Source of the DNA: Leucoraja ocellata
Taxonomy: Eukaryota
NCBI GenBank assembly: GCA_036785375.1
Contig: JAWMAR010000563.1
Coordinates: forward strand, 1,054,001-1,118,000
DNA length: 64,000 nt
Direction: 5' to 3'
The translations under genes and the position numbers were made by a program. This document shows, piece after piece, positions 1 through 64,000 of this stretch (the first letter of the stretch is position 1; the number at the start of each line of letters is the position of its first letter). The notes below the pieces were generated by a model. The model was not told the DNA's origin. It searched no databases and saw only the letters and a program-made list of their open reading frames with translations.

Positions 1-1030
1 ATAGTGGTGAGTCTCTGGAACTCTCTGCCACAGAAGGTAGTGGAGGCCAGTTCATTGGCTATATTTAAGAGGGAGTTAGATGTGGCCCTTGTGGCTAAAG
101 GGATCAGGGGGTATGGAGAGGGGGGAGCTGTGAGGAGGATGCTAGGAGACTGCAAGGTGACTTGGATAGGCTGGGTGAGTGGGCAAATGTTTGGCAGATG
201 CAGTATAATGTGGATAAATGTGATGTTATCCATTTTGGTGACAAAAACGGGAAAGCAGACTATTATCTAAATGGTGGCCGATTGGGAAAGGGGGAGATGC
301 AGCGAGACCTGGGTGTCATGGTACACCAGTCATTGAAGGTAGGCATGCAGGTGCAGCAGGCAGTAAAGAAAGCGAATGGTATGTTAGCTTTCATTGCAAA
401 AGGATTTGAGTATAGGAGCAGGGAGGTTCTACTGCAGTTGTACAGGGTCTTGGTGAGAACACACCTGGAGTATTGCGTACAGTTTTGGTCTCCAAATCTG
501 AGGAAGGACATTATTGCCATAGAGGGAGTGCAGAGAAGGTTCACCAGACTGATTCCTGGGATGTCAAGACTGTCTTATGAAGAAAGACTGGATAGACTTG
601 GTTTATACTCTCTAGAATTTAGGAGACTGAGAGGGGATCTTATAGAAACTTACAAAATTCTAAAGGGGTTGGACAGGCTAGATGTAGGAAGATTGTTCCC
701 GATGTTGGGGAAGTCCAGGACAAGGGGTCACAGCTTAAGGATAAGGGGGAAATCCTTTAAAACCGAGATGAGGAGAACTTTTTTCACACAGAGAATGGTG
801 AATCTCTGGAACTCTCTGCCACAGAGGGTAGTTGAGGCCAGTTCATTGGCTATATTTAAGAGGGAGTTAGTTGTGGCCCTTGTGGCTAAGGGGATCAGGG
901 GGTACAGAGAGAAGGCAGGTACGGGATACTGAGTTGGATGATCAGCCATGATCATATTGAATGGCGGTGCAGGCTCGAAGGGCCGAATGGCCTACTCCTG
1001 CACCTAATTTCTATGTTTCTATGTTTCTAT
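1..1030 (+). mobile_element. CR1 LINE 3' fragments (family A, TTTCTATG tail)
   Basis: ORF 162-932 is CR1 RT C-terminus ([21 protein letters not shown]); tail TTTCTATGTTTCTAT. Confidence 0.93.
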
Positions 1031-1364
1031 CAGCCGTGATCATATTCGCTGACGTCTTTTCCATTTCGGTAGAGATTTCGCTTTTCTTTCTAAGTATCCG
1101 CTCCTCGTTACATTTCGTCGTGTTTAAGTACACTTTTTTAATCAAATCCTACACCCCCCCCCCCCACCACCTCAATATTTCAAAAAGAAACTGGTTTCTC
1201 ATCCACACAAGCAGCTCCCTGTGAACGTTCCATCGTGTGATGTCACAATGCCCAATGCTCAAATATATTGTTGCCATAGAGAACGCTCAGTGATTATTCA
1301 AATTCTTCACTAACTGTCATTTCTGATTTGCTTGTGAAGTGAAAAGTCCTGAATTGCATTTGTC

Positions 1365-2590
1365 TGATGCAGGAAGATTGTTCCAGATGTTGTGGAAGTC
1401 CAGGACACGCGGGACACAGTTTAAGGATAAAGGGGAAATCCTTTAGTACTGAGATGAGGGAAACATTTTTCACACAGATAGTGGTGAGTCTGGAACTCTC
1501 TGCCACAGAAGGTAGTGGAGGCCAGTTCATTGGCTATATTTAAGAGGGAGTTAGATGTGGCCCTTGTGGCTAAAGGGATCACGGGGTATGGAGAGGGGGG
1601 AGCTGTGAGGAGGATGCTAGGAGACTGCAAGGTGACTTGGATAGGCTGAGTGAGTGGGCAAATGTTTGGCAGATGCAGTATAATGTGGATAAATGTGATG
1701 TTATCCATTTTGGTGACAAAAACGGGAAAGCAGACTATTATCTAAATGGTGGCCGATTGGGAAAGGGGGAGATGCAGCGAGACCTGGGTGTCATGGTACA
1801 CCAGTCATTGAAGGTAGGCATGTAGGTGCAGCAGGCAGTAAAGAAAGCGAATGGTATGTTAGCTTTCATTGCAAAAGGATTTGAGTGTAGGAGCAGGGAG
1901 GTTCTACTGCAGTTGTACAGGGTCTTGGTGAGAACACACCTGGAGTATTGCGTACAGTTTTGGTCTCCAAATCTGAGGAAGGACATTATTGCCATAGAGG
2001 GAGTGCAGAGACGGTTCACCAGACTGATTCCTGGGATGTCAGGACTGTCTTATGAAGAAAGACTGGATAGACTTGGTTTATACTCTCTAGAATTTAGGAG
2101 ACTGAGAGGGGATCTTATAGAAACTTACAAAATTCTTAAGGGGTTGGACAGGCTAGATGTAGGAAGATTGTTCCCGATGTTGGGGAAGTCCAGGACAAGG
2201 GGTCATAGTTTAAGGATAAGGGGGAAATCTTTTGTGACCGAGATGAGAAGAACTTTTTTCACACAGAGAATGGTGAATCTCTGGAACTCTCTGCCACAGA
2301 GGGTAGTTGAGGCCAGTTCATTGGCTATATTTAAGAGGGAGTTAGATGTGGCCCTTGTGGCTAAGGGGATCAGGGGGTATGGAGAGAAGGCAGGTACGGG
2401 ATACTGAGTTGGATGATCAGCCATGATTATATTGAATGGCGGTGCAGGCTCGAAGGGCCGAATGGCCTACTCCTGCACCTAATTTCTATGTTTCTATGTT
2501 TCTATCAGCCGTGATCATATTGAATGGAGAATGGTGCAGGCTCGAAGGGCCGAATGGCCTACTACTGCACTTAATTTCTATGTTTCTATG
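1365..2590 (+). mobile_element. CR1 LINE 3' fragments, duplicate of 1-1046
   Basis: Same internal junction (GGTATGGAGAGGGGG..AGCTGTGAGGAGG) and near-identical sequence to 1-1046, with a premature stop at 1823-1825. Confidence 0.92.
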
Positions 2591-5500
2591 TGTCCCTCTC
2601 CTCACCCCTCTCCCTCTGCCACCCATCTCTCTCCCCCACCCCCCTTCCCTCTCTACCACCACCCCCACCCTCTCTACCACCACCCCCTTCCCCTACACCT
2701 CTGTCCCTCTTCTACCACTCCCGCTACCCCTCTACCCCTCCCTCCCCACTCTTCCACTTCTCTCCCACTCTCTCCTCCCGCTCTCCTCACCCTCTCCCAT
2801 CCCTCTCTCCCCACCCCCTTCCCTCTCTACCCCACCCCCTACCTTCTCTCCCCCCACACCCTTCCCCTATCCCTCTGTCCCTCTTCCATCACTCCCGCTA
2901 CCCCTCTCCTCCTCCCTCCCCACTCTTTCCCCTCTTTCCCCCCACCCTCTCCCCATCCCCCCTCCCCCAAAGCTCTCTCCCCATCCCTCACCCCCTACCC
3001 CGCTCTCCTTTCCCTCCCAAATCTATCCCGTTTCCTCCTCCTCCCTCCCCTCTTCTCACCCCCCCCGCAAACGCCGTTGGGGAAACAGACCATAGAGGGA
3101 GTACAGAGAAGGTTCAACAGACTGATTCCTGGGATGTCAGGACTTTCAAATGAACTGGATAGACTTGGCTTGTACTCGCTAGATTTTAGAAGATTGAGGG
3201 GGGATCTTATAGAAACTTACAAAATTCTTAAGGGGTTGGACAGGCTAGATGCAGGAAGATTGTTCCAGATGTTGGGGAAGTCCAGAACAGGGGGTCACAG
3301 TTTAAGGATAAGGGGGAAATCCTTTATGACTGAGATGAGAAAAACATTTTTCACACAGAGAGTGGTGAATCTCTGGAATTCTCTGCCACAGAAGGTAGTT
3401 GAGGCAAGTTCATTGGCTATATTTAAGAGGGAGTTAGATGTGGCCCTTGTGGCTAAAGGGATCAGGGGGTATGGAGAGAAGGCAGGTACAGGATACTAAG
3501 TTGGATAATCATCCTTGATCATATTGAATGGTGGTGCAGGCTCGAAGGGCCGAATGGCCTACTACTGCACTTAATTTCTATGTTTCCCTCTCTTCACCCC
3601 TCTCCCTCTCCTCACCCCTCTCCCTCACCCCTCTCCCTCTCTCCCTCACCCCCCTTCCCTCTCTACCCCACCCCCTTCCCTCTCTCCACCCGCCCCCTTC
3701 CCCCTACCCCTCTCCTCCTCCCTCTCACTCCCCACTCTTTCCCGTCTCTCCCTCCACCCCTCTCCCCCTCCTCCCCTCCCTCCCCATTCCCCCCTCCCCC
3801 ACATCTCTCTCCCCATCCCCCTCTCTCACCCCTACCCCGCTCTCCTTTCCATCCCAAATCTGTCATGTTTCCTCCTCCTCCTCTCCCCTCCCTCCCCTCT
3901 TCTCACCAACCCTTCCCCCCTCCCCCCACCTGTGAGTTTGGGGAGTGGTTAATTTGAGTGTGATGCCGCAGCCCCTACTCCCCCTCCCCACCCCCCTCGC
4001 AAACGCTGTTGGGGAAACAGACCCAACGGGTCTGCACTTGGTCTAGTATATATATAAAACTCAAATCAGTCCGCCTGCCGCTGTACGGCGTCCGCCGCGT
4101 TTCATCCTTTGACGCTCCGCAACTCCGAAACCGGACGCTCAATCTCCGAGATATTTTCACTGCTGCAGCAGGCAGGGGAGGGCTGCAATTGAGGGAGGCA
4201 GGGGAGTGCTGGAAACTTACATTTGGCAACGGGCTCAGAACCAATGGAGGAGACGGGTGCATGGTGGAATATTGGGTTGGGGGATCACACCATTGGGGGA
4301 GCAGACCCAACGGGTCTGCACTTGGTCTAGTATATATATAAAACTCAAATCAGTCCGTCCGCCAGCAGTACGGCGTCCGGCTGCATTTCTTCCTTTGATT
4401 CATTGCCACGCCCAATCCAGACGCTCAATCTCCGAGATATTTTCCATTTCTGTAGAGATTTCGCTTTTCTTTCTAAGTATCTGCTCCTCATTTCATTTCG
4501 TCGTGTTGAAGTACATGTTTTTAATCAAATCCTTCTCCCCCCCCCCCCCACCCACCCCCAAGTATTTCAAAAATAAACAGGCTTCTCCATTTACATGTCA
4601 GCTTCCAATACACTTCGAAACAAAGTTGCAAGAGAGGAACACTGAACTTTTCACTGCTGCAGCAGGCAGGGGAGGGCTGCAATCTTACATTTGGGAACGG
4701 GCTCAGTTCGAATGGAGGAGACGGGTGCATGGTGGAATATTGGGTTGGGGGATCACACCATTGGGGGAGCAGACCCAACGGCTCTGCACTTGGTCTAGTA
4801 TATATATAAAACTCAAACCAGTCCGCCTGCAGTACGGATCCCTTCCTGCCTTTCGATTCGTTGACGGCTGCTCCTTCCTCAGCTTCCAACACACTTCGAA
4901 ACAATGTTGCAAGACAGGAACGCTGAACTTTTCACTGCTGCAGCAGGCAGGGATTTTTTTTAAAGAGGCAGGGCAGTGCTGGAATCTTACTTTTGAGAAC
5001 GGCTTCAGTTTCATTGGAGGAGACGGGTGCATGGTGGAATATTGAGTTGGGGGAGCACACCATTGGGGGCGCAGACCCAACGGGTCTGCACTTGGTCTAG
5101 TTAATCTATAAAACTATTGTGCCATCCGACCGGCTGCTGTCCGGCTGCCTTTCTGCCTTTTGATTTGTTTCCGTCGTGTGATGTCACCATGCCCAATGCT
5201 CGCAGATGTCCAATCACAATGCCCAATGCTCGCAGATGTCCAATCGGAATGGATCCATTTACATGGACGGCTGTCGACTGCCTTTCTTCCTTTGATTCCC
5301 TGCAACTCCGAAACCAGACGCAGAATCACCAACATCTTTTCCATTTCGGTAGAGATTTCACTTTTCTTTCTAAGTATCCACTCCTCATTACATTTTGTCG
5401 TGTTTAAGTACACGTTTTTAATCAAATCCTTCTCTCCTTCCACCAATATTTCAAAAATAAACTGGCTTCTCACCCATAGAAGCAGCACCAGCCCCAGCCC

Positions 5501-7265
5501 CAGCCCCTGGTGAATGTTCCATCGTGTGATGTCACAATGCCCAATGTTCACAGATATCCAATCGGAATGAATTCATTTACAAATGCCTTTGCAGGAACAC
5601 AAGCACTTGGTGAACTTTCCATCGTGTGATGTCACAATGTCCAATGCTCAAAGGCATTGTTGCCATAGAGGGAGTACAGAGAAGGTTCACCAGACTAATT
5701 CCTGGGATGTCAGGACTTTCATATGAAGAAAGACTAGATAGACTCGGCTTGTACTCGCTAGAATTTAGAAGATTGAGGGCAGATCTTATAGAAACGTACA
5801 AAATTCTTAAGGGGTTGACAGGCTAGATGCAGAAAGATTGTTCCAGATGTTGGGGAAGTCCAGAACAAGGGATCACAGTTTATAGATAAGGGGGAAATCC
5901 TTTAGGACAGAGATGAGAAAAACATTTTTCACACAGAGATGGTGAATCTCTGGAATTCTCTGCCACAGAAGGTAGTTGAGGCCAGTTCATTAGCTATATT
6001 TAAGAGGGTTAGATGTGGCCCTTGTGGCTAAAGGGATATGGAGAGAAGGCAGGTACAGGATACTGAGTTGGATGATCAGCCATGATCATATTGAATGGTG
6101 GTGCAGGCTCAAACGGACGAATGGCCTACTACTGCACCTATTTCTATGTTTCCCTCTCTTCACCCCTCTCCCTCTCCCACCCATCCCTCTCTCCCCCACC
6201 CCCCTTCCCTCTCTCCCCCACCCCCCTTCCCTCTCTCCACCCGGCCCCTTCCTCCTACCCCTCTGTCCCTCTTCCATCACTCCCCCTACCCCTCTCCTCC
6301 TCCCTCCCCACTCTTGCACGTCTCCCCTTCCCCCTCCACTCTCCCTCCCCACTCTTTCCCCTCTCTCCCCACACCCCTCTCCCCCTCCCTCCCCTCCCCC
6401 CCTCCCCCACAACTCTCTCCCCATCCCCCTCTCACCCCCTACCCTGCTCTCCTTTCCTTCCCAAATTTGTCCCATTTCCTCCTCCTCTCACCTCCCTCCC
6501 CTCTTCTCACCCCCCCCTCCCCCCACCTGTGAGTTTGGGGGGTGGTTAATTTGAGTGTGATGCCGCAGCCCCTACTCCCCCTCCCCCTCCCCCCCCCCCC
6601 CGCAAATGCTGTTGGGGAAACAGACCCAACGGGTCTGCACTTGGTCTAGTTAATATATAAAACTCTCGTGCCATCCGACCGGCTGCCGACCGGCTGCCTT
6701 TCTGCCTTTTGATTCGTTGACGGCTGCTCCTTCCTATCAGCTTCCAACACATTTCGAAACAAAGTTGCAAGACAGGAACAAGAATGGCCTACTACTGCGC
6801 TTAATTTCCATGTTTCCCTCTCCTCACCCCTCTCCCTCTCTCCCTCACCCCCCTTCCCTCTCTACCCCGCCCTCTTCCCTCTCTCCACCCGCCCCCTTCT
6901 TCCTACCCCTCTGTCCTGTCCATCACTCCCCCTACCCCTCTCCTCCTCCCTCCCCGCTCTTCCACGTCTCCCCTTCTCCCTCCACTCTCCCTCCCCACTC
7001 TTTCCCTTCTCTCCCCCCACCCCTCTCCCACTCCCTCCCTCCTCCCCTCCCTCCCCATCACCCCCCTCCTCCACATCTCTCTCCCCATCCCCCTCTCTCA
7101 CCTCCTACCCCGCTCTCCTTTCCCTCCCAAATCTGTCATGTTTCCTCCTCCTCCTCTCCTCCTCCCTCCCTCCCTCTTCACACCCCCCCTCCCCCACCTG
7201 TGAGTCTGGGGGGTGCTTAATTTGAGTGTGATGCCGCAGCCCCCCCCCCCGCAAACGATGTTGGC
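2590..7265 (+). mobile_element. Tandem array of non-autonomous Helitron-like units with CR1 cargo and C/T-rich tracts
   Basis: Five copies of hairpin (G)CAGACCC-AAC-GGGTCTGC + ACTTGGTCTAG (CTAG ending at 4046, 4330, 4798, 5100, 6649), each followed by TATA..AAAACT. CR1 pieces at ~3091-3585 and ~5655-6150. Confidence 0.75.
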
Positions 7266-7439
7266 AAAAGTGACAATTATAAACAAATACCAATGCTGTT
7301 GTGCAAGTTCTCCCCATATCTGATAGATGGGACCTTGATAAACTCGTAGACACCATTGCCGTCTATATTCACCACCATGCGCTGCACAGTTTCAATGTCC
7401 AACCTAGCTTCCAATATAACTTCTTTACATCATTCCATT

Positions 7440-7862
7440 TTGAGTTGGAAGATACAACATGGACACAGGCCCTTCAGCCCATCATGCTGACCATCGGTCA
7501 CCCCTTCACACTAGTTCAATGTTGTCCAATCCCCACACACGCTAGGGAAAATTTACAGAGGTCAATTAACTGACAAACCCACACATCTGAGGAATGTGGG
7601 AGAAAACCAGAGTACCCGGGAAGAACGCAGTGGTCACAGAAAGAACGAAGAAGACCCTTCTTGGAGGGCCCCTACCCGAAACGTCGCCTATTCCTTCACT
7701 CCATAGATGCTGCTTCACCCACTGAGTTTCTCCAGCATTTGTGTCTACATTCGATTTTTCAGCATCTGCAGTTCTTTCTTAAAGAAAATCTACAGATAAT
7801 ACCAGAGGTGATGATCTAACGCTGGTCGCTGGTACTGTGAGGCAGCAGCTCTACCAGCTGTG
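7440..7862 (-). mobile_element. tRNA-derived V-SINE (HE1-like), interrupted by a Penelope-like terminal fragment at ~7650-7785
   Basis: Reverse complement of the SINE head (GGTAGAGCTGCTGCCTCACAG) and V-domain (TTCTCCCACA). Confidence 0.7.
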
Positions 7863-8270
7863 GACAGTGTTTGGTTTCCTCCTTTTGTTCTGCATTGTAA
7901 TGATTCAAGTCGGGATAGGCGATTGGATTTATGGGTCTGCTGAATCATAAAAGAACATTAGGAGCAGTTAGCAGCGCAAGAATGGTGCGTTATCTGAAAC
8001 GTAATTACATTTCCAGGCAACTACGCCCTGCCATTCCATTCCATTTGCTATATAGTGCGAAAAAAACAAAGTGCTGTAGTGACTCAGCAGGTCGGGCAAC
8101 ATCTCTGGAAGACATTGATAGGCGCTATTTCAGATTGGGACCCTATTTCAGATTGACAATAGTCATCTATCCTTTTTCTCCAAAGATGCTGCTCGACCCG
8201 TTGAGTTACTCCAGCGCTTTGTCACCATCTATGCTCTCCGGACTTGCGACCCGAACTGCTGAGTTACACC

Positions 8271-8374
8271 TCAGTTCCTCCACGTGTCTCCATTGCAGTC
8301 AATGGTTTCCTGCTGGTCCAATGACACCGCTCGACAACTGGTGACGACCCGTGGTATTTTTATTCTGATTGTAT
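8271..8374 (+). promoter_or_regulatory. Putative MHC promoter: ETS-like/E-box plus X1X2 and Y-box module
   Basis: AGTTCCTC and CACGTG at 8273-8286; CTCGACAACTGGTG (8330-8343) running into TGACG; 21-bp spacer; CTGATTGT (8365-8372). Arrangement resembles the MHC X-spacer-Y module. Confidence 0.5.
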
Positions 8375-8449
8375 GATGAGATTATCCTGCTTTGGTGTTG
8401 GTGAAGTTTGGCTCAGTTGCTGCTGTTGATGCGAGAGGTTGTACGCGCA

Positions 8450-8500
8450 ATGATTCTGTTCATCTTGCTGAGTTTCTTCCACGTACAAGGGGCTCTTGCA
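8450..8500 (+). CDS. Putative MHC class I exon 1 (signal peptide [17 protein letters not shown])
   Basis: ATG at 8450, 17 hydrophobic codons ending in A-L-A, immediately followed by GTAAGG donor. Sits in non-repeat sequence 76 bp after the Y-box-like motif. Donor phase (0) does not match the canonical exon 2 acceptor (phase 1). Confidence 0.7.
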
Positions 8501-11500
8501 GTAAGGTATTCGTTACTGGCTTGGCTTTAAATCTCTATTGAGTTTAAAAACGCGCGCAATACACATTCAGTCTGAGGTTCATGTAGACGTTAAAACGGTT
8601 CAATCTCCCCTGTTTCGGTACAATACAGACTGGAATTTCTGCTTTGATTTGCACCATGCACCGTTTCCTTTGTGAGAGAAGGAACTGCAGGAAATGAGAC
8701 GGGACAGGTGGCGGAGGTATGCGTTGGGGAGCACTCCGGGTCCAGTAATCACAATACCATTAGTTTCAATATAATTATGGAGAGGGTCAGAACTGGACCT
8801 AGGGTTGAGATTTTTGATTGGAGAAAGGCTAACTTTGATGAGATGCGAAATGATTTAAAAGGAGTGAACTGGGACATTTTGTTTTATGGGAAAGATGTAG
8901 AAGAGAAATGGAAGACATTTAAAAGGGAAATTTTAAGAGTACATAATCTTTATGTCCCCGGGCTATGACAGACATATTTCAAATGTCATTAGAAACGGGA
9001 ATAGTCCCCGAGGATTGGCGTACTGTGCATGTTGTTCCATTGTTTAAAAAGGGTACTAAAAGTAAACCTAGCAATTATAGACCTGTTAGTTTGACTTCAG
9101 TGGTGGGCAAATTAATGGAAAATATACTATATATAAGCATCTGGATAAACAGGGTCTGATTAGGAACAGTCAGCATGGATTTGTGCCTGGAAGGTCATGT
9201 TTGACTTTTCCCCTTTTCCACTTTTTCCCCTTTCTATTGCTTTCTTTTTCTTGATCTGCTTACTTTTTTCTTATAACATAAAACTAGAGGTTGTACATAG
9301 AATGGATTACGGTATTACATAGTTGGCACCTAAAATTAGGCGCCACTGTACTGTTTTGTGCTGTATTAACTTCTAATAAAATAAACAAAACATGTTTGAC
9401 TAATCTTCTTGAATTTTTTGAAGAGGTTACTAGGGAAATTGATGAGGGTAAAGCAGTGGATGTTGTCTATATGGACATTAGTAAGGCCTTTAACAAGGTT
9501 CCTAATGGAAGGTTGGTTAAGAAGGTTCAACTGTTGGGTATAAATGCAGGAATAGCAAGATGGATTCAACAGTGGCTGAATGGGAGAAGCCAGAGGGTAA
9601 TGGTGGATGGCTGTTTGTCGGGTTGGAGGCAGGTGACTAGTAGGGTGCCTCAGGGATCTGTGTTGGATCCTTTGTTGTTTGTCATGTACATCAATGATCT
9701 GGATGAAGGTGTGGTGAATTGGATTAGTAAGTATGCAGATGATACCAAGATAGGGGGTGTTGGGGATAATGAAGAGGATTTCCAAAGTCTACAGTGTGAT
9801 TTAGGCCATTTGGAGGAATGGGCTGAAAGATGGCAGATGAAGTTTAATGCTGATAAATGTGAGGTGCTACACCTTGGCAGGACAAATCAAAATAGGACGT
9901 ACATGGTAAATGGTAGGAAATTGGAGAATGCAGTTGAACAGAGGGATCTGGGAATAACCGTGCATAGTTGTTCCTTGAAGGTGGAATCTCATATAGATAG
10001 GGTGGTAAAGAAAGCTTTTGGTATGCTAGCCTTTATAAATCAGAGCATTGAGTATAGAAGCTGGGATGTAATGTTAAAATTGTACAAGGCATTGGTGAGA
10101 CCAAATCTGAAGTAGGGTGTACAATTTTGGCCGCCCAATTATAGGAAGGATGTCAACAAAATAGAGAGAGTATAGAGGAGATTTACTAGAATGTTGCCTG
10201 GGTTTCAACAACTAAGTTACAGAGAAAGGTTGAATAAGTTAGGTCTTTATTCTCTGGAGCGCAGAAGGTTAAGGGGGGACTTGATAGCGGTCTTAAAATG
10301 ATGAGAGGGATAGACAGAGTTGATGTGGACAAGCTTTTCCCTTGGAGAATACGGAAGATTCAAACAAAAGGACATGACTTCAGAATGAAGGTACGGAAAT
10401 TTAGGGATAACCTATGGTTATATGTTATAAAGGTCATGAGGGATGATCTTTTTATTTCTCCCCAGACTGATGTGTCTGGAACCAAAATTCACAGTTTAGA
10501 AATAAGGGTTCAGACATTCTTATGGCACCAAAACATGGTGACACTTGTGTATTGCCGCGGTTAGGTCTGCTATATGATTTTACCGAGTTGTATGCGAAAC
10601 AGAGCATTTCACTGTACCTAGGTGCATGTGACAATAAAATATCATTGAATCATTGAATTCAGTGCAGTAAAGAGATGAAACTTTTTCACCCAGAGGGTAA
10701 TTAGTCTTTCAAATTCTCTGTCCAAGAAGGGTGCGGGCATTCAGTCAATCAGATGCTTGAGGCACGGATAGGAAGATGCTTGGATACAAAAGGAATTGTG
10801 GGATAGTTTGGAAAAATGGTGGTCTGCTAGAGGATCTTATAGAATATCAGAGATTGGGGACAAAGGATGAATGGCACCATTTTGCTTATGTTAGGTTTGT
10901 TCTCACTCCACAAGAGAGTCCAGAAGAGTATAGAATGTTCAATAGTCATATGTGCTGACTACCAAATAATGACATTCGTGCAGCAGCTTAGCAGACCTGT
11001 AAGACAATACAAATAGATAACATGCTAAAAATTCAGTAAATTGATAATCCCAATATTTGTGGAAAAACACCTCGAATGCTTAGTTTACCCAAAGACAGTC
11101 CATCGGTCTACAGGGTCTGATTCAACACATTACTTATCCATTCTCACCAGCGACGCTGCCTGATCTGCTGAGTTACTCCAACACTTTGTATTTATTTTGT
11201 TGATTATTCATAGTTGAGTGTAGCCTAGTTCAGGGTTCAATATACGGGAAGATTTTAATGATCACATTCCAGCACACATCTCCAGAGCCAAACAAAACAA
11301 TGACATTCTCGTTTGATGGGAATAATCTAGTTTGGTGAAAGGGGAAACAGGCATAGATATAATGAATAACATATTTATAGCAGTTTCAATGTAGGAAAAT
11401 GCTTCAATGAGATTCGTAAGAATATTATTCTGTAACATTTTACCTCGAGCAGTATAATGGCATTACATGACAATTAGCAAAATGAACAGTTAAGGTGCAT

Positions 11501-14500
11501 CTTAAAGGAAGTATAAGAGGAAGGGATATTTAGAGAGCAATTCTACAACTTAGGCCTGCTCTTCAGATGAAGTACTTAGATTTGTGAATAATCAGGATGT
11601 TATACTGACCTCACTACCATCGAAGGGATCCACACGACACCCTGCCTCAAAAAGGTAGCCAACATCATCCCCGTGGCCACGCTTTTAATACCTCCCACCA
11701 TGGGGAAGAAAGTATAGGTGGTTGAAAACCATGACCTCCAGGTTGAAGAATAGGTTCCTCCCAACAACTGCAGATGCTGGTTTAAACCAAAGATAGACAC
11801 AAAAAGCTTGAGTAATTCAGCGGGTCAGACAGCGACTCTGGAGAAAGGGAATATGTGGCATTTCAGTTCGAGACCTTCTCTCCAGAGGTGCTGCCTGTCC
11901 CACTGAGTTACTCCAGCATTTTGTGTCTAACTCTAAGTGCTGGATTAACTCAGCTGGTCAGGCAGCATCTCTGGAGAACATGGAGAGATGACATTTAGGG
12001 TCAACACCCTTCCACAGAGTGAAGAAGGGGTCTTGACCCGAAACATCTATCCATCGACACATATCCGTTCTCCAGGGATGCTGCCTGACCCACCAAGGTG
12101 CTCCAGAATTTTGCGTCTATTTCTTTGTGAACCAACATTTGTAGTTCCTTGTTTCTACCATGTAAGTTGACTGTCATTTGTAGGTAAGTGATAGAATCTG
12201 GAGAGAGATGATGGGAATTTACAGAGAATAAGAATGGGTTGGACAAGAGCAAGAGTTTAATTGTCATCTGTCCTGGCAATGGAACAATGACATTCTTATA
12301 CACATATTAAATATAAAACAATCAATGACAAAATAATTTAATATTAGATTTACTAGAATGTTGCCTTATTTTCAGCACCTAAGTTACAGAGAAAGGTTGA
12401 ACAAGTTAGGTCTTGATTTTTTTGGAGCGCAGAAGGTTAAGGGGGTACTTGATAGAGGTCTTTAAAATGATGAGAGGGATAGATAGAATTGATGTGGATT
12501 AGCTTTTTCCATTGACAGTAGGGAAGATTCAAACAAGAGGACATGATTTGAGAATTAAGGAACAGAAGTTTAGGGGTAACATGAGGGGGAACTTCTTTAC
12601 TCAGAGAGTGGTAGCGGTGTGGAATGAGCTCCCAGTGGTAATGGTGGAGGCAGGTTCGTTGGTATCATTTAAGAATAAATTGGATAGGCATATAGATGAG
12701 AAGGGAATGGAGGGTTATGGTCTGAGTGCAGGTAGATGGGACTAGGGGAGAATACGTGTTCGGCGCGGACTAGAAGGGTTGAGAGGGCCTGTTTCCGTGC
12801 TGTAATTGTTATATGGTTATATACTACGTAACCAGACCATAACAGTGGAAATACAAAACTGCAACCAAAATAAAGTCCATCATAGATCAGAGTTGTTGAG
12901 GTAAGGTTGTGATTAGTGTTGTGCAGTGTTTAAAAGCCTGCTGCCCGTGAGAAAAAAGCTGCTCTTCAACCTGGAGCTAACAGTTCTCAGGTTTTCTAAC
13001 CTCAAAGGTAGTTCATTGTTTTAATGGTATTTTATTTGTGGCATGTACCGAGGTACAGTGAAATTCATTTGTGTATACAGTGTAGTAAAGGTATCACTGT
13101 ATATAAGCCCTTAGATACGTCTTAGATAAGCATGTCAGATACAGTACAAGTGTATAGCAGTAGTACGCTGAGACAGTATACAGTGTCGCCAGTTTTTGGT
13201 GCCATTTTCACGGCCCTCAAGTTGTAAGTAAGGGTTCTAGGCCTGACCATGAGGCCCATTGTCCTGGCATTGTTGCAGGTTTGGACTGGCCATGTGAAGC
13301 TGTGGTATCCTCTACTGCTGCAGGGCTCAACTGGTATATGTGGTATATCTCTGGAGAGAGATGATGGGAATTTACAGAGAATAAGAATGGGTTGGACAAG
13401 AGCAAGAGTTTAATTGTCATCTGTCCTGGCAATGGAACAATGACATTCTTATACACATATTAAATATAAAACAATCAATGACAAAATAATTTAATATTAG
13501 ATTTACTAGAATGTTGCCTTATTTTCAGCACCTAAGTTACAGAGAAAGGTTGAACAAGTTAGGTCTTTATTTTTTTGGAGCAACAATGCCAGGAGCGTGG
13601 AGTATGATGAGAGGGATAGACAGAATTGATGTGGATTAGCTTTTTCCATTGACAGTAGGGAAGATTCAAACAAGAGGACATGATTTGAGAATTAAGGAAC
13701 AGAAGTTTAGGGGTAACATGAGGGGGAACTTCTTTACTCAGAGAGTGGTAGCGGTGTGGAATATATGTGCCTGGCCTCTTGGAGCGGCGCCTGGAACAGC
13801 CAAGCCCCCGGCTGCTGCTGGGCCTCCAGCTCCCACTCCACCGTTGAGGCAGTGCATTCCCTCCTGCAGCCAGACTGCCTATAAGCCATCAAACTGACTC
13901 CTTCAACTCTGGCCGGGCGAGCTGGGCCTTCCAGGTGGGTCCTCCATCCTCGGTCCACAGCGAGCAAGAATTCCGTCCATGATGGATGGGCCAGATCTTC
14001 CGGGTGAATTCCTGGTCCAGGGTGGCCGGCCCTGAGAGTATGGCCAGGGTGGTGTGGGTCTCTGATGATATTAGCTGTCATTCTGAGGCAGCACCTCCTG
14101 TAGATCCATTCAATGGTGGGAAGTTATGGTAAAGAATTAGTACTTCATGGTCAGAATGGACTCTGTCGGCTGAAGGTTCTGTTTGTGTGTCTCTGTGACT
14201 ATATATGTGCACATATCATTGTGAAGGGGGCCCTCAAAGTATTGATCTTTAAAATGCTAAATCCTTCTATCCAGGGATGCTGCCTGTTCCACTGCGTTAC
14301 TCCAGCATTTTGTCTCTATCTTTGGTGTAAACCAGCATCTGCAATTCCTTCCTACACAAATACAGGAAGGATCCAAACAATGGGTTCTGTTTGTATGGAG
14401 TTTGTACGATCTTCCTGTGACTGCTCGGGTTTCTTGTGGATGTTCCGGTTTCCTCCCACATTCCAAAGACGTGTGGGTTTGTAGGTTTATTGGCCTCTGT

Positions 14501-17500
14501 AAATTGTCCTGAGTTTGTAGGATGTGAAACAGGGAAACCATAAAACTAGTGTTTGGGTGATTGATGGTGAGCACAGACTCAGTGGGCAGAAAGGCCTGTT
14601 TCCATGCTGCATCTGTTAAATAAGATTGGTGAGCATGATACCCGAATTCAAACGTCACGGAAAAACCAACACATTTTAGTTTGTACAGACAAGAACACTC
14701 AATAAAGTTTTATTCAAAGAGAACAACAAAGTAATAAAGGTTTGCAGGTACAAAGTCCACCAGTGAGCATTGCTTAATCTAATCTTATACTTAGCACATT
14801 GTAGACGTAGAGCATTCAGTACAGGGAGGCTGTCCCATTGGAGGGGACGAGAACAAAGGGGGAGCTGTGGGGGTGGGGTCTGCTGCCATGTGCGGCAACA
14901 GGCAGTGGAAAGGACTGCTTGGTACTTTTATAACTTTTGTAGCTTTGTCTGCGCCAACACATGGCAACACTTTTGTACTACCTAGGTTCAGTTTAGTTTA
15001 TTGTCACGTGTACCGAGGTACAGTGAAAAGCTTTTTGTCGCTTGCTAACCAGTCAGTAGAAAGACAATACATGGTTAAATTCAATGCATTTACAGTGTAG
15101 AGATACATGATAAGGGAATAATGTTTAGGGTGAGGTGAAGCCAGCAAAGTCCTGTCAAGGATAGACTGAGGTTGTATGGAAAACAAAGCATTTCACTAAG
15201 CCCAGGTCCCCTAGGTACATGTGACAATACAGTATTCAATTCATTGACAATTCATTCTTTCCATCATTCATTAGTTCTGTTCCTCCCAACTTTATTTTCC
15301 ATAGAACACAGACACCCATGGCCGCCAATGCCATTAACCTGTGTTGAGCTGGTTAATGGATTTTGTGAAATACGGCCTCGTAGTGCCAGAGACCCAGGTT
15401 CAATCCTGACCTCGGGTCTGCCTATGCGGAGTTTGCACGTTTCGCTGTGACCACGTGGGCTTCCTCCAGGTGCTCCGGTTTCATCCCACACCCCAAAGGC
15501 ATGCAGGTTTGTGAGTTAATTTGCCGATGTAAATTGCCCCGAGTGGAAGGAGTGGACGAGAAAGTGGAATAACTAGAGTGAATGGGAGATCAATGGTCAG
15601 CATAGGCTCAGTGGGCCAAAGGGCCCATTTCCATGCTGTAACTCTAAACTAACCTAAAGACCAATAAAATTACTGATGTATTGCAAGTGGCTGGATTCAA
15701 ACTATTTAAACTACTAAAGACAGGTTCTGACTGAAAACGTTACCTGTCCTATCCATCCACAGATGCTGCCTGACTCGCTGAGTTCCTCCAGTATTTCATT
15801 GCTGAAGATTCCAACATGTCTGTATATAATCTACTTGTTTGAATAACACTGTTGTTTGGTATTTTATGTGATATTTTTGCATTAGAATTGCATGCTGAAA
15901 TGTTCGTACCTTGAACAAAGGGCAGTCACAAAGGTGGTGCAGCACGAGACAGTGAGTGCAGTGCCAGAGACCCGGGTTCGATCCCGATGTCTGTACGGAG
16001 TTCGTACATTCTCCCTGTGACCTGCGTGGATTTTCTCCGAAATCTTCGGTTTCCTCCCACATTCTAAAGACGTGTAGGTTTAGAGGTTAATTGGCTTGGT
16101 AAATGTAAAAATAATTGCTAGTGGATGTTAATGTGCGGGGATCACTGGTCGGCACGGACCCGGTGGGCCAAAGGGCCTGTTTCCGTGCTGTATCTGTAAA
16201 CACAGCTATGTTGAACATTGTTGGAAAGGATAGCAGTTCAATAATGTATGCAGGAATAGTAATGTTAAAATTGACATTAGTAAAATACAGAAAACACTGG
16301 CAATATGCAGTGGGTCATATGTGGGAAGGAAAGCAGAGCTAATGCTTCAGGCCAGTGACCCTTCAGGACCAGGAAGGAGGAGAAAGAAGAAACGAGGAAC
16401 TTAAGAAGCTGGTTAACAAAAAAAAACAGTGTTGGAATAACTCAGTGGGACGGGCAGCATTACTTGAGAACGTGGGATGGTGATGATTCGGGCTGGGACC
16501 ATTCTTCAGACTGATTGTGAGGGTAAATAGAGCTAGAAGTGAGGTGGGGGGGGGGGGGGGGGCAGGACAAAGGAACTATGCACGGTTATTCCCAGATCCC
16601 TCTGTTCAACTGCATTCTTCAATTCCCTACCATTTACCATGTACGTCCTATTTTGATTTGTCCTGCCAAGGTGTAGCACCTCACATTTATCAGCATTAAA
16701 CTCCATCTGCCATCTTTCAGCCCATTCATCCAATTGGCCTAAATCACTCTGTAGACTTTGGAAATCCTCTTCATTATCCACAATCTTGGTATCATCTGCA
16801 TACTTACTAATCCAATTTACCACACCTTCATCCAGATCATTGATGTACATGACAAACAACAAAGGACCCAACACAGATCCCTGAGGCACCCCACTAGTCA
16901 CCTGCCTCCAACCCGACAAACAGCCATCCACCATTACCCTCTGGCGTCTCCCATTCAGCCACTGTTGAATCCATCTTGCTACTCCTGCATTTATACCCAA
17001 CAGTTGAACCTTCTTAACCAACCTTCCACGAGGAACCTTGTCAAAGGCCTTACTAAAGTCCATATAGACAACATCCACTGCTTTACCCTCGTCAATTTCC
17101 CTAGTAACATCTTCAAAAAAATCACGAAAATTAGTCAAACATGACCTTCCAGGCACAAATCCATGTTGACTGTTCCTAATCAGACCCTGTTTATCCAGAT
17201 GTCTCTCCAATGGACCAATTTTATCCCTCATTATCCTTTTGCTATTAATATAGCTGTAGAAACCCTTTGGATTTACTTTCACCTTACTTGCCAAAGCAAC
17301 CTCGTGTCTTTTAGCTTTTCTAATTTCTTTCTTAAGATTCTTTTTACTTTCTTTATACTCCTCAAGCACCTCATTTACTTCATGCTGCCTATAATTATTG
17401 TAGATCTCCCTCTTTTTATGAACAAGGTGTCCAATTTCCCTTGAAAACCAGGGCTCTTTCCAATTTTTACTGTTTCCTTTCAACCGAACAGGAACATAAA

Positions 17501-20500
17501 GATTCTGTACTCTTAAAATTTCCCCTTTAAATGTCCTCCATTTCTCTTCCACATCCTTCCCATAAAACAAAATGTCCCAGTTCACTCCTTTTAAATCATT
17601 TCGCATCGCATCAAAGTTAGCCTTTCTCCAATCAAAAATCTCAACCCTAGGTCCAGTTCTGACCCTCTCCATAATTATATTGAAACTAATGGTATTGTGA
17701 TTACTGGACCCGAAGTGCTCCCCAACGCATACCTCCGCCACCTGGCCCGTCTCATTTCCTAACAGGAGGTCCAGCACTGCCCCTCCTCTAGTAGGTACCT
17801 CTATGTATTGCTGCAAAAAACTATCCTGCACACATTTTACAAACTCCAAACCATCCAGCCCATTTACAGAATGTGTTTCCCAGTCTATGTGTGGAAAGTT
17901 GAAATCTCCCACAATCACTACCTTGTGATTACTACTAATATCTGCTATCTCCTTACATATTTGCTCTTCCAATTCTCGATCCCCATTTAGCGGTCTATAA
18001 TACACCTTAGAGTTTAGGATTCGGCAGGAAATGCTAAAAACATGGTTTGGCACTGTGGTGCAGCGGTAGAGTTGCTGCTTTACAGCGCAAGGGGCCCGGG
18101 TTCAATCCTGACTACGGTTTTTGTCTGTATGGCGTTTGTACTATATGTACAAACGCCATACGTTTTTGTACTGTATGGCGTATGGCTATATTTAAGAGGG
18201 AGTTAGATGTGGCCCTTGTGGCTAAGGGGATCAGGGGGTATGGAGAGAAGGCAGGTACGGGATACTGAGTTGGATGATCAGCCATGATCATATTGAATGG
18301 CGGTGCAGGCTCGAAGGGCTGAATGGCCTACTCCTGCACCTAATTTCTATGTTTCTATGTTTCTATGTTTCTATGTACGTACTTCCCATCCCATGACAGG
18401 TGCAGGTTTCCTCCGGGCACTCCGGTTTCCTCCCACACGCCAATGACATACCAATTGCGTTAGTAAAATTCTAAATTGTCTCAAGTGTGTGCATAGAAAT
18501 GTGATAGTTTGCGGGGATCGCTGGTCGGCAAGAAAATGGCGGGCTGTTTCTGCACTGTATCTCTAAATCAAACTAAATACCCAGAAACCTTGGAAAATGT
18601 TAAGCTTAAGGAGAGGAAATCTGAATTCACATTCTGGACCTTCATCATTTAATTTGGAATCTAAAATGTTGCAACTCTATTTATCTCCACAGACGCTGTT
18701 GGATTATTTCCATCGTCTTATTTCTGTGTCAAGTTTATAGCACCACGCCATTATTTTATCCTATTTTCTACTGAAAACGGAAATGTTATTTGGTAGTTTT
18801 TGTAATGTAATCATACCCTAGAACATGGGTCTTTTGCTGATTAATATTGATAGTCGACTCCAGCAATACATTCCTCACGGCTCGAGCAATTGTGCTCTTC
18901 ACCTGCTGTGCATGTATCAGAGAGAAGAGTGTGTAAAAGTGAAGTTATGCCGGCTGAAGTATGTACAGTACATCAGATCTTTATTGTCATTGTGCAGTGT
19001 ACAGTACATTTATGAGAAGGGAGGGGAAATGGGAGATATAGATTAATCACCAGTTCAGAAAACATTTAACAAGGTTACATTTAAAGTGTTTATAAACATT
19101 TGTGAGGTAGGATCAGGTTATTTGACTGGAAGGTCATCTTCCCTGAGTGAATGTGGGTGGTGGGAAAATTGAGAAGGGAGGGAAGTTAATAGGAATGTGA
19201 GATTTACATAGAAACAAAGAAACAATGAAAATACTTTAGGTGCAGGAAGAGGCCATTCGGCCCTTCGAATCATATTATGCAATATGATCATGGCTGATCA
19301 TCCAAAATCATTACCTCGTTCCTGCTTTCCCCCCCATATGATTTGATTCCAATAGCCCTAAGAGCTAAATCTAACTGTCTTGAAAACATCCCATGAATTG
19401 GTCTCCACTGCCCTCTGTGGCAGAGAATACCACAGATTCACAACTATCTGGTTGAAAAAGTTCTTCCTGATCTCAGTTCTCAATAACCTACCCCTTAGTT
19501 TTAAACTGACCCCTGGTTCTGGACTCCTGCAACATTTGGAACAGTTTAGTGTGGGATTAGTGCTTGACCACTCGCACAGACACAAGTTTCTGTGTTCGAT
19601 GACTTTATTTTCCTCAGTGTTTTGGTACAGACGTTAATAGTTTAGTTCAGAGATACAGAGCAGAAACAGGCCCTTCAGCCCACCGAGTCCGCACCGGCCA
19701 GCGATTACCGCACTATCGCTACCACACGCAGGCGCGCACGCACACACACGACACACAATCTAATATTTACACAAAGCCCATTAACCTACAAACCTGTACG
19801 TCTTTGGAGTGTGGGAGGAAATTGAAGGTCTTGGAGAAAACCCATGCAGGTCACGGGGAGAACGTGCAAACTCCGTACAGACAGCACCTGTAGTCAGGAT
19901 CGAACCCGGGTTGCTGGCGCTGTAAGGCAGTAGCTCTACCTCTACTGCACCGTGACCCCCATAATAGTGCTGTCCAAAAGAACAGTTTTCTTGTTTTTCA
20001 TTCATCAATATTCTCACTAGAATGGGCCATAAAAAAGTACTTCCTGTGGAAAACGTTCAGTAACTTGACAATGTCAAAAGAAAACAAATGTAATCTATGA
20101 ACTAGTTGATAGCTGCCTTGCCTCGGCCACCATCCACTGAATGCTGCCACTGAGTGGTATATTTGTGGGGTATTTTGTAGGATGACATGGAATAAAAATA
20201 TACATCACTCATAATTGATTTAAATGGCACACTGGATGGCAGGTTTTATTTACACTCTATGTGTAAACACAGAACAATGCTGCACAGGCAGGATGTACAG
20301 GAAGGAACTGCTGAAGCTGGTTCAATCAGTAGATAGACACATAAAGCTGGAGTAACTCGGTGGACAGGCAGCTTCTCTGGAGGGAAGGAATGGGTGATGT
20401 TTCTGGTCGAGACCCTTTTTCATACAGTATTTTCCGTCCGTGAGATCTAGGCTGACCGTGATGCCTATTTAAATTAATTCCACGTTACCATGTGGTCTAT

Positions 20501-23500
20501 AGCCCTCTATTTCCTGCCTGTTCATGTGTGTGTCTGCATATCCACATATATTGTGCTGTAGTATCTGCATCCACCTCTCCTGAGAGTGTGTTCCAAGCAC
20601 CTACCACTTTCTGTGTCCCAAAGTAGCCTCTTTTGCATCGGCATAGACTGGACCACCATTTTAAAAAGCACTTGCATTCTTTTTGCCAACACCTGCTGGA
20701 TCTCCCAGCTCTAACCCTTTCAACCCTCCCCCCCAACCCCCTTCCCAGTACCAGACCCACCTTTCTGTCTTTAGCTTCTTCCATTGCCAGAGTGAGGACA
20801 CATGCAATCTGGAGGAACAGCACTTCATGTTCTACTTGGATAGCTTACAGTCCAATGTTATGGACATTGAATTGTTCAACTTGAGGCAATACCCTCCCCT
20901 TCCTCCCCGCCCCGCCCCCCCCCCCCACCCCCCCAACACCCATTATTTCCTGTCCACCCTGATGTGCGCCTATTTCTCCCACTAACACCCACCCTCCCAA
21001 TCACTCAGTTCCTTTCCCCTTTGTTTATGCATCTACCTTCCTCAATTCTCTCATTGCACTTTTATCCCCAATCTTTCTCCTCCCCCCCCCACTGTCTCGT
21101 TCCACCTATGGCCCTTCATCTGGCTTTAGATTTCACTCCTCTTATCTCCTTACCTGACGCCATTTGTCTCTTGTGTAAGGAGGAACTGCAGATGCGGTTT
21201 AAACCAAAGATAGACACAAAAAGCTGGAGTAACTCAGCGGGACAGGCAGTATCTCTGGATAGAAGGAATGGGACGTTTCTGGTCGAGACCCTTCTTCAGA
21301 CCCTTTGTAACCTTTTCACCTCTTGCCGTTGCCACTTACTCCACCCATCTACTTATCAAAATCTGTTCTCAAGTCGGACCAGCTTCTTGCTTCCACCCAA
21401 CAAATAGCTTACAATGGCCTGTTTCCCTTATTATCATTACATTTTTGCATATCTTTCATTCATTCTTCTTTATCTCTCGACATCATTGTCTATACCTCTT
21501 GTTTCCCTTATCCTCAAGTAGTCTGAAGAAGAATCTCGACCTGAAAAGGCACCCATTCCTTCTCTCCAGAGATGCTGCCTGACCCACTGAGTTACTCCAG
21601 CATTTTATGGTCTTATCACCTGTATCACTTGCCAGGCTTTGTCCCAGCCCCACCTCTCTTTTTCAGCTTTCTATTACAGTGGAGACTAGAACTGGAGGTT
21701 TAAGGTGATGGGGGAGAAATGTCAAGGGGATGTGAGCAGATGTTTCTCACCACAGTAGTTATCTGGAATGAGCTGCAGGGGAGATGATAGAGGCAGAGAT
21801 AATCACAATGTTTAAAGCATTTGGACTTTTGGTAGGAAAGTCAGGGAGGGATAAGGGCGTAATTCATGTAATTGTAGATAAACATCTCGGTCAGCATAAA
21901 CAAGATTGGGCAAATGGGCCTGTTCATATGCTGCATGATTCCGTTTATTTTAAGATTATTTCTGTGGTTTTCATGTTGCTATCTCTATTCACCAGAATAA
22001 GCACTGAAAATTACTATCAGGCAGTCTACACCAGAGAGAACACTGCCTGAACCAAAGGAAGTGACATATGTAAAATAGGTTCTTTCATTTGTTTTAGTTT
22101 AGCTATACAGCACGGAAACAGGCCCTTCAGCCCACCGAGTCTGCACTGACCAGCGACTACCCCGCACACCAACACTGTCCTATGCACATGAGGGGCAATT
22201 TTACACATGCATCAAGTGAATTAACCTACATTCCTGCACGTCTTTGGAGTGTAGGAGTAAATTAAAGATCTCGGCGAAAATCCACGCAGGTCACGGGGAG
22301 AACGTACTAACTCCGTACAGAGAGCACCCATAGTCAGGATTGAAACTGGGACTCTGGCACTGCAAACACTGGGAGGCAGCAACTCTACCGCTGTGCATCG
22401 TGCCTCCCTTATTGGTAACTTTGTGTGATCTTATTTTGTTAGGGGGCAAATTCTATGGGAAAGCTTTCTCAAAGAGATAGATAATGATGTAGAAACAACA
22501 AATTGCAGATGCTGCTAGTACCAAAGAGAGTCACAAAATGCTGGAGTAACTCAACGGGTCAAACAGCATCTCTGTAGAAAAAGGATAAGTGATGCTGGGT
22601 GAAGCTTCAGGTTGGAAACCTTCTTCAGTCTGATGTGTCGGGTTGGGACACTTCTTCAGACTAACCCTGCTTGAGACTGAAGTAGGGTCTTGACCCGAAG
22701 TGTCATCCAGCCTTTTTTTCCAGAGATGCTGCCGGTCTCGCTGAGTTACTTTAGCACTTTGTGTCTAAGGTTGATAATGAGCTGTTCAATCCTGATTGTT
22801 TGTGATGTTAATTTCTGCATGTTCACAGAGCAGACTGTGGGAGTAAATAGTTGAATAACTAGTCTAGCAGGAAATCTGTGGTATTTGAGGAAGTGTGAAT
22901 GTGGGGCCTCTCCAGTGAGATGATAGGGGAACAAAGGAGGATGTGGTGATGTGGTGAACTATCAGAAAGTCACCAGGAGGTCATATCAAAACAGAAGTTA
23001 AATGTTACATTGATATTTTTAGAGTCTGCTCTTGATGTACTGCCATGGTGCAAGCCGATTTCAACAGCCTACTGTATATTGCAGCTCAAGATGACATAGA
23101 GATATAGCATGGGAACAGGCTCTTCAACCCACCATGCTGAACAGCGATACCTGTACAGTAGCAATATCCTATAGACCAGCAACAATTTACAATCTTTACC
23201 AAAGCCTATTGAACTACAAACTCGGCTTTGGAGTGTGGGAGGAAACTGGAGCACCCAGGGAAAACCCACAGGTAGAATGTAAAAACTGCATGCAGACAGC
23301 ACCCATGGTCAGGATTGAACCTGGCTGTCTTTTGAACTCTAAGGCAGTAACTCTACCTCTGTTCCACTATCACCCTTGTTTAGAAACATAGAAAATAGGT
23401 TCAGGAGTAGGCCATTCGGCCCTTCGAGCTTGCTCCGCCATTCAATATGATCATGGCTGATCATCCAACTCAACATCCTGTACCTGCCTTCTCTCCATAC

Positions 23501-26500
23501 CCCCTGATCCCTTTAGCCACAAGGGCCACATCTAACTCCCTCTTAGATGTAGCCAATGAACTGGCCTCAACTACCTCTGTGCCAGAGAATTCCAGAGATT
23601 CACCACTCTCTGTGTGAAAAATGTTTTTCTCATCTCGGTCCTAACAGATTTCCCCCTTATCCTTAAACTGTGACCTCTTGTTCTGGACTTCCCCAACACC
23701 AGGAACAATCTTCCTGCATCTAGCCTGTCCAACCCCTTAAGAATTTTGTAAGTTTCTTTAAGATACCCCTCAATCTTCCAAATTCTAGCGAGTACAAGCC
23801 GCGTCTGTCCAGTCTTTCTTCATATGAAAGTCCTGACATCCCAGGAATCAGTCTGATGAACCTTCTCTGTACTCCCTTTATGGCAAGAACGTCTTTCCTC
23901 AGATTAGGAGACCAAAACTGTACGCAATACTCCAGGTGTGGTCTCACTAACCCCCTTTACAACTGCAGTAGAACCTCCCTGCTCCTATACTGAAATAGGA
24001 GGGATCATGACAGAAGCCTCCTCGTGGCGATCCCCGGAACCGACGACACGATGCACTCTGTGACGCGTCGGGCGACCAGTTCTCTCAACATGTTTGACGA
24101 CGACAGAAACCAACAGCGAAATACACACTGTCTGACACACCAGTGGATGAATCCTTGTTAGACTAATCAACTGAAGGTTACGACTTATGAAGGTTACGAT
24201 GTGATGCAAATAGTTGAATGTGCAGCACAGAAACAAGCCCTTTGACCCACCAAGTCCATGCTAACCCTTTTGGTACCTGATCTCTTTTTATCTTCCTGAT
24301 ATTTCCAATACCTACCCCTAAATGTTACTCTTTAACGACACACGGAGTAATGTATGGTGGCCTGTGAACCAAATAACTGCCATGACTTACCTTTGTGGGT
24401 GGAATATCTGAATATCATATTATTTCCACATGTTGATTGGTTAGGGCGGGCGGCACGATGGGGCAGTGATAGAGTTGCTGCCTTAAAGTGCCAGAGCCCC
24501 GGGTCCGATCCTGACTAAGGGTGCTGTTTGTAGGGAGTTTGTACGTTCTCCCCATGACCAGTGTGGGTTTTCTCCAAGATGTCCAGTTTCCTCCCACACT
24601 CCAACGACGTTCAGGTTTGTTGGTTAATAGGCTTGAAATAAATGTAAATTGTCCTTCGTGTGTAGGATAGTGTTAATGTGCTGGATTTGTGCCGACTCGT
24701 TGTGCCGAAGGGCCTGTTTCCACTCTGTATCTCTAAACTAAAATAATCTAAGTAAGCTTGACATTTAGAATCATATACAACATATAAACAGGCCCTTCAG
24801 CCCAGCTTATCTATGCTGGCCAAGATGCCCCAAATATTCTTGACCCACCTACCTACATTTTAGCTTAATTTAATTTATTATTAATGTGACGCGTACTGTT
24901 TTCCAGTGAAAATATTTCTTGTGTGCTATCCAGTCAGTGAAAAGACTACATTGCAATGAAGCCGTTCACAATCGATAGATAGAGGGTAAAGGGTGTCATG
25001 TTTAGTGCAATGTAAATCTGATTGGTGTTTTGCCGATTTCCCTCCAAACCTTTCCTATCCATAGATATTTCCATTACTAGACAATAATTGTATTTTATTT
25101 GTGTCTAGGGCCTCACACACTGATCTATTACTACACCCTGAACCACAGGAGTACTCATCTAGAAGAATATAGTTTTGTGGGTGTTCTGGACGGTTGTGAG
25201 ATACAGTATTATGACAACAACATGGACATTGCAGTCCCAAGACAGAAATGGATGGCGGCTGCATTTGACCGGAAGTACTGGGTAACAGATACGTTCACCG
25301 AAACTGGTTTCCATGGAATCATCAAAGGGCAAGTGGATGAATGGATGCGGAGGCACAACGAAACAGCAAGTTAGTTCATGCATTTCAATAAATTTGGATA
25401 GTGATCAATGTAAATAAAACAAATCTCAAAGAAATACCTCGCTGTAGCAGAGATCCAGGTTTGATCCTGATCTCGAGCAAGTTTACACATTCTCCCTGTG
25501 ACCACACATATTTCCTCCAGGTGCTCCAGTTTTGTCCTATATCTTGTAAACGTGCAGGTTTGTAGGTTAATTGGGCTCTGTAAATTACTCTCGTTGTAGT
25601 GCGGAGCTTCGGTGAGAATGTGGATAACATACTGTAGATGTGTAGGAATGAACTGCAGATGCTGGTTTACAGCAAAGATAGACACAAAATGCTGGAGTAA
25701 CTCAGCGGGACAGGCAGCATCTCTGGATAGAAGGTATAGTTTTGGGTCGAGACCCTTCCTCAGACATCACCCATACCTTCTATCCAGAGATGCTGCCTGT
25801 TCCACTGAGTGACTTCAGAATTATGAATTGATGATCGATGGTCGGCATGGACCGTTTCCATGCTGTGTCCAACCTAATTAATAACTGCAAATGCTGGAAA
25901 TGTGAAATAAAAAACAAAATGTCAGTGGAGGAGGGGAGGGGGTGTGGTGTGAGGGAAGGGGAGGTGGTGGAGGGGGATAGATAGTGTGGGGGCGGATGGG
26001 GGAGGGGGTGGCGGGAGGTGGAAGATCAAAGGAGCAACTGGTGTGTGTGATACTTTATAACTTTGTTGGTGCCCTTTATGTGAAGATTCTTTGCAGAGTC
26101 AAAGTACTGTATATGAATGCGCGACGTATAAGGAATAAAGTGGATGAGCTTGAGGCTCAGTTAGAAACTGCCAAGTATGATGTTGTGGGAATTACTGAGT
26201 CATGGCTGCATGAGGGCCAGAGCTGGGAACTGAATATTCAAGGATATACCTCCTATTGGTGTGGTAAATTGGATTAGTAAGTATGCAGATGATACCAAGA
26301 TAGGGGGTGTTGTGGATAATGAAGAGGATTTCCAAAGTCTACAGAGTTATTTTGGCCATTTGGAAGAATGGGCTGAAAGATGGCAGATGGAGTTTAATGC
26401 TGATAAATGTGAGGTGCGACACCTTGGCAGGACAAATCAAAATAGGACATACATGGTAAATGGTAGGGAATTGAAGAATACAGTTGAACAGAGGGATATG

Positions 26501-29500
26501 GGTATAACCATGCATAGTTCCTTGAAGGTGGAATCTCATATAGATAGGGTGGTAAAGAAAGCTTTTGGTATGCTAGCCTTTATAAATCAGAGCATTGAGT
26601 ATAGAAGCTGGGATGTAATGTTAAAATTGTACAAGGCATTGGTGAGACCAAATCTGGAGTATGGTGTACAATTTTGGTCGCCCAATTATAGGAAGGATGT
26701 CAACAAAATAGAGAGAGTACAGAGGAGATTTACTAGAATGTTGCGTGGGTTTCAACAACTAGTTACAGAGAAAGGTTGAATAAGTTAGGTCTTTATTCTC
26801 TGGAGCGCAGAAGGTTAAGGGGGGACTTGATAGAGGTCTTTAAAATGATGAGAGGGATAGACAGAGTTGATGTGGACAAGCTTTTCCCTTTGAGAATAGG
26901 GAAGATTCAAACAAGAGGACATGACTTCAGAATTAAGGGACAGAAGTTTAGGGGTAATATGAGGGGGAACTTCTTTACTCAGAGAGTGGTAGCGGTGTGG
27001 AATGAGCTTCCAGTGGAAGTGGTGGAGGCAGGTTCGTTGGTATCATTTAAAAATAAATTGGATAGGCATATAGATGAGAAGGGAATGGAGGGTTATGGTA
27101 TGAGTGCAGGCAGGTGGGACTAAGGGAAAAAAGGTTGTTCGGCACGGACTTGTAAGGCCGAGATGGCCTGTTTCCGTGCTGTAATTGTTATATGGTTATA
27201 TGGTTATTGAAAAGACAGACAGGTGGGCAGAGGGGGTGGGGTTGCCCTGTTGGTGAGGAATTAAATTCAGTTCCTTGCAAGGGGTGACATTGAAACAGGA
27301 GGCGTGGAGTCAGTATGGATAGAACTAAGGAACTGTAAGTGTGAAAAGACCCTAATGGGACTAATCTACATGCCCCCAAACAGTAGCCTGGAAATAGGGT
27401 GCAAGTTGAATCAGGAATTACAATTGGCATGTAGTAAAAGTAATGCTGTGGTTGTTATGGGAGATTTCAACATGCAGGTAGACTGGGAAAATCAGGTTGG
27501 TATAGGACCCCAAGAAAAGGATTTTGTAGAGTGCCTTTGTGATGGATTCATAGAGCAGCTTGTATTGGACCCTACCAGGGAGAAGGCAATTCTGGATTTA
27601 GTGGTATGTAATGAACCGGATTTGATAAAGGACCTTGAGGTTAATTAATCAAGCCATTAGGAGGCAGGGACCATAACATGGTCAGGTTTAATCTACAATT
27701 GGAGAGGGAGAAGAGTAGATTGGAGGTGTCAGTGTTGCAGTTGAGTAAAGGGGACTATTGGGCCATGAGGGAGAAGCTGGCCAAAGTTGACTAGAAAGAT
27801 ACACTAGCAGAGATGCCAGTGGAACAAAAATGGCAGGTGTTTCCAGGAATAATACAGAAGGTGCAGGATCAGTTCATTCCTAGGAGGAAGAAAGATTCCA
27901 AGGAGCGGAAGGAACGACCATGACTCACAAGGGATTAAGGGACATTATAAAAACTAAAACGATGAAGACCAAAGTTGGACCCTTGAAGACCGAAAAAGGT
28001 GAATTTATTATGGGGAACAAGGAAATGACAGATGAGTTGAACAGGTACTTTAGATCTGCCTTCACTAACCATATAACAATTACAGCACGGAAACATGCCA
28101 TCTCGACCCTTCTAGTCCGTGCCGAACACATATTCTCCCCTAGTCCCATATACCTGCGCTCAGACCATAACCTTCCATTCCCTTCCCGTCCATATAACTA
28201 TCCAATTTATTTTTAAATGATAAAAACGAACCTGCCTCCACCACCTTCACTGGAAGCTCATTCCACACAGCCACCACTCTCTGAGTAAAGAAGTTCCTCC
28301 TCATGTTACCCCTAAACTTCAGTCCCTTAATTCTCAAGTCATGTCCCCTTGTTTGAATCTTCCCTACTCTCAGTGGGAAAAGCTTTTCCACGTCAACTCT
28401 GTCTATCCCTCTCATCATTTTAAAAACCTCTATCAAGTCCCCCCTTAACCTTCTGCGCTCCAAAGAATAAAACCCGTAACTTGTTCAACCTTTCTCTGTA
28501 ACTTAGTTGCTGAAACCCAGGCAACATTCTAGTAAATCTCCTCTGCACTCTCTCTATTTTGTTGACATCCTTCCTATAATTAGGCGACCAAAATTGTACA
28601 CCATACTCCAGAATTGGTCTCACCAATGCCTTGTACAATTTTAACATCACATCCCAACATCTATACTCAATGCTCTGATTTATAAAGGCCAGCAAACCAA
28701 AAGCTTTCTTTACCACCCTATCTACATGAGATTCCATTTACCATGTACGTCCTATTTTGATTTGTCCTGCCAAGGTGAGCACCTCACACTTATAAGCATT
28801 AAACTCCATCTGCCATCTTTCAGCCCACTCTTCCAACTGGCATAAATCTCTCTGTAGACTTTGAAACTCTACTTCATTACCCGCAACCCCACCTATCTTA
28901 GTATCATCTGCATACTTACTAATCCAATTTACCACACCATCATCCAGATCATTGATGTACATGACAAACAACAGTGGACCCAACACAGATCCCTGTGACA
29001 CCCCACTCGTCACTGGCCTCCAACCTGACAAACAACCATCCACCATTACTCTCTGGCATCTCCCATTCAGCCACTGTTGAATCCACCTTGCTACTCCACC
29101 ATTAATACCCAACCATTGAACCTTCTTAACCAACCTTCCATGAGGAACCTTGACAAGGGCTTACTGAAGTCCATATACACAACATCCACTGCTTTACCCT
29201 CATCAATTTCCCAAGTAACATCTTCAAAAAATTCAAGAAGATTAGTCAAACATGACCTTCCAGGCACAAATCCATGTTGACTGTTCCTAATCAGACCCTG
29301 TTTATCCAGATGCTTATATATATTATCTCTAAGTATTATTTCCATTAATTTGCCCACCACTGACGTCAAACTAACAGGTCTATAATTGCTAGGTTTACTC
29401 TTAGACCCCTTTTTAAACAATGGAACAACATGCGCAGTACGCCAATCCCCCGGCACTATTCCCGTTTCTAATGACGCTTGAAAGATTTCTGCCATAGCCC

Positions 29501-32500
29501 CTGCTATTTCTACACTAACTTCCCTCAATGTCCTAGGGAATATCCTGTCCGGACCTGGGGACTTATCCACTTTTATATTTCTCAAAAGTGTCAGGAGGAC
29601 ACAAAGAATATTCCTGATATAGTAGTGGCCAGAGGATCTGGGGTGACAGAGGAACTGAAGGAAATCCACATTGCGCAGGAAATGGTGTTGGATGGACTGA
29701 TGGGACTGAAGGCTGATAAATCCCCAGGGGCTAATGGTCTGCATCCCAGGATACTTAAGGAAGTGGCTCTAGAAATCATGGATGCATTGTTGATAATTTT
29801 TGACTCGGGATCAGTTCCTGTGGATTGGAGGGTAGCTAATGTTATCCCACTTTTTATGAAAGGCGGGCGAGAGAAAACAGGGAATTATAGACCCGTTAGC
29901 CTGACGTCCGTGGTGGGGAAGAGTCAATTATAAAAGATGAGATAGCCGCACATTTGGATAGCAGTAACAGGATCGGTCCGAGTCAGCATGAATTTACAAA
30001 GGGGAAATCATGCTTGATTAATCTTTGGGAATTTTTTGAAGATGTAACTAAGAAAATGGACAAGGGAGAGCTAGTGGATGTAGTGTACCTGGACTTTCAG
30101 AAAGCATTTGATAAGGTACCTGGAGTAGCAATGTTACAAAATTTTGAGATTTAAAAAATCAAGTCTGCAATTTATCCCATCAGATAAAGCATAACAATAA
30201 GTTTAATTTGACACCAAATTCACTTTCATATCTCAAGTATTAAAACAGTTATGACCATTTTCATACTCGGAAATTAGCATCTTGTTCCCTATTGATTTTC
30301 AATGGACATTACAAAAAAGCTGTGATCTTGGATAGTCAAAAGCCCATTTCTTAAGGAAAGATTAACATTTTTAAATAGCCTAAGTGTCCAAAGATTATTC
30401 ACAAATAATTCACAATATAACATGATTTTTATATCTAATTTACATTAATTTATAGGCCAAATGGAAGGAATTTAGTGTTCAATTGCTGTAAATAAATGCC
30501 CATTTAAATCGGCTTTCTAGTGGGTTCATGTGGAACGCGCCGGTTTAGAACGTTGACATAGCGCTGGATCAGTGCCCTCAAGTGCCGAGAAAAATACTGC
30601 GGGATATAAAAAGCCCAAAATGAGCTATTCGTTATAGATAATTTGATATATAGGGTTATATATATGCCCCATTTAATGTAAAAATAAGGTACATACCTTT
30701 AATTGTTTGCTCTATAAAACCCTGGGGCTGCGAGAGGTTGCGAGATGAAACAGTAATTTTAAATCTATTAGAACTATATTATCGAGGCCTATAAAACTAA
30801 TAATACCTTTTGCGACCGGGTCTTGCAGCGATTTTTCGTTAATGATTTACTAGGCTGAACATGTGCGATTAGTACAGCCTAGTAAAAATCGCGTTTTAAA
30901 CCCGCCCCCTCCAAACAGCGCCAAAATCGCGGGCCTGGCTGAGGGCAGATTCCCAATGGCGATTCAGGTAGGTTTTGTAACATACCTACCTGGAGTGAGA
31001 ATTGGAAGAGCAAATATGTAAGGAGATTGCAGATATTAGTAGTAAGCACAAGGTAGTGATTGTGGGAGATTTCAATTTTCCACACATAGACTGGGAAACA
31101 CATTCTGTAAATGGGCTGGATGGGTTGGAGTTTGTAAAATGTGTGCAGGATAGTTTTTTGCAGCAATACATAGAAGTACCTACTAGAGAAGGGGCGGTAC
31201 TGGACCTCCTGTTAGAAAATGAGATGGGTCAGGTGGCAGAGGTATGCGTTGGGGAACAGTTCGGGTCCAGTGATCACAATACCATTAGTTTCAATATAAT
31301 TATGGAGAGGGACAAAACTGGACCTAGGGTTGAGATTTTTGATTGGAGAAAGGCTAACTTTGAGGAGATGCGAAAGGATTTAAAAGGAGTAAATTGGGAC
31401 AGTTTGTTTTATGGGAAAGATGTGGAAGAGAAATGGAATACATTTAAAGGTGAAATTTTAAGAGTACAGAATCTTTATGTCCCTGTTCGGTTGAAAGGAA
31501 ATCGTAAAAATTGTAAAGAGCCATGGTTTTCAAGGGAAATTGGACACTTGGTTCGGAAAAAGAGGGAGCTCTACAATAATTATAGGCAGCATGGAGTAAA
31601 TGAGGTGCTTGAGGAGTATAAAGAATGTAAAAAGAATCTTAAGAAAGATATTAGAAAATCTAAAAGAAGATATGAGGTTGCTTTGGCAAGTAAGGTAAAA
31701 GTAAATCCGAAGGGTTTCTACCGCTATATTAATAGCAAAAGGATAAAACGAGGGATAAAAAGGACAAAACGAGGGATAAAATTGGTCCATCAGAGAGTCA
31801 GAGTGGACAACTATCTGCAGAGTCAAAAGAGATGGGGGAGATATTGAACAGTTTCTTTTCTTCGGTATTCACCAAGGAGAAGGATATTGAATTATGTGAG
31901 GTAAGGGAAACAAGTAGAGTAGCTATGGAAACTATGAGGATCAAAGAAGAGGAAGTACTGACACTTTTGAGAAATATAAAAGTGAATAAGTCTCCAGGTC
32001 CGGACAGGATGTTCCCTAGGACATTGTGGGAAGTTAGTATAGAAATAGCAGGGGCTATGACAGAAATATTTCAAATGTCATTAGAAACGGGAATAGTGCC
32101 AGAGGATTGGCGTACTGCGCATGTTGTTCCATTGTTTAAAAAGGGGTCTAAGAGTAAACCTAGCAATTATAGACCTGTTAGTTTGACGTCAGTGGTGGTC
32201 AAATTAATGGAAAGGATACTTAGAGATAATATATATAAGCATCTGGATAAACAGGGTCTGATTAGGAACAGTCAACATGGATTTGTGCCTGGAAGATCAT
32301 GTTTGGCTAATCTTCTTGAATTTTTTTTAAAAGGTTACTCAGGAAATTGATGAGGGTAAAGCAGTGGATGTTGTATATATGGACTTCAGTAAGGCCTTTG
32401 ACAAGGTTCCTCACGGGAGGTTGGTTAAGAAGGTTCAATGGTTGGGGATTAATGGAGGAGTAGCAAGATGGATTCAACAGTGGCTGAATGGGAGATGCCA

Positions 32501-35500
32501 GAGAGTAATGGTGGATGGTTGTTTGTCAGGTTGGAGGCCAGTGACTGGTGGGGTGTCACAGGGATCTGTGTTGGGTCCACTGTTGTTTGTCATGTACATC
32601 AATGATCTGGATGATGGTGTGGTAAATTGGATTAGTAAGTATGCAGATGATACTAAGATAGGTGGGGTTGTGGATAATGAAGTAGATTTTCAAAGTCTAC
32701 AGAGAGATTTATGCCAGTTGGAAGAGTGGGCTGAAAGATGGCAGGTGGAGTTTAATGCTGATAAGTGTGAGGTGCTACATCTTGGCAGGACAAATCAAAA
32801 TAGGACGTACATGGTAAATGGTAGGGAATTGAAGAATGCAGGTGAACAGAGGGATCTGGGAATAACTGTGCACAGTTCCCTGAAAGTGGAATCTCATGTA
32901 GATAGGGTGGTAAAGAAAGCTTTTGGTGTGCTGGCCTTTATAAATCAGAGCATTGAGTATAGAAGTTGGGATGTAATGTTAAAATTGTACAAGGCAAAGG
33001 TTGAACAAGTTAGGGCTTTATTCTTTGGAGCGCAGAAGGTTAAGGGGGAACTTGATAGAGGTCTTTAAAATGATGAGAGGTATAGACAGAGTTGACGTGG
33101 ATAAGCTTTTCCCACTGAGAGTAGGGAAGATTCAAAGAAGGGGACATGACTTGAGAATTAAGGGACAGAAATTTAGGGGTAACATGAGGGGGAACTTCTT
33201 TACTCAGAGAGTGGTGGCGGTGTGGAATGAGCTTCCAGTGAAGGTGGTGGAGGCAGTTTCGTTTTTATCATTTAAAAATAAATTGGATAGTTATATGGAT
33301 GGGAAAGGTATGGAGGGTTATGGTCTGAATGTAGGTGTATGGGACTAGGGGAGAATTTGTTTTCGGCACGGACTAGAAGGGTCGAGATGGCCTGTTTCCG
33401 TGCTGTAATTGTTAAATGGTTATTATATGGTCCCACATAGGAGATTAGTGGGCAAAATTAGGGCACATGGTATTGGAGGTAGAGTGCTGACATGGATAGG
33501 CAATCGGTTGGCCGACAGGAAACAAAGAGTATGGATTAACGGGTCCCTTTCAGAATGGCAGGCAGTGACTAGTGGGGTACAGCAAGGCTCGGTGCTGGGA
33601 CCGCAGCTATTTACAATATACATCAATGATTTGGATGAAGGGATTCAAAGTAACATTAGCAAAGTTGCAGATGACACAAATCTGGGTGGCAATGTGTACT
33701 GTGAGGAGGATGCTATGAGAATGCAGGGTGACTTGGACAGGTTAGGGGAGTGGGCAGATGCATGGCATATGAAGTTTAATGCGGATAAATGTGAGGTTAT
33801 GCACTTTGGTAGCAAAAATAGGAAGGCAGTTTATTATCTAAATGGCGTCAAGATGGGAAAAGGGGAAGTACAACGGGATCTGGGGGTTCTTGTACATCAG
33901 TCTATGAAAGTAAGCATGCAGTTACAGCAGGCAGTGAAGAAAGTGAATGGCCATTCTAACAAGAGGAGTCGATAATAGGAGCAAAGAGGTCCTCTGCAGT
34001 TGCACAGATCCCTAGTGAGACCACACCTGGAGTATTGTGTGCAGTTTTGGTCTCCTAATTTGAGGAAGGACATTCTTGCTATTGAGGGAGTGCAGCGTAG
34101 GTTTACAAGGTTATTTCCTGGGATGGCGGGACTGTCATATGCTGAGGGAATGGAGCAGCTGGGCTTGTGCACTCTGGAGTTTAGAAGGATGAGAGGGCAT
34201 CTCATTGAAACATATAAGGTTGTTAAGGGTTTAGACATGCTTGAGACAGGAAACATGATCCCGATGTTGGGGGAGTCCAAAACCAGGGGCCACAGTTTAA
34301 GAATAAGGAGTAAGCCGTTTAGAAGGGAAACAAGGAAACACTTTTTCTCACAGAAAGTGGTGAGTCTGTGGAATTCTCTTGCTCAGAGGGCAGTGGAGGC
34401 AGGTTCTCTGGATGCTTTGAAGAGAGAGCTGGCCAGGGCTCTTAAAAATAGCAGAGTCGGGGATATGGGGAGAAGGCAGGAACGGGGTACTGATTGGGGA
34501 CGATCAGCCATGATCACATTGAATGGCGGTGCTGGCTCGAAGGGCCGAATGGCCTACTCCTGCACCTATTGTCTATTGTCATACCTTGGGTATTCATTAG
34601 GACCACATATTCATGATTCATGATTAATTACTTTTTAAAACATTGCTTTTTGTTACCTCTTTGGTTACACATTAAACAAATTATATTTAATCTTTAACCC
34701 TGGGACAGGTTAAGGTGTGTACAATACCTCAAAATATTATGCGCTGGGCATAATTTCTATCAATTTTCCATGCAATATTTATTATTATATTTTCTTGCAA
34801 TAGTTATTATTATTTTCAAATTACATGTGAATTAACGTGAATGACATTGATGGGATTATCGTCAGATTCATTGAACCATGTTTATCGAATCATATTGCCG
34901 TCAAAAATAAGATTTTTTTATTTGCATTAATCATGGTGCTCATATTATCTGCAACATTGTTATGTTTATGAGATTTATGAGCATATTGCTGGGGCTCCAG
35001 GGTGTGAACAAGAGGGAGAGATAGGGCAAGCCAGGGCTTTATTCCATGGAGCACAGGAGGCTAAGGGTGATCATATTACTAAGGGTAATACTAAGGGTGT
35101 ACCAGTTTTTATACCTTAACCTGTCCCAGGGTTAAAGATTAAATATAATTTGTTTAATGTGTAACCAAAGAGGTAACAAAAAGCAATGTTTTAAAAAGTA
35201 ATTAATTATGAATCATGAATATGTGGTCATACTAAGGGTGGACTTACCTGGAGCTGTGAGTATAAAAACAGCGCGGGGCTTGCTTTCTACAGAGGCCCGG
35301 GGAGCCGTTGGTGCGAGGAGGATTTACCTGGAGCTGTGAGTATAAAAACAGCGCGGGGCTTGCTTTCTACAGAGGCCCGGGGAGCCGTTGGTGAGAGGAG
35401 GACTTACCTGGAGCTGTGAGTTGCCCAAATCACCAACGTTCCATCTCACTTCCAGAGAAAGATTCTGATTCTGGTGGAAGCCTCTGATTGGTGGAAGAGG

Positions 35501-38500
35501 ACCAGCAGAAGCAGCTGATTGGCTGATTGGCTTGTATTGTATTTGTATTGTAATTGTATTTGGATAAGGGGGGCAATGAAGGCCAGGGCAGTTTACTGTT
35601 CTGGATGTGGGAGGTCATGGAGTCGGAGTGCCCTCCAGACGTCCACATCTGCGCAAGGTGCGTCGAGATGGAGCTCCTAAGGGACCGTGTCAGGAACCTG
35701 GAACAGCAACTCGATGACCTCTGTCTGCTCAGGGAGAGCGAGGAGGTCATAGAAAGGAGTTACAGGGAGGTGGTCACTCCAAGACCACGGGAGACAGAAA
35801 ACTGGGTCACAGTTAGGAAGGGCAACGGGCAGAGGCAGGGACTGGTGAGTTTAGTAGATTAATCGACTACTGCATATGTCTCTTGTAAAGGTGGATTTGT
35901 GGCATTGATAGAAATGAGGAAGATCTGTTTTGGGGAAAATTAGTGATGGAATAATTTTGTTCTCTGGGCTAGAGTGGGCTCAGGAGGCTTGGATTAGTAA
36001 GTATGCAGATGATACTAAGATAGGTGGGGTTGCGGGTAATGAAGTAGAGTTTCAAAGTCTACAGAGAGATTTATGCCAGTTGGAAGAGTGGGCTGAAAGA
36101 TGGCAGATGGAGTTTAATGTGTGAGGTGCTACATCTTGGCAGGACAAATCAAAATAGGACGTACATGGTAAATGGTAGGGAATTGAAGAATGTAGGTGAA
36201 CAGAGGGATCTGGGAATAACTGTGCACAGTTCCCTGAAAGTGGAATCTCATGTAGATAGGGTGGTAAAGAAAGCTTTTGGTGTGCTGGCCTTTATAAATC
36301 AGAGCATTGAGTATAGAAGTTGGGATGTAATGTTAAAATTGTACAAGGCATTGGTGAGGCCAATTCTGGAGTATGGTGTACAATTTTGGTCGCCTAATTA
36401 TAGGAAGGATGTCAACAAAATAGAGAGAGTACAGAGGAGATTTACTAGAATGTTGCCTGGGTTTCAGCAACTAAGTTACAGAGAAAGGTTGAACAAGTTA
36501 GGGCTTTATTCTTTGGAGCGCAGAAGGTTAAGGGGGGACTTGATAGAGGAGCAAAGACCGCTCCCTCCATAACTCCCTTGTCAATTCTTCCCTTCCCTCT
36601 CGGTCCACCCCCTCCCCGGGCACTTTCCCTTGCAACCGCAAGAGATGCAACACTTGTCCCTTTACCTCCCCCCCCTCGACTCCGTTCAAGGACCCAAACA
36701 ATCGTTCCAGGTGCGACAGAGGTTTACCTGCATCTCTTCCAACCTCATCTATTGCGTCCGCTGCTCTAGATGTCAGCAGATCTATATCGGTGAGACCAAG
36801 CGGAGGTTGGGCGATCGTTTCGCCGAACACCTCCGCTCGGTCCGCAATAACCAAGCTGACCTCCCGGTGGCTCAGCACTTCAACTCCCCCTCCCACTCCG
36901 CCTCCGACCTCTCTGTCCTGGGTCTCCTCCATGGCCACAGCGAGCAGCACCGGAAATTGGAGGAACAGCACCTCATATTCCGTTTGGGGAGTCTGCACCC
37001 CTGGGGGCATGAACATCGAATTCTCCCAATTTTGTTAGTCCTTGCTGTCTCCTCCCCTTCCTCAGCCCCCCTGCTGTCTCCTCCCATCCCCCAGCCTTCT
37101 GGCTACTCCTCCTTTTCCCTTTCTTGTCCCCACCCACCCCCCGCCCCCGATCAGTCTGAAGAAGGGTTTCGGCCCGAAACGTTGCCTATCTACTTCGCTC
37201 CATAGATGCTGCTGCACCTGCTGAGTTTCTCCAGCTTTTTTGTGTAACCTTCGATTCTCCAGCATCTGCAGTTCCCTCTTAAACTTCCAGATAATGGAGT
37301 TGGGCAGGTACAATAACAATATTTAAAAGACACTGCATGGGAAAGGTTTCAGTGATACAGTTTCTACCCATTGCAGGGTAAATGGGACTAGCTTAGATGG
37401 GGTATCCAGGGCTGCCAACTCTCACGCTTTGAGCGTGAGACTCACACCCTCAAGCAAACTCTCACGCCCTCACACTGATCAGACATTTCTCACACTCAGC
37501 GGTGAGAAATTTTGTGATCAACGAAAATTTTAAAACTCGGATAAACTGCAGGGTCCGCGGGTGTTGGAGAGCCGGGGCTGCGGGAGGGATGGGAGCAGAA
37601 CCAGTGGCGGGAACAGATGCGGGGAGCCGGGACTGTCGAGTGCTTGCGGCGCTGACAAGTCGCTCGCTGCAGCTCTGGCCATGGAGCACTCAGGACAGTG
37701 CAAGTTGCGGGCCGCCGGAAGCTCCCAAAGGGTGGTGGAGAGAGAGAGGGGGTAATGAGACAGGGAGACAGGGGGTGGGGGGGGGGGGGGTGAAAGGGGA
37801 GTGAGAGGAGAGTGAGAGTGGAGAGACAGAGGGGGCATGAATGGTGAGGGAGAGGGGGGAGAGAGGGGGGGGGGGTGAGGTGGGAGAGGGAGGAGAGGGT
37901 AGGAGAGAATGAGAGAGAGGGGGAAAGAGAGAGATGGGGGCAAAGAGAAAGAGGAGAAAGAGCCAGGGGGAGAGTGAGGTGGGAGGGAGAAATGGGGGAG
38001 AGAGAGAGAGATGAGAGAGAGGGGGAAGAGAGAGGTGAGAGGAGAGACAGAGAGAGAGGGGAGATTGTGTAGAGAGGGAGAGATAGAGAGGGAGGGAGAA
38101 AGAGAGAGAGGCGAGAGAGAGAAGAGTTAGGGGAAAGAGGGGGGAGAGGGGACGAGAGAGAGGGGGAGAGTGAGGTGGGAGGAGGGGGAGAGAGGGGAAG
38201 AGAGACTTGGGGGAAAGAGAGGGGAGAGAGAGTTGGGGGAAAGAGAAGGGAGGGGGAGGGCAAGAGAGGGGGAAGAGAGGAGAGAGAGAGAGGGAGAGAG
38301 AGAGGGGGGAGAGAGAATAGAGAGGGAAGGGGAGAGGGGTGAGACAGGGGAGAGAGGGGAGGGGGAGGGGCGAGAGAGAGGGGGAGAGAGAAGGGGAAGA
38401 GGGAGAGGGAGATAGAGAGGCAGGGCTGCCAACTCCCATGCATTGAGCGTGAGAATCCCGCATTTCACCAAATTCTCACGGTGATCACAAATTTATCTCG

Positions 38501-41500
38501 CTCTGTTGTGAGAAATTCTGTGATCAAAGAAAATGTCAAAACTCATATCAACTGCATGGGTCGCAGGTGTTGAAAGCAGAAGCAGCGGCGGGGACAGATG
38601 CGGACGGGGAGCGGGACTGCCGAGTGTTTGCCGGCTGGCGAGTTGCTCATTGCAGCTCCGGCCATGGAGCAGCCTCAGTGCAAGAGTCCCGGGCCGTCGG
38701 AGGCGGCGAAGCGTTGCGCCGCTGCCGTGAGAGTCTCTGTGCCGAATTCACCCAGGTGACCAGCATGGATCAGGCTGGGGCTCGGTGTATCCTGGAGGAC
38801 AACCAGTGGCTGCTGGAAGTAAGTACCAAACACTGGGTAGATACGGTGGAAGATAGTGGACTTCAAATTGGGGTGGTTGGTGAAAGCATCCTGCTTGCCT
38901 GCTAGATTTTCACTTACTGTAACTGCAGGAAATATGTTCCCGATGTTGTGGGCATTCAGAACCATGGGTCACAGTTAAAGAATAAGAATAGGACTGAGAT
39001 GAGAACAAACTTTCTTCACGCAGAGAGTTGTGAATCTGCGGAATTCTCTGCCACAAGGCAGTGCAGGCCAATTGAACGTGTGGACCCTTTGTGTGGATAA
39101 AGTTACCCCTTAAAAAGTTACCTCTTAAAAATACCTCATACAAAAAACATAGAAATCATACTTCTACAGTGCGCTAAAACATGATTATAATACATCAAAT
39201 TTAAAAAAGTTCCTACCCTGGAAGGGGGGACACCTTTCTTCCACACCCTCTCCCCACTCAGTTGCTCCACTCCCTCACTGGGTACCCCCAAGGCCAGTGA
39301 TCAGTGATTGCACAGCCTCCCCCCTTTCAAAAATGCTCCAATACAATTTAAAGCATATACATTGCATTCAAGTGTAAGTTAAAAGACTCGCTACAGTATG
39401 CACCATATTGCACAATTTCAAGCTGAAAAATAAAAATGTTCCATACCAATGGGAGGGGGACCCCCTCACCCCTCCCACCCCACTCCCCCCTCCCACCCCC
39501 TCATCCCTCCCACCCCCACTCCCCCCTCCCACCCCCTCCCCCCCCCCCCCCCATCCCCCCGGTCGCTATGCTCCCTCGGGCTTGGTCTCTCGCAATCTCT
39601 CACTCCCAAACTCTCACCCAATGTTGGCAGCCCTGGGGTATCTAGATTAGCATGAACAAGTTGAGCCAAAGGGCTTGTATCCATGCTGTGCAACTCTCTC
39701 TATGACTGCTTTAGAGCAACGAGTGCTGCTGGCTCACAGCTCCAGTGATCTGGGTTCAATCCTAATCTCCAGTGCAGTCTGCAGGAGGTATAAGCATTCT
39801 CCCTGTGACAATGTTTGTTCTCCAGTTTTCTCCCACATACCAAAAATGTGCTGATTTAGTAGATTAATCGACTACTGCATATGTCTCTTGTAAAGGTGGA
39901 TTTGTGGCATTGATAGAAATGAGGAAGATCTGTTTTGGGGAAAATTAGTGATGGAATAATTTTGTTCTCTGGGCTAGAGTGGGCTCAGGAGGCTTGGATT
40001 AGTAAGTATGCAGATGATACTAAGATAGGTGGGGTTGCGGGTAATGAAGTAGAGTTTCAAAGTCTACAGAGAGATTTATGCCAGTTGGAAGAGTGGGCTG
40101 AAAGATGGCAGATGGAGTTTAATGCTGATACGTGTGAGGTGCTACATCTTGGCAGGACAAATCAAAATAGGACGTACATGGTAAATGGTAGGGAATTGAA
40201 GAATGTAGGTGACCAGAGGGATCTGGGAATAACTGTGCACAGTTCCCTGAAAGTGGAATCTCATGTAGATAGGGTGGTAAAGAAAGCTTTTGGTGTGCTG
40301 GCCTTTATAAATCAGAGCATTGAGTATAGAAGTTGGGATGTAATGTTAAAATTGTACAAGGCATTGGTGAGGCCAATTCTGGAGTATGGTGTACAATTTT
40401 GGTCGCCTAATTATAGGAAGGATGTTAACAAAATAGAGAGAGTACAGAGGAGATTTACTAGAATGTTGCCTGGGTTTCAGCAACTAAGTTACAGAGAAAG
40501 GTTGAACAAGTTAGGGCTTTATTCTTTGGAGCGCAGAAGGTTAAGGGGGGACTTGATAGAGGTTTTTAAAATGATGAGAGGGATAGACAGAGTTGACGTG
40601 GAAAAGCTTTTCCCACTGAGAGTAGGGAAGATTCAAAGAAGGGGACATGACTTGAGAATTAAGGGACTGAAGTTTAGGGGTAACATGAGGGGGAACTTCT
40701 TTACTCAGAGAGTGGTAGCTGTGTGGAATGAGCTTCCAGTGAAGGTGGTGGAGGCAGGTTCGTTTTTATCATTTAAAAATAAATTGGATAGTTATATGGA
40801 TGGGAAGGGAATGGAGGGTTATGGTCTGAGCGCAGGTATATGGGACTAGGGGAGATTATGTGTTCGGCACGGACTAGAAGGGTCGAGATGGCCTGTTTCC
40901 GAGCTGTAATTGTTATATGGTTGTTATATGGTTATATGGAAAGGCCTCTTTCTCTGTCACACGGAATCATAGGCAGTTATTTACCCTTGAATTGCCTTCT
41001 TATTTTAGTCAACTGTAAAATTGAACTAATTGGCTAGATTGAACTATTTAAAAATTCTAGATTAAAGGAAGTGCAGATGCTGGTTCATACAAAAAACTCA
41101 AAGTGCGGGAGGAAATCAGCGGGTCAAGCAGCGTCTGGAGAACATGGATCAGTGACATTTCGGGTGGGGATCCGATTTCAGACTGAAGTCATGTCACGTT
41201 AGAACATGCATTGTACTCACACTCAGTCCAGTGTTAGTTTTCAAGGATGTTTGTTATTCATAGCTTGTAGTTGTTACATATTTAGCAGAGAGAAGACGAG
41301 ACAAACTAAAGCACCTGTAAAATTCAACTAAAAGACTGCAGAAAGAAGCGTGAGAAGAAGGCTCTTATCTAAACAATGTACTTTCAAGAGTGATTTAGAT
41401 TTAGCTCTTAAGGCTAAAGGAATCAAGGGATATGGGGAGAAGGCAGGACCAGGATACTGATTTTAGATGATCAGCCATGATCATATTGATTGGTGGTGCT

Positions 41501-44500
41501 GGCTCGAAGGGCCGAATGGCCTACTCCTGCACCTATATTTCCAAGTTTCTATAATTAGTATATAGTCGGCTATTTGTGGTGTTTCTTGAAAAGAAAAAGA
41601 TGAGAGACACTGAAAGACCTGCAGAACACAAATAAATGACTGCAGCAAGCAACTTGAAATGAAGACCCGTTACCTAGACAACATCATTACTTATTATTCA
41701 GCTATCAATGTTTGTGATGTTTCTTATTGGAATTAAAACATCATCCAAGTTTTGTCCCTTCCTTATTGCTACTGGTTGGCATAAGCTTTTTTATGCCAGA
41801 GAGAATGAATCACCTAAGAATACCAAGGAAAGGTAGAGCAGTCACACATCACTGGATATCTTTAACATCTTAAACATTTGGAAAGTGGTGAAATCATTGG
41901 ACAAAGTCAGCATGGATTTACGAAAGGTAAATCATGCCTGACGAATCTTATAGAATTTTTCGAGGATGTAACTAGTAGAGTGGATAAGGCAGAACCAGTG
42001 GATGTGTTATATCTGGACTTTCAGAAGGCTTTCGACAAGGTCCCACATAAGAGGTTAGTATACAAACTTAAAGCACACGGTATTGGCGGGTTCAGTATTG
42101 ATGTGGATAGAGATGGACTGAAATGAGGAAAACATTTTTCACACAGAGTGGTGAATCTCTGGAATTCTCTCCCGCAGAGGGTAGTTGAGGCCAGTTCATT
42201 GACTATATTTAAAAGGGAGTTGGATGTGGTCCTTGTGGCTAAAGGGATCAGGGGGTATGGAGAGAAGGCAGGTACAGGATACTGAGTTGGATGATCAGCC
42301 ATGATCATATTGAATGGCGGTGCAGGCTCGAAGGGCCGAATGGCCTACTCCTGCACCTATGTTCTATGTTTCTATGTTTAACCTGTTCAATGCCACCCCC
42401 GAGTACACTCGGGTCATGGCCACTAGTAAAATTAAACTTGGCAGGGAACAGCTTCATGATCTCCATAGTTTAGAGAAATCCTTCAATGGCCATGAGGGGT
42501 GAGCCTTATATATATATTTCTCTAACCATAGGAAGCACTTTTGTGGTGAAAGAAGGGTCAGCTCGGGTCTCGAAAGGATCCAACCTTTGCAGCTTTATAT
42601 TTGTTTATATGCAATAAGCAAAGAGAACACAATATAAGATAAAAAATGATCATAATTATCAGCAAAGCCAATAGATCATGCGGCACAGTGGCACGGTGGT
42701 AGAGTTGCTGCCTTACAGCACTTGCAGCGCCAGAGACGTGGGTTTGATCCTGACTACGAGTGGTGTCTGTACAGAGTTTGTACGTTCTCACAATCAATCA
42801 ATCAATCAATCAACCTTTATTGTCATCTTGCAAGCAACAAGTACAGTGCAAAATGAAAAGACGTTTCCCAGTGAATAGCGGAGCCTCGCACATGAAATTT
42901 AAAACACTTCTCACATAATAACACTAAAAAAACAATCCAGTCCCTGATGGAACAGAATAAATAGTTAAAATCAGGTAAGAAACACAATGTTAAAATACAG
43001 TAAACCAATTATAAAAAAATGTCCGGGGCCGCTGATTTAAGTGGCCAGTGCCAGTTATTAAAGTGTCGCAGCCGCAGAGTCAAGTCAAGTGACTGTGAGT
43101 GCAGAGTGACTGTTTAGCAGCCTCACCGCCTGTGGTAGGAAGCTGTTTAGCAGCCTCGTAGTCCGGGCTTTGATGCTTCGATATCTCTTGCCTGATGGCA
43201 AGAGATCCAGGTGTGTGTGGAGGGGGTGCAGTTTGTCCTTGGCAATTCTCTGTGCTTTCTTCAGACAGCGGCTCTGGAACAGTTCTTGTACCGAGGGTAG
43301 GGAGACGCCAATAATCCTCTCTGCTCCCCTCACTACCCTCTGCAGAGCCTTCCTGTCCGAGCAGTTGCAGGTGCAGTACCACGTATTGATGCAGTACGTG
43401 AGTACAGACTCCACCGTGCCCCTGTAGAAAGTCCTGAGGATGTTGGTGGGGAGTGAGGCCTGTTTTAGTTTCCTCAGGAAGTGCAGTCGCTGATGGGCCC
43501 GTTTGACGGTCCCAGTGGTGTTCCTGGACCAGGTGAGGTTGTCCGTTATCTGCACACCGAGGAACTTTATGCTCTCCACTCTCTCCACTGCAGTGCCACT
43601 AATGTTGAGCGGTGTATGCTCAGGCTGCGCCCTCCTGAAGTCGACAACCATCTCCTTAGTTTTTTCGACATTCAATTCTAGGTTATTTTTGCCGCACCAG
43701 TCCACCAGTTGTTCTACTTCCTCCCTGTACCTTGTTTCGTCATCTCCACTGATGAGTCCCACCACTGTAGTGTCGTCCGCGAACTTTATGATTTTATTGT
43801 CCCTGAATCTGGCAGCACAGTCATGTGTGAGCAGTGTGAACAACAGCGGGCTGAGCACACAGCCTTGAGGGGAGCCGGTGCTCAGCGTGATCGAGCCTGA
43901 AGTGTTCTTGCCAACACGGACTGACTGCGGTCTCTCTGTCAGAAAGTCCAAGATCCAGTGACACAGGGTGGTGTTGAGGCCCAGCAGGGTTAGTTTCTCC
44001 ACAAGTCTCTGTGGGATGATGGTATTAAACGCTGAGCTGAAGTCAATGTACAGGATTCTGGCGTATGTGTTCTTGTGTTCCAGATGCGCGATTACTGTGT
44101 GCAGCGTGGTGGAGATGGCATCCTCTGTAGAGCGGTTGGGGCGATGGGCAAACTGTAGGGGGTCTAACGATGAGGGGAGGCTGGCAGTAATGTGGGGTTT
44201 CACCAGGCGTTCAAAACACTTCATTATTATTGGGGTCAGGGCAACAGGGCGGTAGTCATTTAGGCAGGCAACCACCGTGACCTGTGTGGGTTTTCTCCAT
44301 TATCTTCGGTTTCCATCCACACTCCAAAGACGTACAGGTTTGTAGGTTAATTGGCTCGGTATAAATGCGCCTAGTGCGTGTAAAATAGTGTTAATGTGTG
44401 GGGATCACTGCTTGGTGTGGACCCGGTGGGCCGAATGGCCTGTTTCTGCACTGTATCTCTAAACTAAAATAAGCTAAACCAAGCTTGCAGTGAGGAGTTT

Positions 44501-47500
44501 CCCCAAAAAGTTCAGCCATCCAATAACTTAGCCTCATAAGGTGGAAGGAGGAACTGCTTGGTCAACTGAAAAAGTACAGAGGTTTAGAGAGAGAGTTGCT
44601 ATAATCACTGATGGAAACATTTCAACACACAATACTAATGACACAGGGTAGCATGGTGGCACAGCGGTAGAGTTGCTGCCTCACAGCTACAGAGACCTGG
44701 GTTCGATCCTGACTCCGGGTGTTGTCGGTACGTAGTTTGTACATTGACCTCGTGACTGTGAGGGTTTTCTCTAATTGTTCCAGTTTCATCCAACAATCCA
44801 AAGACTCACATGTTTGTAGGTTAATTGGCTTCGGTAAAAATTGTAGATTGTACCTCGTATGTGGGATAGTACTGATGTACAGATATTGCTGGGCGATGAG
44901 GGCACAGTGGGCTGAAGGGCCTGTTTTCATGCTTTATCTCTAACCTAACTAAAGTAATTGTCCTTGTAACAAATATGAGCTTATTTCACACCTGGGGCAT
45001 ATATCCAGGGTTTCTTTCCTTTCATCTTAATTCCGCTCAAAGGAAGAGCCATCGTTAATATAGGATCAGGTCGGCATTCTGTAGTGATGTTTCTGCCAAA
45101 GGCAGAATTCTTCCAACTTCTCCAAACATATTGCTGCCTCACAGTGCCATAGACCAAGGTACAAGACTGCTGTCTGTATGGAGTTTGTACGTTTTCCCCG
45201 TGACCGCTTGAGTTTTCTCAGAGATCTTGGTTTCCTCCCACACTCCAAAGACATACAGGTTTGTCGGCTAATTGGCTTTGTATAAATGTAAATTGCCCCT
45301 AGTGTGTGTGGGATAATGGGGGGTGGGGGTTGTGCGTGGGGGGCTGGGTGTGCGTGGGGGGCTGGGTGTGCGTGGGGGGCTGGGTGTGGGCAGGGGGGCT
45401 TGTGGTGGGGAGGGGCTTGTGGAGACATCGGCGACATCTCCGACTGGGCTGGGTCACCGACTCCGGGCTGGGTCTCCCACGTTGGACTGGGCTGGGTCAG
45501 GTCTCTGACGCTGGGCTGCTGCTTGGGGAGGGGCTGGGCTGGGTTGGATCTCTCCGAAAGACTGGTTGGAAACCTACGCCGGCCACGTTCAGCTCCTGTA
45601 AAGACGCGATGGCGCAGGAAGGGGTAGACCGTTCCGGGGAGTGATGGGGATGAGACTAATCTGCGCGACGCCGACTGGCAGGAGAAGAGATCGATCTGCG
45701 CATGCGCGTTTTTAAAGATTTTGAAACCTCGCTAACATTTACGGCATTCATCCGATCGGAACGAAACTTGGTGCACTCGCAGCACAGGAGAACGGTGAGT
45801 GAACTGGTGAAATATCGTTGCACTATCGCAATCCATTTTTGCACAAATAAAAAGACCGCCAAACCGGAAGATAACAAGATGAGAGTTGTACATATGTATA
45901 GATAGATAGATAGATTATTAGTAAGTACAGCATATAACCCTCCATCATTATCGCCACCTCCAGCAGGATCCCATTACTAGCCACTTCCCATCTCACCACT
46001 TTCTGCTTTGTGCAGAGACCGTTCCCAAGGAAAACTCCCTGGTCAACTCATCCCTTCACACACAAACCACCCCCATCCCGGGTACTTTCCCCTGCAACTG
46101 CAGGAGATGCAACGCCTGTCCCTTTACCTCCGCCTTCACCTTCCCGCTCTACTCCATCCAAGGCCCCAAAGTCTTTCCAGGTGAAGCAGAGGTTCACTTG
46201 CTCCTCCCCCAACCTCATCTACTGTATCCACTGTTCCAGTTGTCAACTTCTCTGCATCGGCGAGACCAAGCGCAGGCTTGGCGATCATTTCACTGAACAC
46301 GTCCGCTCAGTCCGTCTTAACCTACCTGATCTCCCGGTGGCTCAGCACTTCAACTTCCCCTCCGATTCCCAATATGAACTTTCTGTCCTGGGCTTCCTCC
46401 ATTGTGTGAGTGAGGCCCAGTGCAAATTGGAGGAACAGCACCTCTTATTTTACTTGGTTTAGTTTATAGTCCATAGTTATGAACAATTTAGTATACCCTC
46501 CAGCAGTATAAACATTGACTTCTCTATCATTCGATAGCCCTTGCTTTCTCTTTCCATCCCCTCCCCTTCCCAGTTCTCCCACCAGTCTTACTGTCTCTGC
46601 CTATATTCTATCTTTGTCTCTCCCTTGACATCAATCTGAGAAAGTGTCTCGACCAGAAACGTCGCACATTCCTTCTCTCCAGAGATGCTGCTTGTCCTGC
46701 AGCATTTTGTGTCTACCTTCGGTTTTAACCAAGAGAATAGACAATAGGTGCAGGAGTAGGTCATTTGGCCCTTCGAGCCAGCACCGCCATTCAATGTGAT
46801 CATGGCTGATCATCCACAATCAGTACCCCGTTCCTGCCTTCTCTGCATATCCCCTGACTCCACTATCTTTACAAGCCCTATCTAGCTCTCTCTTGAAAGT
46901 ATCCAGAGAACTGGCCCTCACTGCCCTTCCTGAGGCGGATAATACCACAGACACCACTCTCTGTGAGAAAAAGTGCTTCCTCGTCTCCGTTCTAAATGTC
47001 TTACTCCTTGGAGAATAGAAAGATCAGTGTGGAGAATACGAACATGCAGGGGCTCTTTGAAGGTAAATAAGAAGGAAATGATGGGTCACTTGATGAGCAT
47101 TAAGGTGGATAAATCCCAGGACGGAGGGATGTAGTAGATAATAATAATAATAATAATAATAATAATTGTTGAAAACATTAGTGAGGCAGTGGTGCTGGAT
47201 TACAACCGGCATGGTGAAGGTCACATCCCTCCTCTGTCCTCCATGCAGCTGGCAAGCTCCTCTTATCTACTATACACATGCGTCTTCCATCAAGCATCAT
47301 CTTGATTGGCCGTCCTGGGTCAAGTCTTCCATGGGTGGGTTCCCACAGCACAACCTTTTTTACTGCCATTTCAAGGTGGCGGAACCACATCATCCTTCTC
47401 AACGTGATCTTCTCGGTCAGAGGTGGAGTCTCGCCATAGAGTTGATGATGTGGTTTTAATGTTTTATGTAAAGCACTTTGAATTACCTTGTTGAAAGGTG

Positions 47501-50500
47501 CTATACAAATAAACTTGCCTTGCCTTGCCGTGCCTGCAACTGTCAATTTGAGTTTTTCTGAGCATTCGGGTGTAGGTACCATCGAGAGACTTGGACAGTG
47601 CTGGAGTGAGAGTCCATGCCTCACACCCGTACAATAATATGGTATCTACAGTTGCACGGAAGGTCAAATATTCAGGCTGTAGTTCAGTGACAAGTAGAGT
47701 TCTGCAGGGACCTGTGCTGTGACCCTTGCTACTTGTGACATATAGAAATGACTTGGACCCTGGAGATCAGAAATTACCCAGTCTTAACAATAAATCAAAT
47801 AATGATTTTGTTTTTCTTTCAGAATATCACTATACTCAAGGTCAGTTTGGTTGTCAGGTGAACGATCACAGTCCCAATTTAGGGATATTGAAGTTGGCTT
47901 TTGACGGAAGATATGCATTTAGTTTCGACAAGGACAAACTAAAGTGGACGGTGCATGATCCAATAGCTGAACCCTTCAAAGAGAAATGGGACAAGAATGA
48001 AAAAATGAACCGTTATTTCAAGAGCTTGTTAGAACATGACTGTGTGGATTATTGGCGTACATACTATGCAATTGGAAAGACATACCTGACCAGAAAAGGT
48101 GAGTTCTGAAAAAGTGTTGTTTTGCGATGGTAAGCAATGAGTAAGATATCACTCTGAGGCAATGAGTAATATTATCTCTGACCCAATCATGACAGAATGA
48201 AAGGTAATTCGGCCCATTGAGTCGATGCTCATTTTCAATGAAATGTCGACAAACTGCTCCACAGCTCTCTCTCACACCTTGAACTCTGCTCCCTCGGATT
48301 CTCCTTTCATTCAGCTCCACTACGGATAATTTGCAATGTCCAACTAATTCACTGGCACGTCTTTGGTATATGGGATGAAACTGGAGCACATGGAGGAAGC
48401 CAACTGAGTCATAAGGTCACTAGTGATGGGTGCAGTATTAGAACATTCGGCCCATCAAGTCTACTTCGCCATTCAATCGTGGCTGATCTATCTCTCCCTC
48501 CTAACCCCATTCTCTTGCCTTCTCCCCATAACCCCTGACCTGCATACTAATCAAGAATCTTTCTATGCCTTAGAAATATCCATTGATAGACTATAAAGCC
48601 TTCTGTGGCAAATAATTCCACAGACTCACCACCCTCAAACAAAATTAATTCCTCATTAACTCCTTCCTCAAGGATTGTCCTTTAATATTGAGACTGTGAC
48701 GTCTAGTCGTAGACTCTCCCACCATTGGAAACATCCTCTCCACATCCACTCTATCCAAACCTTTTCACCATTTGGTATGATTCAATGAGGTCCACCCTTA
48801 TTCTTCTAAACTCCAGCGAGTACATGTCCACTACCATCAAATGCTCATCATATGTTAACCCACTCATTCCTGGGATCATTCTTGTACACCTCCTCTGGAC
48901 CCTCTCCAGGGCCAGCACATCCTTCCTCAGATATGGTGCCCACAATTGCTCACAATGCTCCAAATGTGGCTTGACCGGCACCTCAGCATTACATCCCTGT
49001 CTGACAGGGAGAAAGTGTCATTGATGTCTTTCATATTAGTTAACCATGGATTTACTTGACCACAGTTGACAGCCCCTAATGGGATTGCATGTCTATCACA
49101 CAGATCTATAGAGCACTGTGTTAAGCTTCGAAGGGCAACATTTACACGAGATGTGCGCATCAAGTGTATTTTTGCATAGTGTGCTTGATACTTAGAATGT
49201 GCAACCAGGAGTGGTGGTAGAGAGGGACATGATACTGGTGCTTAAGAAAGTTTTGGACAGGCTTGTGGATATGCAGCGAATACAATGATATGGACCACAT
49301 GCAGGCTGTGGAGATTAGTTTTGGTTTAGTTTAGAGATAGAGTATGGAAACAGGACCTTTGGGCCACTGAGTCTGCACTGACCAGCAATTGCCCATTCAC
49401 TATTTCCGTCCTACAAGCTAGGGACAATTTACAGAAGCCAATTAACCTGCATGTCTTTTGTATTTGGGAGGAAACCGGAGCCCCCAGAGAAAACCCACAG
49501 AGTGACAGAGAGAGAACGTACAAACTCCGTCCAGACAGCACTCTAGTCAGGATCGTACCCGGATCTATAATGCTGTTAGACATCCACTCTATCACTGTGC
49601 CAATGTGTTGCCTTAGTTTAACCTGGCTGAAAGTCCTGTTCTTGTGCTGTACTGGTCTATGTTCTATATATTCTCATTGGACCGGGCAGGGATACGTTTT
49701 TCCACTCCTCCAGCCTCCATATTGAGTACTTCATCCCAGTTTAAATCTGATTAAATTAGTCAATCCATTTCTCCCTCCCCTCCTGCTCTGCTCCCCATTC
49801 TATATTTTGAACTAGTCATTCCCTTTTCACTCCCTGGTCTGTCTACTATCCCCACTACTTTCCTCTACTTTCCTGTCTTGGTGCATGCAACATCTATCCA
49901 TTTACCTCTTCCCTTCCCACTGTCCATAGACCCAGGTAGTTCTTCAAAGAGAAACAGCGTGAAACACTTGCACTTCCATTCAAATCTACTGCACTTGGTT
50001 TTCATGATGTAATCTTCCACATTGCATCAATGAAACAAAGTGAGTGGCTGTTTTCTGGAGAACCTGCATTCAATCCATGGGAATTTCTAAAATTCCTAAT
50101 TCCTGCCACTTTAATTCTCAATTCGACCCCCACCATGATCCATCCATCTGTATCTCTTACACTATGATAACAAGGGTGAAAGTAACCTTGAGGAGCAACA
50201 AATCAGCTTCTGTCTGGACATGTTGCAGCCTTTCAAACTCAATTTCACATTCAACAAGTTGCATTCCCGGTCGATAAATGAACTGGTCATTTCAAGTGTT
50301 AAGTCAGAAAGAACAGATGCAAGAAGTATGAAGCAGGATCCCAAGCTGAAACATTACGTAACCATGTCTTCCAGATGCTGCCAAAGCCACTGAGTTACAC
50401 CTACATGATTTTTTGTGTTTTAAAAAAAAATTACAGTTAAGTTATCCACCTGCAAAATCACGACAGCCTGACATACATGAGTACTGCAGTATGTGCTGCA

Positions 50501-53500
50501 TTTTATATAACTGTTTTGTGCATGCAGAGATGCAGTGAAATGGTTTGGATGTAACAGCAGATACTGGACACCCCATCCCTTCTCTCCAGAGATGCTGCCC
50601 GTCCCGCTGTGTCACTTCAGCTTTTTGTGTCTATCTGCACTGAAATGGTTGTTCTGCATTCTCTCCAGTCAAGTCACACTGTACATAAGTACAATACATC
50701 CTCTTCTGGAACAGCTTGCAGAGATCCACCATATTCCAGGACTGTCTTGCAGCTTCCAAGTCTCTGAAAAGTCTGATTTTGCCCCAAGGAAATACCCAAT
50801 TTCTCATTTTCTCATGTTCAGGCCCAGCTAGTTTCTGCTGTGGGGTTCTACAAGGTTTCATCCTTGGCCCCATTCTCTTTTCCCTGTATATTCTCCCCTT
50901 AGGCCAAGTTATTCAAAGGCACGGCATTTCCTTCCATTGCTACGCAGACGATACACAACTCTATCTCCCCCTGAAGCCAAAAACCAATCAAATCTGCTTA
51001 ACCTTACCCGCTGCCTCGAGGATAAAAAGTGCTGGGTGGCCCAGAACTTCCTCCAACTAAATGAGAGTAAGTCTGAGGTCATCCTTCTCGGCCCCTCGGA
51101 CTAAATCAAAATGATAGTAGGTAGCCTTGGAAGCCTTACCCCACTACTCTAACCTCACGTCAAAAACCTTGGCGTGATATTTGACTCCGCATTGAAATTT
51201 GACAAACAAGTCAATGCCGTGGTAAAAGCTAGCTTATTCCAGCTTCGGACGATAGCTAAAATAAAACAATTCCTCCACTTTGATGACCTCGAAAAGATCA
51301 TCCACACATTTATCTCCTCCCGCCTAGATTACTGCAACTCTCTTTACACTGGCATCAGCCAATCTTCCCTGTCCCGCCTCCGAAAAAGGGACCACATCAC
51401 CCCGATCCTGGCCTCTCTCCACTGGCTCCCTGTGCGGTTCCGTATACATTTCAAGACCCTCCTCTATGTCTACAAAGCCCGCAATGGGCTTGCTCCCTCC
51501 TACATTAAAAGTCTTCTCGCCCACCACTCCACCTCCAGGTCCGTCAGATCGGCCGACTTGGGACTGCTGAATATACAATACAATACAACACAATACAATA
51601 CCGTTTATTTGTCATTTGAACCTCACATGAAGTTCAAATGAAATTTGGTTTCTGCAGCCATACAAGAAAAGAACCAAGGCACACACCAACACAATTTACA
51701 CAAAATCCGTCACAGTGAATCTCCTCCTCAATGTGATGGAAGGCAAAGTCTTGTCTCTCTCCTGCTCTCCATTCCTCTCCCAAAGTCAAAGCCTCCAGTG
51801 GGCGCTAGCAAGTCTGCAACCATTTAAAGCCACGTCGGGCGATGTAAGGCCCTGCCCTGGGTCTTGGCATAAGCTTAGGGGCGACCGCACCTTTGCGGTT
51901 GCAGCTCCTAGACTGTGGAACAGCATCCCCCTTCCCATCAGAACTGCCCCCTCCATCGACTCCTTTAAGTCAAGACTAAAATCTTATCTATACTCCCAAG
52001 CCTTTCCTGACGTCCACTGGGCGAGGGCTATATGTATATACTAAACTAAGTGGGACTCATTGGGTCCCAGCATCACACGGGAGGGCTGGTCACCCAATGC
52101 AATATTCCACCTCTCCACCAATTCCAATATTGCTCGCCAGTGTGTGGGGGGGGGGGGGGGAGGCAAGGGACTTCCTGTTGTGCTAGTATGGGTGTTGTGG
52201 GCTGAAGGTACTGGTTTCCAAAGGGCTAGTATGGACATTGTGGGCCGGATGGATTCTTGGGCTGGCAGCTCAGTCACTGAGGCCTGGCAGTACAGCTAGG
52301 GGACCCAGCAGGGGATGTGGGCGGCTTCAGTAGGGTGCAGGGGAGGGCGCATCCTATAGCCAGGCGGAGGGCAGCATCTTGAGGTGGGGGGTGTCAGTGG
52401 AGAGGGGGGGGGGGGGGGGAGGGGGCAGTGAGCGACTTACTCATGACCTCTGGACTCACTCACTGCCTTGGGATGAACTCATGGTCTTTGGACTGACTGA
52501 CTCTCACGGCTTGTGGACTGACTGATGCCCGACTTCTGGAGTCATGACTGACTTTTGTAAACTGAAAACTGTAACATCTACATTGAAGAAAAGCTTCTTC
52601 CTGACAGCCATCAAGCTATTGAACATAACAAATAAGCTCTGAACTATGAAAGACTATATTATCTGTGCTATTTGTTGATCACACGCACACACAGACTCAT
52701 TCACACACACACACACACAGACTCATTCACACACACATNNNNNNNNNNNNNNNNNNNNNNNNNNNNNNNNNNNNNNNNNNNNNNNNNNNNNNNNNNNNNN
52801 NNNNNNNNNNNNNNNNNNNNNNNNNNNNNNNNNNNNNNNNNNNNNNNNNNNNNNNNNNNNNNNNNNNNNNNNNNNNNNNNNNNNNNNNNNNNNNNNNNNN
52901 NNNNNNNNNNNNNNNNNNNNNNNNTCTCACACACACAGACTCATTCACACACACATTCACACACACACAGCCTCGTTCACACACGCATTAATACACACAA
53001 ACTCCAATTCTAAAATGACAAGTACATTCAGAACGTGTTGAATATACAGTGTGTAAAACAAATCTTTAAAGCCTGCTGTGGAGGCTGCTGCTGAAGCAAA
53101 ATCATGCTTTTAATAGCGTCAAACAAACACACTCACCATAGACAGAGCAGTAAATTAATGAATTATTTAACAGCACCTGCACTTGCCGCCATCTTAACGT
53201 CACACTCTCGCTGCTCGCCACGAAGCGGAAATTATGCACTAATCGCCAACATGCCGCTAACTGGAAATTATGCCATCTTGCAACCTAGCGAAAATCAAAG
53301 AATACGTGCCAATTTTGAAATTAAACACAGTTCTGATCTAATCTGATCTAACACAGTTCTGATCCGGTGGACTGGGACATCGGGAGCTCGCGGGTCTGGG
53401 AGGAGAGAGAGAGACCGCTTCCCGGAGCTCCCGCAACGCGACTTCTCCAGCCCGTGTCGCGGGGTTGGAACAACCCGGACCGGGATAGAACATCGCCCGG

Positions 53501-56500
53501 CGCGGCTTCATGGCCGTGGGACTCACCATCGCCCGTGGGGGTTCCAACCTTGGACTTTCAGACCGGGAGCGGGGCCGTAAATCGCCCCGCGCGGCCTAAA
53601 ATGGCCGTGGGACTCATCATCGCCCGCCTGGGGCTTGGACATCGGGAGAGACACGGAGAACAGGGGAGAGAAAAGACTTGCCTTCCATCACAGTGGCTTC
53701 ACTGTGATGGATGTTTGTGTGAATTTAATTATGTGTATGTCTGTAAGACAGTGTCTTTGTTTGTATGGCTGTGGAAACAACATTTCGTTTGAGTCTCACT
53801 GGGGCTCAAATGATAATAAATTTGTATTGTAATACAATGTTTATTCACTTTATCCATCCGAAAACTGTTGTACGCAAGCCCTTTAAAAAGCCAAGCAATT
53901 GGGGGGAAAAAACACTGAGCAATCAGGCAAGCCGACAAAGACCACATCCACCCGCTGAAAAGCAATTTAAAAAATGCCAAGCAATTGTGGAAAAAAAACA
54001 CTGAGCAAGCAAGCAAGACGACAAAAACACATCCGTTCGCTGAAAAGTACATCGAGGGGACTCACCGTGTGGATGTGCTTCGCAGCTCAGAGAGCCGTGA
54101 CCCTCTCGCTTCCTATGTCTGGCAGAGACTGAGTGAGGCACGGCACTTCCAGGTTTTATAGTCCCTCCCCCCACGGAAAAAAAAACTGAGCAAACAGGCA
54201 AGCCAACAAAAAACTCATCCGTCGCTGAAAAGCAATTTAAAAAAATGCGAAGGAATTGGGGAAAAAAAACACTGAGCAAGCAAGCAAATCGACAAAAAAC
54301 ACATCCGTTCGCTGAAAAGCAATTTATAAAATGCCAAGCAATTGGTGAAAAAATACACTGAGCAAGCAAGCAAGCAACCCGACCAAAAACACATCCCCTC
54401 GCTGAAAAGTAATTTAAAAAAATCCAAGCAATTGGGGGCAAAAAAGACTGAGCAAGCAAGCAAGCCGACAAAAAACACATCCGTTCGCTGAAGAGCAATT
54501 TAAAAAATGCCAAGCAATTGGGGAAGAAAAGACTGAGCAAGCAAGCAAGCCGACAAATAACACATCCGTTGGCTGAAAAGCAATATAAAAAATGCCCAGC
54601 AATTAGGTAAAAAAAACACTGAGCAAGCAAGCAAGCCGCTAAAAACACATCCGTTTGCTGAAAAGCACATCGTGGGGACTCACCGTGGGGTAGATTCGCA
54701 GCTCAGAGAGCCGTGACCCTCTGCCACCCTGGGTCTGGCAGACACAGAGTGAGGTACGACACTTCCGGGTTTTATAGTCCCTCCACCTGCCGCCAGCAGG
54801 GGCAGCAGAGAGAATGGAGAATTTTGTAAAAACATTAATATCTCTCCCATTTTTAATCGATGGGAAAAATCCTCTGCTCCTAGAAGGCGAGGTGGCCATA
54901 AATGACGGGCGTAGGTTGCGGCGTTCTCTCAGAGAATCGCAGCACAGTGGGTCAAAAGCGGTCAAGATCAGACTTTTAGTAATATATAAGATGTATGTAG
55001 TTTGTTTGTTTATACTATTCTTATAACAAATGTGAAGCACTTTGGCCAACAAGAGTTGTTTTTATATGTGCTATATAAATAAATGTGATTTGACTTGACT
55101 TGACTTGAGTGTCATAACTGGATTGATGAAGTAGAGGAGCCTGCCTCAGTTTAAGTTTTTCTTTCAAGATTGCGATCAAACCCTCGTCACTGGAACTGTG
55201 CCGCAGTGCCACCCCATTACGTATCAGCCCCAATTATCTTTCAACATTCTGGAATCACTTGTTTTTTTTATCCTTTTTAGACTTTTTTCATGAATTGTTC
55301 AACATAAACAGTTATGCTACAACAGTTAAGCGCAGCTACCACTTAGTTCCAGAGACATAACAACACAAGAGATAGTGTTGGAAGAATGACCAAACTCACA
55401 CATAGTGGGTAGAATCCATAGTCTATTATTAGTAACTATGCAGAGAAACACAAGGTGCTTTCTTCTCAGTCTACCGGAGAGAGAGAGACGGAGAGAGAGA
55501 GAGAGCGCTCTAATAAGCATGTGGGCGGAACCACAGTATGAGTGACACTAATCTACAGATAGGCACAGGGTAAAGTGTAGATTTATTATTGTCACCTTTA
55601 GTTTAGAGGTACAGCATGGAAACAGGCCTTTTGGCCCACTGAATCTGTGCTGACTAAAGACCACCCAAACATTAGTTCTATCCTACACACTAGGGACAAT
55701 GAAGCCAAAAAATGTACAAACCTGGGCGTCTTTGAATGTGACGGAAGTGGAGCAGCCGGAGATAACTCACATGGTCACAGGTAGAATGTGTGAACTCCAT
55801 ATAGACAGCACCCATTGTCAAGATTGAACTTGGGTCTGTGGTACTGTAAGGCAGCAACTTTCCCGCTGCGCTACTGTGCTGCCCATGTACTGAGCTACAG
55901 TGTAACACTTTGTTTTGCATGCTATCCAATTGGATGAGATAACAACATACATATATATAATCAAGTCAAACTCCGGTACTGTAGGTAGAGCAAAAGGGAA
56001 GTTACAGAGTGCAGCATATAGTTCTCAGCAATGCAGCCCATTAGAGAAGGGTTTTGACATGAAACGTGACACATTCCTTCTCTCCAGAGATGCTGCCTGA
56101 CACGTTGAGTTACTCTAGCATGTTGTGTCTATCTGCGGTTTAAACCAGCATCTACAGTTACTTCCTACATAGTTCCATAAACAAAGTCCACTGTCTGCAA
56201 TGGGGTAGTGGTCAATTGGACAGAACCCTAGCTTATGGAATGATCATTCAGAAGCCTGATTTTCTCCTTGATTATCAAGTTTCCGAGTAAGCCATTTGGT
56301 CCTCAAACCTGCCCACCATTCAGTATGACCATGGCTGATGTTCCTCAGGCATCAACTCCTGTTCGGTGTCAGTTCCTCATTGAACTAAATTCTCAAATCT
56401 TTCAAAAGTTTAACTACTGCCACATTAAATACTTCCAATGATTTTGTCTTCACAAATCTCTGGGGTCGAGAGTGCCAGAGAATGACCACACTCTGCAAAA

Positions 56501-57431
56501 ATAGATTTTGTAAACAAATGACTGGTCCCTTTTATCTCTTATTGACGAGGAGTGAAATATTGTCAATTTTATGCTTGTCCCCTCCCCAATTGGCCCTCAT
56601 TTCGTAACTTGTCAATTATTTATTAATGTGCCCAAGTGAAAAGATTTGCCGTTGGTATTAGTATATTATTGTTACGTGAACTGAGATATAGTCTAAAGTT
56701 TGTCTGTGTTATCCAATCAGATCATACTACACATGTGCAATCAAGCAATCCACAAGTAGAACAGGGCAAAGTGAAAACTATTCAGAGAGCAGAATTACAA
56801 TATCATAGCATTACAGTTACAGAGATAGTGCAGATCAAAGTGAGTTGCAAGGATCACAATGAGATTGGTTGGAAGATCAGGACAACACCTTATCTTACAT
56901 GAAAATCATTCAGTAGTCCAAATAAAGTGGGGAAGAAGCTGTTCCTGAATTTAATGGTATGAGCTTTCAGACTCTTGTGTACTGTCTTAACAGGGAGCGT
57001 GCGATCCCTTTTAAACCACGTGGTTAGTTGATGGTGACGAAAGAGACAAAATGGGGCAGATGTAGTCAGTGACCTGGTTGTTGTAGTAGACTGAAGAACA
57101 GTTTGAGGTGGGTGACTGTGCAAGTTTTACTGAAGGTGAAAATAACCATCTCACTGTCTTGCAGTTTCACCTGAGGTCACACTCGCTGCCCGCACTGATG
57201 ATGATTCAACCCTGTACTGCACTGTGTTTGCATTTTACCCACCGGCCATCAATGTCAGCTGGTTGCAGAATGGTCACCATGTCTTTGAGACCAAATCTTC
57301 TGGGGTCATACCCAACAACGATGGAACATATCATCTCAAGTCTGTCCTTGAGTATGATCCGTATGATGGGAAACAGTATTCCTGTCATGTTGATCACAGC
57401 AGCCTGCCCGGTGGGAAGACTATCATCTGGG
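8450..57431 (+). CDS. MHC class I heavy chain gene (probably non-classical), multi-exon, 3' end (TM/cytoplasmic exons) not found in window
   Basis: Three phase-1/phase-1 exons of 261, 276 and 267 nt with canonical AG/GT sites splice in frame to give alpha1-alpha2-alpha3 (C101/C164 pair, NET sequon at N86, Ig C1-set domain). A candidate signal-peptide exon and X/Y-box promoter lie upstream. Confidence 0.93.
8685..10415 (+). mobile_element. CR1 LINE (family B) ORF2 fragment with internal deletions
   Basis: ORFs 8672-8968, 8965-9159, 9291-10115 encode endonuclease end and RT (YADD, PQGSVL). Confidence 0.92.
9207..9390 (+). mobile_element. 184-bp retroposed insert (L1-like 3' end or retrocopy) inside CR1
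   Basis: 11-bp TSD CATGTTTGACT at 9196-9206 and 9391-9401; ends in AATAAAATAAACAAAA. Confidence 0.75.
11765..12160. mobile_element. Two fold-back Penelope-like terminal fragments
   Basis: Inverted pairs of the GATGCTGCCTG..CTGAGTTACTCCAGCA motif; hammerhead-like GTGAAGAAGGGGTCTTGACCCGAAAC at ~12019-12044. Confidence 0.65.
12197..13762 (+). repeat. Local direct duplication (12197-12625 and 13350-13762) including a CR1-B 3' fragment
   Basis: Near-identical ~420-bp copies sharing unique flank and CR1 truncation point. Confidence 0.9.
15925..16200 (+). mobile_element. V-SINE (HE1-like); further + copies at ~14370-14620 and ~15380-15660
   Basis: tRNA-like head (GGTGCAGC..GGGTTCGATCCC), V-domain GGTTTCCTCCCACA, CR1-like tail GGGCCTGTTTCCGTGCTGTA. 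Confidence 0.8.
16570..18008 (-). mobile_element. CR1 LINE (family B) ORF2 fragment with internal in-frame deletion
   Basis: ORF 16533-18053: APE motifs (GDFN, LDLLL) joined to RT (YADD). The segment between KIGPLE and HLDKQG present in the 31-32 kb copy is missing. Confidence 0.92.
18049..18580 (+). mobile_element. V-SINE interrupted by a CR1-A 3' tail (~18180-18376)
   Basis: SINE head GGCACTGTGGTGCAGCGGTAGAG, CR1 tail with (TTTCTATG)n, SINE resumes with TCCGGTTTCCTCCCAC. Confidence 0.8.
19205..19540 (-). mobile_element. CR1 3' fragment
   Basis: ORF 19358-19585 ([23 protein letters not shown]) and tail. Confidence 0.8.
19640..19958 (-). mobile_element. V-SINE; further - copies at ~22090-22405, ~23098-23372, ~48200-48410, ~49320-49612, ~55597-55885
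   Basis: Reverse complement of full SINE consensus seen in + copies. Confidence 0.8.
20620..21670 (+). mobile_element. Degenerate Penelope-like element with nested inverted terminal fragments (21180-21605)
   Basis: [14 protein letters not shown] resembles the GIY-YIG C-terminus of the 36.6 kb copy. Hammerhead-like motifs on both strands (21272-21299 minus; ~21523-21550 plus). Confidence 0.65.
21272..21299 (-). ncRNA. Minimal hammerhead ribozyme-like motif
   Basis: Minus strand reads CTGAAGAAGGGTCTCGACCAGAAACGTC (GUC triplet). Confidence 0.55.
22490..22770. mobile_element. Fold-back Penelope-like terminal fragment pair
   Basis: Inverted arms GCTGGAGTAACTCA...AGCATCTCTG / CAGAGATGCT...CTGAGTTACT. 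Confidence 0.6.
23383..23990 (-). mobile_element. CR1-A 3' fragment
   Basis: ORF 23720-23947 [13 protein letters not shown]; tail at 23383. Confidence 0.9.
24448..24743 (+). mobile_element. V-SINE; further + copies at ~25440-25870, ~39720-39870, ~44648-44952, ~45130-45310
   Basis: Head GGCGGCACGATGGGGCAG, V-domain, tail CTCTAAACTAAA. Confidence 0.82.
25109..25369 (+). CDS. MHC class I alpha1 domain exon
   Basis: tctag|GG CCT CAC...; [10 protein letters not shown]...FVGVLDG...YYD...PRQKWM...YW...RRHNETA; donor A|GTTAGT; 261 nt. Confidence 0.95.
26258..27207 (+). mobile_element. CR1-B 5'-truncated copy (TATATGGT tail)
   Basis: ORFs 26261-26779 and 26776-27123; tail GTTATATGGTTATATGG. Confidence 0.92.
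28068..29592 (-). mobile_element. CR1-B 5'-truncated copy, antisense
   Basis: ORFs 28140-28463, 28420-28737, 28738-29133, 29091-29744. Confidence 0.92.
30127..30987. mobile_element. Non-autonomous TIR DNA transposon with 9-bp TSD (Merlin- or MULE-like)
   Basis: Imperfect 15-bp TIRs AGCAATGTTACAAAA / TTTTGTAACATACCT; TSD ACCTGGAGT at 30118-30126 and 30988-30996; AT-rich non-coding interior. Confidence 0.78.
30988..33428 (+). mobile_element. Long CR1-B ORF2 copy (frameshifted)
   Basis: ORFs 31002-31847, 31832-32350, 32364-33068, 33001-33348: APE C-terminal part plus full RT. Confidence 0.94.
34601..35228. repeat. 118-bp inverted repeat (34601-34718 / 35111-35228)
   Basis: Arms are near-perfect reverse complements (GACCACATATTCATGATTCA... 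/ ...TGAATCATGAATATGTGGTC). Confidence 0.9.
35241..35849 (+). mobile_element. CR1 5' end: 80-bp tandem 5'UTR monomers and start of ORF1
   Basis: Monomers start at 35241, 35321, 35401 (partial). ORF 35554-35862 has MWEV..HICARC zinc-finger remnant and coiled coil [15 protein letters not shown] typical of CR1 ORF1. Confidence 0.72.
35850..36549 (+). repeat. Direct duplicate of 39855-40562 (unique flank + CR1-B fragment)
   Basis: Near-identical sequence; this copy carries an 8-bp deletion near 36119. Confidence 0.92.
36550..37282 (+). mobile_element. Penelope-like element 3' part (GIY-YIG endonuclease + pseudo-LTR)
   Basis: ORF 36630-37205: [58 protein letters not shown]. Confidence 0.92.
37156..37183 (+). 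ncRNA. Minimal type I hammerhead ribozyme-like motif in Penelope pseudo-LTR
   Basis: CTGAAGA-A-GGGTTTCGGCCC-GAAA-CG-TT: core CUGANGA, helix II, GAAA, palindromic ACGU, UH site. Helix I not verified. Confidence 0.6.
37407..39635. mobile_element. Non-autonomous hAT-like DNA transposon with duplicated left end
   Basis: TIR CAGGGCTGCCAAC at 37407 (again at 38421) and GTTGGCAGCCCTG ending 39635; flanking direct repeat GGGTATC; flanks rejoin as a CR1 3' UTR. Confidence 0.8.
37740..38420 (+). repeat. Polypurine (GA-rich) low-complexity tract
   Basis: ~680 bp almost entirely G/A. Confidence 0.95.
39995..40938 (+). mobile_element. CR1-B 5'-truncated copy with open RT C-terminus
   Basis: ORF 39935-40849 from WISKYADD to stop; TATATGGT tail. 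Confidence 0.93.
41872..42378 (+). mobile_element. CR1-A fragments
   Basis: [22 protein letters not shown] joined to 3' tail. Confidence 0.85.
42791..44276 (-). mobile_element. Rex1/Babar-type LINE, 5'-truncated, inserted into a V-SINE (42680-42790 + 44277-44470)
   Basis: 396-aa open RT ORF 43085-44275 ([43 protein letters not shown]); AATAAA + (ATTG)n tail; SINE halves rejoin. Confidence 0.9.
45420..45910 (-). mobile_element. Helitron-like 5' portion
   Basis: Minus strand begins TCTATACATATGTACAACTCTC, resembling the TATATAAAACTCTC starts in the 4-7 kb array; no 3' hairpin found. Confidence 0.45.
45935..46730 (+). mobile_element. Penelope-like element 3' part (GIY-YIG), older copy
   Basis: ORF 46010-46462 [36 protein letters not shown]; pseudo-LTR with GTCTCGACCAGAAACGTC. 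Confidence 0.88.
46735..47010 (-). mobile_element. CR1 3' fragment
   Basis: Reverse complement of the 34.3-34.6 kb tail. Confidence 0.82.
47139..47645 (-). mobile_element. RTE-clade LINE 3' fragment with (AAT)n tail
   Basis: [30 protein letters not shown] (ORF 47464-47667); (AAT)n at 47139-47166. Confidence 0.65.
47823..48098 (+). CDS. MHC class I alpha2 domain exon
   Basis: tttttctttcag|AA TAT CAC; HYTQGQFGC...AFDG...KW...KEKWD...[13 protein letters not shown]...LTRK; donor G|GTGAGT; 276 nt. Confidence 0.96.
48410..48990 (-). mobile_element. Old CR1 3' fragment
   Basis: [29 protein letters not shown]. Confidence 0.85.
50810..52040 (+). mobile_element. L2 LINE fragment (tail resumes at 54992-55108), with antisense insert at ~51575-51865
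   Basis: [27 protein letters not shown]; [24 protein letters not shown]; tail AATAAATGTGATTTGACTTGAC after the Helitron. Confidence 0.9.
52739..52924. other. Assembly gap (186 N) inside a CA-rich microsatellite
   Basis: Run of N flanked by (CA)n/ACTCATTCAC repeats. Confidence 0.99.
53880..54667. repeat. ~87-bp unit minisatellite (about 8 copies)
   Basis: CTGAGCAAGCAAGCAAGCCGACAAAAAACACATCCGTTCGCTGAAAAGCAATTT... recurs at ~86-90 bp spacing, interrupted at 54050-54172. Confidence 0.92.
57165..57431 (+). CDS. MHC class I alpha3 (Ig C1-set) exon
   Basis: cttgcag|TT TCA CCT GAG; [17 protein letters not shown]...PNNDGTY...[10 protein letters not shown]...IIW; donor G|GTAAGA; 267 nt. Confidence 0.96.
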
Positions 57432-57769
57432 GTAAGAATGTTAAATATTCTTTCATAGATAATCATTATCTTCTGTTGTTTCCATTTTAATAATTGTGAC
57501 TACATCCCATGTTCCAAGATGCGTGAACTGTCTTTGTTTCGTGGTGTTGCTCTAAGCAATCACGTAATCAGACTCCCACTCTCCACATGAGCAGAAGATT
57601 TTGTCAACAGAAAATTTATCAAAAGTAAATAAATAAATAATTAATATACAAGGAAGGAGTATTTGGGGTTCTCAGTGGTGAAACTGAAATCCATGAAAGG
57701 TATGTTTAAATTTAAAAAATGAATCTTTCCTCATGATGTGATTAACAGCAAGGCACTGGGGGAGTACAT

Positions 57770-58550
57770 GTCAAGTCAAATCAAGTCACATTTATTTATT
57801 TGGCACATTTAAAAACATAGAAACATAGAAATTAGGTGCAGGAGTAGGCCATTCGGCCCTTCGAGCCTGCACCGCCATTCAATATGATCATGGCTGATCA
57901 TCCAACTCAGTATCCCGTACCTGCCCTTCTCTCCATTTAAAAAAACAACTCTCATTGGCCAAAGTGCTTTACATTTGTTATAAGAATAGTATAAACAAAA
58001 ACAAACTACATACAAATATACATATAGCCCTCGCTTAGTGGACGTCAGGAAAGGCTTGGTAGTATAGATAGGTTTTTAGTCTTGACTTAAAGGAGTCGAT
58101 GGAGGGGGCAGTTCTAATGGGAAGAGGGATGCTGTTCCACAGTCTAGGAGCTGCAACCACAAAGGCGCGGTCGCCCCTGAGCTTATGCCTAGACCGCGGG
58201 ATATTCAGCAGCCCAAGTCGGCCGATCTGAGGGACCTGGAGGTGGAGTGGTGGGTGAGAAGACTTTTAATGTAGGAGGGGGCAAGCCCATTGATAGCTTT
58301 GTTGACATAGAGGAGGGTCTTGAAATGTATACAGAACCACACAGGGAGCCAGTGGAGAGAGGCCAGATCGGGGTGATGTGGTCCCTTTTTCGGGTGCCCG
58401 TCAGGAGTCTCGCTGCAGCGTTTTGGACCAGTTGCAGGCGGGACAGGGAAGATTGGCTGATGCCAGTGTAAGAGTTGCAGTAATCTAGGCGGGAGGAGAT
58501 AAATGTGGATGATCTTTTCGAGGTCATCAAAGTGGAGGAATGTTTTATTG
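57770..58550 (-). mobile_element. L2 LINE 3' fragment with CR1-A tail inserted at ~57812-57935
   Basis: [23 protein letters not shown], same family as 50.8-52.0 kb copy. Confidence 0.9.
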
Positions 58551-58569
58551 CCCCAATGCCCCAATCCGA

Positions 58570-58995
58570 ATCAATGGTCCAAAGTGGAAATGGTTGAGAG
58601 ATTTGTGTTCCTTGGCATGAATATATCCAATATACTGTCATGGACTGACCACATAGACAAGGAGGCACACCAACACCTCTACTTCCTCAGGAGACTGAGA
58701 ATATTCATCATGACTCTTGCAAACATCTATAGATGCCGCTAGAGAATGCATGTTGTTGGGTTGCATCATATCTTGATTTAGGAACTGCACTGCCCAAGAC
58801 TGCAAGAATAAACGAAGAGTTAAGGATCATCACACAGCCCAGACTTCCTACTATTGACTCAATCTACACCAGGTTGCCTTGGAAAACAAGACTTATCCCA
58901 CCCTGATCATTCCTCCTTCCTGCTCCCATCAGGCAATAGGTACAGAAAGTTGAAAATACGCACTGCCAGACTCGGGGACACCCTTCTGTTATCAG
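58570..58995 (+). mobile_element. Degenerate Rex1-type 3' fragment
   Basis: VERFVFLGMNISNILSWTDHID..AHQHLYFLRRLR. Confidence 0.65.
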
Positions 58996-59582
58996 GCTTC
59001 GGAAGGGTCCTTCCATAATGTAGGTTTAATAGTAAGATTAAACAAGAACTTACCAGTTTGAAGTTTAATCGTTTTTTATGAGGAGTAACGTTGAGGGAAT
59101 ACGTGAAGAACCCCGCCAGGACGCATGCATGTCATTCTTCAAAGCAGCGGTGTGAAATCACAGATAACTGTAATGACTAAACATAGTAAGATTAGAGAAG
59201 AGATACCAGTTGAGTATATGATCAAGGGTGGGAGCGGAGGGCACGTATTCCCTCAACTTTACTCCTCATAAAATAACGATCAAACTTCACACTGGTAAGT
59301 TCTCATTTAATCTTATTATTTTACTTCGGAGTCACGTGAGTGACTACGTGAAGATTTTAAAGCTCTGTGATTTCATGCCGTGGAAACGAGTCCAAGCATC
59401 ACATCTGCCTTGATTATGGGGAGAATAGAGTTAACATCATTAGACATCAATACGATATTGAAACCCAACGATAAAAATATTAACACCAATTATTGCCCCT
59501 ATTTATGGGGTAAATTATATTACAGAACTTAAATTTGTTTCTGCAAATATTCCAGGTTCAATGACTGGATTGTTATAAACCA

Positions 59583-60235
59583 TGTAACCATACAACCATA
59601 TAACATTTACAGCACGGAAACAGGCCATCTCGACCCTTCCAGTCCGTGCCGAACATGTATTCTCCCCTAGTCCCATACACCTGCGTTCAGACCATAACCC
59701 TCCATACCTTTCCCGTCCATATAACTATCCAATTTATTTTTAAATGATAAAAACGAACCTGCCTCCACCACTTTCACTGGAAGCTCATTCCACACAGCCA
59801 CCACTCTCTGAGTAAAGAAGTTCCCCCTCATGTTACCCCTAACCTTCTATCCCTTAATTCTCAAGTCATGTCCCCTTGTTTGAATCTTCCCTACTCAACT
59901 CTGTCTATCCCTCTCATCATTTTAAAGACCTCTATCAAGTCCCCCCTTAACCTTCTGCGCTCCAAAGAATAAAGCCCTAACTTGTTCAACCTTTCTCTGT
60001 AACTTAGTTGCTGAAACCCAGGCAACATTCTAGTAAATCTCCTCTGTACTCTCTATTTTGTTGACATCCTTCCTATAACTAGGCGACCAAAATTGTACAC
60101 CATACTCCAAAATTGGCCTCACCAATGCCTTGTACTATTTTAACATTACATCCCAACTTCTATACTCAATGCTCTGATTTATAAAGGGCAGCACACCAAA
60201 AGCTTTCTTTACCACCCTATCTACATGAGATTCCA
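59583..60235 (-). mobile_element. CR1-B 3' fragment nested in DIRS
   Basis: Reverse complement of the CR1-B 3' end. Confidence 0.9.
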
Positions 60236-60243
60236 ATTCCAAG

Positions 60244-61039
60244 TCATTGGAAAGTTTCCTCCGTTGACCATCCTGCTGTCTTGTGGATTTGGTCCATAGG
60301 AACGTCCAACGTCATAGCTGCCAATGTAGCTGCAGCCCTGGTGGAGTGAGATTTAAAAATGCTAGTGTCTACTCCAGCCTTTATTAGGACCTGTTTTAGC
60401 CATCTAGAGATGGTCTGGATTGTCACTGTTTTGAGTGGCTGTTTGTAGCTGATTAAAGTGACATTTCTTCCCTCTGATGATCTTAGTATACTCCATATAT
60501 AATAGCAAGTGTGTTACAATACAGAGACGACCATCTGTCGGGTAGGACCTGAATTCTGATTTTAGGCCTGCTGACCCCTGTCTGTTCTGTTTGACTATTT
60601 CATTAATGTGAAAAGTTAAATTTCCAGATGAAATAATCATGTTGTCCAACCTTTGTTTCTGTAGTGACCGGACCCTTTGTGCCGTGGCCAAGGCCATCAG
60701 CATGACTGCTTTCATAGTCAGTTTCTGTAGGGACAGAGCTGTAGCTGGAGACCAGTTTCTTAACATGGTCAGTACAATGCTCACATCCCATATTTGGGAG
60801 TACCTGGTTCTTGGGGGATTAATATTAAAATGCCCCTCATGTGTTTGGTTACCAGGGTGTGTCCCAACAGAATGCCGCTCTGTTCCTTGCCACGGGTATG
60901 TTGACAGAGCACTTCTGGCGCAGTTGATGGCACTATGACTGAGCCTCTCATCGTAATGGAGGCTTGCCAGGAATTCCAGAAGAGACGGGATGTTCATAGA
61001 TCTGTGGGTGATGTTTATTGTTGTGACAGTACTTCCCAT
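60244..61039 (-). pseudogene. Frameshifted DIRS tyrosine recombinase
   Basis: LEFLASL..SHSAINCARSALS (SAM-like part), TAQRV, TISRWLKQVL..GVD..FKSHSTRAAA..TAGWS. Confidence 0.88.
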
Positions 61040-62496
61040 TTCTTGATGACACCAAGTATTGTTTGTTTTGGTGGACTGTCTGTGGCCCGTTGAAATAATC
61101 CCACTGTTTGGTCCGTCAGTCCCAGGTGTAGTAGAGGTGCTTTCAACTCTATAAATTAATATGTTTATATAATTGTGACATGGGTAACTCCCCTTGTTGT
61201 GGGAAGAACCAGTAAATTAGGTCTATGATGGATGGTGATGCATGGTTCTAAAACCATGTCGATATCACCGGGACCCATGGTTGAGTAGGTCAATCGGGTA
61301 CTATCAAAATACCAGTCTACTGTTTATTCCTAAATACCCGACTGATGAGGCAGGAGGGAATGCATAAATAATCCCCCAATACAGCGAAAATGCATCAGTA
61401 GCCACTGCCCCAGGTTCTGGTTCCCAAGAACCTAATTTGATAACTGGTGTGAGCATGGATGTGAATAGGTCGTTATCTGGTGTTCCATACCATGCTGTAA
61501 TTCCAGCAATACTTTCCCCAACATCCATACAGTGTTTTCATAGACTTAGCGTGACCTGTTGTCTGCCACTAAATTCAGTTTACCTGGTAATTTGGTAGCT
61601 GATATCCAAATATCTTTCTGGATACATTATTGCCAAATTGTGTTGACCTGATAGTCACATGATGTCGATATGTTTCCACCCATATGGTTGACATATGCTA
61701 CCACGGTGGTGCAGTCAATTAGTAGTCTAACATACTGGTGATATAACCCAGAACAATATGACTTAAAGCCATGGAATGCACTCAACTTTCCCAGGTATTT
61801 ATGCCCAACTTTTGTGATGATGCCTCCTGTGCATTCCATCTCCCCCACAGCTGGAGATGGAATTGGTAGCATCCCATCCAAGTGCCCATCAGTATGTAGT
61901 TCCATAGACGGGTAGCTGTTAATGTTTGGATTGGAACAATGCCTAATGTTATGTTTCCACCATTTTAGTACCATGGTGGCCTCTGTTGGTAGCTTCTTTG
62001 GTCTGTCAGAATGACCCCCATAATTTTTGAGTGCACGCATGTTTGCGCTCAGTAATTTGATAATGTAAAGGTCCGATTTATGTGGCTGGAACACAGCCAC
62101 TATAATGCCAATCATTCTACTACCAGTCTGATGGATGGTTTAGTTTACTGCAAGCCTTCATTAAGGCTGTAACCTTTTCTTACGGCAAAGTCACTGACAT
62201 GTGAGCTGAGTTAAGAGTGAAACCGCAGATGATCCATTGTGTTAAATACATCTGTGGTCACCTCTAATGGGTACTGTATAGTAAGCATTTTTTAATACGA
62301 TGCTTGCCATGTAGTAACCTAGGATCAATACCTTTGCAGTAACAAAGGTTCCCATCTAGTAATGAATATAAAGTACGAAAGTATTCAAATTAGTCAACTC
62401 TATGATGATGTGGCAACCACCATCTATTTTATGATAAAGATTTTGGACACAAATCCTGTGATTCGTGTTGGATGTCCTGCATTAGTCCTTTTATTC

Positions 62497-62928
62497 GAAC
62501 AAGTTAGGGCTTTATTCTTTGGAGCGCAGAAGGTTAAGGGGGGACTTGATAGAGGTTTTTAAAATGATGAGAGGGATAGACAGAGTTGACGTGGAAAAGC
62601 TTTTCCCACTGAGAGTAGGGAAGATGCAAACAAGGGGACATGACATAAGAATTAAGGGACTGAAGTTTAGGGGTAACATGAGGGGGAACTTCTTTACTCA
62701 GAGAGTGGTAGCTGTGTGGAATGAGCTTCCAGTGAAGGTGGTGGAGGCAGGTTCGTTTTTATCATTTAAAAATAAATTGGATAGTTATATGGATGGGAAG
62801 GGAATGGAGGGTTATGGTCTGAGCGCAGGTATATGGGACTAGGGGAGATTATGTGTTCGGCACGGACTAGAAGCGTCGAGATGGCCTGTTTCCGTGCTGT
62901 AATTGTTATATGGTTATTATATGGTTAT
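62497..62928 (+). mobile_element. CR1-B 3' fragment nested in DIRS
   Basis: ORF 62519-62842 and TATATGGT tail. Confidence 0.9.
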
Positions 62929-64000
62929 ATTTGGGCACTGTAGTTCAGTAAACGCTTTTGATTATTTCTTTGCCTGTAAGCATGAACATTCAGTTCGGTA
63001 CATGCTGAACTGGAAGGTTATGTTTTGAATAATTCTATGGTATAACCCTATACTTCTTCCTCCATGGTTACTATAAGTAGGTTTCTGTAGTTGGGTCTGT
63101 GTTGAGGGTTAGCGCATTCCCCAGGAAGTAGTTTTTAGACGTTGCTTTAATGAGCCCCAGGGTTTCCCTCTATGTCAAGTTCTTTACCTGTTTAGATAAG
63201 TTGCCTCCAAATTTTAATATTGGTGGTATGGAGGTTCCAGGTTTGCATAGGCCTGCAAATTAGGGTCTAAAGCCGGTTGGATGGTACTTCTTCCTAATGC
63301 TGTTTACCCGTATTGGTAATTTGCAAAATAAGGCCAGTGCATTCTCGTGATCCAGTGTCATGTCTTTTTTGTTTATTGTGCGGGCGAAACCCGTAATACC
63401 CGCTGTTAGGACTTTTGGAACTTTCTTTCATTTCAAGTACCTGTCCTGCCATGTTTTCAAATACACTGGTTTATACTGGGAACATTCAGTGTTTTGCAGT
63501 TCCCTGATGGTAAGTGTCTTCCAATAGGTTTTCTGCACCCCATGTGCACTAGGGGTATGTTCTGCACCCCTGTTCAGGTTCAGCCCAGAATTCACCCCCT
63601 ATACTCCCCTCTGATGAGGGAGACACTGTGCAGCCCTACAAGAGGTACTGCTGTAGGACTTACTAGCTGCCCCCTGTGACTAGTCTCCATCTCCCGGAGC
63701 CTGCCACTTACCTGCTCCAACAGCTGCTCCAGCTGGCTCCGATGCTCTTGGGCACCCAACCGGCTCCAATGCACATGGTCACTGGCTGTCGCGGCTGCTC
63801 CTGAAGCCGCTACTCCTGAGGCCGCTCCTGCTCCAGTTCCTGCAGCCGCTCCAACTGTTCCAATGCTCACGGGCACTGGCCGCTCGCGGCTATTCAGAGT
63901 CGGACTCCTCGGAGTCAACGACCCTGTTAGTTTTTGCTTCGCTCTCCCGCCCGGCTTGGCCGGTGTGGGAGTGAAGTTGGGAGCAAAGTCGGGCACAGCT

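Follow-up and report, generated by a model that had tools for sequence, protein, structure and literature searches.

The skate copy of UGA, a non-classical MHC class I lineage of elasmobranchs that is likely to bind lipids

A stretch of 64,000 nucleotides from the skate Leucoraja ocellata (assembly GCA_036785375.1, contig JAWMAR010000563.1, positions 1,054,001 to 1,118,000), here called the window, raises the question of which MHC class I molecule is encoded at 25109-48098 and what its bulky hydrophobic groove could hold. An initial annotation read this interval as a non-classical class I gene and a candidate non-peptide presenter, of a lineage either known or undescribed. The gene is the skate copy of UGA, an elasmobranch non-classical MHC class I lineage that already has a name.

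Inside the window, a single MHC class I gene has four coding exons on the plus strand; its transmembrane and tail exons follow downstream on the same contig (C563). The initially annotated span covers the alpha1 and alpha2 exons, both of which are real, while the leader, alpha3, transmembrane and tail exons fall outside it.

8429-8500, plus strand: leader (signal peptide) exon, from tblastn with the RefSeq protein, the sequence and pairwise comparison with contig C2088
25109-25369, plus strand: alpha1 exon, 261 nt, 87 codons, with the N86 sequon, from splice sites
25370-47822, plus strand: intron of 22.5 kb with many retroelement-like fragments, from six-frame translation
47823-48098, plus strand: alpha2 exon, 276 nt, 92 codons, with C101-C164, from splice sites and RNA reads
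57165-57431, plus strand: alpha3 (Ig C1-set) exon, from a match to Pfam C1-set (E 2e-18)
C563:1121077-1121184, plus strand: transmembrane exon, 3 kb beyond the window end
C563:1125908-1125948, plus strand: tail exon with YQNI, 8 kb beyond the window end

The alpha1, alpha2 and alpha3 exons are bounded by AG and GT in phase 1, their frame is open, and together they encode 268 residues with no stop. Alpha1 has 9ch4_A as its top PDB match (E 5e-34) and, taken alone, gives no Pfam match, though it matches class I structures, and alpha2 matches both Pfam MHC_I (E 5e-13) and 9ch4_A (E 2e-34). Within the long intron are pieces that we take to be reverse-transcriptase-like, and the leader exon holds an in-frame second ATG at 8450. 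RefSeq models that fuse UGA to a GPCR are unsupported here, as C563:1118001-1176000 contains no GPR139-like exon; no near-identical GPCR appeared among the 134 scored of 4354 candidates. We found one UGA locus, present on the two near-identical contigs C563 and C2088, which marks it as a single- or low-copy gene, and it is linked to the MHC by a UAA-type alpha1 exon that precedes it by about 97 kb on C563. Several near-identical UGA paralogues occur in Rhinoraja, and three in Pristis.

Both assembly copies carry a one-base flaw. At the leader donor, the window lacks one G that C2088 has, giving phase 0 and putting the leader out of frame with alpha1, while the C2088 copy has a one-base deletion within alpha1. 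Since both deletions stand in the assembly, the gene might be read as null in this individual, broken at the leader donor in the window copy and in alpha1 in the second, a reading to which we give hardly any credence. Identity between the two contigs is 99.7-99.9%, short gaps are dispersed along them (7 gap openings in 6.2 kb), and the break in either copy faces an intact stretch in the other. Long-read consensus errors would give this pattern and are the likeliest source of the single-base losses. Additionally, all five coding exons are open apart from these losses, and full-length proteins of 334-341 aa are present in RefSeq and Logan. The loss at the leader donor is probably an assembly error.

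Four sequencing runs were compared with alpha2. In the RNA run X10, sampled at about 5%, we found 9 reads, 4 of which stop matching at precisely 47823 and run on there into the alpha1 end; these reads join the two exons, and the 22.5 kb intron is thus spliced out. Run X14 gave 3 reads, with depth mostly on the alpha2 exon, X17 gave a single read lying off the exon, and X4, possibly the source of this assembly, showed unspliced DNA across the alpha2 stretch. The X10 reads carry T>G at 47879, which changes L to V and matches RefSeq, and the RNA runs are labelled as other species than X4, so what is expressed is an orthologue or another allele. Transcription, the lack of which would have spoken against the initial reading, is visible in the alpha1-alpha2 splice.

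Among database proteins, the nearest are the RefSeq models of Leucoraja erinacea, identical at 265 of 268 residues, followed by Amblyraja (251/268), full-length Rhinoraja models (226-234) and proteins of other rays and sharks (155-189). Compared by eye with the sequence labelled Lerinacea_UGA, in the part of supplement S10 of PMC10751288 available to us, the window has 261 of 268 ectodomain residues the same; the 7 differences, 1 in alpha1, 4 in alpha2 and 2 in alpha3, are of allele level only (among them Y167, R169, K91, H85 and L110 in HLA numbers). Within the same part of S10, Gcirratum_UGA equals PDB chain 9ch4_A across the aligned stretches, and the entry 9CH4, released 2026-03-18, is titled “Crystal structure of shark nonclassical MHC CLASS I, UGA”. 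This chain is the best sequence match of skate UGA, at E 1e-114 versus 3e-48 for the next, with 57-58% identity and no gaps.

Structural comparison points the same way. A first fold from a 10-row alignment was poor (pLDDT 54.7) and served only to bring up the 9CH4 title, and the model used here was built template-free from protein P0023, which is identical to the window at 265 of 268 residues (pLDDT 88.3). It superposes on 9CH4 with a TM-score of 0.96 and an rmsd of 1.4 Å, and 9CH4 leads the fold ranking among 48,161 chains with a Z of 29.8 versus 24.2 for the runner-up.

Our tree comprised 51 rows, one intended row (P0229) having been removed by a coverage filter; UFA, UHA, CD1 and MR1 were absent from it, and the outgroup labels UAA, UBA, UDA and UEA were assigned by eye against the available part of S10. 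The window falls within a 20-row UGA clade of sharks and rays (support 100/99), outside UAA, UBA, UDA and UEA. Together, the identity with Lerinacea_UGA, the 9CH4 match and the UGA clade rule out an undescribed lineage, so that the first of the two lineage options initially offered is the one that stands. Besides, in the same part of S10 the UFA, UDA, UEA/UCA, UBA and UHA entries look much less similar by eye, and the skate UDA lies on a different contig, C392.

Classical UAA (PDB 6LUP; Triakis alleles) shares with skate UGA the fold (TM 0.91), the exon layout and 6 of 8 anchors, but is only 32% identical to it, forms a separate clade and is more variable. In a small sample of database proteins, in which loci or species may be mixed, 6 skate records contain 5 distinct alpha1-2 sequences that differ by 1-6 residues at 6 variable sites, whereas 13 Triakis sequences from a single 90% cluster differ by 1-26 residues at 34 sites. 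The separate clade, the lost anchors and this low variation rule out a UAA allele. The non-classical status first proposed therefore holds, and the clustering with highly polymorphic UAA that would have spoken against it is seen neither in the tree nor in the skate sequences. Shark UFA (PDB 8GM8), the other elasmobranch lineage reported as CD1-like, is 28% identical to skate UGA, with a Z of 21.2, and its rows in the available part of S10 have a shorter alpha1 end and no K146/W147, unlike skate UGA.

The groove residues were numbered by eye from a published alignment with HLA-A2 and L. erinacea UGA. On this alignment all 20 features named in the initial annotation are as stated: Y7, Y59, R84, the N86 sequon, K146, W147 and Y171 are kept, F143, L159, A123 and Y167 are substituted, and F70, I73, I74, W81, F99, L114, L116, M152 and F156 face the groove. 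Across the 20 UGA rows, F99, L114, W147, F156 and L159 are fixed, T143 is absent from all (F in 14) and Y159 is likewise lost in all, while W81 and G97 each occur in 19. R84 is found in 5 rows, all of them skates, with Q, K or E in the remaining 15, and Y167 in 2, with L in the other 18; R84 is thus skate-only and Y167 allele-specific, and neither is a trait of the UGA lineage. Skate UGA differs from shark UGA in retaining R84 and in the greater polarity of its alpha1 helix.

Of the eight anchors for peptide termini, the window allele keeps six, F143 and L159 replacing the other two, whereas UAA-type rows keep all eight. Groove hydropathy, taken as the mean over 32 groove-facing positions picked after the HLA pockets, is 0.20 in the window, the lowest of the 20 UGA rows (0.20-1.16), against -0.56 to -0.12 in the polar grooves of four UAA-type rows. 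A UBA row at 0.26 and a UEA row at 0.27 come out no lower than the window, whose allele is thus only moderately hydrophobic.

MR1 is recognized by the Schiff-base residue lysine 43 and an aromatic cradle. At the lysine position, the window strand before P47 reads D-I-A-V, with no lysine, and several orthologues have one, as judged without a formal alignment; the MR1 structure matches are 28-29% identical.

Given these anchors, skate UGA could bind a restricted range of peptides, hydrophobic ones or lipopeptides, in the manner of HLA-E or Qa, through Y7, Y59, R84, K146, W147 and Y171. The six anchors kept, the polar D63, T66, E67 and Q77 on the alpha1 helix of the window allele and the lowest hydropathy of its clade fit such binding, but T143 and Y159 are gone in 20/20 UGA rows, R84 is replaced by Q, K or E in 15/20, and W81 and F143 are bulky. 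Moreover, lipid binding is reported for the UGA lineage (PMC12562908), and we regard peptide binding as very unlikely.

In 2023, Verissimo et al. (PMC10751288) called UFA alone CD1-like in the part of the main text available to us. More recently, a 2025 review (PMC12562908) cited, as a personal communication, crystal and mass-spectrometry data suggesting that UFA and UGA bind CD1d-like lipids, and its table marks the iNKT-like cells of cartilaginous fish with a “?”. Our search, outside which most subscription journals lie, found no primary paper behind these data, and on UGA and UFA it brought up just the 2023 paper and this review. Taken together, skate UGA is likely a lipid-binding, and likely also lipid-presenting, class Ib molecule, in keeping with the non-peptide ligand first suggested, for which the reported lipid binding of the lineage now speaks. 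A closed groove is less likely.

The membrane-anchored product would probably pair with beta-2-microglobulin, and lipids are predicted to be held in the hydrophobic groove and shown to T cells much as by CD1. W81 and F143 may fill the pocket that otherwise takes the peptide C-terminus, and L159 together with L or Y at 167 would abolish the N-terminal hydrogen-bond network. The small floor residues G97, A123 and T95 may deepen the cavity, whose putative lining consists of F70, I73, I74, F99, L114, L116, M152 and F156. Finally, the YxxI motif of the tail could route UGA through endosomes and so permit lipid exchange.

The tail of skate UGA is short and carries YQNI, a tyrosine sorting motif of CD1 type. 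CD1 genes are identified by such motifs among other characters, and that of human CD1B is YQNI, according to the part of PMC5002281 available to us, identical to the motif in the skate tail. After the membrane segment, a YxxI/V motif is present in 11 of 18 UGA proteins, in 0/12 proteins of a neighbouring sister gene and in 0/13 other class I proteins; some of the 7 UGA proteins that lack it possibly have wrong 3' models.

CD1, represented by human CD1b and CD1d and chicken CD1-1, shares with skate UGA the class I fold, a groove with hydrophobic lining, low variation and the short YxxI tail. On the other hand, the two are only 19-24% identical in structural alignments, and skate UGA keeps Y7, Y59, K146, W147 and Y171, all absent from the CD1 rows of the available part of S10. 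The skate protein does not match the CD1-type Pfam family MHC_I_3, and chicken CD1-1, HFE, ZAG and H-2Kd tie at Z 23.5-24.2 in the fold ranking, so that the fold is not specific to CD1. By report and by its tail motif, UGA appears to resemble CD1 in its working, but the kept residues, the low identity and the tie among folds make it no more than a candidate member of the CD1 family.

The same tie bears on whether the lipid is shown to T cells at all. Lipid or fatty acid could be structural cargo in a non-presenting protein like ZAG, HFE or EPCR, whose partner would not be a T-cell receptor, and ZAG and HFE do equal CD1 in the ranking, the UGA sequence is conserved with little variation, and the literature examined yielded no T-cell data, with the “?” for iNKT-like cells in the review. 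This is nevertheless rather improbable: UGA has a membrane anchor and a tail motif of the CD1b type described in that part of PMC5002281, a UAA-type alpha1 exon lies about 97 kb away, and the Rhinoraja and Pristis paralogues fit a gene for immune ligand display. Lipid presentation therefore remains our preferred reading of skate UGA.

About 48 kb downstream of UGA, and tail-to-tail with it, lies the sister gene mentioned above.

about C563:1174330-1185500, opposite strand to UGA: second class I gene, 98-100% identical to RefSeq XP_055486430.1

It shares merely 37-46% identity and short motifs with UGA. Among 79 matches to it, 14 reach 53-100% identity, together representing 12 species of sharks and rays, and in the tree its 11 rows form a clade (100/100) that is sister to UGA at 100/99. 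These grooves are the most hydrophobic of the set (1.08-1.39) and keep 1-2 of the 8 anchors. By eye, the sister gene matches none of the 26 labelled entries in the available part of S10. Callorhinchus rows resembling Cmilii_UGA branch beside the UGA/sister pair, with weak support (85/83), and from this placement the authors of PMC10751288 may already count the sister gene within UGA. Tentatively, and as a less likely reading, the two genes might be an old pair in which the sister gene is an unnamed class Ib lineage and cartilaginous fish divide lipid surveillance between UGA, recycling through endosomes, and its sister, resident at the surface, in the way that mammals do between CD1b and CD1a.

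The UGA lineage itself is already known: besides its name, it has an almost identical skate sequence in the 2023 supplement and a structure, public since March 2026. To this the window contributes one UGA allele. Possible additions are the tail motif identical to that of CD1b, the expanded set of UGA copies found in another skate, and the conserved sister gene. The last is a more interesting lead than the UGA allele and, if not already counted within UGA, a third candidate for a lipid groove. The time at which CD1-type immunity arose is a question already under study for this lineage, and one to which lipid presentation by a class I molecule of sharks and rays is relevant.

Contig C563 (JAWMAR010000563.1), which carries UGA, the non-classical MHC class I gene in the window, also holds a sister gene of UGA, and related sequences lie upstream on the same contig and on a further contig, C588.

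Features in the Leucoraja ocellata assembly GCA_036785375.1
C563, 965505-965771: UAA-type (classical lineage) alpha1 exon (L012), with the UGA leader following ~97 kb downstream
C563, 978833-979708: GPR139-like gene, between the UAA-type exon and UGA
C563, about 1174330-1185500, minus strand: sister gene of UGA (L011, L020), with a second copy on contig C2088
C588, 10516-10764: broken copy of the sister-gene alpha2 (L005), with an in-frame TGA

Database protein matches place conserved orthologues of the sister gene in sharks and rays, 12 species in all. Its predicted groove is very hydrophobic and retains one or two of the eight residues that anchor peptide termini in classical class I, while the N86 sequon and a tyrosine motif in the tail are absent. 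Comparison by eye yielded no match among 26 labelled class I entries in supplementary alignment S10 of Verissimo et al. 2023 (PMC10751288). No leader was found on the contig, which ends just upstream of alpha1. The broken alpha2 on C588 resembles the RefSeq protein P0206 and is adjoined by another GPR139-like gene. In this assembly, GPR139-like genes form a very large family (134 scored places, 53-71% identity to P0012). No alpha2 or alpha3 that would accompany the UAA-type alpha1 exon was scored on C563.

C563 and C2088, near-identical over the UGA locus, carry complementary one-base deletions, in the leader donor of the window (8500-8501) and in alpha1 of C2088 (L008), respectively, both probably consensus errors. 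In L. erinacea, the RefSeq isoforms X1-X4 of LOC129716032 (P0001, P0013, P0014, P0016) join UGA to a GPR139-like GPCR; because the GPR139-like exon is absent from the 58 kb downstream in this L. ocellata assembly, the fusions probably reflect either read-through or an erroneous gene model at a different copy.

Sequence comparison also revealed an additional cysteine at HLA position 31 of the alpha1 exon, common to most UGA proteins. Three UGA-like proteins occur in each of Pristis and Pristiophorus, and ten in Rhinoraja longicauda RefSeq (P0003, P0025-P0033), all on a single 41.5 Mb sequence; the eight that were compared comprise six distinct alpha1-2 sequences, differing by 1-10 residues. These sequences suggest a recent expansion in Rhinoraja longicauda of a gene that has been described as single or low copy.
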